A stretch of DNA of 64,000 bases, taken from the NCBI GenBank assembly GCA_963663405.2, contig CAXXSM010000036.1:1-64000 (forward strand). The letters are read 5' to 3'. Numbering within the stretch: position 1 is the first letter of the stretch; each line of letters begins with the position of its first letter. A program made the position numbers and the translations under genes. This document shows positions 1 through 64,000 of this stretch, one piece after another. This stretch comes from a bacterium (GTDB taxonomy: Bacteria; Hinthialibacterota; Hinthialibacteria; Hinthialibacterales; Hinthialibacteraceae). The notes under the pieces are model-generated. The model was given only the letters and a program-made list of their open reading frames with translations. It ran no database searches and was not told where the DNA came from.

Positions 1-1050
1 ACGAACTTTGTATCGCATCCACTGGTTAGCGAAGTAAAGGTTCTCTCAGGCGGTGGTGGCAGCATTTTACTCGTGGAAGAACCGGCGCAATCGATCGGAT
101 TCGCTCCGGGAGGGGAAACCATTCTGGCGATCGCAGACGATGGTTATGGCCGAGTGGTTACCTTTACCGATGAGATTGCGTTCTTCAATTCCAACTCGTT
201 GCATAGCGAAAATATCGGTAATTATTCTCACACGCGTTTTGCAAAGAATATCGCCGCGTGGCTTCTTCATTTAGAGGAGACGGAGATCCCCCCGCTTCCC
301 CCAGAACCAACACCGACGCCAACGTTCGCTCCTTCTGCAACTGGCGATGCGGACGCTTTGATCGAGCAAATTCTGGAAGCGAATTCCCCCTGGCTTAATC
401 CGTCGCTCATTCACGCGCAATATTCCTTAAAAAGGAATGGTTCAATCATAGGCGTTTACACTGTAAACAGTGGAGGCAATACCGCTTTACGTGTTGGATC
501 GATAATTCAAACGCCTCTCCATTACCTTCTGAATTCTGATATCGCTTATACGGCGTATTTGCGGGGCGAAACCCTCTACGAAGGAATTCCCGTTACAGTT
601 GTCGATGTGGAATTTAAAGAATGGATCAAGGATCGAATTGGTATGGGTGGACAAGAATCCACGAACTATTCATTCCGGGGAATCGCGATCCACGCTTGCC
701 GGATCTATGTGGATTCCGAAAAACTGACACCGCTCTTCATTGGATGCGCGTCAAAAGAAGGGCAGGAAAAAGAGTGGGGCTCGTTTACCATACAATGGGT
801 TTTTGAGCCTGAGTTTTTCGAATTGGAAGGTGGATACGCGCCTCGTGAATTGACGAGTTATGAATCGTATTTCAATGAATGTCAAACGTTCCAAGTGGAG
901 AATGGCGCCTGGATTTATCAATCGGGAGAATCATGGTATGGAGAATTTAGTCCACACGGTGAGGGTAAGATTCAACAAATCGATCTCGTTGATTTAAATG
1001 TCCACGATGTGATTCAATCCACACCAATTAATTCATGGCCGAATTATTAA
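1..1050 (+). CDS. 5'-partial, probably exported protein with Pro/Thr linker and C-terminal TPINSWPNY motif
   Basis: Frame open from base 1 to TAA at 1050; PPLPPEPTPTPT linker; C-terminus matches the W-x-L-Y-like motif shared in this window. Confidence 0.75.
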   Translation, partial: TNFVSHPLVSEVKVLSGGGGSILLVEEPAQSIGFAPGGETILAIADDGYGRVVTFTDEIAFFNSNSLHSENIGNYSHTRFAKNIAAWLLHLEETEIPPLPPEPTPTPTFAPSATGDADALIEQILEANSPWLNPSLIHAQYSLKRNGSIIGVYTVNSGGNTALRVGSIIQTPLHYLLNSDIAYTAYLRGETLYEGIPVTVVDVEFKEWIKDRIGMGGQESTNYSFRGIAIHACRIYVDSEKLTPLFIGCASKEGQEKEWGSFTIQWVFEPEFFELEGGYAPRELTSYESYFNECQTFQVENGAWIYQSGESWYGEFSPHGEGKIQQIDLVDLNVHDVIQSTPINSWPNY

Positions 1051-1095
1051 TGGTATCTATTTAGAAAATGTTACGCAACGAATCTCGTTTCTTTT

Positions 1096-1123
1096 GGCGC
1101 CGTTCACTCGTGTGAGCGGCGCC
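1096..1123. terminator. GC-rich hairpin between convergent genes, likely terminator
   Basis: GGCGCCGTTCAC-TCGT-GTGAGCGGCGCC inverted repeat flanked by T-rich sequence. Confidence 0.55.
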
Positions 1124-1183
1124 GCGTTCTTTGTGGGGAAGGAATGAGCCGTTTTAGTGTGATTCAGATCAAGAAAAACAAGA

Positions 1184-1765
1184 TCACTTATCCAGAAAGC
1201 TTGATTGAGAATAGGCGATATCGCCTATGGAGATGAGTCCGTTGGAGGGATCGTATGGTTTTGCCAGCCAACGGCGGTCGGGATCGTTGATGAGCGCTTG
1301 GTCCGGTCCAGCGCTGGCCAATCGCCAGAGTGATTTATTAAAGAGCCGTGTCCAGATCGCTGACGTGTTTGACAACCCACCGTTATTAAAAATTGTTGTA
1401 TAGTCATAAGCGAGTTTTGAACCGACGAAATGACCGGGGGAAAGCGATTCAATCACATCCATCGCCTGGAACACATCAGGAACGACCGTTGACATGAACG
1501 CGACCGGCGTTGTTACACGCGACATACAAGACGCCCAGCCATGATCTCCGGATGGACAGGGTTGATCCCACGGCGGCGCGTTCCAATCGATGATATAGGA
1601 TTCAATTGCGACACCCAGATTACGGAAATCTCCCATAACACGGGACAGTTTCGCTCGGGTCTGCGCATTCAAAAAATTGGGCACAGCGATAGCGGCCAGA
1701 ATTCCAATGATCGCCACCACGATCAGGAGTTCAATTAAAGTAAATGATTTGGATTTGTTGCGCAT
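1184..1765 (-). CDS. Prepilin-type N-terminal methylation domain protein (GspG/PilA-like pseudopilin)
   Basis: MRNKSKS-FTLIELLIVVAIIGILAAIAVPNF class III signal with E5; C-terminal SAGPD...YDPSNG..S.GDI; start chosen at ATG 1765. Confidence 0.85.
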   Translation of the reverse strand: MRNKSKSFTLIELLIVVAIIGILAAIAVPNFLNAQTRAKLSRVMGDFRNLGVAIESYIIDWNAPPWDQPCPSGDHGWASCMSRVTTPVAFMSTVVPDVFQAMDVIESLSPGHFVGSKLAYDYTTIFNNGGLSNTSAIWTRLFNKSLWRLASAGPDQALINDPDRRWLAKPYDPSNGLISIGDIAYSQSSFLDK

Positions 1766-1864
1766 AATAGCCTTTTGTATTAGTAGGATCGTCTGAGATT
1801 CCGTCAATCATAGACGGCTGCTGGATATTTGACAATAGAAAGAGAAAGGAAAGAGTGATTCTAT

Positions 1865-3475
1865 TTATATCCCTTCATCTATTTGGATTAATCCTGCGCC
1901 CGGAACCGGCCTGCATAATTCCACGAGCGACTTGTTTGCGGATAGGTTTTGTACTATATTCCGCAATTCACCAACGATCCGTTCGGCGCAATCCAATCGA
2001 ACGAGAACTAGAATCGCTCCACCCAGCCCGGCGCCTGTCAAACCCGCGCCGTAAACTCCATCCAACTGTTTACATTGATCCACCAATCGATCGAGTTCAG
2101 GCACACTGCACCGGTAACCACCCGGTTGATAGGCTGGTGTACTTTCTTCTGATTGAGGGGAAACCGAAGCCTTTTCCGCCAGCGCTTCTAAATATTCATC
2201 ATCGAAGGGACTCCGGTATGGATAGGACTGACCATCTTTCCAAGTGGTGACGCGATCACCATCGTGGGATATGTACATCAGGCGCCCCGCCACTTCGATG
2301 GATTGTTCCCGAAGGAGCCGGGCGAATAATCGGGCGCGCGCGCATTCGGTGACACCGAAAAGGAGCGTCTCCCGCAAAGGCAAGGCCTCTTTCGGTTGGC
2401 CGTAGGTTGAGACAACGCGGTCGAGATCCGATTCCAGATCGGGGTAGTGTTGTTTTAATTCATCAATAAAAGCCGATACAGGAACGGATGTGAACGAGCG
2501 GTAGAACGATGGCAGATCCATTCCCAATGTTTCAGAAGATATGTCTCTCAAATAGTGGAGCGCTTCCCGGTGTTCTGGATGCGCATGTCGGTATAGAAGA
2601 AACGCCGTTTCGTACGCCGCGATCCGGGAATTGAATATTTCACGGGCGTTGGTCGCTTTGCTGGCCTCGAGTCCGCTGTGACAAAGAACGGCTCCGCATT
2701 CTTCCGGAAATGGACAGTATTCAAATGAAAGCGGTTTAAAACCGGTATGCGTCACCGAACCGGCTTTCCCCAATAGCATCGCGGAATGATCGCCAGCGCC
2801 TCCCCGTGTCCCCGTGTACCATTCCCCTTCACCACAGAGTTCGACAAGATCCTCATTTCGGAGCGAGAGACGGTTGACCTGACGCAGCGCCAACGCTGCG
2901 CCGACAACAAGGGTGGATGATGAAGAAAGCCCGGATTTTGAGGGAATATCTCCATTGGCTAATACATTGAATCCTTTTAGGTTAGTGTCTTTGAGATGAT
3001 CCTGCAGTTTAAGCGCGCCCGCCTTCAGATAATTCCCCCAATGCCCTCGTTCCAGCGATACGCCTTCGATAAATTCCATCCAACGCCCGCGAGAAGTTTC
3101 CGGGATTTCCTCCGTAATGGAAAATTCACAATCCGGGTAGCTCGCGTCGATGTTTTTAGCTACGATTTTATCGTCATCCCTTGGTGAAAAGCAGAAGACG
3201 ATCTCTCGCGCGATGGGCATATAATTACACCATCCCCCGCGATGATCGATATGAACGCCCATCAAATTGATCCGCCCAGGAATACGCAGAAGATATGCCT
3301 CACGCGCCTCCGGAAACGCGTTCCCGAACGCGTCGATAACACCACGGAATAGGTTTAATTTCTCTCCTAGTAATTGAGTATCCGATCCATAGAGTGAAGT
3401 AAAAAAATGGGATCCGTCTTCACTATAGAGAAAATTCTGAAATTGTTCGATCGTGTATGATTTCGCAAAAACCAT
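1865..3475 (-). CDS. galK: Galactokinase-family (GHMP) sugar kinase
   Basis: PGRINLMGVHIDH, GLSSSS ATP loop, GAGLTGAGLGG; start at ATG 3475 with GGAG upstream; sugar specificity uncertain. Confidence 0.75.
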   Translation of the reverse strand: MVFAKSYTIEQFQNFLYSEDGSHFFTSLYGSDTQLLGEKLNLFRGVIDAFGNAFPEAREAYLLRIPGRINLMGVHIDHRGGWCNYMPIAREIVFCFSPRDDDKIVAKNIDASYPDCEFSITEEIPETSRGRWMEFIEGVSLERGHWGNYLKAGALKLQDHLKDTNLKGFNVLANGDIPSKSGLSSSSTLVVGAALALRQVNRLSLRNEDLVELCGEGEWYTGTRGGAGDHSAMLLGKAGSVTHTGFKPLSFEYCPFPEECGAVLCHSGLEASKATNAREIFNSRIAAYETAFLLYRHAHPEHREALHYLRDISSETLGMDLPSFYRSFTSVPVSAFIDELKQHYPDLESDLDRVVSTYGQPKEALPLRETLLFGVTECARARLFARLLREQSIEVAGRLMYISHDGDRVTTWKDGQSYPYRSPFDDEYLEALAEKASVSPQSEESTPAYQPGGYRCSVPELDRLVDQCKQLDGVYGAGLTGAGLGGAILVLVRLDCAERIVGELRNIVQNLSANKSLVELCRPVPGAGLIQIDEGI

Positions 3476-3735
3476 AGAAATACTCCTCCGATAAACTAAC
3501 GATAATCTAACGCCATAAGTGGAGGAAAGAAAAGGCCTTTGGTGAGAATACATAGAATGATCTTTGCGCTGTACTCTTTTTATTTGTCTTTAAAAAAAGT
3601 AAAAAGTACTCCTTAGTTATCCCAAATTTATCCCCAAACACTCCCCCTATAAATTACTAGACATCATCCCATGAACGATCTATCATTTGTCCGATTCACC
3701 AGACCAATCATCATTCTGGGAAGAAGGAGACGATT

Positions 3736-4374
3736 ATGCCCGACAAGAAGGATGGCGATTCTAAACAAGAACGCACTCTCTCGCGCCGGTTGTTTTTGAA
3801 AGGCGTTGGAACCAGCGCTGCTGGGACGGCGGTGGCGGCGGCCAGCCTGCCTATGTTGGAACAAACCGCCGAAGCGGCCCGGAACGCGAAATGTTTCGGC
3901 CCGGAAGCCGTGCCGATCCGGCTCAATGTGAATGGAAGAACCTATTCGGTGAAAGCTGAACCGAGAGAAACCCTCCTCGATGTTCTGCGGGAACGATTGG
4001 ATATCACCGGCCCGAAATTGGTCTGTGATAAAGGGACATGCGGCGCTTGCACCGTCCATCTCGATGGAACGCCAGTTTACGCCTGCATGATGCTGGCGAT
4101 CAGCGCGCAAGGCAAGAAAATCAAAACGATCGAAGGGATGGCGAATGGGGATGAACTGCATCCCGTCCAGCAGGCGTTCGTCGAGAAAGACGCGATCCAA
4201 TGCGGCTTCTGTACGCCAGGTTTCGTCATGTCGATGGCGGCGGTGTTTGAACAGAATCCTAGAGCTACTATGGACGAAGTGAAGCAAGGCGTCTCAGGCC
4301 ACATTTGCCGGTGCGGTGGATACCAGCAAATCTTCGAAGCCGCCGAACTCATGCGAAAAGGAAATGGAGGGTGA
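3736..4374 (+). CDS. Xanthine dehydrogenase-family 2x[2Fe-2S] subunit with Tat signal (PaoA/YagT-like)
   Basis: SRRLFLK twin-arginine motif; CDKGTCGAC...C and QCGFC...CRC cluster motifs. Confidence 0.92.
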   Translation: MPDKKDGDSKQERTLSRRLFLKGVGTSAAGTAVAAASLPMLEQTAEAARNAKCFGPEAVPIRLNVNGRTYSVKAEPRETLLDVLRERLDITGPKLVCDKGTCGACTVHLDGTPVYACMMLAISAQGKKIKTIEGMANGDELHPVQQAFVEKDAIQCGFCTPGFVMSMAAVFEQNPRATMDEVKQGVSGHICRCGGYQQIFEAAELMRKGNGG

Positions 4375-4378
4375 GATT

Positions 4379-6628
4379 ATGACTCGAAAAGTATCAGCCC
4401 TCGTTGGGTATAAACAAAATACAACGCGCGCCGAATATGAGGTTCCGGACAACGAACCCGGCGTTTGGGGAATCGATCGGAATTTTTCTGTCGCGGGAAC
4501 GAAAAATGTTCCCCGCTTGGACGCTGTAGAAAAAGCGACGGGGAAAGCGAAATATACCTACGATATCAAACGCCCCCGTATGCTTCACGCCGCGCTGGTG
4601 ACTTGCCCCTATTCCCGCGCGCTCGTGAAGAACGTGGATATCTCCGAAGCGAAACAAGCGCCCGGTGTTCAATTAATCGAGTTGTTCGAAAATGTTGTCG
4701 GTCAAGAAGCAAAGTGCGCCGGCTGGAAAATTGCGGTGGTTGTGGCGGAGACTCTTCAGCAAGCGCGCGACGCCGCCAAGAAGGTCAAAGTAGAATACGA
4801 AGAACGGCCCTTTGTCCATGATCTGGAAACAGCGATGGACAATGACGCGCCAGAAATTCACAGCGGCGGCAATGTCAGTAAAGCCAACATCCGGGAGAAT
4901 GGAGACGTCGAGAAAGGTTTCCAAGAAGCCGATGTCATTCATGAAGGCACATATTCAACCCAAGTACAGACCCATTCCTGCCTTGAAACGCATGGCTGTA
5001 TCGCGGAATGGAACGGGGATGAATTGACCGTCTGGTTTTCCACGCAAGCCATCTGGATCGTCGCGCGGGGATTGGCGGACGCATTCCGTAAAGAAGGGTT
5101 GACGGTTAACAAAACCCGCTGTATCACCCAGCATATGGGCGGTGGATTCGGGAGTAAATTCGGGGCGGAAGATTTCGGTATTCTCTGCGCCCGGATGGCG
5201 AAAAAGTTGGGCCGTCCTGTGAAACTGATGATGGATCGTACGGTGGAAGCTTTAATGATGGGCAACAAACCCTCCGCTAAAATGACGATCAAACTAGGCG
5301 CCAAGCGTGATGGGACGCTCACCGCCTTATATGTAAAAACCTATAATGTGCCAGGATACACGGGTTCAGACAGCGTCAGCAGTCCATTCTTCAATCATTA
5401 CGATTGCCCTAACATCAAGTGCGAAGAACGGAATGTTTTTATCAACGCCGGCGCTTCCCGCGCATTCCGCGCGCCTGGTTGTCCGCAGGGATCGTTCGGT
5501 CTGGAAATGGCGATGGATGAACTCGCGCAGAAATTAAATCTCCATCCCTTCGATCTACGCGTCAAAAACATCTCTGGAAATCCACTCAAAGCGCTGCCGT
5601 ATGAATTCAAACTCGGCGCCGATCGATTTCAGTATAAAGAAAAATACAACAATAACGCCTCTCAAAAAGGCCGCTTCCGGCGGGGTGTAGGATGCGGGAT
5701 CACCCATTGGTCTAATGCGGGATGGCCGGGCGGCGCGATCGTTCGTTGTAATATTTTCCCCGACGGCAGCGTTGAATTCGCAAACAGTTGCCAGGACATC
5801 GGCACGGGAACCCGCGCCGCTTTAGCTATCACAGGCGCGGAAGAATTAGGCATTGATGTAGGATTCGTGGATGTCTCCCTTGGTGATACAAACCTGGGGC
5901 TTCCGGGGCCGTATAGTGGTGGAAGCAGCGTCACCCCATGTGTCACACCTGCCCTGCGCAGCGCGGCGTACAAAGCGAAACAGCGGCTCTTTAAACAAGT
6001 GGCTGCTAAATGGAATGTCTCTGCGGAGGACCTGGACTGCAAAAACAGCGTTGTCTTTTGCAAATCAGACGCGGATAAGAAGGTGAACTGGGCTGAAGCC
6101 TGTGCGATGCTGTCCGGTGATGGAGTTGTCACATTGGGTGAATATGTGGAAAGCCCCAAGTTTCCCGGAAGTGGTGGAAGCGTGTTCGGCGCTCAATTCG
6201 CGGAAGTGGAAGTCGACACCGAAACTGGAAAAGTAAAAGTGCTGAAAGTCACCGCCGTGCAGGATTGTGGAAAGACCATTGCGAAAAATCAAGCGGAAAC
6301 TCAGATCATCGGCGCCGTGACGCAGGGTGTGACTTCGGCCATTCTCGAAACCCGCGTCATCGATAACGTGACCGGCCGCCCGCTTAATCCCAACATGGAA
6401 AGTTATAAGATTCTCTGCGGCAAACAATCGCCGGAAATCGAACCGATTCTGTTGGATGTTATCGATCCAGTGAATGTGACCGGCGCCAAGGGATTGGGAG
6501 AACCGCCTTACATTCCTACAGCGGGAGCGATCGCCTGCGCGGTCTCGAATGCGCTGGGCGTTCCGATTCGCGAAATCCCGATCACACCCGACAAAGTGTT
6601 AACCGCCTTGCAAGAGAAGGAGGGATAA
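4379..6628 (+). CDS. Xanthine dehydrogenase-family molybdopterin-binding subunit (PaoC/YagR-like)
   Basis: GGGFGSK, FRAPG, QDIGTG, KGLGEPP (catalytic Glu); start at ATG 4379 after GGAGG. Confidence 0.92.
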   Translation: MTRKVSALVGYKQNTTRAEYEVPDNEPGVWGIDRNFSVAGTKNVPRLDAVEKATGKAKYTYDIKRPRMLHAALVTCPYSRALVKNVDISEAKQAPGVQLIELFENVVGQEAKCAGWKIAVVVAETLQQARDAAKKVKVEYEERPFVHDLETAMDNDAPEIHSGGNVSKANIRENGDVEKGFQEADVIHEGTYSTQVQTHSCLETHGCIAEWNGDELTVWFSTQAIWIVARGLADAFRKEGLTVNKTRCITQHMGGGFGSKFGAEDFGILCARMAKKLGRPVKLMMDRTVEALMMGNKPSAKMTIKLGAKRDGTLTALYVKTYNVPGYTGSDSVSSPFFNHYDCPNIKCEERNVFINAGASRAFRAPGCPQGSFGLEMAMDELAQKLNLHPFDLRVKNISGNPLKALPYEFKLGADRFQYKEKYNNNASQKGRFRRGVGCGITHWSNAGWPGGAIVRCNIFPDGSVEFANSCQDIGTGTRAALAITGAEELGIDVGFVDVSLGDTNLGLPGPYSGGSSVTPCVTPALRSAAYKAKQRLFKQVAAKWNVSAEDLDCKNSVVFCKSDADKKVNWAEACAMLSGDGVVTLGEYVESPKFPGSGGSVFGAQFAEVEVDTETGKVKVLKVTAVQDCGKTIAKNQAETQIIGAVTQGVTSAILETRVIDNVTGRPLNPNMESYKILCGKQSPEIEPILLDVIDPVNVTGAKGLGEPPYIPTAGAIACAVSNALGVPIREIPITPDKVLTALQEKEG

Positions 6629-6631
6629 ACG

Positions 6632-7606
6632 ATGAAACCTTTCGAATACATCCAAGCGGATTCCCCCAACGAAGCGGTGTCTTTTTTGAATGAAGAAATG
6701 GACACGACAAAAATCCTGGCGGGCGGGATGGATCTTTTGACGGAGTTGAAAGAAGAAATCATTGAGCCGAAACGCTTGGTCAGCATTGGGGAGATCGAGA
6801 GCCTTCAATACATCCGGCTTGATAATGGAACGCTGCGCATTGGAGCGGCAACCACACTTACCGAAATCGCCAACCATAAAGCGATTCAAGAGAGTTTCAC
6901 CGTTTTGGCCGATGCGGCTTCAGTGGTTGGATCGCCCCAGATTAGGAACCGGGGAACTCTGGGCGGTAATCTCTGTCAACGGCCGCGCTGTTGGTATTAT
7001 CGCGGCGAGGCGTATCATTGCCTGAAGAAAGGCGGGGATTTCTGCTATGCGGTTTCTGGACGGAACAAATATCACGCCATCCTGGGTGGAGCGCCGTGTT
7101 TCATCGTCCATCCTTCCGACTGCGCGCCCGCGTTGATCGCATTGAGCGCGAAGGTTCATATCCTGGGACCGGATGGTTCGCGTGAAGCGCCGTTGGAAGA
7201 ATGCTTCGTCCTCCCCGAAGATGACGTATTCCGGGAAATCAAGATAGAACCGAATGAAATCATTACGGAAGTGGAAATACCACCGAATCGTTGTAAAAGC
7301 GTCTATATCAAATTCCGGGAAAAAGATGATTTCGATTGGTCGCTCTCGTCTGTCGCCGCCGCGTTGGAATTGGATGGCTCGCGCTGCAAGAAAGCCAGTC
7401 TCGTTCTTGGCGGCGTCGCGACAATACCGTGGCGCGCCAAGGAGGCGGAATCACTGCTCGCTGGCAAGACGATTACAGAGTCTCTCGCGCTGGAAGCGGG
7501 AGAAGCCGCTGTCGTAGACGCGATTCCATTGGATGAAAACGCCTACAAAATTCCTCTCACCAAAGCGCTTGTTAAACAGGCTATAATGAACTGTATTAAT
7601 CACTAA
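6632..7606 (+). CDS. Xanthine dehydrogenase-family FAD subunit (PaoB/YagS-like)
   Basis: AGGMDL, QIRNRGTLGGN, and CQRPRCWYYR..C....C..C insertion typical of [4Fe-4S]-containing PaoB. Confidence 0.92.
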   Translation: MKPFEYIQADSPNEAVSFLNEEMDTTKILAGGMDLLTELKEEIIEPKRLVSIGEIESLQYIRLDNGTLRIGAATTLTEIANHKAIQESFTVLADAASVVGSPQIRNRGTLGGNLCQRPRCWYYRGEAYHCLKKGGDFCYAVSGRNKYHAILGGAPCFIVHPSDCAPALIALSAKVHILGPDGSREAPLEECFVLPEDDVFREIKIEPNEIITEVEIPPNRCKSVYIKFREKDDFDWSLSSVAAALELDGSRCKKASLVLGGVATIPWRAKEAESLLAGKTITESLALEAGEAAVVDAIPLDENAYKIPLTKALVKQAIMNCINH

Positions 7607-7623
7607 TTTTGTAAAGACTCTCT

Positions 7624-8622
7624 ATGCCTCAAAAAAGCCTGATTGATCCATACAACCGGCGAATTACCTATCTCCGCATGTCGGTGACGGACCGGTGTAA
7701 TTTCCGGTGTCTCTATTGCGCCCACGAGGAGCGCTTTCACGATCTCGAACGCTGGCGCCTGCTCTCGTTTGAAGATTTGTTTCGCATCGGCCGGATTGTA
7801 GTGGAAGAGGGAATCCAAAAAATCCGTTTGACTGGTGGCGAACCGTTATTGCGGAAATCCCTTCACCAACTTATCGAGAAACTGAGCCGGATTGATGGTT
7901 TACAGGATTTATGCCTGACCACGAATGGCTATTTTCTTAAGGAACAGGCGCGATCGCTGGCGGACGCGGGTTTGCGCCGCGTCAATATCAGCGTGGATAG
8001 TTTGAAGCCTGATACGTTTGAACACATTACGCAGGGCGGCGATCTTCAGCGCGTTCTTGAGGGAATTGAGACAGCGTCGGAGGTCTTTCCAGGAATCGTT
8101 AAAATCAATACTGTCGCGATCAATCAGATTAATGACAATGAGATTCTTGATTTCGCGCGGCTGACCATCGATCGGGATTTCGATGTCCGGTTTATCGAGC
8201 CGATGCCTCTTTTTGCAAAGGCGTCTTTCAAACGGGAAGATGTCCTGCCCGCCGCAGAGATTAAACAACGCATCGCTGACGTCTATGGATTGGAATCCAT
8301 TCAGGAGGATGAACCGCGTTCCGGCCCCTCACGCCTCTACCGGATTCCTGGCGCGCGGGGGCGGATTGGATTGATCGCCGCGGTGACGGATGAGTTTTGC
8401 GCGCGCTGCAACCGTATCCGGTTGACGCCGGATGGGAAAATCCGCGGATGTCTTCTCTCGGATGGTGAGGTGGATCTTTTTACGCTCCTCCATCGTGGGG
8501 CGGGGGACGATGAAATCCGTGACTGCATTCATCAAGTCATTCGGAATAAACCGGAAAAGCATACGATGGACACAATTCAATTTATCCCCCCTCAAAAGCC
8601 GATGTCACAAATCGGCGGTTGA
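7624..8622 (+). CDS. moaA: GTP 3',8-cyclase MoaA
   Basis: YLRMSVTDRCNFRCLYC radical-SAM motif, CARCNRIR...C, C-terminal MSQIGG. Confidence 0.95.
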   Translation: MPQKSLIDPYNRRITYLRMSVTDRCNFRCLYCAHEERFHDLERWRLLSFEDLFRIGRIVVEEGIQKIRLTGGEPLLRKSLHQLIEKLSRIDGLQDLCLTTNGYFLKEQARSLADAGLRRVNISVDSLKPDTFEHITQGGDLQRVLEGIETASEVFPGIVKINTVAINQINDNEILDFARLTIDRDFDVRFIEPMPLFAKASFKREDVLPAAEIKQRIADVYGLESIQEDEPRSGPSRLYRIPGARGRIGLIAAVTDEFCARCNRIRLTPDGKIRGCLLSDGEVDLFTLLHRGAGDDEIRDCIHQVIRNKPEKHTMDTIQFIPPQKPMSQIGG

Positions 8623-8625
8623 ATT

Positions 8626-9450
8626 CTACCCGTCCGCTTCCATAACTTTATTGGATTCTTGCACAATCTCACCGAGAATGCTGATGGCGATTTCCGCGGG
8701 AGTATGCCCGCCGATGGGAAGACCAATCGGCGCGTGTGCCTGTTGCAGCCGTTCGTTGGATATCCCTTCCGCCAATAGGTTTTCCCGTACTTTTTTACAT
8801 TTCGTTTTACTGCCGATCATGCCAACGTACCGGGCTGGTGTTCCCAGCGCGTCTTTAAGCAGCGATTGATCCAGCGCGTGGTTGTAGGTCATGATGACGA
8901 TTGAATCGCGAAGGGTGGGTTGAAGGGTCTCCATTGCTTGATCAAATGGTCCGTGAACCAAGCGGATCGTCTTTGGGAAATATTCTGGATCGGCGTATTC
9001 TTCCCGGTCGTCGTACACAACGATGTGAAAATCCAATTCGGACGCCATCCGCGCCAGCGTTCGTCCTACATGACCTGCGCCAAAGATGAGAAGCCGTGGC
9101 GCGTTTCCAATCGGTTCAATGAAGACGCGCATCTCACCGCCACAGGCTCCCTCGGAAGCGCCGGGTGTCGAATCCCGCAGTGTAATATGGATCAATCCAC
9201 TCTCACCGCTGCCGATCCGGATCAGCGCTTCTTCGATCACGCGCTTTTCCAATCCCCCGCCACCGACGGTTCCTTCAATCGAGCCGTCCGGGTAGACGAT
9301 CATACGCGCGCCTGGTTTCCGGGGCGTCGAGCCTTTCGCTTCCACTACAGTCGCCAGGGCGGCTGGGCGGTCTTCATCAATCAATTCTTGCGCGCGCTGG
9401 AATAGTGGAATCACGGTTCTTACTCCTTCATTCGTTCGTATTGATTGCAA
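8626..9450 (-). CDS. xdhC: XdhC/CoxI family molybdoenzyme maturation factor
   Basis: GSTPRKPGARM, GTVGGG, CGGEM, IFGAGHV, APIGLPIGGHTPAEIAISI. Confidence 0.92.
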   Translation of the reverse strand: MQSIRTNEGVRTVIPLFQRAQELIDEDRPAALATVVEAKGSTPRKPGARMIVYPDGSIEGTVGGGGLEKRVIEEALIRIGSGESGLIHITLRDSTPGASEGACGGEMRVFIEPIGNAPRLLIFGAGHVGRTLARMASELDFHIVVYDDREEYADPEYFPKTIRLVHGPFDQAMETLQPTLRDSIVIMTYNHALDQSLLKDALGTPARYVGMIGSKTKCKKVRENLLAEGISNERLQQAHAPIGLPIGGHTPAEIAISILGEIVQESNKVMEADG

Positions 9451-10046
9451 AGAGTTTCAAAATCATCTGGTGTATTTAAATTGTGCAGTATTGTATCGGT
9501 ATCTACCGTCACGTGCTGAATCATATCTGGATGGTTTGCGTACAAATCCCGGAGTGATTGATCTTCCTTCATCATAAAGATTTCCGGGAAATAGGCGGCG
9601 CCGATCAAAGGAGGATGCCCGCGCTTGTAATTAAAAGAGGGGATGCGGATCGAATCCGGCCCATCAAACGCCACCGCCAACATCTCCAAAACCTTTAAAG
9701 GAATCAACGGGCAATCCACCGGCCATATAAATACACCAGCGATCTTCGCGGGCAGAGCCCGGAGACCGCATTGCACGCTCGTTGTACGTCCCTTTGAATA
9801 ATCGGGATTCACAACATAGGGAAGGGAACTAGAGACAGCGGCTTGAATCCGCTCCGGCTCATGACCGAGAACAGTGATTGAACGTACATCCGGGCGAAGG
9901 AGAAATGGATTGGACAGAATGCGTTCTAATATAGTTTGCCCACCCAAACACAAAAGCGGTTTAGGCGATCCCATCCGTTCAGACTTCCCCGCCGCGAGAA
10001 TGATCACGCCGAAAAGTATGTCTCTATTCTCTTTGCCAGTCTCCAT
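9420..10046 (-). CDS. mocA: Molybdenum cofactor cytidylyltransferase-like nucleotidyltransferase
   Basis: ILAAGKSERMGSPKPLL, VDCP, RGHPPL; adjacent to xdhC. Confidence 0.8.
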   Translation of the reverse strand: METGKENRDILFGVIILAAGKSERMGSPKPLLCLGGQTILERILSNPFLLRPDVRSITVLGHEPERIQAAVSSSLPYVVNPDYSKGRTTSVQCGLRALPAKIAGVFIWPVDCPLIPLKVLEMLAVAFDGPDSIRIPSFNYKRGHPPLIGAAYFPEIFMMKEDQSLRDLYANHPDMIQHVTVDTDTILHNLNTPDDFETLCNQYERMKE

Positions 10047-10252
10047 AGATCCAATCCTTGTTCAGATTCCTATTGTATCGAATCGCCTGGAAAAGATCGA
10101 GCGTTGTTTGAAATCTTACGCCGATTATTTATGAAGGAAGTGAATTGGGAGTAGATTTACGGTATACCTTCATCGCCTTTCCGAATAGTCTTTGAGTCAT
10201 TAGAATAATGAAAACATATATCAATACCAGCAAGATGGAAAGGACATGCCAT

Positions 10253-10816
10253 ATGAAGCGTTTGATGTTAGTGTTATTAGCAGCAGGATTGATTGTATCG
10301 TTCGTGTTTCCCTTATATAACTTTGCTGAAGAGGAAGACGAAGTGATTGAATTTATCGGCGCGAATGTCTGTAAGATGTGCCACAACCAGAAAAGCAAAG
10401 GCAAGTATTACGATGATTGGATGGGAAGCGCGCACGCCAAAGCGTTCGATCGGCTATCCGAAGAAGAACAGAAGAATCCAAAATGTCAAAAATGCCATAC
10501 GACTGGCTTTGGCGCACCCGGCGGCTTTGTTAGCTTGGAAGACAAACAGTCAAAAAAGAAACTGCACGTGCAATGTGAAATGTGTCATGGGCCGGGTGGG
10601 AATCATAAACGATCCAATCCAAAGAAAAAGATTCCTAACGCTTGGAAGCCGGAAGAAAAGCGCTGCGGGGTCTGTCACAATCCCGAAAGTCCATTTTGGG
10701 ATCCGGAACGTTATGTGGATGAAGAAGGAAACAAAGCCGGTTTCATTTACAAAATCGCGGTCAAGAAAGTCAACCATTCAAAAGTGAAAGAGGCGCTTAA
10801 ACAGCAGAATCCCTAA
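10253..10816 (+). CDS. Exported tetrahaem cytochrome c (c554-like)
   Basis: Signal peptide; four CxxCH motifs (CKMCH, CQKCH, CEMCH, CGVCH); W..S.HA and CE.CHGPG pattern. Confidence 0.85.
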   Translation: MKRLMLVLLAAGLIVSFVFPLYNFAEEEDEVIEFIGANVCKMCHNQKSKGKYYDDWMGSAHAKAFDRLSEEEQKNPKCQKCHTTGFGAPGGFVSLEDKQSKKKLHVQCEMCHGPGGNHKRSNPKKKIPNAWKPEEKRCGVCHNPESPFWDPERYVDEEGNKAGFIYKIAVKKVNHSKVKEALKQQNP

Positions 10817-10856
10817 TATTCGTTTTTATTCCATTTATTCCTGTCTTTCGAGTGGA

Positions 10857-12050
10857 TTACCGCATCCCCCATTTGTTCATCCATTTTAAATTATTCTCGA
10901 TCATCGCGTTTCTCTGTGAGACACAAACAGAAGAACGCAGGCCATCTTCCGGAGTGTTCAACACGTAATCCAACAATTTTTCCACTGTGCTGACCGCTAC
11001 GTAGAGCCGGGTGTCGGAAGCGCCATAATAAATGTAAACGTCTCCATTCTCTCGCACAATCCAACCATTAGAAAAGACCACGTTCGAGACATCGCCGATA
11101 CGTTCTTCCCCTTCCGGCGCCATGAAATAGCCGCCTGGTTCTTTGATGATCCGGGTGGGATCATTTAAGTCCGCCAGGAACATGTATAACACGTATCGCA
11201 TTCCCGCCGCCGTGTCGCGCACGCCATGCGCCAAGTGCAGCCATCCTTGATCCGTCTTGACCGGCGCGGGGCCTAAGCCGTTTTTGCCTTCTTTTATGGT
11301 GTGATATTCGCGCCGGTTAATGATAATTTCGTTGTCGATGACGGCGTGTTCGATCGAATCGCATAATCCCCAGCCGATGCCTTCTCCGGAACCTGTCGCC
11401 GCGAAGTCCAGTAATGGGCGGGTATAGAAGGCATATTTACCATCAATGAATTCAGGATGCAGGACGCAGTTCCGCTGCTGTTTGGATTGTGTGCGCAGAT
11501 CCGGCAGGCGTTCCCAGGTTTTTAAATCCTTTGTCCGGGCGATCCCACAGCTGGCGGCCGCCGCCGACAGATCTTCTGGATGATCCGGATCGTGACGTTC
11601 CGAGCAGAATAATCCATAGATCCATCCATCCTCATGTTGAACCAAGCGCATATCATAAACATTCGTCTCTCGATCGCCGGTTTCGGGCATGACAATGGGA
11701 TAATCCCAGAATTGGAATTGATCTACGCCGGTTGGGCTTTCCGCCACAGCGAAAAAGGATTTCCGGTCCCATCCTTCCACACGGGCCATCACATAAAATG
11801 TCCCATTCAAGTCAATGGCGCCCGCGTTGAAGACGCTGTTGATTCCCATCCGTTCCATCAGATGGGGATTCGTCTCGTGGTTCAGATCGTACCGCCAAAA
11901 TATGGGGGTATGAGCCGCCGTTAAAACGGGATATTGATAACGGTCATATATCCCGTTTCCTTCAGTAACTTTCTTGTTTGATCGTTCGATAAAAATCTGA
12001 TGGTCGTTGAATAATTCTTTTACCCGCCGGTCGAATTCCTCTTTCCGCAT
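10857..12050 (-). CDS. GH130 4-O-beta-D-mannosyl-D-glucose phosphorylase-like
   Basis: [53 protein letters not shown]; in operon with an epimerase. Confidence 0.88.
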
Positions 12051-12052
12051 GG

Positions 12053-13270
12053 TTATTCTTCTTTCCAATCGATTCGCCGCAGCCGGCGCGTCGTCTCTAA
12101 ACAGGCACGTGTGTTATGGTAGGGGCCTTTCCACTCGGATACTTTCGGTTCATTGGGATCCACGCGCCCATCCCGCGATACCCGCCAGAACCATTCTCCA
12201 TAGTGTTTGTCAATCATACGCTGTTCGATAAATGTCCATACCCCCAGGGCGGCGTCGAAAAAAGATTCCTTTCCACAGAGTTCATACGCGTTCAAGAATC
12301 CTACAACCGCTTCCGCCTGTGGCCACCATTCTTTATTAAAATCGATCACGGCGCCATTCTGACCTTCATAGAACAAACCACCGTCCGTGTCCAACCCTTG
12401 TTCGCATGTCACCCGCGCGATTTGAAGAACCAAGTTTCGTATTTCAGAAAGCAGCGGTTCTTTTTCCAAAACTTCGGCGGCTTCATGCAAAAGCCAGCTG
12501 CCCTCGATATCGTGCCCAAATGTGTAAGTGGCCGATTTTACATTCCAACGTTCATCGAAGAAATGATGGAAGTGAAACGTTTCTGGATCGAGAATGCGCC
12601 GTTTGAATAATTGGATTAGTTCCTCTAACCGATTCGCTAGGGTATTATCTTTCCATACTCGATAGAGGTGGGTATAGGCTTCGAGGAGATGCAAGTGGTT
12701 GTTCATGGACTTTTTTTCGTTCATGTCCTTGACGCTTAACCGGCAGTCATTCACCAGCGCCCAATCCCGGTCAAAAGTTTCGAAATACCCACTCCATTCC
12801 TCGTCATGGCTGTTTTGCTCAATTTGTTTGAATAACCGGATCGCTCGATCCAACGCGGGTAAGCGTTCAACCGCCAAGTAATATTCAATCAGCGCGTAGA
12901 GATAAAACGCCTGGCCATAGATTTTCTTCTTCCCATCCAAACAGTTGCCCAACCGGTCCACACGCCAGAAGGCGCCGCCGTATTCTCGATCCCAGAAAAA
13001 ACAGTCTAAATAATCGTACGCCCGCTGCGCCAGTTCCCTGCAGGATTGATCTTGCGTAGATCGATAGACCGCCGCATATGTCCACAAAAGACGCGCGTTC
13101 AAAATTAAACCTTTCGGAGCGTCTAGATTGACAATGAGATCGTTGGCCATCTCTGCCGTAAAGCCACCATTTTCACGATCGATGACTTTATTCATCCAAA
13201 AAGGAAGGATATTCTCCATCAATTCTCGCTGGACTCTATAGAGAAGATCCAATCTGCGTGTATTGTTCAT
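12053..13270 (-). CDS. Cellobiose 2-epimerase (AGE family)
   Basis: [47 protein letters not shown]. Confidence 0.88.
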
Positions 13271-13288
13271 TTATAAAATGTATATGAC

Positions 13289-15109
13289 TCAGTCTTCCAA
13301 CCGGTCCCACCAATTGACTTTCAACACAATCGTAGTCACGAGCGCCACCGCCAATGAGCAGAGAGCGAGATTGGTTTCATGTATCACTAAAAACATGGGG
13401 AACGTGATGAGCGCCATCTGCCAGATCATCCCAATCAACACGTTAAAGCAATCCCGCCCGAAATCGCGGTTCTTCTGAAAATCAGGATTTTCCATTTTGA
13501 CTTTACGATAAACCGGTTCCCAGAATCCCCATGGCCGGACGGTCGTATAAAATTTCTTTAACACTTCTTCTTTTTCGGGCCGGGTCAACAGGCTTCCAAA
13601 GAAACATCCCAGGATGGAAACCAGCAGAATCGCCGGAAAACCATAGATCTCATGCAGATTTGGATAATAGTGTTCCCGGACGATCTCCATCACAATCGGC
13701 GCGGCCAACGCGGCGGCGATTCCGGCGATCATCCCCCAGAAAAAACCATAGCCGTTGAACCGCCACCAGTACCATTTCAAGATGTTTGACGCCGCATATC
13801 CACCGAAAAGCGCTGTGACAATCCATTGGGTTACATCGTCGATCGATTCGACGACAAAGCCGAACGCGACGCCAACGACTACAACCGACAATGAGGCGAT
13901 ATAACTGATCATGATGTATTTCTTTTGGCTGGCGTCGGGATTGATGAAGCGTTTATAAATATCGTTCACGATGTACGCCGGGGCGGCGTTGACCGTCGCG
14001 GCGAAAGTGGACATAAACGCCGACAGCAAACCGGCGATCAAGATTCCCATCAAACCGATCGGGATAAAGTTTTTAATCGCATAGGGTAGGATCAACTCGA
14101 AATCCAATTTATCACCCATCGCCCGTAAATCCGGCATAAAATAGCCCAGCGCAAGCACAGTCAATCCCATAATCATCATATACCGGGGAATAAAGAGCGC
14201 GACATTCACAAACCAACTCATCTTGGCCGCTTCTTTGGGGCTTCTGGTGGCGAGAATCCGCTGCATATCATAGTTCGGCGCCGGTCCGGCGAGGCTGACC
14301 AAAATGCCTTTGAACATCATCATGAAAAAGAAGATTGTGAACAAGGAATACCCATCCTCAACGATCTTGGCATTGACCGAATCGAGTATGCCCGTCCAAT
14401 CTAAATCCAGATTCCAGCCGAAAAAGAGACTTTTCCATCCATCGGGAACCGCCTGATTGAGCATTTCAGGGGTGACTTTCATCATGGCGATGATCCCGAC
14501 GGCGATCGACGCCAATGTCATGATTGAGAATTGCAGCACCTCAGTCAGCACAACCCCGAACATCCCGCCTTTTACGACATAGAGAGTTGTTATAGAGAGA
14601 ATGATCAAGGCGTAGATATCGGGCGGCAGGTCCCACGGTAATAAGATCGAAGCGAACTTGCCGATCCCTTTAAACGCATAGGCCAAAAAACCGATTACAC
14701 TCACAAGGGCGAAGATCACAACGCTGATGTGAGCCAGTATCGCCCCCGTGCCCTGACCGAAGCGCAGGGTAATCCATTCCGCGCCGGTTAGCACATTCGA
14801 TCGACGCAGCCAGGCGCTTAAAAACACCATCAGAATAATTTGATTGAATGTGGGCCAAATCCAGGGCAGCCAGGCGCTTTTTAAACCGTAGACAAAGCAG
14901 ATATAAACCAGCCACATTGTACCGGTGATATCAAACATGCCCGAAGCGTTGGAGACGCCCAGTATATACCAAGGCAGTACTTTTCCCCCCAGGAAATAGG
15001 AATCTAAATTTTTCGAAGCCCTTTTCGATACCCATAATCCAAGAGCGACCGTCGTTAGTAAATAGGCGATAATAATGACAACATCAATGATATGAAGTTC
15101 AAATTCCAT
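13289..15109 (-). CDS. Sodium:solute symporter (probable manno-oligosaccharide uptake)
   Basis: Many hydrophobic helices; YFLGGK, MQRILA, SAFMST SSS motifs. Confidence 0.88.
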   Translation of the reverse strand: MEFELHIIDVVIIIAYLLTTVALGLWVSKRASKNLDSYFLGGKVLPWYILGVSNASGMFDITGTMWLVYICFVYGLKSAWLPWIWPTFNQIILMVFLSAWLRRSNVLTGAEWITLRFGQGTGAILAHISVVIFALVSVIGFLAYAFKGIGKFASILLPWDLPPDIYALIILSITTLYVVKGGMFGVVLTEVLQFSIMTLASIAVGIIAMMKVTPEMLNQAVPDGWKSLFFGWNLDLDWTGILDSVNAKIVEDGYSLFTIFFFMMMFKGILVSLAGPAPNYDMQRILATRSPKEAAKMSWFVNVALFIPRYMMIMGLTVLALGYFMPDLRAMGDKLDFELILPYAIKNFIPIGLMGILIAGLLSAFMSTFAATVNAAPAYIVNDIYKRFINPDASQKKYIMISYIASLSVVVVGVAFGFVVESIDDVTQWIVTALFGGYAASNILKWYWWRFNGYGFFWGMIAGIAAALAAPIVMEIVREHYYPNLHEIYGFPAILLVSILGCFFGSLLTRPEKEEVLKKFYTTVRPWGFWEPVYRKVKMENPDFQKNRDFGRDCFNVLIGMIWQMALITFPMFLVIHETNLALCSLAVALVTTIVLKVNWWDRLED

Positions 15110-15463
15110 AGAACTCTCTCCCCTTCCGGTATCTTTCCGTCAGTCAAAACAAGCTACATTGATTCAAAAAGATTTTGAAATCCCCGCAAACTTCTGAAGT
15201 CCCATATTCTTCCAATATCTTTAGAATACACCTGGCATAGTACATCTTTTAACAACCCACCAACAGCATCCAATTCCAATTCCGCGTTGTCAAGTCACTG
15301 GGTGAATGTTATGAGAATAGAAGGGATGAAAGATTACATGAAAAGGAAATGAAGAGTGAATGACCAGGATAAGGTGATTTCTTTTCAATACACGGAAAAA
15401 GCGGAAGAGGCTATTACACCCCTTCCGCTGGGAACTTTCTCTTGCCAGTTCGATCCAAATCGA

Positions 15464-17983
15464 TTATGGGATCACTCTCACAATCCGGAATCCAATGTCG
15501 ATATATGGATAATCTTTGCTGTGAGTCCGACGGATCGCGGATCGTAGATAAAAATCGGCAGTTTTAAAACCGCCTCCCCGTTTGATGACATTTGAGCCTG
15601 AAACTGGACCTGTGGGATTCAGCTGTTTGAGTTCGATATAATTGTTCTCATAATCCTGCACCCATTCATGCACATTTCCAAGCATATCGTGCAATCCCCA
15701 ATTATTGGGCTCCTTTTGTCCAACCTCTTGTGTTTCATTGGATGAGTTGGCGCCATACCAGGCATACGTATTAATTACAGTGGGATCAGTACTATCACCC
15801 CAATAATATGCGGTAGTTGTCCCTGCGCGGCATGCGTATTCCCATTCCGCTTCGGTTGGGAGACGGTATGTGCCCAATCCTTTTTGATTTAACGCATCAA
15901 TGAAAGCTTGACAGTTGTTCCATGAGACATTTTCAACAGGATTATTTGGATGGCCGGAATTGGATGATGGTGTAGTACCCATCACCGCTTCCCACTGCGC
16001 TTGTGTAATTTCGTATTTCCCCATATAGAAATTCTTGCTAATCCAGACTTGATGTGTGGGTCTCTCCGAATTGTCATAACCTACCTCTGTTCCCATCGTA
16101 AATGTGCCCGCTGGGATCGCGACCATTTCCAAAGGCGTGTCCCCTGAATCAAGATCGAGTGGAATGATGATGGAATTAAATTCCGGTGGAATCGCCGCTG
16201 CTCCTGAATCCCCCGCAGGTCCTTGGGGGCCTTCCGGGCCTTGCTCCCCTTGAGGTCCAGCAGGTCCAGTTTCACCCTGCGGCCCTTGGGGACCAATGGG
16301 ACCAATCTCGCCTTGTAATCCCTGCTCCCCTTGAGGTCCAGCAGGTCCAGTTTCACCCTGCGGCCCTTGGGGACCAATGGGACCAATCTCGCCTTGTAAT
16401 CCCTGCTCCCCTTGTGGTCCAGCAGGTCCAGTTTCACCCTGCGGCCCTTGGGGACCAATGGGACCAATCTCGCCTTGTAATCCCTGCTCCCCTTGAGGTC
16501 CAGCAGGTCCAGTTTCACCCTGCGGCCCTTGGGGACCAATGGGACCAATCTCGCCTTGTAATCCCTGCTCCCCTTGTGGTCCAGCAGGTCCAGTTTCACC
16601 CTGCGGCCCTTGGGGACCAATGGGACCAATCTCGCCTTGTAATCCCTGCTCCCCTTGAGGTCCAGCAGGTCCAGTTTCACCCTGCGGCCCTTGGGGACCA
16701 ATGGGACCAATCTCGCCTTGTAATCCCTGCTCCCCTTGTGGTCCAGCAGGTCCAGTTTCACCCTGCGGCCCTTGGGGACCAATGGGACCAATCTCGCCTT
16801 GTAATCCCTGCTCCCCTTGTGGTCCAGCAGGTCCAGTTTCACCCTGCGGCCCTTGGGGACCAATGGGACCAATCTCGCCTTGTAATCCCTGCTCCCCTTG
16901 TGGTCCAGCAGGTCCAGTTTCACCCTGCGGCCCTTGGGGACCAATGGGACCAATCTCGCCTTGTAATCCCTGCTCCCCTTGTGGTCCAGCAAGTCCAGTT
17001 TCACCCTGCGGCCCTTGAGGTCCAGCGGGACCAATCTCGCCTTGTAATCCCTGCTCCCCTTGTGGTCCAGCAGGTCCAGTTTCACCCTGCGGCCCTTGAG
17101 GTCCAGCGGGACCAATCTCGCCTTGTAATCCCTGCTCCCCTTGTGGTCCAGCAGGTCCAGTTTCACCCTGCGGCCCTTGGGGACCAATGGGGCCAATCTC
17201 ACCTTGAATACCTTGCTCGCCTTGAGGCCCAGCGGGTCCTTGTTCTCCCTGCGGTCCTTGCTCCCCTTGTGGCCCTTGCGGTCCTGGAGGTCCTTGTGGA
17301 CCTTCTCCACCACCGCCCGCGCCTTCGAACACTATCTCCAGTTCCATTGGATGACTGGTTCCTATATTCTCCTTCGAATCCAATATGACATTGATATCGC
17401 TTTCCTCAATTGGAATGAACGCAAGTCCGAAATTCGGTCCACCTTCCTCATCTGTCCAATATTGGACAAAAGGAGTGATATCAACTGTCATGAAATCTTG
17501 TTCATTCGCTTCTTCGATAGGAACGAGCGCATGATAGTCCCAAGCGACACCGGGAGCGTTATTCGAATCAAGTGTTGTTTCATCCCAGGTATCGAGAACC
17601 ATGTAAATACCAAGAGAACCAGCTCTTCGAACATTTTGAACGAAAAAACGTAATTTCGCATCGATCACGGGTGTATCCGCTGGTATTGTAGATAAATCAA
17701 AACGCACAAAGGTCTGACATTCACTATTCAAAAATTTAAGTTCATTAATATCGCGATCGTACGAAGTTGTATTCCGTACGTATAATTGTTGTGTCCATCC
17801 CCATTGTTTGAGTAAATTTGCGATTTTCCAGAGGGGATTCGATTTTGTTTTTGTATTTGGTTTTGAATTATCCAATTCGATAAATCCGTCATCACTGACA
17901 TGTGCGGTGTAGGCGTATACAAAATTTGTCATCACACATGTTAACATGGCTACAAAGAAGATATTCCGGCAGATTCGTTTCAT
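15464..17983 (-). CDS. Secreted protein: DNRLRE/CBM96-like domain + collagen-like (Gly-X-Y) stalk + C-terminal FGE-sulfatase (SUMF1/EgtB/PvdO) domain
   Basis: Signal peptide; FVRFDLS...W.E.T...NN.P; long GXY run; [48 protein letters not shown]. Confidence 0.88.
16243..17300 (-). repeat. Intragenic 81-bp tandem repeat, about 12 near-identical copies, encoding [27 protein letters not shown]
   Basis: 'CAGGTCCAGTTTC' (one copy CAAGTC...) recurs every 81 bp from 16261 to 17152. Confidence 0.95.
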
Positions 17984-18330
17984 GATTCATTTCCCTTTCA
18001 TTGGAGTGAAATTGTAGAATCCTGAATTCCAATCCATCTTTTCCAAAAATTTATTATCGTAATACATTTTTTCATTCTTAAATCTATTCTAGGCTTGAAA
18101 TGAAATCGTGTAAACCCATTTTTGAAAGAAAATATAAAATTATGTATTAATAAATGACTATAATGTAATAAAAATTTATATATTTATTCCTTTATTGAAA
18201 GGTTTGAGATGGAATAAAACTTGACAAATAAAGAATAGGCGTGGTGAATGGAAGGTTCTTAATACAAAAATAATTTTTAGTTTAGAATAATGATGTGATA
18301 TTCGCGTTGTATTCAGGCGCTATTAAAACA

Positions 18331-19476
18331 TTAGAATTTTTCAATTAAACTTATTGGTTTTAATTCGATCAATGTCATTTCAGGAGGGCAGAATACGCGG
18401 ATAGGGGGTACATTCTCGCAATGTTCACAACCGATTCCAGCGGATACATTGAGATGAGTTGAACCAACTGAACGAAATCCACGCGCCCATTCGGATGGGA
18501 TATTACTATCGTAACTAATCGGACCAAAACCAGGAATCCGGACCTGACCCCCATGCGTATGTCCCGCGAGGCACAAATCGATTTTCAAATCGTTCACCGC
18601 GAGAATATAATCCGGCGCATGACCCATAAGTATAGTGAAATCATTGGGATCTGATTCATCTAACCATCGCTTGATCCGATTCTCACCGGTATAGCGCGAT
18701 TCCTTGCAGGAAAGCCCCAGAATCCGGATGCGGCTCTTTCCCACAGGCACAATTGCGCTTTGTGAGTAAAGTGTTGTAAGACAAGGGATGTTCTTTCTGA
18801 TGACTTCCGTCATAGACCAGTCCGAGTCGCCTTCAATGTTGAACATTCCCAAGGGAGCGCTAATAGTGTCAAACAACTGTGTGATCTTGGGTAATTCACT
18901 ATTCCACGTAGCGGGAGGGATGGGTTGGAGCATATCCCCTGTGTTTAAAATGAGATCGGGTTTCAGCTCGTTGATTTTCCGGAACGCGCGTTCTTCGTGG
19001 CTACCCACCGCGGCGGATTGAATATCGGTGATATGCAATAAACGGACTGGTTTTTCCAATTTAGGTGTTGAAAGCGATACACGGCGTAACACTAAGAAAT
19101 TAGGTTCAATATGCGTTGCGTAAATCCGGATGGAGAATAAGAAGACTGCGATTGTGATAAGAAGGATGGATACATAGATCTGTTTTTTCTCAATCCGCGT
19201 CATTCTATATTCCGCGAATACTGTGAGTCCAGAAATCAACACCAATGCTGGAAAATAAATCGTACTGAACGCGTATGTTTTAATAATCCACTTAAAAAAA
19301 GATAACTTAAGAAAAATAAATTCAATTAGATATGATAGATTGAAGCAGAAAAACATAACAATTAATAATACAATAAGTATGTTCGTCCAATCAGGCGCAG
19401 CTTTGCGTGTCCCAGTTTGAATGATCGAATCAGGATTCTCTTGCGAATCAACGATCGTGGCTGGTTTTACATCCAT
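18331..19476 (-). CDS. Membrane-anchored metallophosphoesterase (YkuE/YaeI-like)
   Basis: N-terminal TM helices; HITDIQ, TGD, GHAPD, GHTHGGQ. Confidence 0.85.
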   Translation of the reverse strand: MDVKPATIVDSQENPDSIIQTGTRKAAPDWTNILIVLLIVMFFCFNLSYLIEFIFLKLSFFKWIIKTYAFSTIYFPALVLISGLTVFAEYRMTRIEKKQIYVSILLITIAVFLFSIRIYATHIEPNFLVLRRVSLSTPKLEKPVRLLHITDIQSAAVGSHEERAFRKINELKPDLILNTGDMLQPIPPATWNSELPKITQLFDTISAPLGMFNIEGDSDWSMTEVIRKNIPCLTTLYSQSAIVPVGKSRIRILGLSCKESRYTGENRIKRWLDESDPNDFTILMGHAPDYILAVNDLKIDLCLAGHTHGGQVRIPGFGPISYDSNIPSEWARGFRSVGSTHLNVSAGIGCEHCENVPPIRVFCPPEMTLIELKPISLIEKF

Positions 19477-19737
19477 GAAACCGTTCCTTTCATCCTGCTT
19501 CTTGTAACTCTTTTATTCATAGAGAGATATCTTATTCTGATTCTTCTGTCTTCCGTAAATGTAAAATACTGTCCTCTTTAAGAATATAGGATAGGTATCC
19601 AAAAAAATAAGATAAAAATGGGAAAAAATTGTAATCTAATTCCAATATTATTCGTATGTTAAAATAATGTTAGGATATGCGCATAAGAAATTTCTGCGTT
19701 CTGTTCTTATTAATAAGTGGGAAAGAAAAGGTGATTT

Positions 19738-22278
19738 ATGGTTCGTACAATTTATTTATTTTTTATTTTTTCAGCATGGTTCATCTCTTCCGCTGACTCG
19801 GATGTTGTGATTAATGAACTATTCTATAATCCTCCTGATAGTGGATATGAATCCGGCGTTTTAAGAGAATTCGTTGAACTTTATAATCCTGGTTCCCAAC
19901 CTGTTGATGTGTCTGGATACCAATTCACCCAAGGGATCCGGTATACTATCCCGGAAGGAACTATTGTTGGGGCGGACGCGTATCTAGTCGTGGCTTGTGA
20001 TCCCACATATTCTTCTTGGCGCCGGAAAACAATTGCGATTTTGCTTGGGCCCTATGAAGGGAGACTTTCCGATAGCGGTGAAAGAATTACCCTTGCTCGT
20101 CCTGATGGAACCGAAGTGGACAGTCTTCGCTATGATGATTTCACTCCTTGGCCGCGTACTCCAGATGGGTATGGAACCTCGCTGGAACGGATCGCGTGGG
20201 ATCTGCCATCCGGTGATTTTCATTCCTGGAGATCGTCTCTTGTAAATGAGGGAACGCCTGGCGGGATTAACACAGCTGTGGGAACGATCCCTCGGCCAAT
20301 GATTCTCAGCCATGAAATCGATCCGCCGCATCCGGTTTCTTCGGATACTGTACGAATTCGTATTGGCTTCAGCGCCGCTGGAATTATCGATTCGGCGACA
20401 CTGCAATGGGAACGCGCCGAACGTGATTCTGGGAGCAATACGGAGCAGAATTTTTTAGTTTTAGGGTATGATACCTTCCGGTATTGGAAAGGGATATCGG
20501 CGCCGTCCGAGGGGCTGGAATGGACGCAGGTTGGTTTTGATGATTCTGAATGGGCGCAGGATGAGGGAGCGTTTGGAACTGGCAGAAATGATTTTATGAG
20601 TACCCGTTTAACTGATATGCAGGGGAATTATTCAACGGTTTATATCCGGCGCCGGTTCAATATTACCAATCCAGATGAATATAAATCGCTATTTCTCTAT
20701 CCATTTTACAAGGATGGATATGTTTGCTATTTAAATGGAACGGAGGTTTCTTCCGTCAACGCGCCTGCTGAGTTAACCCATGAGTCACTTGCGACAGAAA
20801 TACATGATTCTGATAATCCGGATTTTGTCACGATTCAGAATGTCGATGAGATTCTCATGGAGGGTGAGAATGTTCTATGCTTAGTTGGATTGAACGACGA
20901 ATTGGATGACCGTACTTTTTTGATTGGGGCTTTTTTACAAGAAGGAGAGCGGAATATTCCAGATGTGGGGACAGGGAATTTCGTTCCAATGCGAAAAGTG
21001 GCGGAGATAGTCGAATCCGTGACGTTTGAGGCTGAAATTCCTCCGAATCCATCACAAACATTAGTGCGCTTCAATGCGAAAGTCCAACTGATTGATGGAC
21101 GGACTGTTGTTCTGCCTCATGTCGCGGCGTTGCGGCCGTTTGAATCATACTTTGTTTATGATGGTGAGATCGAATCGAAACTGCCTGTTCTCTGGTTGTA
21201 CGAGTCGATTTATACAGGTTTAACGGAATTTGACCGATCCGCCGGGGGAGCGGTGGCGCTTCTGCCGGGAGAAAGCGCGCCTTATGTTCATGACGGCGCG
21301 ATTGTGTATCCTTCCCGTAATGGGCAGAAATTGAAATTTCTGAAGGGGGAGGAATTTCGCGGTGACCGGACCGTTAATGTGATTCCCGAAGCGCCGTATG
21401 GGAGTACTACTGCGGGAACTAGTTCGCCGCATCGCGAACATCTCGGTTATTGGTTTTTTGAAAGTTTTGGCGTTCCTGTGCCACGAGCGGAATGGTTCCG
21501 GGTGATCTCTACGCCGCGAAGCGGGGCCGTTCAAACACAACAATTGATTGTGCAGCAGGTGAATGAACGGTTTTTGGAGATGAACGGACGGAATCCGGAC
21601 GCGGACCTCTATAAACGTAATTATGTCAATCCACTGTGGGAAAAACATACGAATCTAGAAACCGGTGATCAGAGCATAACGGATCTCATGCAGGCCCTGC
21701 AACAAGCGCGCGATCCTGACACATTGCATGAGGTTTTATTCACGAATCTTGTCATTGATGAGTTTATGGCGTATGAAGTGGCGTCTGTGTTAATGAGCAA
21801 TTGGGATGGTTTTCATAATAATCATTGGATGTATCTCGATCCGGATACGTTGAAATGGGAGATTATTCCGTGGGATCTGGACAAGGTGTGGGGATATACA
21901 GATACGAAATCGATGTTTGTGGAGATGCCGGTTGAATTTCCCCTCAATGGAAGAGCCGCGCACGCTTCACGCTCGACGGGTCCCGTCACCGGAAAATTTC
22001 ATCAGGACGATGCGCTTCATCAACAATATATCGAAAACCTGCAATACGAATTATCAAATTCATTTACCGAAGAGGTGATGTTCGCCAAGATTGATGAGGT
22101 CGAGGCTCTCTTATTAGAGGATCTCGATCTCCTGGAAGCGCAAATCGGTGCTCCACGGGCCGATCGCCGTGAGCAGATACTAAACGCTTACAATATTATC
22201 CGGGAATTCGTCGTATTGCGGCGGGAGTATCTGATTGGTGAGATTGGAACGCCGGTTGTAAATTGGGCGCTATATTAA
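19738..22278 (+). CDS. Secreted lamin-tail-domain + CotH kinase-like protein with C-terminal TPVVNWALY motif
   Basis: VVINELFYNP..EFVELYN (LTD); NWDG..NNH.MY...W.IIPWDLD (CotH-like). Confidence 0.8.
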   Translation: MVRTIYLFFIFSAWFISSADSDVVINELFYNPPDSGYESGVLREFVELYNPGSQPVDVSGYQFTQGIRYTIPEGTIVGADAYLVVACDPTYSSWRRKTIAILLGPYEGRLSDSGERITLARPDGTEVDSLRYDDFTPWPRTPDGYGTSLERIAWDLPSGDFHSWRSSLVNEGTPGGINTAVGTIPRPMILSHEIDPPHPVSSDTVRIRIGFSAAGIIDSATLQWERAERDSGSNTEQNFLVLGYDTFRYWKGISAPSEGLEWTQVGFDDSEWAQDEGAFGTGRNDFMSTRLTDMQGNYSTVYIRRRFNITNPDEYKSLFLYPFYKDGYVCYLNGTEVSSVNAPAELTHESLATEIHDSDNPDFVTIQNVDEILMEGENVLCLVGLNDELDDRTFLIGAFLQEGERNIPDVGTGNFVPMRKVAEIVESVTFEAEIPPNPSQTLVRFNAKVQLIDGRTVVLPHVAALRPFESYFVYDGEIESKLPVLWLYESIYTGLTEFDRSAGGAVALLPGESAPYVHDGAIVYPSRNGQKLKFLKGEEFRGDRTVNVIPEAPYGSTTAGTSSPHREHLGYWFFESFGVPVPRAEWFRVISTPRSGAVQTQQLIVQQVNERFLEMNGRNPDADLYKRNYVNPLWEKHTNLETGDQSITDLMQALQQARDPDTLHEVLFTNLVIDEFMAYEVASVLMSNWDGFHNNHWMYLDPDTLKWEIIPWDLDKVWGYTDTKSMFVEMPVEFPLNGRAAHASRSTGPVTGKFHQDDALHQQYIENLQYELSNSFTEEVMFAKIDEVEALLLEDLDLLEAQIGAPRADRREQILNAYNIIREFVVLRREYLIGEIGTPVVNWALY

Positions 22279-22587
22279 GCAGGGGAATGATTTATCTATT
22301 AAAGCGCTTAGTGAATAAATCTATGTCTACCGGTTCTATTCCTGTCGGCGCGCTGAATTGATAAACGCAGGGAACTGCGATCGTTTTGTAATCTACGCCT
22401 TTTCTCTTCCGCGTAAACGTAATTTCCTCCATCCCCACCGGAATATAATCCCAATCGATCACAATCAAGATAACCTTCTGTAGGTTAGGATTCCGCTTGA
22501 CTCTCAATCATAGCTATGGCTATTCTTCACTTAAGATTTTCGTATTGAATTAAGGTATTTTATTCCGTCCAGGCAGGGGTAACACTT

Positions 22588-24110
22588 ATGAGAATTGAAA
22601 AACTGAAAGTTCCGTTTATTGTATCCGTTCTTGGCTTTTTAACCGTATCGTACCTCCATGCGGGGGATCAGCCGCAGTGGGGTGAGAAACACTCGCGTAA
22701 TATGGTATCCAGTGAGACAAATCTTGTAGATGATTTCGATCCCACAACGGGGAAGAATGTCAAATGGATGGTTTCGTTAGGCAGTCAAACATGGTCAACT
22801 CCAATTGTCGCGGATGGGAAAGTCTTTATCGGCACAAACAATCAACCTCCCCGCGATCCGCGCCATGATGGAGACCGTGGGATTTTATTATGTTTGAACG
22901 AAGAGAATGGCGCCTTGTTGTGGCAGTTGGTGGTTCCGAAACTTGGCCCCGATCAATATCTCGATTGGCCACGGACAGGGATTGTCTCACCAGTGACCGT
23001 TGAAGACGATCGTGTCTATGTCATTACGAATCGTGGAGAAGCGGTGTGTCTCGATATTCACGGTCAAAGCAACGGCAATGATGGTCCTTACCTGGATGAA
23101 GGGGGGCATATGGGATTGGGGTCCGAAGACACGTATGAGGTGACCTCCATCGATGCGGATATCCTCTGGCTTTTTGATATTCCCAATCAAGCGGGAACGT
23201 ATCCGCATGACGCCGCTCATGGATCGTTTCTGCTCGATGGGGATATTCTTTATATTAATACCAGTAATGGGGTAGATAACACGCATCAGCGGATTCGGAA
23301 ACCAGAAGGGCCCAGCCTGATCGCTCTGGATAAGAACACGGGGCGTCTTTTGGCTCGTGATGAGGAAGGGATCGGCCCTCGTATTTTTCACAGCACATGG
23401 TCTTCGCCAGCGCTGGGCGTCGTGAATGGGAAGAAATTAATCTTTTTTGCTGGAGGTGATGGTGTTATCTATGCGTTTGAGGCTCTGAAAACCATTCCTC
23501 CAGAAGGGAAAGTTGTACCATTCAAGAGAGTATTTCGATTTGATTGCGATCCGAAGGCGCCGAAAGAGAATGTCCATGAATACAGCCGGAACCGGAAAGA
23601 AGGGCCCAGCAATATTAAGAGTATGCCCGTTTTTCATGAGAATCGTGTTTATGTGACTGTTGGTGGGGATATCTGGTGGGGAAAGAACCAGTCATGGCTG
23701 CAATGTATCGACGCGACCAAAAGCGGAGATGTGACCGAATCTGGTTTAATCTGGTCTTATGAATTGGGGGATCACTGTTGTTCAACACCAGCGGTATGCG
23801 ATGGATTGGTATATGTCGCGGATTGTAATGGAATCCTGCATTGCGTAGACGCGGAAACAGGTAAGGCCTGCTGGACGCATGAAACCGGGGGGAGGTTTGG
23901 GCGTCACCGATTGTGGCGGATGGAAAGATTTATGTAGGAACAAAACGAAAAACGTTTTGGATACTGGGAGCGGGCCGTACAAAGAAAGTAATTCGAGAGG
24001 TCCGATTAGACAGCGAAATGACCAGTACTGTGACCGCCGCTAATGGCGTTCTATATATCACGACTATGAAAAAACTGTATGCGTTGGAGGAATCTGCGAA
24101 AGGAAATTAG
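22588..24110 (+). pseudogene. PQQ-like (BamB-type) beta-propeller protein split by a 1-nt frameshift (or sequencing error)
   Basis: Signal peptide and repeated STPIVADG-type blades; one more G in the G6 run at 23887-23892 gives HETGGEVWASPIVADGKIYVG and joins 22588..23937 to 23913..24110. Confidence 0.8.
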
Positions 24111-24293
24111 GGCGAGATTTTTTTTATTTTCATTGCTTTGTCTTTACTAAACGCGGACATCATCTGAGTTTTTCAATTCATGTTTTTTTATCTCCATGCA
24201 AATTCTCGGAAAGTAGCGCCAGTAACGACAACGCCGCGCGATGGTGGCTTTTTGATGAAAAACCTTGCCCTGGTTACCCGTCGCATAGAGGAC

Positions 24294-24330
24294 AAAAAAA
24301 CGCCGTGTGATTTTTATTCACACGGCGGCT
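24294..24330 (-). terminator. Rho-independent terminator of the LamG gene (possibly bidirectional)
   Basis: CGCCGTGTGA-loop-TCACACGGCG stem next to an A7 run (U-tract on minus strand). Confidence 0.75.
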
Positions 24331-24353
24331 TTGCTGTTATAACATTTCAATTC

Positions 24354-25139
24354 TTATTTGAAGAGTTCCCAATCTCCGGCGTTGGAGGTAGGAACGCCGC
24401 CATCCGCTAAGTATAACGCAACGATGTCCGAAGCGCTTAGGGCTTCGTTGTAAATCCTGACATTATCCAAATAACCCGGCCAGTTTTCACCATCCGCTCC
24501 TTCGTTGTCACCGCCAAAGAAGAGAGGTTGCGGTTCGGTCAAACCTTGGGTGATCAGCTTCGCTCCCCCTACAACACCGTTGCAGTAATAGGTCAGATTC
24601 GCGCCCTTTTTGACAACGGCGTGGAAGAGCCAAATGTCATCCGGAATATCTTCATAATCCATGTTGTCGTCACCGTTCCCGTTCATGTGCCATTCGAACT
24701 TAGTTGACGTAAACTTAATGAACATACGGGGATCGAAATCGGTGGCGCTGATGCTCATCCGATTACCTAAGAGGATATTGTTTTCGGTTTTATCGGACGT
24801 CTGTTTGGCCCAGAATGCCCATGTAAAGTCAACGTCGAGCGCCATAGCCGGGATGAGCCCATCGCCAGCGAGGACATAGTTACCATCCGCCAAGCCGTTG
24901 AAACTCATAACCGAGCCACGTTCTGGATCGTTCACCCAGGCTGAGCCGTTATCACCCAGACCGCCATCGACATTACCGAGTACCGCGTCAGCGTTCGTTC
25001 CGGTCGAATCGGCGGTGACATCGCCGGAGCCTTCTTCAAACTCCCAGAAACCGACTAAGTCTGCCTGCGACACTGCGGTGAAACAAAACGTTCCCATCAG
25101 CACGCACAGCGTGATAATACCTGCTTTTCGAATTTTCAT
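24354..25139 (-). CDS. Secreted LamG-like jelly-roll protein with C-terminal SNAGDWELFK motif
   Basis: Signal peptide ending SQA-DLVGFWEFEE; W.FHAVV, G.LDNVRIYNEALS. Confidence 0.85.
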   Translation of the reverse strand: MKIRKAGIITLCVLMGTFCFTAVSQADLVGFWEFEEGSGDVTADSTGTNADAVLGNVDGGLGDNGSAWVNDPERGSVMSFNGLADGNYVLAGDGLIPAMALDVDFTWAFWAKQTSDKTENNILLGNRMSISATDFDPRMFIKFTSTKFEWHMNGNGDDNMDYEDIPDDIWLFHAVVKKGANLTYYCNGVVGGAKLITQGLTEPQPLFFGGDNEGADGENWPGYLDNVRIYNEALSASDIVALYLADGGVPTSNAGDWELFK

Positions 25140-25274
25140 ACTTTTTCCCCTTTCCACAGATAAATAGATTTTTGTAAAAGTGAAATTTAACATATTCAAT
25201 TCATCATTTCAATGATAAATATCGCTTTATTAGGTTTTTATTTAAATTTTTTTTTAGTGGGGAAAAGGGAGACG

Positions 25275-25877
25275 TTATCCTTGATTTCGAACGCCGTTGC
25301 GGATCCAGGTTCCGTGTCTATATTCACCGCCCATCCAGAAGATATCCCCCGTGGAATACACGCCGTTGCTGGTGTGGTAATCATACCAGCTTGTGCCCCA
25401 GGGCCAGTCCAGCTGGGCGCCGGTACTGTCCTCCGCGTCAGGGCCGGTGGAAGTGATGGACCATGTGCCACCGCGGCGCTTGTCGGAATTGGGGCTGCGG
25501 TTTTCCCATGGCGTATCGGTTCCCATCTCATAGACGGGGGCGGATGAACTGTCTCCCGCGCCGGCGATATATTCCTGATCGATTCGGACAAATGGATCGT
25601 GGGGAAACGCGCTAAGGTATGCGACAGGAGAGGTTAACATGCTCAAACCGATTGGAAGCGAATTGTCTGAATCGATGGGGTATGTATTATTATCGATGTA
25701 GTAAGACTCCAGCGCAGTCTGAACGGCTTTGAAATCGGATTCGGTATGGGCCACCTTCGCCCGCATTTGCGCGTTGAGAAAGTTGGGAACCGCGATCGCC
25801 GCTAGAATGCCGATGATAGCGACGACGATCAATAATTCGATAAGGGTGAAGGCGAATCTCGTCTGCATTGATTTCAT
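25275..25877 (-). CDS. Prepilin-type N-terminal methylation domain protein (GspG/PilA-like pseudopilin)
   Basis: RFA-FTLIELLIVVAIIGILAAIAVPNFLNAQMRAK; LTSPVAYL, STGPD, SNG..STGDI; paralog of 1184..1765. Confidence 0.85.
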   Translation of the reverse strand: MKSMQTRFAFTLIELLIVVAIIGILAAIAVPNFLNAQMRAKVAHTESDFKAVQTALESYYIDNNTYPIDSDNSLPIGLSMLTSPVAYLSAFPHDPFVRIDQEYIAGAGDSSSAPVYEMGTDTPWENRSPNSDKRRGGTWSITSTGPDAEDSTGAQLDWPWGTSWYDYHTSNGVYSTGDIFWMGGEYRHGTWIRNGVRNQG

Positions 25878-25959
25878 GATTTCGACCCCATTCATACTGA
25901 GTAATAAGAATGAAGTGAATAGATTAACATAATTCTATCGATCAAGTAAATGGGGCTAG

Positions 25960-26095
25960 CTTGGAGCAGGCGTTGATGCTCTTCATTCGGCGCGGGTACC
26001 AAGATAAATTCCCCCCTAAACAACTCATAACGCCGTTCGTCATCTAACGAACAGTAATCCGTATACGTATAATGAGATTTCACCGTCGCTGACAT
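25960..26095 (-). pseudogene. Truncated Uma2 (DUF820) endonuclease remnant
   Basis: MSATVKSHYTYTDYCSLDDERRYELFRGEFILVPAPNEEHQR matches the Uma2 N-terminus, then runs into unrelated sequence. Confidence 0.7.
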
Positions 26096-26182
26096 TTTCC
26101 TGTGACCTTTGTGATTATATTTAGTATAAAGTAAAGAGTGGGAGAATCCTACGGTTTTTTTAATCAAAAAAAGGGAATACTT

Positions 26183-28267
26183 ATGATACAAATACAAACA
26201 ATAAAAATTTTCTTTCTTTTTTTTATTGCCCTTTTGCTTTATCCACAGAATCCCTTCGCTTCAAAGCAGAAGCCTGTTCGCACCGTTCATTATATGAAAA
26301 GCGTGGAGATACCTGAAAATTCTAGGTTTTACCAGCCGTTTTCTACGCGTTTGGATGAATCCATTCGAACGGGTCAAAATCAATTACTGCGGTTTTACGA
26401 TGCGGTAAAGAAAGGGGATCTCTCCTTTGATTATAATCAGGATGGGGCTGTCAACACACGCGATCTCTATATCTTGGCAAACGTGTGGCCCCAATCCGTT
26501 ACCATTCTTCCCTCAATTGATGAAATTCAATGGACCTCTCAACGTGGGGAATGGACGTTGGATTCTGGTCTTATCGAAGGCGTATCAGGCATCGACGCCC
26601 GTCTTGTATCCGAATCTCTGTTCCCTTCCAACATCGATTTCACTGTCAAGATCCATTTAAAGGAAGGGAACGGGGCGGGCGCCATGTTTTGGGCAGACGC
26701 GACGGGGGAGACCGGGTATGTAGTCCGATTAGATGAGAACCTTGGTTTATTTTTATTGGCGCGAGTGGGACCTTGGCCGGAAGAAGAAAAACTCGACCGC
26801 TATCCTTGGAGACCTTCGGACGGTCCGGCTGTTGAATTGCGCATTGTTACATCGGATTTCGGTATCCGTGTCTATTTAGCGCAACAATCCCCTTATCCCA
26901 TCTTGGAAACTATAAACCAGACGCCTATGGGAAACCATATCGGATTTTATCTCCAAGACGCGCGCGCTTCGTTTTCATTGCTTGAACTGAACTCATCAAA
27001 CGTGTCAACTCCAGACTTGTTCGTTCCTGAAGATGGGGAATATAGCGGAATCTACGATCAGAGTGTCGGGGAAGAGGAATCCTGGTATATCAACGATCAT
27101 TGTTTTACACGGGATCGGGAAGGGAAGTTTCATCTATTCGGCATTACCCATCCGCATCCCAACAAACCCGATGACGAAGATCAATTCGCCCATGCGTCAG
27201 CGGAGAATCTATTACAAGTTCCTTGGGAAAAGCATCCATTCGCTCTGGTGACGGATACAACGGAGGGGGAAAACCACTTGTGGTCGCCGTTTATCTTTGA
27301 TAAAGAGGGCATGTATTATATGTTTTACACGGCAGGAAGTCTTCCCGGGAATTACTCATTCCGGATGCATCTCGCCACGTCTACCGATCTTTTCCAATGG
27401 ACTCGTTATGAAGGAAATCCCCTGTTTGAGGATTATTACGACGCCCGTGATCCGATGGTTATTAAAGTGGATGGGCGTTATATCATGTATTACACTGCGA
27501 CGAACGATCGTCCTTCCGGCGCGCATATCGTCGCTTACCGGACCAGCGATGATCTTTTGCGGTGGTCGCCACGTCATACCGCGTTCACTCACGATTCGAT
27601 TGGAACGAACAATGGGCCGACAGAGTCACCATTCGTCGTTCAGTATGGCGCCCATTTCTATCTACTTGCGGGACCCGATCCTGATAATTACCGTACGACA
27701 ATCGTTTATCGTTCCTCCACGCCTTATCATTGGGATCTGACCGATCGGATTGGTGTTCTTAACGCTCACGCCCCTGAATTGATCCAAGATACGGATGGCT
27801 CCTGGTACGTGAGCCATTGTGGGTGGTATTATAATGGTGTCTATCTCTCTCCATTGACATGGCGTCCAGAGCCTAAAACTCGTCTTTTTGTAAACTTGGG
27901 AGAATCGCTGGATTTTGTGACGGACCAGAATGAGACATTCGTCAGTGATTGGCGTGGCACGGCGGGACTTGATCTTGTGGCGGATGAACAAGGATTTTTC
28001 ATTCTTGAGATTCCCATTCCAGACGGCGTTCAAATCCTTGAGATAGAATTGCAGGAAGAAGGTGAATTACGCTTAGAAGTTATGCTAGGCGATGAGTCTA
28101 AAGTTTTATTAGATCAAGGGGATAGTGGACCTGGAATTCCTTCAATCCTGCGTTTAGAGGTAGGAGAAGGTGATCTCGATCAAGGATATTTACGTCTGCG
28201 GTTTAAAGATAGCGATCCGAGTGATGGTTGGGGGCCGAATGTGAATTGGATTCGATTATTATGGTGA
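26183..28267 (+). CDS. Secreted glycoside hydrolase with five-bladed propeller (GH32/GH43-like) and EF-hand/dockerin-like loop
   Basis: Signal peptide; DYNQDGAVNTRDL; WYINDH, LWSP, ARDPMV, TESP motifs. Confidence 0.72.
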   Translation: MIQIQTIKIFFLFFIALLLYPQNPFASKQKPVRTVHYMKSVEIPENSRFYQPFSTRLDESIRTGQNQLLRFYDAVKKGDLSFDYNQDGAVNTRDLYILANVWPQSVTILPSIDEIQWTSQRGEWTLDSGLIEGVSGIDARLVSESLFPSNIDFTVKIHLKEGNGAGAMFWADATGETGYVVRLDENLGLFLLARVGPWPEEEKLDRYPWRPSDGPAVELRIVTSDFGIRVYLAQQSPYPILETINQTPMGNHIGFYLQDARASFSLLELNSSNVSTPDLFVPEDGEYSGIYDQSVGEEESWYINDHCFTRDREGKFHLFGITHPHPNKPDDEDQFAHASAENLLQVPWEKHPFALVTDTTEGENHLWSPFIFDKEGMYYMFYTAGSLPGNYSFRMHLATSTDLFQWTRYEGNPLFEDYYDARDPMVIKVDGRYIMYYTATNDRPSGAHIVAYRTSDDLLRWSPRHTAFTHDSIGTNNGPTESPFVVQYGAHFYLLAGPDPDNYRTTIVYRSSTPYHWDLTDRIGVLNAHAPELIQDTDGSWYVSHCGWYYNGVYLSPLTWRPEPKTRLFVNLGESLDFVTDQNETFVSDWRGTAGLDLVADEQGFFILEIPIPDGVQILEIELQEEGELRLEVMLGDESKVLLDQGDSGPGIPSILRLEVGEGDLDQGYLRLRFKDSDPSDGWGPNVNWIRLLW

Positions 28268-28294
28268 ATGTTCAGTACGTTTTTTTTTACTCAG

Positions 28295-28780
28295 CTACTT
28301 CCCAAAATAGACTTTTTCAAAATCATTAATCAGTGTATTCAGCTCGGCGGTATAGTCTAAATTAGTTGTCTGTTTCGCTTTCATGGATGCGACCAGCATG
28401 CCGTGACAGAGCGTTAGTTTCTTTACATAATCATTCCATTCCGCGCCTTCGTTGGATTCAGGGTGTTTAATGCGCTGTTGCAGGAAATATTTCGTCACAA
28501 TTTCGGCGAGTTCATCCGCGTGAGTGTCTTTGTTGATCACCCAGCGTACGATTTGATTGGCGTGATGCGATGGATCTTTGGAGAGTTCTTCAATCAGTTT
28601 CATCGATTTTTCGATTGTTGTGACATTCTCTCTTAATTGAGTAAAACGGGCGGGATCGTCATAGATGCCGCAGGGAATCTGGCAATGCGCAAAGGCGGAA
28701 TACTGGACATAGAAAACTGCGCCCAGAGTCAGCGCGATACCCATAGCGAATGCGGTGAACCGGAGAGTGCGTTGTTTCAT
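28295..28780 (-). CDS. sodN: Nickel superoxide dismutase precursor
   Basis: AFA-HCQIPCGIYDD nickel-hook after a hydrophobic signal peptide. Confidence 0.92.
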   Translation of the reverse strand: MKQRTLRFTAFAMGIALTLGAVFYVQYSAFAHCQIPCGIYDDPARFTQLRENVTTIEKSMKLIEELSKDPSHHANQIVRWVINKDTHADELAEIVTKYFLQQRIKHPESNEGAEWNDYVKKLTLCHGMLVASMKAKQTTNLDYTAELNTLINDFEKVYFGK

Positions 28781-28869
28781 TAGTCTTTCCTCCATTTATT
28801 AATTGGATGGGTGTAACTAAACTGGATTAATATGAAACATTATACCCATTCAAATTGAAAATGTGGATT

Positions 28870-31104
28870 TTAATCAAATAATAACGCAAGGACATCACGT
28901 GGCTCGAAGCGGTAGGTGAATGTGGGGCCGTTCCCATGATTTTCTAAGGAAAAGGAATTGCCGGTTTCAAGATTGACTGCGCGGCCTGAACTGGTTTCCG
29001 GTGGGAGTTGGAATTCAACGTTTTGTTTTTGTTCCGTATGATTGATCCCAATAAACAACCGTCTCTTTTCCGATTCTAACAGCCGCGCCTCGACGCATCC
29101 CTGCGCGCCATGAATTTCTACAACCGGTTCCACTCCCGCCCATGCGGTGATACGTTGCAGCATAAGACCGGTTTCCGTAATTCGTTCCCGTTCATAGGCC
29201 GCCGCTGGAAAAGTGCCGATCAACATCGCCTGTCCTTTTCCAAAAGGGGATAACACAATCGCCGGATCGCCGTTTTGAAAATAAGCCAGCGCCTTCGCTT
29301 GAGGTGAAGTGAGAGTGAGATGCTGCGCGTAGAGAATCCCATTGATGATCCGATCCCCTAATGGCGCCAACATCCCCGGCAGTTTTTCTTCTGTAATCAA
29401 GTCCACGGTCTCGCCGGATTCCAGCATTTTCTCGCGGCAGCCGAACACTTCATCCAAACCGGCGCCGGGGATTCGTTCATTGGCGAATCCGCGATCATCA
29501 TTCCATGCGGGCCGCGCTTCGCTGATGAGTGTTCCTCCCTGGCGTGTATACTCGATCAACGCTTTCGCTACGGATTCCTGCAGCATGAGAGGATAGGGGA
29601 GGTAAATCACTTTGTACTCATTCGCGCGCCCTGATAGAATCTGATCGGGATGAATGAAATCCACTTGAATATTGCGTTCAAAGAGCGCGCGGTAGAAGCC
29701 CATTAACGAATCCCGCACAACTTGGCCAGGGGCTACCGTATTCCCGCCTGTCATGTAGGCGAGCCGGTTGTAGAGTATGGCGACATCAGATTTCATTGGG
29801 CGTAACGAAGAAAAGACGCGGTGATGATCGGTAATGATTTTAGCCAATTGTCCCGCCGCTCTCGCTCGTTCGGTAATAAGGCCGTCAAGTTCGATCATAC
29901 CATATCCGTTAGATTCATAACCTGAACTCATGGGATACCAAGCGTAATAGCTGATTGAACGAACCCCGCGCGACATGGCAAGCCAACCCCATAAACGCAG
30001 ATCCGCCGCGTTGACATGAGCGCCGGCTCGTACGCCAGTGACGCCCTGTCCGGCTTGTAACTCACCCATCCACCAGCCGTTCTCACCTCCGGCGGATCGT
30101 ATACTATCTAGAGCCATAGTCAATTTGATTGGATTCCAAGCGCTTGTAGAAGAAGCGTGTTTTGGGTAAATGGAAGTTCCATAATAATCAACTGATTGCG
30201 CCATCCACCAATCGTCAGGACTTCCATAACCTGAGAGGGGAGAGAGCAGCGCGGAGGGCGCGTCCGAATGGCTGCTGACTATGCAATTAGGATCGGCGCG
30301 GCGCGCAGCGACCGCTTTACGCTTCAAATCTTCTTTTAACTTGACTGCGATAAAAGTGTTCCAATCGATAAAATCCGTATAGGACAGAATTGTTCCAAAG
30401 CGCGGCGCTTCCACTTGATCCCAACGGGAAAACGTTCGATACCAGGCGCGGTTCAATACATCCAGCGAACCGTATTTTTGTTTCAACCATTCACGGAAGC
30501 GCTCTTGAGTAAATGGATTGAAACCAAATTGAACCGGATTGTTGAACCAAACCCAATTGACGAGATGCGGTTCACTCCAAAGGTCCCAGGCGTAGAACGA
30601 TTTGTGCGCTTTAGCGATCTTTCCCGCTTCTTCGATAAAATTCTCCAAAGCGGTTCGCACGCCGGGGTGATCAAGGCTGAATCCAGGCGCGGCTTGGGAA
30701 GGGATTATACGGCCTTCACTTGTGACAAAACGCGCTTCCGGGTATGAGTCGGTGACCCACTCCGGCGCGGAATCCGCGTAAATTTGAACAATTACGCGTA
30801 GCTCGGTCTCATCCGCCAAATCGAGAAGTTGTTCCAGGCAGTCAAATCGATACTGACCGGATTGTGGTTCCGCAGACGCCCAATCGACCCAACACTTTAC
30901 GCTGTTGAAACCCAGTGAGCGAATGGTCAGCAGGTCTTTTTTCCATGCTTCGCGTTCGGCTCCGGGATTGTGGGAGAGCATGGGCGCGCGGACTTTCCCT
31001 CCTCCATACCATACACCGGCTGGATAGAAATCCTCTCCATACGACTGTAGATTAAATCCAGCGATCATAAAAATGAATAGTAAAATGGATTTAATAGAAC
31101 TCAT
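28870..31104 (-). CDS. GH42-family beta-galactosidase-like, secreted
   Basis: Signal peptide; W...EP..G.Y.F, WSEP acid/base, FREWLKQKYGSLD.LN.AW, ELQ nucleophile, trimerisation domain. Confidence 0.82.
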   Translation of the reverse strand: MSSIKSILLFIFMIAGFNLQSYGEDFYPAGVWYGGGKVRAPMLSHNPGAEREAWKKDLLTIRSLGFNSVKCWVDWASAEPQSGQYRFDCLEQLLDLADETELRVIVQIYADSAPEWVTDSYPEARFVTSEGRIIPSQAAPGFSLDHPGVRTALENFIEEAGKIAKAHKSFYAWDLWSEPHLVNWVWFNNPVQFGFNPFTQERFREWLKQKYGSLDVLNRAWYRTFSRWDQVEAPRFGTILSYTDFIDWNTFIAVKLKEDLKRKAVAARRADPNCIVSSHSDAPSALLSPLSGYGSPDDWWMAQSVDYYGTSIYPKHASSTSAWNPIKLTMALDSIRSAGGENGWWMGELQAGQGVTGVRAGAHVNAADLRLWGWLAMSRGVRSISYYAWYPMSSGYESNGYGMIELDGLITERARAAGQLAKIITDHHRVFSSLRPMKSDVAILYNRLAYMTGGNTVAPGQVVRDSLMGFYRALFERNIQVDFIHPDQILSGRANEYKVIYLPYPLMLQESVAKALIEYTRQGGTLISEARPAWNDDRGFANERIPGAGLDEVFGCREKMLESGETVDLITEEKLPGMLAPLGDRIINGILYAQHLTLTSPQAKALAYFQNGDPAIVLSPFGKGQAMLIGTFPAAAYERERITETGLMLQRITAWAGVEPVVEIHGAQGCVEARLLESEKRRLFIGINHTEQKQNVEFQLPPETSSGRAVNLETGNSFSLENHGNGPTFTYRFEPRDVLALLFD

Positions 31105-31371
31105 TGGCGATACCTCAATTATCAGCGCTCATCCAGATTTTCTTTTTTCATTGTAATGCTGGAATTGCTAAATTGACAAGAAGATATTCACTTCTCTTGA
31201 CTTTATGAGCAAATGATCGTAAAAAAAAGCGAAAAATATTTATTAACATCTGAGAATTCAACGAATATAGAATCGAAAGGGTTGAGTGACTTGCGTACAA
31301 TTGATACCATTGACGGCGTACAATCCTTTTTTGAATTGAGCGGAACTCTTTAATGAGGCGCTCCGTGTTGA

Positions 31372-32596
31372 ATGATATTTTATCCTTATACTTTTCTGTT
31401 AAAAACTGAGGGATTTTGGGAATTCAAAACACTTATATTTGGTGATGTAGTTCCATGTTTTTATTTAAATGAAAGTCACAATGACCTGTTATTTCTGACA
31501 ATCTTGCCGTCAGAAGGGAGAAAAAGGGAGAAAAGGGGAATCCGCTATCCGCTCAGTATATGGGCGTCTAGTTGATTTTCTAGAAACGAATGGGGCTTCT
31601 CTTCTGCAAGAGAGAGTCTATTGCCGGTTGCCGATTGCTGATTTGATTGAGCGGATCCGGGATGAGACGTTTTCACGACTCTCGACCAAGCAGATTCCAG
31701 CCACCTGCGTGGAAGGATTACCCTTGGATGGTACAGATTTCGCTGGGATTCACGCCATTGCTGTCCGCGTGGCCGAAGAGAATCCCTCGTGGCTTATCGA
31801 ACGGGAGAATCAAATCTGCGGACGCGTTTTTCATGGGCGAGAAGCGCAGTATCTTTCTCTCCCCGATGTCGCCCGCCTTGTGCCGGAATCGTTGCGCTTC
31901 GGCCGGGAGAAGGAAACGGATGAAGCGATCAAACTGACCGAAACGATTTTAAAAGACGCGGATTGGTCCTTCCATAACGTTTGCCGGACATGGTTTTATT
32001 TAGATGAGATTCTGGATTGGTATGGGGATTTCAACCATATCCGGAATGCGATTTATGAACGGATCGGTTTTTTTAATGGAAATCCTAACGTTGTAATCCC
32101 CGCTAGCACGGGAATTTATGGGAAAAACGCGAATGGGAACGCCTGTACTCTTGATGTATTGGCCATACGTTCCCGCAATGGGCGTCCTCTCGAATTCAAG
32201 CGGATGGTGAATGCCCGGCAGAATGAGGCCACAGATTATGGGTCCGCGTTCTCGCGAGGCATTACGATTCATACGGATTCCGCCGCCTGCATGTTTATCT
32301 CTGGGACGGCGTCTATTGATGAGTCCGGAAAAACCATTCACTTGGGTGACATGAAGCGCCAAACCAAACGGACCTTTCAGAATATTGAGACGTTGTTGGA
32401 TGGACTTGGCGCTGAGATGAAAGATATAGTACAGGCGACAGCATTTGTAAAATTTCCTGAAGACGCGGAAACTTTCTATCAAGTTCGCCGAGAAATGAAA
32501 CTAGAAAATGTTCCTATGATCTGCACGGTAGCCGATGTATGCCGCGACGATCTTTTATTTGAATTGGATGCGACGGCGGTTGTGCCCACCCGTTGA
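31372..32596 (+). pseudogene. Rid (YjgF/YER057c/UK114; FkbO/Hyg5-like) family hydrolase, frameshifted by a 10-bp tandem duplication
   Basis: RTWFYL, PASTGI, FSRG, FISGTASID, DVCRDDLLFELD; AGGGAGAAAA x2 at 31515-31534, and removing one copy fuses ORF 31372 with ORF 31628. Confidence 0.75.
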
Positions 32597-32613
32597 AATA
32601 GACATAGAGAGCC

Positions 32614-34557
32614 ATGTGGATTTTATATTCTTCTTATATTCAATGTCGAAGGAATAATCGAGCGATTCCATCCTCTTTTTTTTTAATAGCCTGGATGGTT
32701 TTCGCCCCGATCGGCTTAACGTGGGCAAAGGAGGATTCCCAATCCGATCTTATTTTTGTCCAGATTCCTGCCGCTGCTGAACCGGCGCAGTCTCCTTCGG
32801 ATCTGATCTTTTTACCATCCGCCCGTTATGTAGATGGCTGCCGGATTGTGTGTCTCTCTCTTACGGATTCGAACGCGGTACCCAAGAATCTGACACCGGA
32901 ATTCCTTTCGGCTCAAGATCCCGCTGTCTCGTTTGATGGTGAGACGATACTCTTTGCAGGTAAAAAGAGCGCGGCGGATTCCTGGTCGATCTGGCGAATG
33001 AACCGTGATGGAAGCGGAAAAGTAGAAATCACTCCGGAATTGAATGATTGTGTCAGCCCCCTTTTTGTGGGGGGATTGTTTTATCTGAATGATGACGCTC
33101 CATCGGATCAGATTGTATTCATGAGCGGCGATCATAATTGGATCAACGAGCAGGGCTCCACGCCCGCCTATTCCCTCTATGTGAGTAACCTTGAAGGGAA
33201 AAATTGTCATCGCATCACTTTCAATCTAAGCGGCGATTTTGATCCAGATGTTCTGCCAAACGGGCGCGTCGTTTTTACCAGCTGGCAGCGGTATGGAGGC
33301 CGGTTCGCGCCTACGGGAATGTTCTCACTTCTTGAAGTGAGTATTGATGGAACTGATCTAATGCCGTTTTACGGCAATTTCGAAAAACCGGTTTTCAAGG
33401 GGATGATCCGAGTTTCCGATGGGGACCGGATCTATTTCATCGAATCGGATCGCTCAACCTGGCTGGGTGGGGGGCGGATCGCGTATGTCTCATTCCGGCG
33501 TCCTCTCCACTCTCATCATATATTATGCCAGGACGCGAATGGTCTATACCATAGCCCGTGTCCATTGCCGGATGGGGGTTTGATTGCGCCGTACAGGCCC
33601 AATAATGATGAAACGCCTTTCGGACTTTATCGAATCGATCCTGAATCAGGCGAACGCTTAGAGACCATATATCAAGATGACGCATGGCGCTGCTTGGACG
33701 CGCATGTGTTAGGTCCTCATCCACGCGTGAAAGGTCGATCGAGCGTCGTCAATTTTGAACTCGATAAGGGCGTGTTTTATTGCCTTAATACATACGAAAG
33801 CGATCGGCCAGAAGCAAAAGCGATTGAGCCGGGATCGATCGCCCGTATGCGTGTGATTGAGGGAGTTCCTCTTCTTGCCAATCAACCGCCTCTCTCTACC
33901 TATTCCGCCACGCCGTTTGGTCTGCGCCGGATTCTGGGGCAGATACCGGTTGAAGCGGATGGATCGTTCCATATTGAAGTTCCTTCCCAGACACCAATCG
34001 CATTTCAACTATTAGATAAAAACGGCATGGCGCTGATGACTCATCGCAGTTGGATTTGGGCGATGCCGAAGGAAATGCGGGGATGCGCCGGCTGTCATGA
34101 GGACCGGGAACTGGCTCCTTCCAACCTTCTTGTCAAAGCGGTGGTGAAACCACCCTATTCATTAACTCTGCCACCTGAAAAACGCCGGACAACGGATTTT
34201 AAACATAATGTAGTTCCAATTTTAAAAGAGAGATGTGTTTTATGCCATTCGGAGGGAATGTCGCCGTTCGATCTCGATTTTGAAGAACAGGAGAAACGTG
34301 AAGACGCCTATAATCCTGCGTATAAGACACTGCTCGGTAAATCGGGAGAGAGACAGTATATAATTCCCGGCGATTCGAGGGAAAGCCCTTTAGTGTGGAA
34401 CCTATTTGGAGAGAAATTGGGATCGAGTCCCTATTCAGGTATTGTTGAAATGATGCCTCCTGGAGAAGCGCTCTCCTCGCTCGAGAAACGAATCATCGTG
34501 GAATGGATTGATATCGGCGCACAATGGGATAATCGAGTCGCGTTTGAAAATAATTGA
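32614..34557 (+). CDS. Hydrazine synthase alpha-subunit-like protein (TolB-like propeller + HZS-alpha middle domain + cytochrome c)
   Basis: DPAVSFDG..ILFAGK, RILGQIPVEADGSFHIEVP..TPIAFQLLDKNG...W..P.E.RGCAGCHE; second haem CVLCH; WIDIGA. Confidence 0.78.
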   Translation: MWILYSSYIQCRRNNRAIPSSFFLIAWMVFAPIGLTWAKEDSQSDLIFVQIPAAAEPAQSPSDLIFLPSARYVDGCRIVCLSLTDSNAVPKNLTPEFLSAQDPAVSFDGETILFAGKKSAADSWSIWRMNRDGSGKVEITPELNDCVSPLFVGGLFYLNDDAPSDQIVFMSGDHNWINEQGSTPAYSLYVSNLEGKNCHRITFNLSGDFDPDVLPNGRVVFTSWQRYGGRFAPTGMFSLLEVSIDGTDLMPFYGNFEKPVFKGMIRVSDGDRIYFIESDRSTWLGGGRIAYVSFRRPLHSHHILCQDANGLYHSPCPLPDGGLIAPYRPNNDETPFGLYRIDPESGERLETIYQDDAWRCLDAHVLGPHPRVKGRSSVVNFELDKGVFYCLNTYESDRPEAKAIEPGSIARMRVIEGVPLLANQPPLSTYSATPFGLRRILGQIPVEADGSFHIEVPSQTPIAFQLLDKNGMALMTHRSWIWAMPKEMRGCAGCHEDRELAPSNLLVKAVVKPPYSLTLPPEKRRTTDFKHNVVPILKERCVLCHSEGMSPFDLDFEEQEKREDAYNPAYKTLLGKSGERQYIIPGDSRESPLVWNLFGEKLGSSPYSGIVEMMPPGEALSSLEKRIIVEWIDIGAQWDNRVAFENN

Positions 34558-34560
34558 AAC

Positions 34561-34789
34561 TACGCAAATCGGCTGATCGGGATTTTCTTTGTCAGAATCA
34601 AGATAACCAGGATGTAAGGATGAGCAGGATTTTTTTCAGATTTATGAATTCATCTATTTGATGTCAGATTCTACTCAGACGATTTTATCCTGAATATCCT
34701 ATTATCTTGGCCATCCAGATTCAGACAAAGGATGAAAACAAGATCAAACTATTCCATCAAACGAGTGGATTGATTGTCCGATCTGCGTA
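34561..34789. repeat. Nested inverted-repeat (MITE/REP-like) element
   Basis: Outer TACGCAAATCGGC / GTCCGATCTGCGTA; inner imperfect TGTCAGAATCAAGATAACCAGGAT / ATCTTGGCCATCCAGATTCAGACA with AGGAT/ATCCT sub-repeats. Confidence 0.55.
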
Positions 34790-34818
34790 ACGTTAGTAAA
34801 ATTGTATGAGGTACGAGT

Positions 34819-36531
34819 ATGCGCAAACAGCGCTGTTCTTTTAATAATACTATTAATTCTATTTGCTCTTCGAAATGGATGGGAATTCAGTGGAATGTGT
34901 ATCCGCCGGTCCATCTGATTATCGTTTCGATTCTTGCATTTTTCTCACTCTCGCTTGCGCAAAGCGCGGAAGAACCGAAATACCCAACCTTCACAGATGT
35001 CACTCTCAAGGCTGGGATTCATTTTCAGCACAGTATTGGCGATCATGAACTAAGCAATATTATCGAAGGCACTGGCGCGGGGTGTTCTTTTTTTGATTAC
35101 GACGGTGATTCCGATCTCGATATCTACTTAATGAATGGCACATATGTTAAGGATTTAAGCCATATTAGAGGTCGTGTGAATGAAGGGAAACTCTTCAACG
35201 CGCTCTATCGGAATAATGGAGATGGAACCTTCACTGACGTCTCGAATGAGGCTGGTGTCGCTCACCCTGGTTTTGGGATGGCTTGCGTGGCGGCGGATTA
35301 CGATAACGATGGAGATTCCGATCTGTGGATCACGAACTGGGGGCCGAATGTCTTATACCGCAATAACGGGAATGGAACCTTTACCGATGTCACTAAAGAA
35401 GCGGGCCTTGAAAGCGATCTCTGGGGGATTGGCAGCGTCTTCTTTGATTATGATAAAGATGGAAATCTTGATCTTTATGTAGGGAATTATCTGCTATACG
35501 ATCCAGACTACACCTATCACTACGCCCCGGAAAAGTATCCAGGACCGCTTTCGTATGAAGGGCAGCCTGACATTCTCTATCACAATAATGGGGATGGGAC
35601 TTTTACGGATGTGACGAAGGAAGCGGGTGTCTATAATCCGGAGGGCCGGGCGATGGGCGTTTCTTCCTGCGATATCGACAATGATGGGGATATGGATGTC
35701 TTTGTCGCGAACGATGGGATGGAAAATTATCTCTACCGCAATAATGGCGATAATACATTTACAAATATCGCGCTGGAAACGGCGACTGGCTTTGGGCAGA
35801 GCGGGGAAGCCACTTCCGCGATGGGGCCGGAATTTGGAGATTTCGACCTGGATGGTTATATTGATCTCCTCGTTCCGGATATGGGGTATTCCTGCATCTA
35901 CCGGAATACAGGTTTAGGTTTTTTTGAGGAAATGAGCGCGCGGATGGGATTGGCGGCGTCCTGTGGGCAGTATACCAGCTGGTCGGGTAATTTCTTTGAT
36001 TTCGACTGTGACGGATATCTCGATATTTTTATCGCCAATGGGGACAGTCATAAATTGGATGCGGAAGAGGATATCCTGTTGCGTAATATTAACGGTCAGC
36101 GATTCGAAGATATCTCATCCGAATGTGGACCGGATTTCCAGGATAAATTCGTCAGCCGGGGATCGGCGATTGGGGATTATGATGATGATGGAGATCTGGA
36201 TGTATTGGTTTTAAATATAAACAATCGCGCGCGGCTCCTGCGAAATGAAGGTGGAAACCGGAACCATTGGCTGAAGATCCATACAATTGGAACGATAAGC
36301 AATCGCGATGGAATTGGTACGCGAATCCGTGTCACGGTTGGAGGGAAAACCCAGACGCGTGACATTGTGAGCAGTTCCGGCTATTTATCTCAAAACGATT
36401 ACCGGGCGCATTTCGGACTTGGCCAGTACGAGAAAGTGGACACCATCGAAGTGAGATGGCCTAGTGGGAAGAAACAAGTCTTGGAAAATGTGATGGGGAA
36501 TCAAGTCTTGGTTTTAAAGGAACCTAAATAA
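34819..36531 (+). CDS. CRTAC1/ASPIC-UnbV family FG-GAP repeat protein
   Basis: Repeated DYDNDGD.DL / LYRNNGDGTFTDV; SNRDGIGTRI, HFGLG, EVRWPSG. Confidence 0.9.
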   Translation: MRKQRCSFNNTINSICSSKWMGIQWNVYPPVHLIIVSILAFFSLSLAQSAEEPKYPTFTDVTLKAGIHFQHSIGDHELSNIIEGTGAGCSFFDYDGDSDLDIYLMNGTYVKDLSHIRGRVNEGKLFNALYRNNGDGTFTDVSNEAGVAHPGFGMACVAADYDNDGDSDLWITNWGPNVLYRNNGNGTFTDVTKEAGLESDLWGIGSVFFDYDKDGNLDLYVGNYLLYDPDYTYHYAPEKYPGPLSYEGQPDILYHNNGDGTFTDVTKEAGVYNPEGRAMGVSSCDIDNDGDMDVFVANDGMENYLYRNNGDNTFTNIALETATGFGQSGEATSAMGPEFGDFDLDGYIDLLVPDMGYSCIYRNTGLGFFEEMSARMGLAASCGQYTSWSGNFFDFDCDGYLDIFIANGDSHKLDAEEDILLRNINGQRFEDISSECGPDFQDKFVSRGSAIGDYDDDGDLDVLVLNINNRARLLRNEGGNRNHWLKIHTIGTISNRDGIGTRIRVTVGGKTQTRDIVSSSGYLSQNDYRAHFGLGQYEKVDTIEVRWPSGKKQVLENVMGNQVLVLKEPK

Positions 36532-36553
36532 AGGTAGTAAAGGAAGAGTAAGA

Positions 36554-39391
36554 ATGAGCAGGCGTTTGGCGATTGTCTTATTCAGCGTGGTTTTGGCGCT
36601 TCCCATGATTGATGGACGGCGCGCGCAGTCCGCTGACCGGATATATATGGGAGAATCCATCTGCCGCCAGTGTCACCACGACGCGATAGGCAAGCGGAAT
36701 CAATTCAATCTATGGCGGACGTCCAAACACGCCAACGCCTATGCGGCTCTCGCCATGCCGGAAGCGAAAGAAATCGCTGAACTGTCCGGGATCGATGTGA
36801 ATCCATTTGACAGCAAGGTCTGCCTGGGATGTCACACCACCGCTCCAGAAACTGAAGCGTGGGAACGCGACAGCCGTTTCTACTTTGAAGATGGAATCCA
36901 ATGTGAAGCCTGTCACGGTCCTGGCAGTGGATATATGGAACTGGACGTGATGATGGACCGGGAAAAGGCGATGATGGCCGGATTGAAGATGCCCGGCGAA
37001 GAATTCTGTATGGTCTGTCATAAAGAAAAAGGATCGCACACCGCGGTCTTGCGAGTGAAAGAGTTTAATTACAAAGACGCGCTTCGGGAAATCGCTCACG
37101 CGGGGAAGGGAGGGGATCTCCCGCAGATGGAAAAACCCGCCGTGAAACTTGAATCCGGGCCGAAATATACGGGGGCGATGGTGTGTGGGAAATGTCACCA
37201 AGGCTCCATGATGGGCCATCAATACAGCCTGTGGCGTAATTCCCGCCATGCGCGCGCGTTTGCAGTTTTAGGCACGGAAAAAGGATTGAAGATCGCGCGC
37301 GATCAAGGGATCGACAATCCACAGAAAGCCTCCCAATGCTTGAAATGCCATTCCACAGGATACGGAAATCCACCGGGCCGGTTTCTGAAGAGTTTTGATA
37401 TTGCGCAAGGCGTACAGTGTGAAAGCTGTCACGGCCCCGGCAGTGAATACAGCCCGGAAGCGGTCATGACCGATCCCATCGCCTCCCACGAAGCGGGCCT
37501 TTTGAAGGTAAACCGGGAGACTTGTTTGAAATGTCATAACGAAGAAAATTTTGATTTTCCTAAACGAGTCAAGCGAATCGCGCATCCCAAACCGAAAGGA
37601 GATCGAGTCTCTCAAATCGAATACAAAACCCCCTTCAATCTTGCAATTACAAAAGATGGAGAACGTTTGTTCATCGCTTGTGAAGGATCGGATAGTGTTA
37701 TTGTTGTGAACACGGATATCCACCGCGTGGTGGCGGAGATAAAAATCGAAAACCTGCCTCACGCGGTTGTTCTATCACCCGATGAGACTCGTGTATACGC
37801 GGCTAACCGGGGAACGGACACCATTTCTGTGATTGACGCGAATACCTACGAAGTCCTCACAACAATCGCCGTGGGAGACGAGCCGCATGAGATGGCGCTC
37901 AATAATGTGGGGGATATACTCTACGTGGCCAACGCCGCGTCATACGATGTGTCTATAGTCGATCTGAAGCAAAACCGCGAGGTCAAACGCCTTTCCGCCG
38001 CGCGGGGAACCTGGGGAATTGCGCCTTCGCCTGACGGTAAGAGGCTTTTCGTTTCCAATAACCTTTCTCACTATGTCAAATTCCGTGAACCGTCTAAATC
38101 CGAGGTGACGGTGATCGACGCGGATCGAGGAGTTGTAACAGATCGAATTATGATTCCCTCCGCGAATTTGGTCCAAGGCGTCGCTGTAGCGCCGGATGAT
38201 GAATTCGCGCTTGTTACACTGATCCGGACGAAGAACCTTGTCCCCATGACCCGTGTGATGCAGGGATGGGTGATTACGAATGGAATTGGTGTCTTGTGGA
38301 AAGACGGGCGGGTTGATCAATTACTTCTCGATGAGGTAAATAATTTCTTCGCCGATCCGACCGATGTTGTCATTACGCCGGATGGGAAATACGCGTATGT
38401 CAGCGCGGGGGGGATCGATAAAGTAGCCGTTATTGATCTTGACAAAATGAAAGCCCTGTTGGCGCGATCGACCGATAAAGAGCGCGAAGCGATTTTGCCC
38501 AATCATCTTACCGCCAGTATGGAATTTACACTCAAACGAATCGCCGTTGGACGCAGCCCACGCGGCATGACAGTCTCACCGGATGGGCGTTTTGTTTATG
38601 TGGCTGACGGGCTGGATGACACAATTTCTGTAATTGATGTGGCGAAACAGGAACGTACGAGCGTTATCGATCTGGGTGGACCGAAAGAGATCACACTCAC
38701 CCGCAAAGGGGAACGAATCTTTCACAGCGCCGAAGTGACATATGGGCGCCAGTTCTCTTGTCATTCCTGCCATCCTGATGGCGGGATCGATGGCATTACA
38801 TACGATATTGAACCGGATGGAGTTGGTTTAGATCCAGTGGATAACCGAACCCTGCGCGGTATACTCGATACGGCTCCATTTAAATGGACGGGGAAGAATC
38901 CTTCTCTCAGCCGCCAATGCGGTCCGCGTCTGGCGGTCTTTTTTACACGTATCGATCCGTTTACTCCCGATCAGGTCAAAGCGCTCGATCGGTATATCTG
39001 TACGATCCCCCGGTCACCGAACCGGTATCGTGTGGGAGATGAGTTGACGCCAGCGCAGCGGCGTGGTAAAGAGATGTTTGAACGAACTCATTCCAACGCG
39101 GGACGAGAAATCCCAATCGGCAACCGCTGTAATACATGTCATCCTGCGCCGTATTTCACCAATCGAGAAGTGGCGGATGTCGGCACGAAATCCTGGTTAG
39201 ACCAGGAGGGAATCCTCGATGTGCCTCATCTCAACAATATTTATGAAACGCCTCCTTTTCTTCATGACGGCCGGGCGGAGACATTGGAAGAAATCTGGAC
39301 GCGCTTCAATCCGAATGACGAACATGGTCTTACAAATGATATGACCAAAGATCAACTCAACGATTTGGTTGAATATTTGAAAACACTTTAA
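36554..39391 (+). CDS. Decahaem protein: two c554-like tetrahaem domains + YVTN beta-propeller + CCP/MauG-like dihaem domain (HzsB/HzsC-like fusion)
   Basis: Ten CxxCH motifs (8 N-terminal, then CHSCH and CNTCH); YVAN/ISVID blades; TAPFKWTG, PFLHDGRAETLEE, L..YLKTL. Confidence 0.82.
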   Translation: MSRRLAIVLFSVVLALPMIDGRRAQSADRIYMGESICRQCHHDAIGKRNQFNLWRTSKHANAYAALAMPEAKEIAELSGIDVNPFDSKVCLGCHTTAPETEAWERDSRFYFEDGIQCEACHGPGSGYMELDVMMDREKAMMAGLKMPGEEFCMVCHKEKGSHTAVLRVKEFNYKDALREIAHAGKGGDLPQMEKPAVKLESGPKYTGAMVCGKCHQGSMMGHQYSLWRNSRHARAFAVLGTEKGLKIARDQGIDNPQKASQCLKCHSTGYGNPPGRFLKSFDIAQGVQCESCHGPGSEYSPEAVMTDPIASHEAGLLKVNRETCLKCHNEENFDFPKRVKRIAHPKPKGDRVSQIEYKTPFNLAITKDGERLFIACEGSDSVIVVNTDIHRVVAEIKIENLPHAVVLSPDETRVYAANRGTDTISVIDANTYEVLTTIAVGDEPHEMALNNVGDILYVANAASYDVSIVDLKQNREVKRLSAARGTWGIAPSPDGKRLFVSNNLSHYVKFREPSKSEVTVIDADRGVVTDRIMIPSANLVQGVAVAPDDEFALVTLIRTKNLVPMTRVMQGWVITNGIGVLWKDGRVDQLLLDEVNNFFADPTDVVITPDGKYAYVSAGGIDKVAVIDLDKMKALLARSTDKEREAILPNHLTASMEFTLKRIAVGRSPRGMTVSPDGRFVYVADGLDDTISVIDVAKQERTSVIDLGGPKEITLTRKGERIFHSAEVTYGRQFSCHSCHPDGGIDGITYDIEPDGVGLDPVDNRTLRGILDTAPFKWTGKNPSLSRQCGPRLAVFFTRIDPFTPDQVKALDRYICTIPRSPNRYRVGDELTPAQRRGKEMFERTHSNAGREIPIGNRCNTCHPAPYFTNREVADVGTKSWLDQEGILDVPHLNNIYETPPFLHDGRAETLEEIWTRFNPNDEHGLTNDMTKDQLNDLVEYLKTL

Positions 39392-39410
39392 GATATAAGG
39401 GATCCTAGAA

Positions 39411-40589
39411 ATGAAAGGTATCTTTCCAATCGTTTTGGCTGTGAGTTGTTTCTGTTTCACCGCATTTGGAGAAGAGAAAGCAGTTGAGAAGCCTATCCTT
39501 GCTGGGGAGCCGTATGTCTATACCGAGTGGGAAGCGTTCACGACTGAATCCACACACGGTGGTTTGATCAACGACCATATTTTCGGCCTGACGGCGGATG
39601 GGAACCGGTTGTGGATTGGAACCGAGAACGGCTTGGTTCTCTACGAAAATGGAAAATGGAAACATTGGACCGAAGAAGACGGCCTGCCGTGGCGGGTTGT
39701 CAGTTCCATCGCAGTCAGCCCTAAAACAGGTGATGTATGGGTCGGTATGTTCGGAGGAGGAATCGCTCGTTTCAGCGCTGGGCGCTTTGATCATTTCCAT
39801 CAGTTGAACAGTGGATTGGTCAATGATGTCGTCTACTCTCTTGATGTGGAAGGCGATAACATTTGGGTCGCCACGACCGCTGGAGTCAGTTCGTACAATA
39901 CAATCACGGGGGAGTGGGAAATCTACACCGAAAAAAACGCGCCGATGGAAGAAATCTGGTGCTACAGTCTCGACGCTACAAAAGATAAAGTGCATGTCGC
40001 CGTATGGGGCGGCGGTATTCTAGAATGGGATGTCAAAGACCGGACTTGGACCGATCATCACGATCCGGATGGGGAGATGGAGATTGATCTTTATCGTGAT
40101 GATGGCCTGATTCACATTATCACCACTTCCGCGTCTTACGTTGATAATATTCTGTGGGCTTCCACTTATTTCGGTTTAAGCCGTTACGATGGACGGCACT
40201 GGCGGGGATATATGGATCACGACAGCGGCCTCGCCAGCAGTTTCATCAACCTTGCTAAAGGACGGAGCGGAACCTGTTGTTATAATGCGACGGACTATGG
40301 ATTGGCGGTTTTAGTGGATTTTGAAACCGATACATGGGTCACTTATCTGCGCGAAACCGAAGACGCCAAAACGTGGACGGCGGAAGTGAAAATCGGGAAT
40401 GAATTGATTCGTAAAGTTCCGACGCAGCTCTCCCTTCCCAATCATTTCATCATTTGTGTAGAATTCATGGGTGATGATGTGTGGATTGGAACCGGTCACG
40501 GACTGGCGCGTGGCATTGGAACCGGTTATTGGCCTGGACTAAAGAAATCAGAGAAGACAGTTTCAGCGAAAACAACGAAGTCTGAATAA
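39411..40589 (+). CDS. Secreted two-component-regulator-type beta-propeller protein
   Basis: Signal peptide; LWIGTENGL, W..EDGLP, NSGLVND.V, WIGTGHGL repeats. Confidence 0.8.
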   Translation: MKGIFPIVLAVSCFCFTAFGEEKAVEKPILAGEPYVYTEWEAFTTESTHGGLINDHIFGLTADGNRLWIGTENGLVLYENGKWKHWTEEDGLPWRVVSSIAVSPKTGDVWVGMFGGGIARFSAGRFDHFHQLNSGLVNDVVYSLDVEGDNIWVATTAGVSSYNTITGEWEIYTEKNAPMEEIWCYSLDATKDKVHVAVWGGGILEWDVKDRTWTDHHDPDGEMEIDLYRDDGLIHIITTSASYVDNILWASTYFGLSRYDGRHWRGYMDHDSGLASSFINLAKGRSGTCCYNATDYGLAVLVDFETDTWVTYLRETEDAKTWTAEVKIGNELIRKVPTQLSLPNHFIICVEFMGDDVWIGTGHGLARGIGTGYWPGLKKSEKTVSAKTTKSE

Positions 40590-40612
40590 AAACATACTTG
40601 TTACGAGGTGAT

Positions 40613-41992
40613 ATGATGAAACAGTTCTTCGGCGTAATCTTTCTAATAAGTGTGTTATCTGGCGCGTGGGTATGGGCGGATGATGTATCCAATCCGCCTG
40701 CGAAATCGGAAAGCGCCGGGATAGCGAATTCGACGGAACTGCCAAATTATGGGGGGACGCCGGAGGAATATGTCCCCTTTGGACATTTTACGAAACCATA
40801 CAAGCGCTTTTTCCTTGAACCGCTTTTGTATCGGGGGTATGGACGTCATATCCCCGAACCCAAGCATGTGGAAAGCGTTAAAATCGGCTTTATCGGCCCA
40901 ATCATGAAAACCGTGTCGGTCGCGACAGGCGGCGCTTCGCATGAAGAACCACTCGGCCTAAAGATGCTGCAAGGCGCCCGCCTGGCGATCGAACACGCCA
41001 ACGCCAACGGTGGCTATCGTGGATCAGGCATCCCGTATGAGTTGGTCGTTAAAAATGACAACGGCCTTTGGGGCGCGTCCGGAAGTGAGATTATCGACCT
41101 CGCTTACAAAGATAAAGTCTGGGCGATTGTTGGCACGATCGACGGCGCCAACAGCCATATCGCGATCCGCGTCGCTCTAAAGATTGAAATCCCCATGATG
41201 AACACCGGAGACACCGATCCGACGTTTATCGAGACCAATATCCCTTGGGTGTTCCGCAATATCACCGATGATCGTACGATGTGTTATTTGTTGGCCGATT
41301 TCGCATTCAAGAAGCTGGGATTGACCAAAATCGCCGCTCTCCGCGCCGGCAACCGCTATGGACGCATGAGCATTGATGAGTTCCGCGACGGCGCCCGGCG
41401 GCTTGGATTTCCATTTGCCACGGAAATGCAGTATCGATTGGGGGACACCGACTATACTACTCAACTTAAACGGATTCAGGATCTTAAACCGGACGCGGTG
41501 ATTACGTACGGCAATTCATATGAATCCGCGCTGGTTCTCAAACAAATGCGGGAGATGGGGATGGATCAATGGTATTTCGGCAGCGACCGTATGGTGACAC
41601 AGGAATTTCTCGATATTGTTGGAGACAAAGCGGGTAAAGTCGCCGCTGGTTATCCCTATAATCCCACCAGCAAGGATGATAGACACGTTCAATTTATTGA
41701 AGCGTTCAAAGAGCGCTTTGGCGCCGAACCGGAAACATACGCGGGCCATGCCTACGATGGCATCGAAATGTTGGTCCAGGCGATTGAAGAAGCGGGTTTG
41801 AACCGCGCGTTGATCCGTGACACTCTTGCGGAGATGACTAATTTTCATGGCGTCACCGGTATAAAAGAAATGGACGCGGTTTTCAGCAACCGTTCAAGCG
41901 CCTGTCTTGCGATTGTGGAGGATGGTGAATTCAAATTCTATACACGCGATCAAATTTTGGGTGAAGATTCCCTCGAATTTACGAAACGTTAG
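40613..41992 (+). CDS. Type I periplasmic binding protein (LivJ/Peripla_BP_6-like)
   Basis: KIGFIGP, GARLAIEHANANGG, AHAYDG-type motif (GHAYDG), F.GVTG. Confidence 0.85.
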   Translation: MMKQFFGVIFLISVLSGAWVWADDVSNPPAKSESAGIANSTELPNYGGTPEEYVPFGHFTKPYKRFFLEPLLYRGYGRHIPEPKHVESVKIGFIGPIMKTVSVATGGASHEEPLGLKMLQGARLAIEHANANGGYRGSGIPYELVVKNDNGLWGASGSEIIDLAYKDKVWAIVGTIDGANSHIAIRVALKIEIPMMNTGDTDPTFIETNIPWVFRNITDDRTMCYLLADFAFKKLGLTKIAALRAGNRYGRMSIDEFRDGARRLGFPFATEMQYRLGDTDYTTQLKRIQDLKPDAVITYGNSYESALVLKQMREMGMDQWYFGSDRMVTQEFLDIVGDKAGKVAAGYPYNPTSKDDRHVQFIEAFKERFGAEPETYAGHAYDGIEMLVQAIEEAGLNRALIRDTLAEMTNFHGVTGIKEMDAVFSNRSSACLAIVEDGEFKFYTRDQILGEDSLEFTKR

Positions 41993-42007
41993 TCTTGGCA
42001 GGTCCCG

Positions 42008-43207
42008 ATGAGACGAATTGGAAAATGGCTCCGGGGGGGATGGTTTATCTTCCCCGGTTTCTTTATTTTTACTTATTTACACGTAAGTTACGCAGCCGAA
42101 AGCCTCCCATCCATTCCTCATAAACGCATGTTAGATGATCCGCTCGAGTTTACTGGCCGCGAGGGGCCGGTGGGCGATCCAATGAAGTTGGGAGAGATCC
42201 GCATCGGTTTTTTTGCGCCGGTTGATGGTTCCGATCCTGTGGGGGACGCAATGTGGAAGGGGGCGTCTCTCGCTGTCGAGGAGGCGAATCGCGCTGGAGG
42301 GTATCAACAAGTTCCATATCGGTTGATATCGCGTTGGGCGGATGATCCTTGGGGAGCGGGTTCAAAGGAGATGATCCGGTTGGTCTATGAAGATCGCGTC
42401 TGGGCGGTGATCGGCTCGATTGACGGTGATACGACTCATATCGCCGAACAAATTGTTACTAAAGCGCGTCTGCCTCTCATTTCACCCGTGTCGTCCGATC
42501 CTACGCTGACGTTCATCCGGATTCCCTGGATTTTTCGCCTGGCGCCGGACGATCGCTCGCAGGCGAACGTTCTTGTCAGCGATGGCATAATCCAGCATGG
42601 TTGCAAGCGAATCGGATTGATCACAGCGTCCAACCATGATGGACGGATCGCGGCGAAAGAATTGAAAGACGCGCTGGGAAAAAATAATATAGCGCCTGTC
42701 TGTCATCTTATTCTGCCACCGGATCCGGAATCCTTTGGGGAATTGGCGGATAAACTTCAGGCGTTTCACTGTGACACGCTGGCGCTGGCGATTCCTAGAG
42801 ATTCAATAGGACCATTGTTGAAGTCATTCAAAAATAATAATATCAAAATCCCTGTTTTTTTTCCTTGGATACCCGGCGCCGATGAAAGAGAGTTAAAAAA
42901 ACTATATGAAGGAATGTTGGTTACTATTCGTCCATTTGAAGAAGATACTCTAACAGAACAGTATTCCACGTTCCTTCTGGCCTATCAAAATCGGTTTGGG
43001 GAATCCCCTAACGCTTGCGCGGTGTATGCGTATGACGCGGTGAACATCATTGGTAAAGCCATTCAATCCCAAGGTTTGAACCGGGCGCGTATCCGCCGCG
43101 CATTGGCTGATATGAAATGTGGAGAAGGAGTGACGGGGAAAATCGTCTGGGATCATGGGGGAGGGAATCCAGGGCGCCCGTTGATCTATAAGATCACCGC
43201 CCCATGA
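42008..43207 (+). CDS. Type I periplasmic binding protein (LivJ/Peripla_BP_6-like), paralog of upstream gene
   Basis: RIGFFAP, GASLAVEEANRAGG, WIFRLAPDD, YAYDAV, GVTG. Confidence 0.85.
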   Translation: MRRIGKWLRGGWFIFPGFFIFTYLHVSYAAESLPSIPHKRMLDDPLEFTGREGPVGDPMKLGEIRIGFFAPVDGSDPVGDAMWKGASLAVEEANRAGGYQQVPYRLISRWADDPWGAGSKEMIRLVYEDRVWAVIGSIDGDTTHIAEQIVTKARLPLISPVSSDPTLTFIRIPWIFRLAPDDRSQANVLVSDGIIQHGCKRIGLITASNHDGRIAAKELKDALGKNNIAPVCHLILPPDPESFGELADKLQAFHCDTLALAIPRDSIGPLLKSFKNNNIKIPVFFPWIPGADERELKKLYEGMLVTIRPFEEDTLTEQYSTFLLAYQNRFGESPNACAVYAYDAVNIIGKAIQSQGLNRARIRRALADMKCGEGVTGKIVWDHGGGNPGRPLIYKITAP

Positions 43208-43219
43208 GAAACTGTATGG

Positions 43220-44233
43220 CTAGGATTTTAGGTGTTCGTCGAAGAACGTGAGCGCGCGCTGTTCGATATAGGGACACACAACCATGCCCGTGAGCAGCAC
43301 GGCTGAATAATGGCCCGTGGGCACATAAAGTGTCTTAGGACAGCCCAGCGCTTGGCGCAGTCTCTCACCCGTTCGCCGGGGAACGGTCGCGTCCATCCGC
43401 GCGAGAATCAAAAATGTCTTCTGCGCATTGATATACGGCGCGAATCGAAGCGGTTCAGAGAGGATTTCTTCCCGGATCGCGTCTCGCAGTTCTTCCATTG
43501 TCCAACCGTTTTTTTCACGGATGGCGGTCCGGATACTGTCCAGTTTTTCAAGATTGCTTGTAGTTAAAATGGAACCGAAATCGCCACCCGCCAGCGCGAA
43601 TACATTCGCTTTCAAACGGGGTTCCACTCCCGCAAGGATAACATTCTTGATTCCTCCATAACTCACTCCGAAACTGCCCAGCGCTTCTGTGTCGACGCCT
43701 TCCTGCTGACAGAGCCAATCCAGCGCAATCCGATCCCGAATGACCGCGTCACACATTTGCTCTTCCAGACTGCTTAATTCGATCGCTTCTCCGCGCCGCG
43801 CTTTCTTTAAAAGATCGGGCGGGCGGTGTACGACGAGGCAGTGATACCCGCGCATTGAAAAACGCTGCGCGAAATGAGACGCCACCCGGTTTTTCCCACC
43901 CAAAATCGGTGAGATTAGAAGCCCCGGCGCTGATCCGTTTTCATCGCAGGGGTAATAATCTACTGTGAGAGGCTCATCACCGTTCTGGACTTGGATTTTT
44001 ACGCGGATGAATCCATCGGGATTTTTTTCCTGGGAGAGAACCGGGCAGCCGGTTGGCTGCCGGTAGCGTTCGTCCAATTCAGGAGGGCGGATTACAGGTC
44101 CAGTGTAATCCCGATCCAAACGCACGGTGGCGCATTGAAACTGCGATAAACAAAGCGCAAAGAAAAACAACCAGCGAATTGAAAATAAATTTCCCAGGAA
44201 TATCTTGCTCAAATAGGTTTTTATACGTATCAT
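43220..44233 (-). CDS. Alpha/beta hydrolase, probably exported
   Basis: GVSYGG nucleophile elbow, D (MDATVP) and H (TGHY) triad residues. Confidence 0.8.
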   Translation of the reverse strand: MIRIKTYLSKIFLGNLFSIRWLFFFALCLSQFQCATVRLDRDYTGPVIRPPELDERYRQPTGCPVLSQEKNPDGFIRVKIQVQNGDEPLTVDYYPCDENGSAPGLLISPILGGKNRVASHFAQRFSMRGYHCLVVHRPPDLLKKARRGEAIELSSLEEQMCDAVIRDRIALDWLCQQEGVDTEALGSFGVSYGGIKNVILAGVEPRLKANVFALAGGDFGSILTTSNLEKLDSIRTAIREKNGWTMEELRDAIREEILSEPLRFAPYINAQKTFLILARMDATVPRRTGERLRQALGCPKTLYVPTGHYSAVLLTGMVVCPYIEQRALTFFDEHLKS

Positions 44234-44293
44234 AATTAAACTTAATATAACTCGCGTTTCTGTGAGTGTCATGAAAAATCTCTGGAGGATAGA

Positions 44294-44611
44294 ATGAAAT
44301 ATAATCGTCTAATTTTACTTTTCGCGGTAGGTTTCCTGTGTGTCTCTATGTTTGGATGCGCGGGTGGATCGAGAAGAGTCGTTCTCGATGATCAAACCAT
44401 CGCCCTGCAAATCAAAGACCAGCTCGAAGCCACCAGCGGGCCGGAAGGTCCATTTGAAATTGATGTCATTGTGGATGCTGGAGAAGTTACTTTAGATGGA
44501 GAAGTCCCAACTCCACTTGCGAAAGAAAAAGCGATCGAAATCACCCAGATCACAGAGGGTGTCAAGGATGTGAAAAGCTACTTGATCGTCCGGCAACCGT
44601 CCAACCAGTGA
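44294..44611 (+). CDS. BON-domain lipoprotein
   Basis: Lipobox MFGC; DD.TI...I...L, GEVTLDGEV, GVKDVKSYL. Confidence 0.85.
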   Translation: MKYNRLILLFAVGFLCVSMFGCAGGSRRVVLDDQTIALQIKDQLEATSGPEGPFEIDVIVDAGEVTLDGEVPTPLAKEKAIEITQITEGVKDVKSYLIVRQPSNQ

Positions 44612-44628
44612 GAAAAATGGTTTGAAAT

Positions 44629-45165
44629 ATGAAGAAAACAGTGAAGGCGTCCACAGTCGAACTCGTCCAAGGGGATATCACCCAACAGGACACTGCGGCG
44701 ATCGCCAACGCGGCGAATACGTCGCTGTTAGGGGGGGGAGGCGTTGACGGCGCGATTCACCGGGCGGGTGGTCCTCAAATCCTTGAAGAATGTAAAAAAC
44801 TGAATGGCTGTAAAACCGGCGACGCCAAGATTACAACCGGTGGAAACCTGAAAGCCAAGTATGTAATCCATACCCCCGGCCCCATTTATCGAGGCGGAAC
44901 CGCTGGAGAATCGAAACTGCTCGAATCCTGCTACCGGCGTTGCCTCGAAGTGGCCGTGGAAAACGATATTGATTCAATCGCTTTTCCATCCATCAGCACG
45001 GGCGTCTATGGCTATCCCGTCAATGAAGCGGCGGAAATCGCCCTTCGAACCGTCAGAACCTTCCTGGAAAACAATCCTTCCTTACACCTTGTTCGATTTG
45101 TTCTTTTTGATAAGAAGACTTATCAGGCGTTTGTTGGTGCGATGGGAAAGGTGTGGGAAGATTAA
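44629..45165 (+). CDS. Macro-domain O-acetyl-ADP-ribose deacetylase (YmdB-like)
   Basis: GDIT, NAANTSLLGGGGVDGAIHRAGG, IAFPSISTGVYGYP. Confidence 0.92.
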   Translation: MKKTVKASTVELVQGDITQQDTAAIANAANTSLLGGGGVDGAIHRAGGPQILEECKKLNGCKTGDAKITTGGNLKAKYVIHTPGPIYRGGTAGESKLLESCYRRCLEVAVENDIDSIAFPSISTGVYGYPVNEAAEIALRTVRTFLENNPSLHLVRFVLFDKKTYQAFVGAMGKVWED

Positions 45166-45226
45166 TATCGAATTAACCATCATGATTGAGATCACAACGC
45201 GAAAGTGAAAATGAGTCGCGGAAGCG

Positions 45227-45305
45227 GTAGGGCGCCTCACGCTTTATCGACCCACCGGGAATGATTTACGAAAATGGCGCCTCAAAAAGACGCGACCCAC
45301 CCTAC
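45227..45305. repeat. Inverted pair of GTAG-type REP-like elements
   Basis: GTAGGGCGCCTCACGC... facing ...GACGCGACCCACCCTAC (reverse complement GTAGGGTGGGTCGCGTC). Confidence 0.45.
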
Positions 45306-45520
45306 ATGCTATTTCTTATCTGTCGATTTCTTCTTATCAGAAGAAAGAGGAGGCACACCGGTTCCACCCTTGGGTGGATTATTGGGATCTAGATTTTCAT
45401 ATATTGGTTGATAGCCTTTCATTAACAGATTATTTACTTCTTGCATTTTTCTGAATATCTTTTGTTTTTTTTCTTTATCCATTTTTTATTCCCATAGTGA
45501 GAGAATTATTGGGCTGGAAT

Positions 45521-45835
45521 TTAGACAGGTTGCAAGTTTTTGTTGACTGGGACGAATGATATTTGAAGCCGCTTATTCAAAACAGAAGCAATACGTTGAA
45601 GCATACGCAAGGAATGACCTTCGTAGTCAGCATTTTCTAGATCGGCGATTATGGATTGACTAATCCCTAAAAGTTTTGCTAATTCGGCCTGTGTTAGGTT
45701 CGCGTTCATTCGCGCATCATAAATAAGTTGCGCAACCTGAGCGTTAATAGCCGCTTGTTCAACAAGCTCACGGAGTTCACTATCGGTTCCAATCATCTGA
45801 TCGATAATTTTCAGAGCATTATTTGTTTTAGGCAT
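45521..45835 (-). CDS. XRE-family HTH antitoxin (HigA-like)
   Basis: LTQAELAKLLGISQSIIADLE..YEGHSL.ML.RIA; downstream of and overlapping the toxin. Confidence 0.85.
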   Translation of the reverse strand: MPKTNNALKIIDQMIGTDSELRELVEQAAINAQVAQLIYDARMNANLTQAELAKLLGISQSIIADLENADYEGHSLRMLQRIASVLNKRLQISFVPVNKNLQPV

Positions 45836-46238
45836 CGGAAATGATCTCCTCAAGAGCGTGATTTTCCGGTTCTTGTTCGTATTGTTTTTTTCGGATTAAG
45901 GCGCGATTGATATCTATATCAGGTACTTTTGCTTTCTTTGTAAGAGCGTGGGCAAGTAAAGCCACATTTCTTCCATGAAAAAAGTATAGGATGCGGTAAT
46001 TTACATGTTCTTTCTTTACTCGAAGCTCATAGATTCCTTCACGAAGATAGTCGGCTTGAGGCCTTCTGAGTTCGTGACCAAACGTGGCCAGCTGGTAGAT
46101 CGCCGCCACGCAATTGGCGAAGGCCTTACGATCTTTTTGTTGCAGATCGAAAAGCCAATCCCGAACGGGCGAATTACCATTTTCTTCTTGATAAAAGAAT
46201 ACTTTCGTCTCTGGCACAGAATCCTCGAAATTACTCAC
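45828..46238 (-). CDS. RelE/ParE-family toxin (HigB/Gp49-like)
   Basis: FYQEENGNSPV..WL, LRRP.ADYLREGIYELR, YRILYFF, H...KK. Confidence 0.85.
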   Translation of the reverse strand: MSNFEDSVPETKVFFYQEENGNSPVRDWLFDLQQKDRKAFANCVAAIYQLATFGHELRRPQADYLREGIYELRVKKEHVNYRILYFFHGRNVALLAHALTKKAKVPDIDINRALIRKKQYEQEPENHALEEIISDA

Positions 46239-46364
46239 TATTAAATATGTTATATCATAAGAAAAAAATACTCAATACACATTTTAACTTATACAAAATT
46301 GTGTTTGAATAGTATTTCTTAATTGGCCGAAAAGATCTATTAAACCTGCTATTTGTTGGCTACA

Positions 46365-47495
46365 TTATCCCGCTGGTGGTATCGTCTCCCCATCTTCCTT
46401 GTCTTTTGAAGCAATTCCTTCATCTGAGCTGTATGCTAAAGATGAATTCTGTTCTTCCAATGGGATATCCCGGAATGAAATAGGTCCTGTTGGGATGGGG
46501 GTGGGATTCCATTCGGGAGTGGATAGGATGACGGATTCCTTTTTTTTGACGGGTGTCTTGAATGAATAGGCTGCGTTTCCTGTCAGATCATTCATAAACG
46601 CAATGGCGAACGCGTCTTTTAAAATGGGAATCGGCAGGAGGAAAAACGCGCCGAATAGTGACGCGGGAATCGTCAATAAAAAAAGAACCAATTCCCGCAT
46701 GACGCCACTGACGTGAAATAGACCGATTAAGGAATACGTGAATACGCCCGTAAAAAGCGCGGCGAATAGGAAAATTATGGTTTCCGCAATTCCAATCGTG
46801 AACCGGTAATAAGCGTAGAGGATGAACTCGCCCAGCGACGCGAAAATCAGGTCGAACGCCCGTGACCAGGCTTTCATAACTCCATAATCTTGAAAGATCA
46901 TCAGCGGTACAACGATTGAATCCAGTGTTATTGAATAAAAAAATCCAAATAAAAGGATGTTGATCAAACCACCAATCCCTAGAGTGAGTAACAGCAGCAA
47001 TCCTGCTTGATCTCCTTTCATCTCCACCAACCAAGCTGAAAGAGCAAGGGCGCATATACTGAGAAAAATAAATCCCGTAAGCGCAAAGACCGCAAACGTG
47101 ATCTTCCAAACAAAATAACAAAAAACCGCATAACAATGTTTACGGAAACTGGAGAGATAATCCATTAAGCCAGTCCGGACACCGTCATAAAAAAGAATCC
47201 GTGACGCCGCCGCATAAAAGGTGGCGATGATTTTGAAAAGGATCAATCCCACAAGGAGTGTAACCGTGGCGGTAATCAAAAAAGGCAGCAGTTTCAGATT
47301 CCATATGCTGATTTGTGTTAAATCCAGATCCGCTGTGTGTTCTTCAAATTGGAGATATAGATTGATAAGGGAGAAGCCTTGCATCAAAAAATAGAGCAGG
47401 GCCATCCTCAGCCAAAAACTCAACCGGAAGGGCCGGAATAAAAGACGTGGAACCTGTCTCCACGCCCGGCGAAACGCGCCGGCGGTTGTGGTCAT
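46365..47495 (-). CDS. Polytopic membrane protein of unknown function
   Basis: Several hydrophobic helices; acidic C-terminal tail. Confidence 0.65.
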   Translation of the reverse strand: MTTTAGAFRRAWRQVPRLLFRPFRLSFWLRMALLYFLMQGFSLINLYLQFEEHTADLDLTQISIWNLKLLPFLITATVTLLVGLILFKIIATFYAAASRILFYDGVRTGLMDYLSSFRKHCYAVFCYFVWKITFAVFALTGFIFLSICALALSAWLVEMKGDQAGLLLLLTLGIGGLINILLFGFFYSITLDSIVVPLMIFQDYGVMKAWSRAFDLIFASLGEFILYAYYRFTIGIAETIIFLFAALFTGVFTYSLIGLFHVSGVMRELVLFLLTIPASLFGAFFLLPIPILKDAFAIAFMNDLTGNAAYSFKTPVKKKESVILSTPEWNPTPIPTGPISFRDIPLEEQNSSLAYSSDEGIASKDKEDGETIPPAG

Positions 47496-47626
47496 TGTTA
47501 TTGTCCTTTTATAAAATATGAACTGAAATCAAGAAATCGCTGGTATACCTTTCCCCGCGTCGATCCCTGCGCCAGAATGAATATATCAGCATCAATATCA
47601 ATAAGCCATGAATTGAATGATAAGGC

Positions 47627-48751
47627 GTGTTTATGATACATCATACTCGAGTTTTAATTAATCCGCGCGCGTATGAAAATAACATCCGGTATTTCGCCGC
47701 GCTTTCCCCGCATTCACTATGCGCCGTGGTGAAAGCGGACGCGTATGGTCATGGTCTGCGGGAATTGGCGCCGGTCGCGGTCCAGGCGGGCGCGGAGTAT
47801 TTGGGAATTTCTGATAATTGGGAAGCGGGAGAGATTCGCCGGTTGGGATTGCAGTGTCCGATCCTGCGTCTCCGGCCCGCGTTGCGGGATGAGTGCGAAG
47901 AAGCGCAATCGTGGGGTGTGGAAGAGTTGGTTGGATCATTGGAATCGGCGGAGATGTTGTCGGAAATTGGAAAACGGTCGGAAACGCCTATCTCCATACA
48001 TGTAAAAATTGATGCCGGAATGGGGCGTATGAGTTTTTCATCGCCCCGGCAAAATCAAGAGATCGAACGGATCTGTCAATTGCCAGGAGTTCGTGTGAAA
48101 GGATTGATGACTCATTTTCCCTGCGCGGATGAAGAAGATATTGAATTAACAAAGGATCAACTCAAACGCTTTGAAGAATTGGCTCACGCGCTAACTCCCA
48201 TCCTGCCTAAGGATGTAATGTGGCACACCGCGAACAGCGCCGCAACGCTGAGACTTCCGGAAAGTCATTATTCTCTTACGCGGGTGGGAATCGCTTCCTA
48301 TGGATTGAAGCCATCTCCGATTACACCGGTTCCTCAGGACTTACATCCGGTGATGTCTTTCCAGACACGAGTAGCGCAACTTAGGGAACTTCCAAAAGGC
48401 AGTACGATCGGATACGGCATGACCTATACCTCCGATCGAGATATGTGGTTGGCGACTCTGCCCGTTGGATACGCCGATGGCTACCTGCGTGATTTCTCTA
48501 ACCGGGCGTATGTTCTAATTCAAGGCGTCCGTTGCCCTGTCGTGGGGCGGATCACGATGAATATGATCATCGTGGATGTGTCCGGTCTTCCACAAGTTAG
48601 CATAGGAGACGAAGCGATTCTGATGGGCAGGCAGGGAAGCGAAGAAATTTCGGCGGATGAACTCGCCCAATTAGCCAATACTATTAATTATGAGATTACT
48701 TGCCTGTTTGGGAAATGCAGTTATCAAAGAGTCTTGGATGAGACCTGTTGA
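47627..48751 (+). CDS. alr: Alanine racemase
   Basis: AVVKADAYGHG (PLP lysine), HVKIDAGMGR, GYG.TY, GYADGY, INYEI. Confidence 0.95.
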   Translation: MFMIHHTRVLINPRAYENNIRYFAALSPHSLCAVVKADAYGHGLRELAPVAVQAGAEYLGISDNWEAGEIRRLGLQCPILRLRPALRDECEEAQSWGVEELVGSLESAEMLSEIGKRSETPISIHVKIDAGMGRMSFSSPRQNQEIERICQLPGVRVKGLMTHFPCADEEDIELTKDQLKRFEELAHALTPILPKDVMWHTANSAATLRLPESHYSLTRVGIASYGLKPSPITPVPQDLHPVMSFQTRVAQLRELPKGSTIGYGMTYTSDRDMWLATLPVGYADGYLRDFSNRAYVLIQGVRCPVVGRITMNMIIVDVSGLPQVSIGDEAILMGRQGSEEISADELAQLANTINYEITCLFGKCSYQRVLDETC

Positions 48752-48759
48752 GTTTGTAG

Positions 48760-49404
48760 TTAGGGCGTGTTTTGTGTGGATTGGAGGAGAGAAACGATCG
48801 CGTTCGTCACTTCCCGGATACCCTGCCGTTTCAGAACAGAGGTTAAAATACAAGATTCTTCTTTGGAAAGGCCCAGCGCGCGAATCGTCTGCGCGCGGGA
48901 TTTTTGGATGGCGTTCTTTTTCAATTTATCAGTTTTTGTCAGGATCGTGACGGCGGCGCGATTCGAATGAGTGATCCATTCCCGCATTTGCAGATCCAGT
49001 GTTTGTGGCTCATGACGCGAATCGACCAGTTGCAGAATCCCGATCAACGGCTTCCGCCGTTCAAGAAATTCTCCCATTGTTTTTCCCCACTGCTCTTGCA
49101 CCGTCTTCCCTGTTTTTGTGTAGCCATAGCCGGGAAGATCGACCAGATGCAGGTGGATCGATCCAGGTTCAATACGCAGGTGAAAGTAATTGATCATCTG
49201 CGTTTTCCCTGGAGTGCGGGAGGTTTTGGCCAGGTTTTTCTGGTTGCAGAGTAGATTGATTAAACTTGATTTGCCGACATTGGAACGTCCGGCGATCGCG
49301 ATTTCTGGATAGATTGGATCGGGGCAGCTTCGCAAATTGGGTGAACTGACAACATACGACGCTTCCACAACGCGATAGGGAGTATGATCACTTTTTTCTA
49401 ACAT
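48760..49404 (-). CDS. engB: Ribosome biogenesis GTP-binding protein EngB/YihA/YsxC
   Basis: GRSNVGKSSLIN, SRTPGKTQ, DLPGYG, TKTDKL. Confidence 0.95.
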   Translation of the reverse strand: MLEKSDHTPYRVVEASYVVSSPNLRSCPDPIYPEIAIAGRSNVGKSSLINLLCNQKNLAKTSRTPGKTQMINYFHLRIEPGSIHLHLVDLPGYGYTKTGKTVQEQWGKTMGEFLERRKPLIGILQLVDSRHEPQTLDLQMREWITHSNRAAVTILTKTDKLKKNAIQKSRAQTIRALGLSKEESCILTSVLKRQGIREVTNAIVSLLQSTQNTP

Positions 49405-50324
49405 AGATACTGCGCCTCTCGTTCTAGTTCGACGCCGAACTTCTCTTTCACGAGCGCCGCCATTTGATTCGCCAGTTCGATAATGTCCGCCGCCGTGGCG
49501 GCGCCGGTGTTTACGATGATGTTCGCATGTTTTGGAAATACGCGGGCGCCTCCCACCCGCAGCTCTTTCGCCCCCGCTTCATCCAATAATTTCCCTGCGG
49601 GAATCCGATGGGCGCCCGGTTCGGGAGGGGGAAGGTTTTTGAAAAACGAGCCGGCTGAAGGTAAATCAGCGCCTGGATGTTTTTGTTTTCGCTCCTCTTG
49701 GACGCGTTGAATCTCACTCAGAAGCGCCTCGGTGGATTGTGATGAAAACGTGCCCATTGTAACTGCGAGTAGAATATCCCCACGGCGCCGGGCTTCGCTA
49801 TCGCGGTATTGAATGCCTAAATCTTTCGCGTCCATTACACAGATCGATCCATCGCGCCGGAGGATGTCCGCGTCAAGCAAATAATCCACAACCAGCCGTC
49901 CGAACGCCCCGGCTCCTCCAACAATGGCGCCGCCCAGCGAACCAGGAATCCCCGCCGCGAAGGTTAAATCTCCCCAGCCCCGTTGGGATACTTCCCGCAC
50001 AAATCGATCGAGATTGTATCCACTGTCGACACGCGCGTTATTGTCTTTGCCCCACTGGATTCCAGCTGATTTATTGATGACTACGAATCCCCGCAGACCT
50101 TCATCACTAATCACTACATTCGAGCCCCCCGCCAAGAGTTGAAAGGGTATTTTGAGTTCCAAGGCAAGACGGTACGCTTGAATTAACTCATCCGACGAAT
50201 GCGCTTCGAGAAGAAATTCAGCGGGGCCGCCGACACGAAAGGTCGTATAGGGCGCCAGTGGAATCTCGAATTGAACCGCTTCACCAAACCGGTCTCGCAG
50301 TATAGATTGAATTGAATTGCTAAT
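49398..50324 (-). CDS. murB: UDP-N-acetylenolpyruvoylglucosamine reductase, probable ATT start
   Basis: LAPYTTFRVGGPA lies in frame upstream of the called TTG; GGSNV, GIPGSLGGA, PSAGSFFKN, KHANIIVN, LERE. Confidence 0.9.
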   Translation of the reverse strand: MSNSIQSILRDRFGEAVQFEIPLAPYTTFRVGGPAEFLLEAHSSDELIQAYRLALELKIPFQLLAGGSNVVISDEGLRGFVVINKSAGIQWGKDNNARVDSGYNLDRFVREVSQRGWGDLTFAAGIPGSLGGAIVGGAGAFGRLVVDYLLDADILRRDGSICVMDAKDLGIQYRDSEARRRGDILLAVTMGTFSSQSTEALLSEIQRVQEERKQKHPGADLPSAGSFFKNLPPPEPGAHRIPAGKLLDEAGAKELRVGGARVFPKHANIIVNTGAATAADIIELANQMAALVKEKFGVELEREAQYLC

Positions 50325-50328
50325 GAGA

Positions 50329-50904
50329 TTACTCCAATCGAACTTCCATCCAAGAATGCAGCAACTTGTCTTCGCCTTTCAGCAGCAGGCATGCGGGGGT
50401 TTTTTTAACTTCTTCGACCACATTGGCCAAAGGTTCCTCAAGGCCTTTTAAATCTTCGAACGTCATTTGCAACAATCTCACGACCATACCGGTATAGCCC
50501 AATGGAACCGGCAGTTTAATCTGGTCGGTAGTAATTCGAAGCGTGTTGGGTTTTGGTCCGGGCGGCGCTTTGACTGTTTTTTTAGTAATGCGCAGGTGAT
50601 AATCGTTTTTACTCACCTCAAATTCTTCGCCGTTGGGCATCAGTTCCACGGCGTTCGCAATGGCGAGAATATCAAAGCCTTCCTCTTTGGATTCCTCAAG
50701 CGTCCGAGGGGGCACAGTGTCCACGATGGCTTTAGCCAAGGGAAGTGGAAGCGTCGCATGGCCGATCACGGGTGACGCCGATTGCACTTCCTCAAAAAAA
50801 ACATGAATCCAAATCGTCTCGATTTCCTCGCTTTCCTGCCCGTAGACATTCATGAGCAGTCCCATCCACGCCACACTACAGAAAATCAGTTTACGAAATC
50901 TCAT
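50329..50904 (-). CDS. Exported hypothetical protein
   Basis: Signal-peptide-like N-terminus; AGGAAGG upstream; tightly packed before murB. Confidence 0.65.
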   Translation of the reverse strand: MRFRKLIFCSVAWMGLLMNVYGQESEEIETIWIHVFFEEVQSASPVIGHATLPLPLAKAIVDTVPPRTLEESKEEGFDILAIANAVELMPNGEEFEVSKNDYHLRITKKTVKAPPGPKPNTLRITTDQIKLPVPLGYTGMVVRLLQMTFEDLKGLEEPLANVVEEVKKTPACLLLKGEDKLLHSWMEVRLE

Positions 50905-51006
50905 TCGCTTATCCTTCCTCCCACTCGGATTCAGTATTCATGTTTCCTGAAATGTAATTCTCTTGGATGCTCCGGTCAACCGGCTTTGCATACTTCGTTG
51001 ATTCCT

Positions 51007-52203
51007 CTATAAAAGAAGCAGTGAAGCGGTGATCACAGCGGTAAGAATGATTAAAGCGCGAGCGGCGTTACCCAGTAGAATCTCAAATGCGGATGGCTTT
51101 AGAGGGATCGTTTGACCAGTCCGCGATATAGTGATCCAGCCCACAAATACACCGCCGAGAAATCCTCCGACGTGCGCCGCGTTGTCGATGATCGCGAATG
51201 CGGCCAATCCCATCATGGCGATTAAAGTGATCATCAAGGTGATCGATTGAGAAAAACCGCGGGGCATGACCGATTTGCGCCGCCGCCCTAAAACCGCCAG
51301 AAATCCAACGAATCCCATCAATCCGCCCGACGCTCCCACTGAAATGACGTTTGGGTATAGAAACAGGCTGAAAACACTTCCGGCAAGCGCCGATACGACA
51401 AAAACCGTATAGACATAGGTTCGATGAGCCAACGCTTCCATAAGCCATCCCAGTGTCACGAGTCCCGCCGTGTTAAAACAGATATGCAGTAAACCGCCGT
51501 GAATCATCGAATAAGTCAACAGACGCCACACCTCTCCTTTCCATACCTCGGGTTTAACGAGACCAGCCTGGTAAATCGATTCTTCCATCCCCGTGATACA
51601 CTGAACCAGAAACACCGATAGAAGACAAGCGCCGGTGATCCATGTGGCAGTGATTTTTCGTGTCCGCAGCCATGTTAGATACCGGTTGAGAAACGCGTCA
51701 GAAACCATGTTTTGTGGGGTATAGGTTCGTAGAAGAACGAATTGCTGCGCGTTTCGGTACGCGGGAAGCGCGCCGAGAAACACCAGATTGAAGAGGAACA
51801 GCCAACTTAATGAATGCGCCTGGCTTGTATCGATCGGCAGGGATTCGGCCAGGTAGAAAAGGAATCCCCATAAAAACAGATGAATGATGTTGAAACCAAT
51901 CCGTTTCACCATCCGCCGCCGGCTGTTTTGTCTCACAGCTTCAAAAAGATAATAGACTTCACCCGGTGGGACTAAACGGGGTGTGGCGGGGGTCCAAACG
52001 AGATGAATTCGGGGAATGCGGTCTTTTTTACATTTCTCAAATAGTTCCTCCCGCGCGCAGCCGATCATCTTTCCACCGGAGAGATAGCCATACTCCATTC
52101 CTGCGGGACGTTCAGGAAATACATCAGGACGCAGCCAGGGAGACAAGGCGCGGGGGTGGGATTCTCCTTCTAATGGATTTTCGGTGTTCTGAGGTTCCAT
52201 CAC
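51007..52203 (-). CDS. Rhomboid-family intramembrane serine protease
   Basis: WRLLT, HGG..HICFN, GASGG, AHVGG. Confidence 0.9.
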   Translation of the reverse strand: MMEPQNTENPLEGESHPRALSPWLRPDVFPERPAGMEYGYLSGGKMIGCAREELFEKCKKDRIPRIHLVWTPATPRLVPPGEVYYLFEAVRQNSRRRMVKRIGFNIIHLFLWGFLFYLAESLPIDTSQAHSLSWLFLFNLVFLGALPAYRNAQQFVLLRTYTPQNMVSDAFLNRYLTWLRTRKITATWITGACLLSVFLVQCITGMEESIYQAGLVKPEVWKGEVWRLLTYSMIHGGLLHICFNTAGLVTLGWLMEALAHRTYVYTVFVVSALAGSVFSLFLYPNVISVGASGGLMGFVGFLAVLGRRRKSVMPRGFSQSITLMITLIAMMGLAAFAIIDNAAHVGGFLGGVFVGWITISRTGQTIPLKPSAFEILLGNAARALIILTAVITASLLLL

Positions 52204-52301
52204 AGTTCAATCTTATACTTGACGATCTACGTTGTAGTGGCATCCCGTCGAAGAGACGATTTCAATCGTTATAACGCGGAAGCGCTCATTACCTATACAG
52301 T

Positions 52302-52334
52302 ATAACAGGATCGCGCGAATGGCGATCCTGTTAT
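52302..52334. terminator. 13-bp stem hairpin downstream of the TlpA-like gene
   Basis: ATAACAGGATCGC / GCGATCCTGTTAT. Confidence 0.5.
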
Positions 52335-52366
52335 GATGAAAGGAAGATAATAGTAAGAATTAGTGA

Positions 52367-52924
52367 TTAGGCCTCGGCTTCTTCTTTCGGCTTAGGAAGA
52401 TTTTTGATATGTTTTTCGATTTCTTGCTCCAGCTTGTGTCCACGCAATTGAACTCCCTTGGCGACGATTTTTCCCGTATGATCCACGAGGAAGGGTGAAG
52501 GAATCGCTCGAACGGCGTAGGCTTTTCCAATTATGTTATTGCTATCCCTTACATGTTGCCAGGGCATAGGATTTTTCTTGATGAACGCTTTGAGTGTCTC
52601 ACTTTTTTCGTTGCTGATACTAATGATTTCCAGTCCATCCTTATGATACTTTTCATGCGCTTTTTGCAAATGAGGAATCTCTCCCCGGCAAGGTGGACAC
52701 CACGTCGCCCAGAAATCGATCAGAACCAGTTTTCCCTGTAATTTTTCCAGATTGACCAGTTTTTCGTCAATCGTCTGTCCTTTGAAAAGAGGCGCTTTTT
52801 CCCCAACTTCTGGCGCTTTAGCTTTTTTCACGATACTTTCCGACGCGTTCGCGATGGAAAGAACGCCGATACTCAGTAAAAGGGATACAGTAAGAATCAG
52901 GCCGCGATAACGTTTCATATTCAT
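52367..52924 (-). CDS. TlpA/ResA-family thiol-disulfide oxidoreductase
   Basis: Signal peptide; DFWATWCPPCRGEIP; VRAIP cis-Pro loop. Confidence 0.9.
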   Translation of the reverse strand: MNMKRYRGLILTVSLLLSIGVLSIANASESIVKKAKAPEVGEKAPLFKGQTIDEKLVNLEKLQGKLVLIDFWATWCPPCRGEIPHLQKAHEKYHKDGLEIISISNEKSETLKAFIKKNPMPWQHVRDSNNIIGKAYAVRAIPSPFLVDHTGKIVAKGVQLRGHKLEQEIEKHIKNLPKPKEEAEA

Positions 52925-53164
52925 CTCCTATTTTTATAATTGTCTCAAAAAATACTTGAGACATTTTCTTCTTAAATGATACAGATTTTTAGAAAATTAA
53001 CAAACACTGAATCCTTAATACCAAAAAAAAAGAGAAAATACGGTATTATTTCTGGTTATAGGATTTGACTTACTTGAAACCTTTATTCTTCAATTATATT
53101 AAGAGCAAATTACATGCCTATAAGAATTATTTCGATTTATTTGTTCGTTTTTAGGAAAAATCAG

Positions 53165-53205
53165 AAAAAAGAATCCCCCCGGCGATGATCTCAAACCGGG
53201 GGGAA
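53165..53205 (-). terminator. Rho-independent terminator
   Basis: CCCCCCGG...CCGGGGGG stem with A-run on the downstream (minus-strand) side. Confidence 0.65.
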
Positions 53206-53233
53206 AATTAAATTCGTTCAATCAGAGAATTGA

Positions 53234-55366
53234 TTACTCCATCAGCATCCAACCATCCACTGCGACTTCACCATCTGCTGGCATCGCCCAGATGTCGTAC
53301 AGGTTGAATCCAGGATCGCTAGCGCTTTTGTCAAGATCCAATTCCAACGTTACGGAAACCAGAACTTTATCCGAATTAATTATAGTAGCCTTGTCTTCAT
53401 TTACTGCTGGATCATTGGCATCAGAGAAGTTGTTGGTGTCGGTAAGCCGGTCCATACCATTGATCAGCAGACGCACATCGGCATACTGCCAAGAACTATC
53501 CGTCGGATCACGGAACCAGTCATCCGCATGGAGTTCAGTCACTTCCGTGGTACCGTCTTCAAAGTTGAGCGTGGTTTTTAGAGCGCCAAAACCATTACCA
53601 ACCGTGGCGGACATACGTAATTCTCTATACCGCCCTGGAGGAACCATATCAAACGTGAAGGGACCATGCTGATCCTCGTTCCTGGCCATGAATTTGATGG
53701 AGTTCTTTAATCCCAAGCCAAGAGAGGCGTTGTTGTAAGGTCCAAATACGTGACCGTTCAAACCGCTCATACGATCCGGTGGTAAACCGTTCGCGACATA
53801 AATGTTAGTGCCGTCATCATAGATATAACCAGCAACGAGGAGATAGTAGTTGTTGCCATTGTCATGACCAAAACCTCTTTGACCTGTAACTTCAGTTGCA
53901 TCATCATATTTATCGATGGAGATAACATCCCATGCGGGAAGAGCAGGATCACGGTCTGGATCGTTGAAGGTCAGATCGACACGGCCCGCGCCGGCGGGAG
54001 GCAACGCGGCGTCTGAACTGATCCAGATATTGTCAAAGTAGGAAGAACCATCCGCTCCACCACGGCGCAAGCGAATTTCGGCAATGTCAAGGATCTCATC
54101 ATTGTACTCACCACCAGCGTCATAGGTGTCCAGACGGTCGGTTTCATCTGGATTGATCCACAAGTAGACGCTGTCATTTTGGCCTTCACCCGGCTCAAGA
54201 ACGATCCGCGCGAGGAAATGATTGGGAACGGTATAATCGATATCGGTTAAGCTATCTCCGCCTGGTAAGTTGCCTATACCACAGAATGCTGAGTTGTAGG
54301 GTTTACCGATAAAAACGGATTCTGAACCATCCGAAGCGTAAAGTGTCATACCGGACCAATGACTATCCGCAGGACCTTCTTCCTGGAAGACGAAGGAAAC
54401 CCAGATATCACCAGAAGCTTCGGTTGACATCAAGCGCCCCATACCATCACTCGCATCGCCCGTGATCTTCGCGGAAAAGCCACCGACGTTTAAATCCGGA
54501 GAAGGTTGATTTTCAACAATACCTGCTTCGAGTATTGTGCTATCCAGTACGCAGGGAGAATTTGCGCCGGAAGCGGTCCAGTCACCGGCCCACCCTAGAC
54601 CACCGTTGGCGGCAAGCGCATCCAGCGATGTGCCAGCGTCTTCATTTGGATAGGAGAAGGTTTCATAAATATTGAAGGAACGGTACTCAATACCCACATT
54701 TTGCCAGAAACCTGTTGAGATTTGACCGTCATCATGGGAAGTAACCGCCATGCCGACGTATACAGGATCTTGCATATCGGGAACAACATGGGTTTCTGCA
54801 AGCACGCGTTCACCATCAACATTGATATAATAATAATTGAAGGTGTTGCCGCGGCGTTCCAATTCCATGGTATTCGTCACGCCTTCATCATAATAACCGG
54901 CAATTTGATCGGCTGGAACGGCTTTGCTATCGTCCCCATTAGCGCTGCCGTCCTGTTCATCACGCCACTGCGAATACATGGTCATATCCGCGCGCATCAT
55001 GGCATAGGCATAAGCGGAACCAGGAGTCAAGTTGTTGCGGACCATGAGACCCGATTTGACCCACTCAGAACTGCTTGAACCGACAAGAATATCCGTTTTA
55101 CCATAAATAGAGAAATCGCCTTCGACTTCCATATAGACGAAATGGAATTCGTCCGCCGTTCCCCAGATATCCGCGCCACTGGCTTGGATCTCATACTCCC
55201 AAATAGCCGCGCCAAAATCTCCACTTCCATCACCAACATCCACCGCTGTGGCCGAACCAGCTGCGCCAACGTCACCGATATCCATATTGCTATCGAAAGC
55301 GCCGATTTGCGCAAACGCAGGAGCAGCCATTAGACACAGAGCCAATAAGACTATCCCTTTCCTCAT
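53234..55366 (-). CDS. Acidic secreted multidomain beta-sandwich protein with C-terminal VAVDGWMLME motif
   Basis: Signal peptide ending AFA-Q; SGADIWGTADEFHFVY..GDF, W.K.GLMVR, VYVGMAVTSH (ConA-like lectin module). Confidence 0.75.
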   Translation of the reverse strand: MRKGIVLLALCLMAAPAFAQIGAFDSNMDIGDVGAAGSATAVDVGDGSGDFGAAIWEYEIQASGADIWGTADEFHFVYMEVEGDFSIYGKTDILVGSSSSEWVKSGLMVRNNLTPGSAYAYAMMRADMTMYSQWRDEQDGSANGDDSKAVPADQIAGYYDEGVTNTMELERRGNTFNYYYINVDGERVLAETHVVPDMQDPVYVGMAVTSHDDGQISTGFWQNVGIEYRSFNIYETFSYPNEDAGTSLDALAANGGLGWAGDWTASGANSPCVLDSTILEAGIVENQPSPDLNVGGFSAKITGDASDGMGRLMSTEASGDIWVSFVFQEEGPADSHWSGMTLYASDGSESVFIGKPYNSAFCGIGNLPGGDSLTDIDYTVPNHFLARIVLEPGEGQNDSVYLWINPDETDRLDTYDAGGEYNDEILDIAEIRLRRGGADGSSYFDNIWISSDAALPPAGAGRVDLTFNDPDRDPALPAWDVISIDKYDDATEVTGQRGFGHDNGNNYYLLVAGYIYDDGTNIYVANGLPPDRMSGLNGHVFGPYNNASLGLGLKNSIKFMARNEDQHGPFTFDMVPPGRYRELRMSATVGNGFGALKTTLNFEDGTTEVTELHADDWFRDPTDSSWQYADVRLLINGMDRLTDTNNFSDANDPAVNEDKATIINSDKVLVSVTLELDLDKSASDPGFNLYDIWAMPADGEVAVDGWMLME

Positions 55367-55379
55367 AGTACTTCTCCTT

Positions 55380-56090
55380 CCACTTTTGAAATAAAAAATA
55401 GAGATTGCTAGGCAATCTAAAAAGTATTCTAGAATCTGATATTTTGTTGATCATGTCAACAGGCAAATGCATATTTTTTTTAATATCGCTCATTTGAATT
55501 ATTATGAATATAATTCTTGTGCAACTATTTTTTTATAGTCTATAGAACTATTTTTATAATTAATTTAATCTGAGAGTGACTTTATTAATTCAATAAATTG
55601 TGGACGAATCTGGATAGAAGTAGAATATTAAATATTAATTTATTCTCATATAAATATGATGATAATATTTATTGAATTCTATCTATGGTTTCTGGTTATC
55701 TTGTTTATTACTAAGATATTAGTTAATATGGTGAATTAATTGAAATTTTATAATTAAAAATGTTTTTTTATCGGTAAACATTGACAGAGAATTCAATTTA
55801 TATAATCATATTCAATCTGTTCATATTAATGTCTAGAGAATGTGATCCTCTATTTATATTAATTATATACATTTATTTATTGATTTGTTTTTTTCTATTT
55901 TAAATCATTTAAAAATGCTAAATAGAAATCTTCTATAAAAAAGTGGATTCAATTAACCGTTGATTTTTGCGATTTGTTATAGAATGAGTGTAAGTAATAT
56001 TTTACTTTGATTCTTATATCAATATTGTTGAATTTTTATTTCGGTTAATTATTTAACCGAATTTAATTCCTCTGTTACAAGGAGAAGACG
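55380..56090. promoter_or_regulatory. AT-rich divergent promoter region
   Basis: About 700 bp, markedly AT-rich and ORF-free, between divergent genes; TTGACA at 55781 followed 15 nt later by a TATAAT-like hexamer (non-canonical spacing). Confidence 0.5.
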
Positions 56091-57425
56091 ATGTATAAAA
56101 CACTTTGGAGAATGGTGGTTTGTGTGGGGCTCGCTTGTTTGATTATGGCCCCTGCGAGTCAGGCGCAGAAGTATGAAAGCGTGCCCGTGGATCTGTCGGA
56201 TTTCTGGAACGCGGATGGCTGGTATCATGATGATGCGGATGATCCAACCGTCGGCACGACACATGGGTCGTCGCCGGGATCTTCGTGGGTTCTGGATGGC
56301 GGCTCCACCGAGCGAATCCGGATCACGACTCTGCCGGCAACCGTTATCCCCGGTCAGGTCAATGTGACCGATGACGGTGTTGTCGCATTCATGTTGCCGG
56401 AAATGAATATCGGTGACTTGGATGTGTATTACGTGGTGGGTGATACGATTCCCGTGCCTCCGGGCAATTATGAATCCGTTTTCTTCGCCGTTATGTCCGG
56501 CAGTGGCAACTGGCCCGGCAATGTCAGCCAATGGGCCGCTGATGTCGATCCCGACACAGGCGAAGTCTATGACGCCCGCAGTGAAGTGAACAGTTTCAAA
56601 CCGATCTACTCCGATGGCGAAGGTGATTGGATACCCGTCGGCACCGTCAATGACTGGTTCTGGAAAGTGCCCGAATGGGTGGCGCCGGAAAGCGGTGATC
56701 CGAGCGAAATCGTTCTTGAATACCTCGCCTATGAAGGTGATGTGAATGGACCCATCTACTTCTGGGACGCTGTGAATCAATCCAATCATGACTACGGTCA
56801 GTATACGTATGTAAACGGTGAAGGTTTCTTTACCTATTACCTCGATGGACTGACCGGACTTACGGAAGCGACTCTCTGGACCGAATTCTGGGGCAACGCC
56901 AAAGTCTCGATTTCAACTGACGATGTGGAATATACACAAATATTTGACACTACTCAAGAAGATCCACTGTTCACTCCGCAAGTCTACACTGCTCCCGCGG
57001 GTAACCTTGATGGTTATTTCCCGAATCGTGGCTTGCGTAGTTTTGATTTGGCTCCCTATATCTCTTCTGGTGATGTGGAAGAAATTTTCGTCAAATTTGA
57101 AGACGCCGCGCCGGATAACGCAGCAGGCGAAGAAAACAATCCTTGGGGCGCCCGGCTTCGCAGCATTGGGATCTTCACCGGCCCAGTCGTTGTCAGCGCT
57201 CTCGGAACTCGTCTCTGGCCAGGTCTCGTCCGCGCTGATGGAGCCTCGCCACAGGGCGGTCTCATTCTGATTTACAAACGCTATTTCCTCGATGAATCCA
57301 GAACACTGGAAGCGATCACGATGCCAAACAATATTCCTAGAAAATCCCCTATTCTGAGCGTTTTCGCGATTACCCTTTCAACGGGTGAATCCGAAACGGC
57401 TGTCTCGGACTTTATGCTGTTCTAA
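56091..57425 (+). CDS. Acidic secreted protein of unknown function with C-terminal TAVSDFMLF motif
   Basis: AGGAG RBS; signal peptide ending SQA-Q; VPVDLSDFWNADG start; followed by a terminator. Confidence 0.75.
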   Translation: MYKTLWRMVVCVGLACLIMAPASQAQKYESVPVDLSDFWNADGWYHDDADDPTVGTTHGSSPGSSWVLDGGSTERIRITTLPATVIPGQVNVTDDGVVAFMLPEMNIGDLDVYYVVGDTIPVPPGNYESVFFAVMSGSGNWPGNVSQWAADVDPDTGEVYDARSEVNSFKPIYSDGEGDWIPVGTVNDWFWKVPEWVAPESGDPSEIVLEYLAYEGDVNGPIYFWDAVNQSNHDYGQYTYVNGEGFFTYYLDGLTGLTEATLWTEFWGNAKVSISTDDVEYTQIFDTTQEDPLFTPQVYTAPAGNLDGYFPNRGLRSFDLAPYISSGDVEEIFVKFEDAAPDNAAGEENNPWGARLRSIGIFTGPVVVSALGTRLWPGLVRADGASPQGGLILIYKRYFLDESRTLEAITMPNNIPRKSPILSVFAITLSTGESETAVSDFMLF

Positions 57426-57450
57426 ATTCGTGCTCTTAATTAATTGTTAT

Positions 57451-57482
57451 AAAGCCTCCCCATTTGTTTGGGGAGGCTTTTC
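57451..57482 (+). terminator. Rho-independent (bidirectional) terminator
   Basis: AAAGCCTCCCCA-TTTGTT-TGGGGAGGCTTTT. Confidence 0.8.
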
Positions 57483-57545
57483 ATTTCACGGGTGGGGACG
57501 CCTGTGCTCTATTAAGTCAGCCCGCGCTCATTCGGATGTCCTAGT

Positions 57546-59528
57546 TCAATTGGGCAGGATCAGCGATTGCCGCCAGGGTTTTTGGTCTGTTTGTTCTGGG
57601 GAAGGTTCGATTGGTTTTGTTTCAAAAATCCATTGCGCTTCTTCTGCTTTAATCCCCTTGCTGGATTGAAAACCGGTGGGGGGATCATTACCAGCTGGAT
57701 TAATGATAATGTGATGGCGGATTCCTGGTTTTAAAATAACTGGAATCAAGAATAGATTGGCGTCTCTTTCATAACGGACTTCACCGTGTTCCAGGTAACC
57801 GCCTTCTTTCCAAACCAAGTGAACAGCTTGAGGATTCATCGGCCGGTCAAATTGAACGCAGAGTTCTGTTTCTGGCTTCACGTTTTTCGTTCCATAAAAC
57901 GGAGTCAGCATTTGCACGGATGGATTCACTTGAACCCAAGGTGGGAGCGGTTCATTTTTCAGCCGTTCGATCGCTGTGGAGAGAAGCTCGTCGCGATTTT
58001 CTGTGAAGGAATCCGGCTTCGCTTCAAAAAAGATATCGGGTTGGATGCCTCGTTCGTCCAGCGGTTTCTCATCCATCAGCAGATCAATCCATTTAGGCAT
58101 CCGTACATTGACACCGATGGAGAGTTCGATCATTTTCGGATTCCCGCTGGAACCGCAAGTCCGGTCTCCCATCGTTGTCACTTGGGGGCATTGCTCCATC
58201 ATGGCGATGAATGATTCATTGCTGCTCATACACTTCTGCCCGATAAGAATGAGTGTGGGCTGCGTGTATTTCCACTCTCCGCGCGGTTCAAAGCGGCGGG
58301 GGATCTTTTCTGTTAGATCGGTGTGTTTTGGCCCGTTCCGGTATTGGCTGTAGGAATACACTCTTGATTCTTTTGTGAATCGTCCCGCCACCTGCATGGC
58401 GAGATCTTCACCTCCTCCACCGTTTACCCGGACGTCAACGATCAATCCTCTTGTATCCCGCAGAATGTCGAGCGCTTTATCCACCTGTTGGGGAATTAAG
58501 GGATCGGTCCATGAATCGATGCTGATGTAACCCACATCATCTTCTGTTTTGCCCCATTTCACGTAACGCCCCAGCCACATCCCATCTTTCATAAATGTAT
58601 CGAGAGCGTTTGGATTGGCGTTCAATTCCCGTGGGCGGTAAAATCCTGGTACGCCTTCCTCTCCCATGGATACACCAATGTGGAGATCGCGCAGATGGCT
58701 TAACATTTCGGCGCAGACATTGGCGAATTGGTAGACGGTTTGACACGCCGCCGCTTGGGGACGGTATGTCTCGCGCATCTGGTTCCAGTCCACCTCCGGG
58801 CGAATTACGAACATCGCGTATTCCCGGTCGTACGTTTCCCATAGGAGATCAAAGTTCTTTTCCGCCTCTTCTTTTGTTATGGATTTCGATTCAGGAAGAA
58901 CGGCGTCAGCGAGACTCCGCGCGTAATTAACTTGTTTTTTATTGCGATCGACTCCAAAGAACCGGCGGAACCTCTTTTGTGTTGCGTTTTCTGTATCGGC
59001 GTCGAAAATCAGGATCGCGGGTTCATTAATGTATGCCAAAGAGCCGCTATGCATACTATTGTGGAATTTGAAATGAGCGATTCGCAGGATAGTGGCATAG
59101 AGGAGTGGATCCCCTTTCCCCACAACTGTTTCTTGGGGGAAAAGAGATTGAAGTTTAGCCGGATGAAAGCGAATCCATACATGGCGCATCTTCTCTGGTT
59201 CCTCCAATTGGTTACATTCAATATCTCCTTCTGTTTTAGGGATTAAAGCGGCCCACACGGCGCCATATTCTCCGTGGCCAAATCCCACATAGCTTGGACC
59301 GGTTTCGATCTTAATCGAATCATTCATCGAAAATGAGAACGAGGATATTTCATAAATATCCTCTTTTGTAAATTCCCAGCTGCATTTCACATCATACTCA
59401 TCTTTGGTCAATGACGATGGATAAAGAGTTGGAAGATTGGGCGCCTCTGCCTGTGTAAAGGAACCGGTCAGTAGGATGGGAAAAAAAACAATGCAGAATT
59501 GACGGGTGTATTTTGAAACGGATGACAT
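57546..59528 (-). CDS. S41-family peptidase (tricorn C1-like + catalytic domain) with C-terminal Ig-like domain
   Basis: NFD.LWET.DREYAMF..R..VDW, LRDLH, IVDVRVNGGG, SSNESF, T.GSSG, GIQPD. Confidence 0.85.
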   Translation of the reverse strand: MSSVSKYTRQFCIVFFPILLTGSFTQAEAPNLPTLYPSSLTKDEYDVKCSWEFTKEDIYEISSFSFSMNDSIKIETGPSYVGFGHGEYGAVWAALIPKTEGDIECNQLEEPEKMRHVWIRFHPAKLQSLFPQETVVGKGDPLLYATILRIAHFKFHNSMHSGSLAYINEPAILIFDADTENATQKRFRRFFGVDRNKKQVNYARSLADAVLPESKSITKEEAEKNFDLLWETYDREYAMFVIRPEVDWNQMRETYRPQAAACQTVYQFANVCAEMLSHLRDLHIGVSMGEEGVPGFYRPRELNANPNALDTFMKDGMWLGRYVKWGKTEDDVGYISIDSWTDPLIPQQVDKALDILRDTRGLIVDVRVNGGGGEDLAMQVAGRFTKESRVYSYSQYRNGPKHTDLTEKIPRRFEPRGEWKYTQPTLILIGQKCMSSNESFIAMMEQCPQVTTMGDRTCGSSGNPKMIELSIGVNVRMPKWIDLLMDEKPLDERGIQPDIFFEAKPDSFTENRDELLSTAIERLKNEPLPPWVQVNPSVQMLTPFYGTKNVKPETELCVQFDRPMNPQAVHLVWKEGGYLEHGEVRYERDANLFLIPVILKPGIRHHIIINPAGNDPPTGFQSSKGIKAEEAQWIFETKPIEPSPEQTDQKPWRQSLILPN

Positions 59529-59600
59529 TTCAATCCCTCCAGGGGGAATGTAACTATCGAGTAAGCAAAACGAATTGTATGGGGAAAAGGTTTAGAGAGA

Positions 59601-61901
59601 TCAGTTTTCGGCTAAAGGAGAAGAGGAGACAACGCGGAAACCCAATCCGGAACCTTTATTGTCTTCACCACCCCGGTTGCGGCTCGCTGAACGCATAATT
59701 TCAGCGGAAACGCTCCAACTGCCGCTTCGAGTTACATGGAAGGCGCCGGAAGGACTCCCTTTGGGATCGGTTTGATCCCCTTCTGGATACGCGCCGTACC
59801 AATCCGCGCACCATTCCCAAACGCTGCCACTCATATCGCGCAGACCCCAGGTGTTTGGTTTTTTCTGGCCAACGTTATGTGTCTGGTAATTCGCGTTCCC
59901 CTCATACCAGGCGTATTCCTCAATCTGCTGGATCGAGGGATCGTTTCCCCAATAGAAACGCTGGGTGGTTCCCGCGCGGCAGGCGTATTCCCATTCCGCC
60001 TCCGTAGGCAGGCGGAACGTATATTGAGTCACTTTTGATAACCAGGCGCAAAACGCAGTGGCGTCATTCCAACTAACGTAGACGACAGGTTGATTGGCGC
60101 CGTTCAATGAGAATCCTCGGTAAGATTGGCTATTATGTTCGGGCCGGAACGCATGATACTGCTTGTTTGTCACTTCATGTGTACTCATCCAGAATGACTG
60201 TGTGATTTTTACTTTATGCGCAGGGCCTTCATCCGCATACCGTCCCTTCTCGTTCGGAGGACTCCCCATGACAAATTCTCCAGGGGGAATAAAACGGAAT
60301 TTCATGGGAATCTTGCCCGGAAGAACGATAGTGGTTTCATCCCCCGCTTTGTTTGACAGCGGCGTTTCGGTGGCGGGCGCCGGACTGGGGACTGGAGTGG
60401 GAGGCGCAGGCGTAGCGGCCGGTGTTTGTTTTTTTAGGATTGGTTTATAATCCCTTTCCTCTCCTTCTTTCAGGTCGATCCACACTGTTGAAGTTTCATA
60501 ATCGTTGGCGGAAACCTCTATCTGATATCGACCTGGTTCCAATTCCATCCCTTGTTCGAATTTGGGGCTGATATTTAAAATACGAACGCGCGCGTCCGCT
60601 GGTTCGGGATGAACGGTTAAATGGGCAGAATTGAGAGAAGCCATCGCTGATGGCGCTGGAACGGGGATGGATGGTGTTACCGTAATGAAGGGAGCAACGG
60701 ATCCTAGCGTGGGTGTTGGATAGTATGCGATGGTTTCAAACGTGGGGTGAGGAGTAGGAGTCGAAACCTTTATTTGAGTGACGGATTTTTCCGATTGAAA
60801 ACTTTTCGAGAACTCGAATCCCATTACAATTAAGAGAAAAGCCAAGAGGATGGATAAAAGTACCGCCAGCGTTCGATTAACGCGCTCTGTTCCACCGATG
60901 GCCGGAACCGTATACCTTTTAACCATCGCAGGTTCGGGCGGCGTGTCATATCGTTGTAATTGAAGAGCCTCTACCGGCAGTTCCGCGAGGATATCTTCTA
61001 ATCCCGGTCTCTTTTCCTGAGCCTTCTCCAAGATCCGGCTTAAGAGAAAACGGTATTGTTCCGGCGCGTTTTCGACTAAGGACTGGGTAGGATCATCTTC
61101 TTTATGTTTCTGCATTAAAACAAACGGATTTTCGTCATCAAACAACCGTTTGCCGGTCAGCATTTCGTACCACAGAATTCCCAGCGAATATATATCACTC
61201 GCTGGTGTGATGTTTTCGCTTCCTTCACATTGTTCGGGGGACATATACGCTACGGTTCCAAATCCTCCCACCGTCACACTTTTGGAATCCACCCGTTTTG
61301 CGACACCAAAGTCACAAACGACGATACGTTCCAGATCGCCGTTATAGAGCAGGACATTGCTGGGTTTTAAATCGCGGTGAATAACGCCTCGTTCGTGAGC
61401 CGCCGCTAACGCCCGTATAATTTGCGCGACGATTTTCGCCGCTTCATCCGGCGTCAAATGTCCACGCGCTTTGATGGTGTCGGCTAAATCCATATCACCG
61501 GGAATATATTCCATTTCAATAAACGGCGCTTCAGCCAGCTGCGTGGAGATTGTGCCCATCGTAAAGACGTTGACAACGGGGGCTTCCGGTACCTGCTGCT
61601 TGATCGTTTGCAGGATTTCCCCTTCCCGCCGGAAGCGCTTGACGATTTCTGGATCGCCCAGTTGTTCCGGCCGCAGTACTTTCAGCACACACTCTCGTCC
61701 CGCTTCGCTGTTGTAGGCTTTATAGACCTTCGCCATCCCGCCCTTTTCGGAAAGAAGCGTCATGCGCCGGTACGGGCCTAATTGTGTCAGGGATATACCC
61801 GGCCCGCCTGCGTTTCCCTTCCGCATCAACACGATCAGCAGTGTTACCAGAACGGTAAGAAGCGCTCCTCCGAGAATGTATAGACCGGCCTCCGTACTCA
61901 T
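59601..61901 (-). CDS. Hanks-type Ser/Thr kinase with TM, PEGA-like and C-terminal FGE-sulfatase domains
   Basis: GGMAKVY, VLKVL, IHRDLKPSN, DFG, YMSPEQ, SDIYSLG; [15 protein letters not shown]; start chosen at ATG 61901. Confidence 0.9.
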   Translation of the reverse strand: MSTEAGLYILGGALLTVLVTLLIVLMRKGNAGGPGISLTQLGPYRRMTLLSEKGGMAKVYKAYNSEAGRECVLKVLRPEQLGDPEIVKRFRREGEILQTIKQQVPEAPVVNVFTMGTISTQLAEAPFIEMEYIPGDMDLADTIKARGHLTPDEAAKIVAQIIRALAAAHERGVIHRDLKPSNVLLYNGDLERIVVCDFGVAKRVDSKSVTVGGFGTVAYMSPEQCEGSENITPASDIYSLGILWYEMLTGKRLFDDENPFVLMQKHKEDDPTQSLVENAPEQYRFLLSRILEKAQEKRPGLEDILAELPVEALQLQRYDTPPEPAMVKRYTVPAIGGTERVNRTLAVLLSILLAFLLIVMGFEFSKSFQSEKSVTQIKVSTPTPHPTFETIAYYPTPTLGSVAPFITVTPSIPVPAPSAMASLNSAHLTVHPEPADARVRILNISPKFEQGMELEPGRYQIEVSANDYETSTVWIDLKEGEERDYKPILKKQTPAATPAPPTPVPSPAPATETPLSNKAGDETTIVLPGKIPMKFRFIPPGEFVMGSPPNEKGRYADEGPAHKVKITQSFWMSTHEVTNKQYHAFRPEHNSQSYRGFSLNGANQPVVYVSWNDATAFCAWLSKVTQYTFRLPTEAEWEYACRAGTTQRFYWGNDPSIQQIEEYAWYEGNANYQTHNVGQKKPNTWGLRDMSGSVWEWCADWYGAYPEGDQTDPKGSPSGAFHVTRSGSWSVSAEIMRSASRNRGGEDNKGSGLGFRVVSSSPLAEN

Positions 61902-61909
61902 GCGATTTG

Positions 61910-62887
61910 TTACAACCCTCTCTCCGGCGCCAAGGCCGATTGTTGGATGAAGAGATAAATCAAGAAGAACAACCATCCTGTTGTAAAAATAATGGCGGCC
62001 CAAAGAGCCCATTTCATGGTCTTTCTTGGTTGCGCTGGAACATTTCTTTCAGCCGTGTTTCTTTGCTGTAATGCTTCAATTGATGGCAAGACAGGTATGG
62101 ATTCTTCCCTCCGTGTTAGATCCCCGATTTCCAATAAGACCACTGTGATATTATCAGACGAGCCGTTCTGATAGGCTAACCGAGTCAGATTTTCGGCGGC
62201 GGTTTGCAGATCCGGGGTGGCGGTTGTATATTTCCAAATCTCATAGGGAGAGACTAAAAAATCAACAACACTGCCGGTTAAGCCATCGCTGCAAAAAAGA
62301 AAACACTCCCCTCCGAAAAGGGGAATCTCATTAATATCCGCTTTTATGTTCGATTCAGGGCCTAAACACTGCAGCAGAGCGGACGCCATGTAGTGTAATC
62401 CCGCGTCATCTCGAACTTGATCGAGTGTGTATAGGCCCCGGTCGATCGCGTCCTGGATCGCAGTGTGATCACGTGTTCGCTGGATTGCGCCTTTTTCTTC
62501 AATCTGATACACCCGGCTATCGCCGATGTTTGCGATCCAGAGAGACTGGTCTGTCACTATCCCCAACGCCAACGTGGTTCCCATTTCTTTGAGGTTTGGA
62601 TCTTCGGCGCTTTTTTCTTTCATGTGGCGTTGGATCGTGTGGATCGTATCCCTTATCCAGGTTTCCACCTGGTTATTATCCGCAGGGGGTGTTTCAATCT
62701 GTTTCGTGATCACATCGATCGCGAGTTGGCTGGCGATCTGTCCACCCGCGTGTCCTCCCATTCCATCACAGACCGCCACGAGACCCCGAATTCCTCCACG
62801 GGGCGTCTCATACATTTCGCAGATATAATTGTCTTGATTTTCGTCTCTGCGTCCTGTTATGGTGGTTCCAACACATTCGATTTTCAT
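61910..62887 (-). CDS. PP2C/PPM-family Ser/Thr phosphatase with C-terminal TM
   Basis: R.ENQD, VCDGMGGHAGG, MGTT, NIGDSRVY, CSDGL, DNITV. Confidence 0.93.
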   Translation of the reverse strand: MKIECVGTTITGRRDENQDNYICEMYETPRGGIRGLVAVCDGMGGHAGGQIASQLAIDVITKQIETPPADNNQVETWIRDTIHTIQRHMKEKSAEDPNLKEMGTTLALGIVTDQSLWIANIGDSRVYQIEEKGAIQRTRDHTAIQDAIDRGLYTLDQVRDDAGLHYMASALLQCLGPESNIKADINEIPLFGGECFLFCSDGLTGSVVDFLVSPYEIWKYTTATPDLQTAAENLTRLAYQNGSSDNITVVLLEIGDLTRREESIPVLPSIEALQQRNTAERNVPAQPRKTMKWALWAAIIFTTGWLFFLIYLFIQQSALAPERGL

Positions 62888-62896
62888 CCCTTGATC

Positions 62897-63895
62897 CTAT
62901 TTCTCATGGTAGATCAACGCGGCGTGTCCCATCTCGATCCGGTCTCCATCTTTCAACTCCCGGCATTCATTCGCCTCCATTCGTTCGTGGTTGAGAATGG
63001 TCGCGTTGCGGTCGGGATCGTATGGGTCGGGGATGTTTTCAAGGATATATTTACCATCAAAAAATTGCAGTTTAGCTTGGTGACTCGATACGGTGGGATC
63101 GTTCAATTGAATGTGCGATAAAGGAGGACCTGGCAGACGGCCTAGTGTATACTCCGGTGTCTGGTTGACCGATCCCTGGGGACGAATCAAACGGATTTCT
63201 TTTAGCTCAGAACCACCGGCCACTTCGAACCATCCCGGCAGGATTTTCACTGTACCCGCCTGGATCGCTTCTTCTTTCGCCACTGGAGCTGTGATTTTCT
63301 GGGTATGATCGGCGACTGTCACGACCGCCGTGCTGTCAAAATGGGGAAGCGGGGAGCCGGACCAGCCCCCCAGCAGTAATACGATTAATAAAATCAATAC
63401 GACCACAACCGCTCCAATCAAGCCGATCAAGTACCAATTCGCGCCGGTTTCCTCTTCCTGTGGGGTGGATTCCTGCGTCGATTCTTCCGCTGGAACGATT
63501 GGCGCCGGCGCTGGAGTGGTTTCAACTACGGCGGGTTGCGGGGCCGGGGAAGCGTCCAGCGCCTCCCGTTTGTTTTCCATAATTAAATAGGAACTCGCCG
63601 CTTGCTCGAACGCCACGTATCCTTCAACCCGGTATCGTTTATTGAGTTCAGGATGGCGTTCGCTCTTTGAAATGATGATGATCTTATCCCCCCAATTATC
63701 CTTGAGTTCATAGGCGATCGTGTTTTCGGCTTTTCCCTTATCCCATCGCTCGATTAATCCTTCCACCGTCACGTAAGCGTTCACCAATTGGCCGTCATTG
63801 ATCTGTTTGACGATCCGTTCATTTTCTTCGCAGTGGATGGGATTAATCAGAAATATAACAAGAAATAGAAAAAAAACAGACAAAAAACCTCTCAT
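62897..63895 (-). CDS. Membrane-anchored FHA-domain protein
   Basis: Signal peptide, extracytoplasmic domain, TM, then LGR...L.DPTVSSHQA.L...N.T..N...LKDGDRI.MG. Confidence 0.85.
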   Translation of the reverse strand: MRGFLSVFFLFLVIFLINPIHCEENERIVKQINDGQLVNAYVTVEGLIERWDKGKAENTIAYELKDNWGDKIIIISKSERHPELNKRYRVEGYVAFEQAASSYLIMENKREALDASPAPQPAVVETTPAPAPIVPAEESTQESTPQEEETGANWYLIGLIGAVVVVLILLIVLLLGGWSGSPLPHFDSTAVVTVADHTQKITAPVAKEEAIQAGTVKILPGWFEVAGGSELKEIRLIRPQGSVNQTPEYTLGRLPGPPLSHIQLNDPTVSSHQAKLQFFDGKYILENIPDPYDPDRNATILNHERMEANECRELKDGDRIEMGHAALIYHEK

Positions 63896-64000
63896 GAATC
63901 TCTCCTTTATTTTGTAAAAATCGCTCGAACGCTACGTCCCATTTTTCGCGCTGTTTATAAATAACAATACTTGCGCCGCCGTGTTTTTAAAATCCCTGCA

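Follow-up and report, generated by a model that had tools for sequence, protein, structure and literature searches.

The window, i.e., the whole stretch of 64,000 nucleotides that was analysed, carries on its forward strand a six-gene periplasmic module. It consists of an alpha-like (HzsA-like) gene (32614..34557, 647 aa; propeller, HZS_alpha middle domain, and two CxxCH motifs), an FG-GAP/CRTAC1-like gene (34819..36531, 570 aa; six FG-GAP repeats and UnbV_ASPIC in a secreted propeller), a gene for a decahaem HzsBC-like protein, here referred to as beta-gamma-like (36554..39391, 945 aa; signal peptide, two c554 domains, YVTN propeller, and dihaem domain), a Reg_prop propeller gene (39411..40589, 392 aa; a single secreted beta-propeller), and the genes of two orphan periplasmic binding proteins of the Peripla_BP_6 type (binding protein 1, 40598..41992, 464 aa; binding protein 2, 42008..43207, 399 aa). 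Upstream, on the same strand, lies a Rid-like gene (31628..32596, 322 aa) for a cytoplasmic protein of tandem-Rid/chorismatase fold, which stops 17 nt 5' of the alpha-like gene. A signal-like hydrophobic N-terminus is present in all six module proteins and absent from the Rid-like protein. The intergenic gaps of the locus measure 8-22 nt, with the exception of 261 nt 3' of the alpha-like gene. Promoter and terminator counts in a scan of positions 31000-43600 were close to those in shuffled sequence (20 vs 17.3 and 13 vs 12.4, respectively), so the operon structure is informed by the gene gaps alone. The FG-GAP/UnbV_ASPIC gene falls inside the range that the original prediction covered, where it was not mentioned. 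Glycoside hydrolase genes are neighbours of the module in the window.

The alpha-like and beta-gamma-like proteins

The product of 32614..34557 had been described as HzsA-like, with a TolB-like N-terminal propeller and exactly two CxxCH motifs, and this description holds. The motifs lie at residues 491 and 541, and the HZS-alpha profile search that had been proposed as a check returned Pfam HZS_alpha (PF18582) over residues 429-496 with E 3.4e-25. Comparison with chain A of hydrazine synthase (HZS) from Kuenenia (5c2v) by phmmer gave E 3.3e-52, and the AlphaFold model (pLDDT 86) has 5c2v_A as its best fold match (E 6.8e-45, TMq 0.76, TMt 0.65); the next fold matches are TolB propellers (TMq 0.36), which confirms the TolB-like N-terminal propeller. 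Across 50 aligned homologues, there is no variation at G490, C491, G493, C494, H495, E496, and D449-F452; 92% keep the second haem motif, and four lack the second haem domain. No other member of the module is as poorly conserved as the alpha-like protein (31-51% identity). HZS_alpha domains by themselves are common, as had been stated, with four in the source genome and one in the Bacteroides thetaiotaomicron control.

For 36554..39391, the predicted set of two c554 domains, a YVTN propeller, a CCP/MauG-like dihaem domain, and ten haem motifs was likewise recovered. The ten CxxCH motifs start at residues 37, 90, 117, 152, 211, 262, 289, 324, 736, and 859, and are distributed over two c554-type tetrahaem domains (about residues 30-335, nt 36641-37558) and a C-terminal CCP/HzsC-like dihaem domain (about residues 705-945, nt 38666-39388), between which lies the seven-bladed YVTN propeller (about residues 355-700, nt 37616-38653). 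Cytochrome_C554 (PF13435) reaches 110.5 bits vs a gathering threshold of 20.8 in two stretches with four CxxCH each, and a YVTN/lactonase propeller is matched in the profile search. The score of CCP_MauG (PF03150) is 27.3 bits vs a cut-off of 25.6, with each single stretch below it, and CCP/MauG membership covers the dihaem domain only, not the whole protein. The eight-haem part also matches the Pfam MtrC/MtrF domain (E 6e-13) and PDB entry 6i5b.

Matches to 5c2v beta and gamma were found as well, i.e., phmmer E 2.3e-41 and 1.8e-15 for chains B and C, and E 2.9e-29 when a profile of the gamma-like part was compared with 5c2v gamma. The propeller has 5c2v_B as its top fold match (TMt 0.91, rmsd 1.9 A); the fold search with the whole 945-aa model is dominated by propellers, and the gamma-like and c554 parts are thus unscored. 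The 73 aligned sequences all share the ten CxxCH motifs as well as W778, C789, R792, H904, and H924, and W778 aligns with the catalytic Trp of the dihaem peroxidase 1iqc. These matches show that the alpha-like and the fused beta-gamma-like proteins are true, though distant, homologues of Kuenenia HZS alpha, beta, and gamma, and bear out the prediction that all three HZS-type modules and an eight-haem wire occur together at the locus. Relatives of this type are known as clade I of the HZS homologues (Hagglund et al. 2025, Genome Biol Evol, PMC12758564).

Partner and accessory proteins

The FG-GAP gene product matches Pfam FG-GAP_3 (E 1.7e-50), UnbV_ASPIC (E 4.4e-25), and, in the PDB, CRTAC1 (9etn, E 1.9e-23). 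The Reg_prop propeller protein reaches 27.5 bits with Pfam Reg_prop and matches the sensor propeller 4a2l (E 1.1e-23); in 57 sequences, conservation reaches 97% or more at about 90 of its positions, the acidic stretch D218-D231 among them, and a protein atlas search matched unnamed Reg_prop clusters only. Binding protein 1 (Peripla_BP_6, E 1.7e-45) has a conserved N-terminal extension of about 60 aa and more than 100 positions with at least 97% conservation, and its nearest PDB entries are branched-chain amino-acid binding proteins, e.g., 4gnr. Binding protein 2 (Peripla_BP_6, E 2.8e-37; 4gnr, E 2.3e-15) is far less conserved, and at least two binding-protein ORFs are present in 44 of the 62 loci that have any. 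Clustering of 969 neighbouring ORFs revealed no ABC permease/ATPase or other transporter gene conserved beside the module. The Rid-like protein matches Pfam Ribonuc_L-PSP (E 5e-16), scores 57.6 bits with TIGR04444 FkbO/Hyg5 (cut-off 325), and has weak PDB matches to the chorismatases 5ag3 and 4bps. A homologue lies upstream in 26 of the 53 related loci with sufficient room, and the Rid-like gene is an accessory outside the module core.

Conservation and distribution of the module

In a collection of 185,579 species, a relative is encoded in 303 of 316 pattern-matched stretches. The best 80 of these 303 relatives are 51-68% identical to the beta-gamma-like protein and nearly all almost full-length, one of them (L034) alone aligning only to residue 846. 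A hand tally of record titles assigned these best 80 to Planctomycetota (39), Acidobacteriota (19), Verrucomicrobiota (8), Gemmatimonadota (2), Calditrichota (2), and single other groups (4), with six unlabelled. Within the source's own family, an orthologue was found in 16 of 19 other genomes.

Co-occurrence of the genes was assessed by tblastn on 80 related loci, with the loci that have enough contig room as denominators. Co-occurrence of the alpha-like and beta-gamma-like genes in other genomes, another proposed check, was found in 57 of the 58 loci whose upstream sequence is long enough. The beta-gamma-like gene is directly preceded by the FG-GAP gene in 67 of 68 loci and directly followed by the Reg_prop propeller gene in 70 of 71, and 63 of 64 loci have the gene of binding protein 1; the clustering of the 969 ORFs around related loci brought up no further neighbour gene that is widely shared. 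The six genes travel together, in unchanged order, across at least five phyla, and the module is both widespread and horizontally spread.

The genomes of 50 of the 80 loci were also surveyed for N-cycle genes. Copper nitrite reductase exceeded the cut-off in 0/50, the HAO family was found in 21/50, and NrfA in 20/50 (14 strong), numbers that come from incomplete assemblies without a matched background and are weak either way. They indicate no obligatory link of the module to known N-oxide enzymes.

Predicted alpha/beta-gamma interface

An interface between the alpha-like and beta-gamma-like proteins, proposed as a further check, is predicted above controls: the complex model reached an ipSAE of 0.71 (runs 0.70, 0.78, and 0.71) vs 0.37 for the best control, although this score may reflect memory of 5C2V, because a like complex has already been solved, and is therefore to be read as likeness, not binding. 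Of 80 solved complexes, 58 reached the mark used for an interface, as did 2 of 110 mismatched pairs; at least 90% of contacts are common to the runs, and partner pLDDT is 80 or more. In the model, the alpha-like haem-I loop (488-506) docks on an insertion loop of the beta-propeller (558-575) and on the gamma-like domain (751-758), which matches Kuenenia HZS. Columns with at least 90% conservation are enriched among interface residues on both sides, i.e., 22/32 vs 241/601 in the beta-gamma-like protein (P 7e-4) and 9/21 vs 49/268 in the alpha-like protein (P 0.006). The stretches with pLDDT below 50 in the lone beta-gamma model (566-571, 754-757, and 786-796) are the predicted interface or the surroundings of haem gamma-I. 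The modelled HZS-like docking suggests that the layout of HZS, with two haem sites joined via a gated interface, is probably kept in the clade I-type enzyme.

Loss of the residues that define hydrazine synthase

The proteins of the locus are 24-27% identical to Kuenenia HZS, and all their scores with the NCBIfam HZS models lie far below the cut-offs, i.e., 206 of 800 bits for hydrazine_alpha, 191 of 560 for hydrazine_beta, 67 of 625 for hydrazine_gamma, and 212 of 1250 for hydrazine_BC. Haem alpha-I of Kuenenia HZS has Tyr591 as a ligand and a Zn bound by His587 and Cys303, whereas the locus has an ordinary CxxCH His: H495 is followed by E-D-R-E-L-A-P, without Tyr, and Phe256 aligns with alpha Cys303. 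The main text of PMC12758564 describes a two-residue gap at Ser590/Tyr591 in clades I-III of the HZS homologues. At the second alpha haem, Pro616 aligns with the distal His772, and the neighbouring Met614, kept in 62% of 50 alpha-like sequences, is a possible ligand of haem alpha-II. In the gamma-like domain, the residue of the third Cys-haem link is kept (C789 aligns with gamma Cys165 and is invariant in 73/73), W778 aligns with His144 in the profile alignment, and Asp168, the proton donor proposed for NO reduction in the relevant passages of PMC12607021, aligns with R792 (pairwise) or L793 (profile), neither of which is acidic. Arg792 was considered as a sign of an anion substrate and dropped, since the profile alignment pairs it with an Arg that is present in Kuenenia. 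Two Glu of the Kuenenia beta loop, the Mg-binding Glu among them, align with R567 and M569, again neither acidic; Arg567 is invariant and the position of Met569 is Leu in most homologues.

Judged by its sequence, the locus enzyme is not a hydrazine synthase, because it lacks the Tyr ligand, the Zn site, the alpha-II His, gamma His144 and Asp168, as well as the beta-loop Glu. With the residues that make a hydrazine synthase absent, the N-N chemistry suggested by the original prediction is not supported; its restraint in not claiming anammox was right. The absence of HAO from the window also stands, the only HAO-family ORF of the source genome being on another contig.

Proposed function and alternatives

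With moderate confidence, it is proposed that the locus is one copy of a widespread clade I module for a periplasmic multihaem enzyme of the HZS superfamily, and, less confidently, that this enzyme is a two-site, channelled reductase of small N- or O-oxides. A tentative course of the reaction can be outlined, in which the eight c554-type haems would take up electrons from the respiratory chain and hand them on via haem gamma-II and Trp778 to haem gamma-I with its three covalent links. There, a small N- or O-oxide, namely nitrite, NO, hydroxylamine, or peroxide, would be reduced, and haem alpha-I, with its ordinary His ligand, would complete the product. The other four proteins of the module (FG-GAP, Reg_prop, and both binding proteins) may be structural subunits or deliver a substrate or cofactor; the reductase reading itself gives the binding proteins and the two extra propellers no role. 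That gamma Asp168 is lost speaks against NO chemistry of the HZS type at haem gamma-I, going by the passages of PMC12607021 on this residue, and a Trp of the CCP/MauG type fits oxidative chemistry just as well as the reductase reading.

An oxidative machine similar to MauG/CCP is considered as an alternative, albeit a rather unlikely one. A high-valent species of the gamma-like domain would oxidise a partner protein, as a modification that makes a cofactor, or a small organic-nitrogen substrate from the binding proteins, and electrons would exit via the c554 wire, as on the HAO-to-c554 path of nitrifiers. The invariant Trp778, aligned with the catalytic Trp of 1iqc and replacing gamma His144 (as in the main text of PMC12758564), is in line with such a machine, and so are binding proteins of the amino-acid/amide type without transporter genes, and a paralogue on contig C149 that matches a RoxA-like cytochrome domain. 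On the other hand, CCP_MauG is barely over its cut-off, the HZS-specific third Cys-haem link is retained (C789), and no modified target protein is evident. Carriers of the module also include groups that are labelled strict anaerobes (Sedimentisphaerales, Aminicenantes), for which peroxide or O2 is less likely as the oxidant. Subsets of loci in which genes for Rid-type proteins (26/53 loci), C-N hydrolase (6 loci), or DAHP synthase (5 loci) adjoin the module also speak for the oxidative machine, but the Rid-like protein is cytoplasmic and present in only half of the loci.

It is improbable that the module carries out redox reactions on something other than N or O species, e.g., on a sulfur compound, a metal, or a metalloid, or that it mainly conducts electrons through the periplasm and catalyses little itself. 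Twelve haems, eight of them in a wire that resembles outer-membrane and surface multihaem cytochromes, agree with this, as does the lack of a fixed link to N-cycle genes, and several carrier lineages are known metal reducers. However, conservation is highest in the two HZS-type haem pockets and in the interface loop, which points to catalysis there, and ORF clustering found no outer-membrane porin or quinol dehydrogenase gene conserved nearby. We would give similarly little credence to the module being an undescribed nitrogen-cycle enzyme in hundreds of non-anammox species from at least five phyla, i.e., a two-site channelled haem enzyme in the ancestral state of HZS, which would either reduce nitrite or NO, via hydroxylamine, as far as ammonium, or couple hydroxylamine with an amine supplied by its own binding proteins. 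Lastly, that the locus encodes a true hydrazine synthase of an unrecognised anammox-type organism is very improbable, as all three subunit types, the extra gamma Cys, and one HAO-family ORF elsewhere in the genome are set against scores far under the cut-offs, a gene order opposite to the beta, gamma, then alpha of anammox bacteria (reversed in HZS homologue clusters such as this one, PMC12758564, main text), a module common in heterotroph lineages and here neighboured by glycoside hydrolases, and a sequence that already refutes it at the defining residues (no Tyr after the alpha-I motif, Phe256, Pro616, Trp778, and a non-acidic residue at gamma Asp168).

To our knowledge, hydrazine synthase was long believed to be without relatives. 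The clade I module is its closest widespread kin, strongly conserved (51-68% identity of the beta-gamma-like protein across phyla) and found in many sediment and soil heterotrophs. Its reaction, once found, would reveal what HZS evolved from, and could give the nitrogen or peroxide chemistry of anoxic habitats a further enzyme. The locus itself is no evidence of anammox, and matches to HZS models of around 200 bits should not be taken as such.

Comparison with known systems

The locus shares with Kuenenia HZS (5C2V) the propeller, middle, and haem domains of alpha, the seven-bladed beta propeller, and the gamma dihaem domain, and differs from it in the fusion of beta and gamma, eight added haems, and four additional conserved partner genes. 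In gene layout and residues, it appears to be a further member of the clade I type, without essential difference from what is described in the main text of PMC12758564, where the carriers include Syntrophobacter fumaroxidans, Thermogutta terrifontis, Aquisphaera giovannonii, Novipirellula artificiosorum, Paludibaculum fermentans, and Opitutus terrae. Both have the alpha-like gene upstream, FG-GAP/CRTAC1 in between, and the beta-gamma fusion downstream, with eight added haem motifs as two c554 domains on the fusion and two substrate-binding-protein genes following. The novelty implied for the co-located set in the original prediction is not supported, the c554 fusion and the FG-GAP and binding-protein genes having been reported there already. 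Catalytic residues are also reported as missing from clade I, and this loss was confirmed for the locus proteins, namely, alpha Tyr591, Cys303, His772, and the beta-loop Glu are lost, gamma His144 is replaced by Trp, and gamma Cys165 is kept. In the searched main text of that paper, no mention was found of the Reg_prop propeller gene as a conserved member, the absence of transporter genes, the loss of gamma Asp168, the alpha/beta-gamma interface prediction, or the count of 303 related loci.

A looser version of the set is on record from Phycisphaerae UBA1845 MAGs, where, likewise outside Brocadiales, an alpha-like gene lies 5' of a fused beta-gamma-like gene, hzsA-like being placed immediately 5' of hzsBC-like in the description. 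According to the passages on these MAGs in Dalcin Martins et al. 2023 (PMC10732223), new anammox bacteria were discussed as one possible identity for them, and a wider family of HZS-like enzymes with other substrates was proposed. No functional study of HZS homologues was found in the literature searched, mostly open-access papers. Dihaem CCP/MauG proteins resemble the gamma-like domain in their two c-haems with a conserved Trp between them, and the C-terminal H904 motif aligns with CCPs, whereas in the locus protein the domain follows an eight-haem wire and a propeller in one chain, has an HzsA-like partner as well as a third Cys-haem link, and scores only marginally in Pfam. Lastly, cytochrome c554 of Nitrosomonas (1BVB/1FT5) belongs to the same tetrahaem family (1bvb, E 1.6e-6); it is a free carrier from HAO to the membrane, whereas the c554 domains of the locus are arranged in tandem and fused to the enzyme.

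Module organization and genomic context

Three genes, all on the + strand, lie within positions 32614-39391. The original prediction had described two of them, encoding an HzsA-like and a decahaem HzsBC-like protein, and its reading of the locus is correct: both are present with the domain content and haem-motif counts it reported, but the FG-GAP gene between them went unmentioned. The alpha-like protein P0001 (32614..34557, +; 647 aa) contains exactly two CxxCH motifs, at residues 491 and 541. It matches Pfam HZS_alpha in a profile search (E 3.4e-25), as the prediction implied, and scores 206 bits against NCBIfam hydrazine_alpha (cut-off 800). P0002 (34819..36531, +; 570 aa) carries six FG-GAP repeats and an UnbV_ASPIC domain (Pfam) and is a relative of CRTAC1 (PDB 9etn). 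The beta-gamma-like protein P0003 (36554..39391, +; 945 aa) has ten CxxCH motifs and is built from two c554 domains followed by a YVTN propeller and, at its end, a CCP-like dihaem part; its NCBIfam scores are 212 bits for hydrazine_BC (cut-off 1250), 191 for hydrazine_beta (560) and 67 for hydrazine_gamma (625). Downstream, with gaps of 8-22 nt, follow genes for a Reg_prop-type propeller, P0005 (39411..40589), and two Peripla_BP_6 binding proteins, P0006 (40598..41992) and P0007 (42008..43207). The actual unit is a six-gene module (P0001-P0003 and P0005-P0007), and all six proteins have hydrophobic, signal-like N-termini. No such N-terminus is found in P0004, the product of a cytoplasmic tandem-Rid/chorismatase-fold gene 17 nt upstream of the module.

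The other genes of the window are those of a large-genome glycan-degrading heterotroph (8.4 Mb, 82% complete), e.g., GH32/43 and GH42 hydrolases, Ni-SOD, a sugar kinase and FGE-sulfatase fusions. The latter include an 839-aa protein (15464-17983, -) that joins a CBM96 domain to an FGE-sulfatase-type domain and long collagen triple-helix repeats (E 2.6e-58), and a fusion of a Ser/Thr kinase with an FGE-sulfatase domain (59601-62012). A metallophosphoesterase gene (18331-19476) falls within a stretch of low GC (18001-20000; 0.38 vs about 0.48 in its surroundings), which adjoins a gene for a CotH and lamin-tail-domain protein (19738-22278). About 2.8 kb upstream of the module is the nickel superoxide dismutase gene (28295-28795, -), separated from it by a GH42 gene; ORF clustering did not recover the dismutase gene as a conserved module neighbour in other loci.

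Relationship to hydrazine synthase

The kinship of P0001 and P0003 with anammox hydrazine synthase (HZS) is real but distant. In phmmer searches of PDB sequences, chain A (alpha) of Kuenenia stuttgartiensis HZS (5C2V) matched P0001 in four stretches spanning the whole alpha plan (E 3.3e-52), and chains B (beta) and C (gamma) matched P0003 (E 2.3e-41 and 1.8e-15). A profile of the gamma-like part built from 45 sequences retrieved 5c2v_C at 2.9e-29, followed by dihaem peroxidases from 1.9e-8. Fold searches agreed: the best PDB match of the P0001 AlphaFold model (pLDDT 86.4) was 5c2v_A (E 6.8e-45, TMq 0.76, TMt 0.65, 25% identity), with TolB next (TMq 0.36), and that of the P0003 model (pLDDT 85.2) was 5c2v_B (TMt 0.91, rmsd 1.9 A over 347 columns).

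Hydrazine synthase identity itself is ruled out by the replaced residues. In alignments to 5C2V, the Tyr after the alpha-I CxxCH is absent from P0001, and the alpha Cys303 and His772 positions hold Phe256 and Pro616. In P0003, gamma His144 is replaced by Trp778, which also aligns with the peroxidase Trp, and the loop Glu positions by Arg567 and Met569. Gamma Asp168, located 4.08 A from the iron of gamma-I and proposed to act as proton donor in hydroxylamine formation (PMC12607021), is replaced by a non-acidic residue (Arg792 by pairwise, Leu793 by profile alignment). The additional Cys-haem link is retained, with C789 invariant in 73/73 sequences; all ten haem motifs, W778, R792, H904 and H924 are invariant too.

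An alpha/beta-gamma interface, anticipated by the original prediction, is also predicted by complex modelling of P0003 residues 345-945 with P0001 residues 380-647, each with its own alignment. The score was 0.71 (runs 0.70, 0.78 and 0.71) vs 0.37 for the best control. Of 80 solved complexes, 58 attain that mark, as do 2 of 110 mismatched pairs; at least 90% of contacts agree between runs, and partner pLDDT is at least 80. Since 5C2V is already solved, the score may reflect memory of that structure; it indicates likeness rather than binding. Predicted contacts join the P0001 loop that spans the alpha-I haem motif and the residues behind it (488-506) to the propeller insertion loop (558-575), to segment 647-653 and to gamma-like residues 751-758 of P0003. 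In the lone P0003 model, stretches with pLDDT <50 include the insertion loop and the segment around C789. As evidence separate from the complex model, contact residues are enriched in columns at least 90% conserved, for both P0003 (22/32 vs 241/601, P 7e-4) and P0001 (9/21 vs 49/268, P 0.006).

Conservation and variants

A scan of 185,579 species (one genome each) gave 316 pattern matches, 303 of which encode a P0003 relative. The best 80 of these 303 are 51-68% identical to P0003, nearly all over almost full length. By record titles, tallied by hand, these 80 loci comprise Planctomycetota (39), Acidobacteriota (19), Verrucomicrobiota (8), Gemmatimonadota (2), Calditrichota (2), single other labels (4) and unlabelled records (6). 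An orthologue occurs in 16 of the 19 other genomes of the window's own family. Among loci with sufficient contig on the relevant side, and requiring the same order and strand, the alpha-like gene accompanies the beta-gamma-like gene in 57/58, bearing out the expected co-occurrence; the FG-GAP gene does so in 67/68, the Reg_prop propeller gene in 70/71, the binding protein 1 gene (P0006) in 63/64 and the Rid-like gene in 26/53. Exceptions are L022, which has neither alpha-like nor FG-GAP gene upstream, and L034, where the beta-gamma gene is shortened (its match reaches P0003 residue 846 only) and no module gene follows. Clustering of all 969 ORFs of the loci revealed no further widely common neighbour, ABC permease, ATPase and quinol dehydrogenase included. 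Rid, DAHP synthase, C-N hydrolase, TPR or sigma-54 regulator genes adjoin the module in subsets of loci.

Variants also occur. The window's own genome holds a second HZS-like pair (C149:145100-149695, minus strand; L096:6101-10696), in which an 869-aa alpha-like protein (HZS_alpha E 2.6e-33, 2 CxxCH) is encoded directly upstream of a 633-aa beta-gamma-like protein that lacks c554 domains and has only 2 CxxCH; neither FG-GAP nor binding-protein genes occur in its vicinity. By gene layout alone, this pair resembles clade IV of PMC12758564, and its short type of beta-gamma-like paralogue, with about 25-33% identity to residues 355-945 of P0003, is found in many relatives. Two further HZS_alpha middle domains (C18:62405-62680 and C120:38581-38850), located in long ORFs of 1334 and 722 aa for which a beta-gamma-like partner was not noted, illustrate how common the domain is by itself. 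Within the family, the beta-gamma ORFs at G002:C3:84666-87038 and G018:C69:9773-12121 encode about 800 aa, with the match in the c554 region confined to its first ~190 residues; at G001:C5:20149-22946 the c554 and beta-gamma parts occupy separate ORFs (430 and 585 aa), which could be a split or frameshift. In the Acidobacteriota-labelled loci L023, L026, L027 and L032, the alpha-like protein is only 479-496 aa and lacks the C-terminal second-haem domain, in agreement with the homologues without haem alpha-II in PMC12758564.

Possible function

No functional study of HZS homologues was found in the literature searched. The eight-haem wire fused within P0003 speaks for bulk exchange of electrons with the respiratory chain, and the retained two-site layout for a channelled two-step reaction. 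Our preferred, tentative reading, held with less than even confidence, is that a small N- or O-oxide would be reduced at haem gamma-I and the reaction finished at haem alpha-I. A dedicated N-oxide role is argued against by the gene content of 50 carrier genomes, with NirK over cut-off in none, the HAO family in 21 and NrfA in 20 (14 strong), and by the window's own genome (82% complete), in which a single HAO-family ORF and no match to NrfA were identified. As the main alternative, the module would work oxidatively in a MauG/CCP-like manner, its target being either a partner protein or an organic-nitrogen compound brought in by the binding proteins. DAHP synthase genes lie beside a Rid-type gene upstream of the module in five loci (L018, L021, L024, L052, L070), and a carbon-nitrogen hydrolase gene flanks it, mostly downstream, in six (L037, L038, L041, L044, L050, L067), which may hint at a connection with organic-nitrogen compounds or compounds derived from chorismate.

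Comparison with known systems

The main text of PMC12758564 was not found to mention the Reg_prop propeller as a sixth conserved gene (about 90 positions of P0005 are at least 97% conserved), the very high conservation of binding protein 1, N-terminal extension included, the orphan status of the binding proteins, the missing Asp168, an interface test or the family size. The locus belongs to a kind already in print. In Phycisphaerae MAGs, Dalcin Martins et al. 2023 described fused hzsBC-like genes with hzsA-like genes upstream of them, and suggested that these represent a broader enzyme family (PMC10732223). Hagglund et al. 2025 distinguished four clades of co-located HZS homologues and concluded that such homologues are unable to make hydrazine (PMC12758564). 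In their clade I, an alpha-like gene lies upstream, an FG-GAP/CRTAC1 gene between, then a beta-gamma fusion whose two c554 domains carry eight extra haem motifs, followed by two substrate-binding-protein genes. This is exactly the layout of the module described here, and the residues lost and kept in clade I, as described there, are identical to those of the window's proteins.
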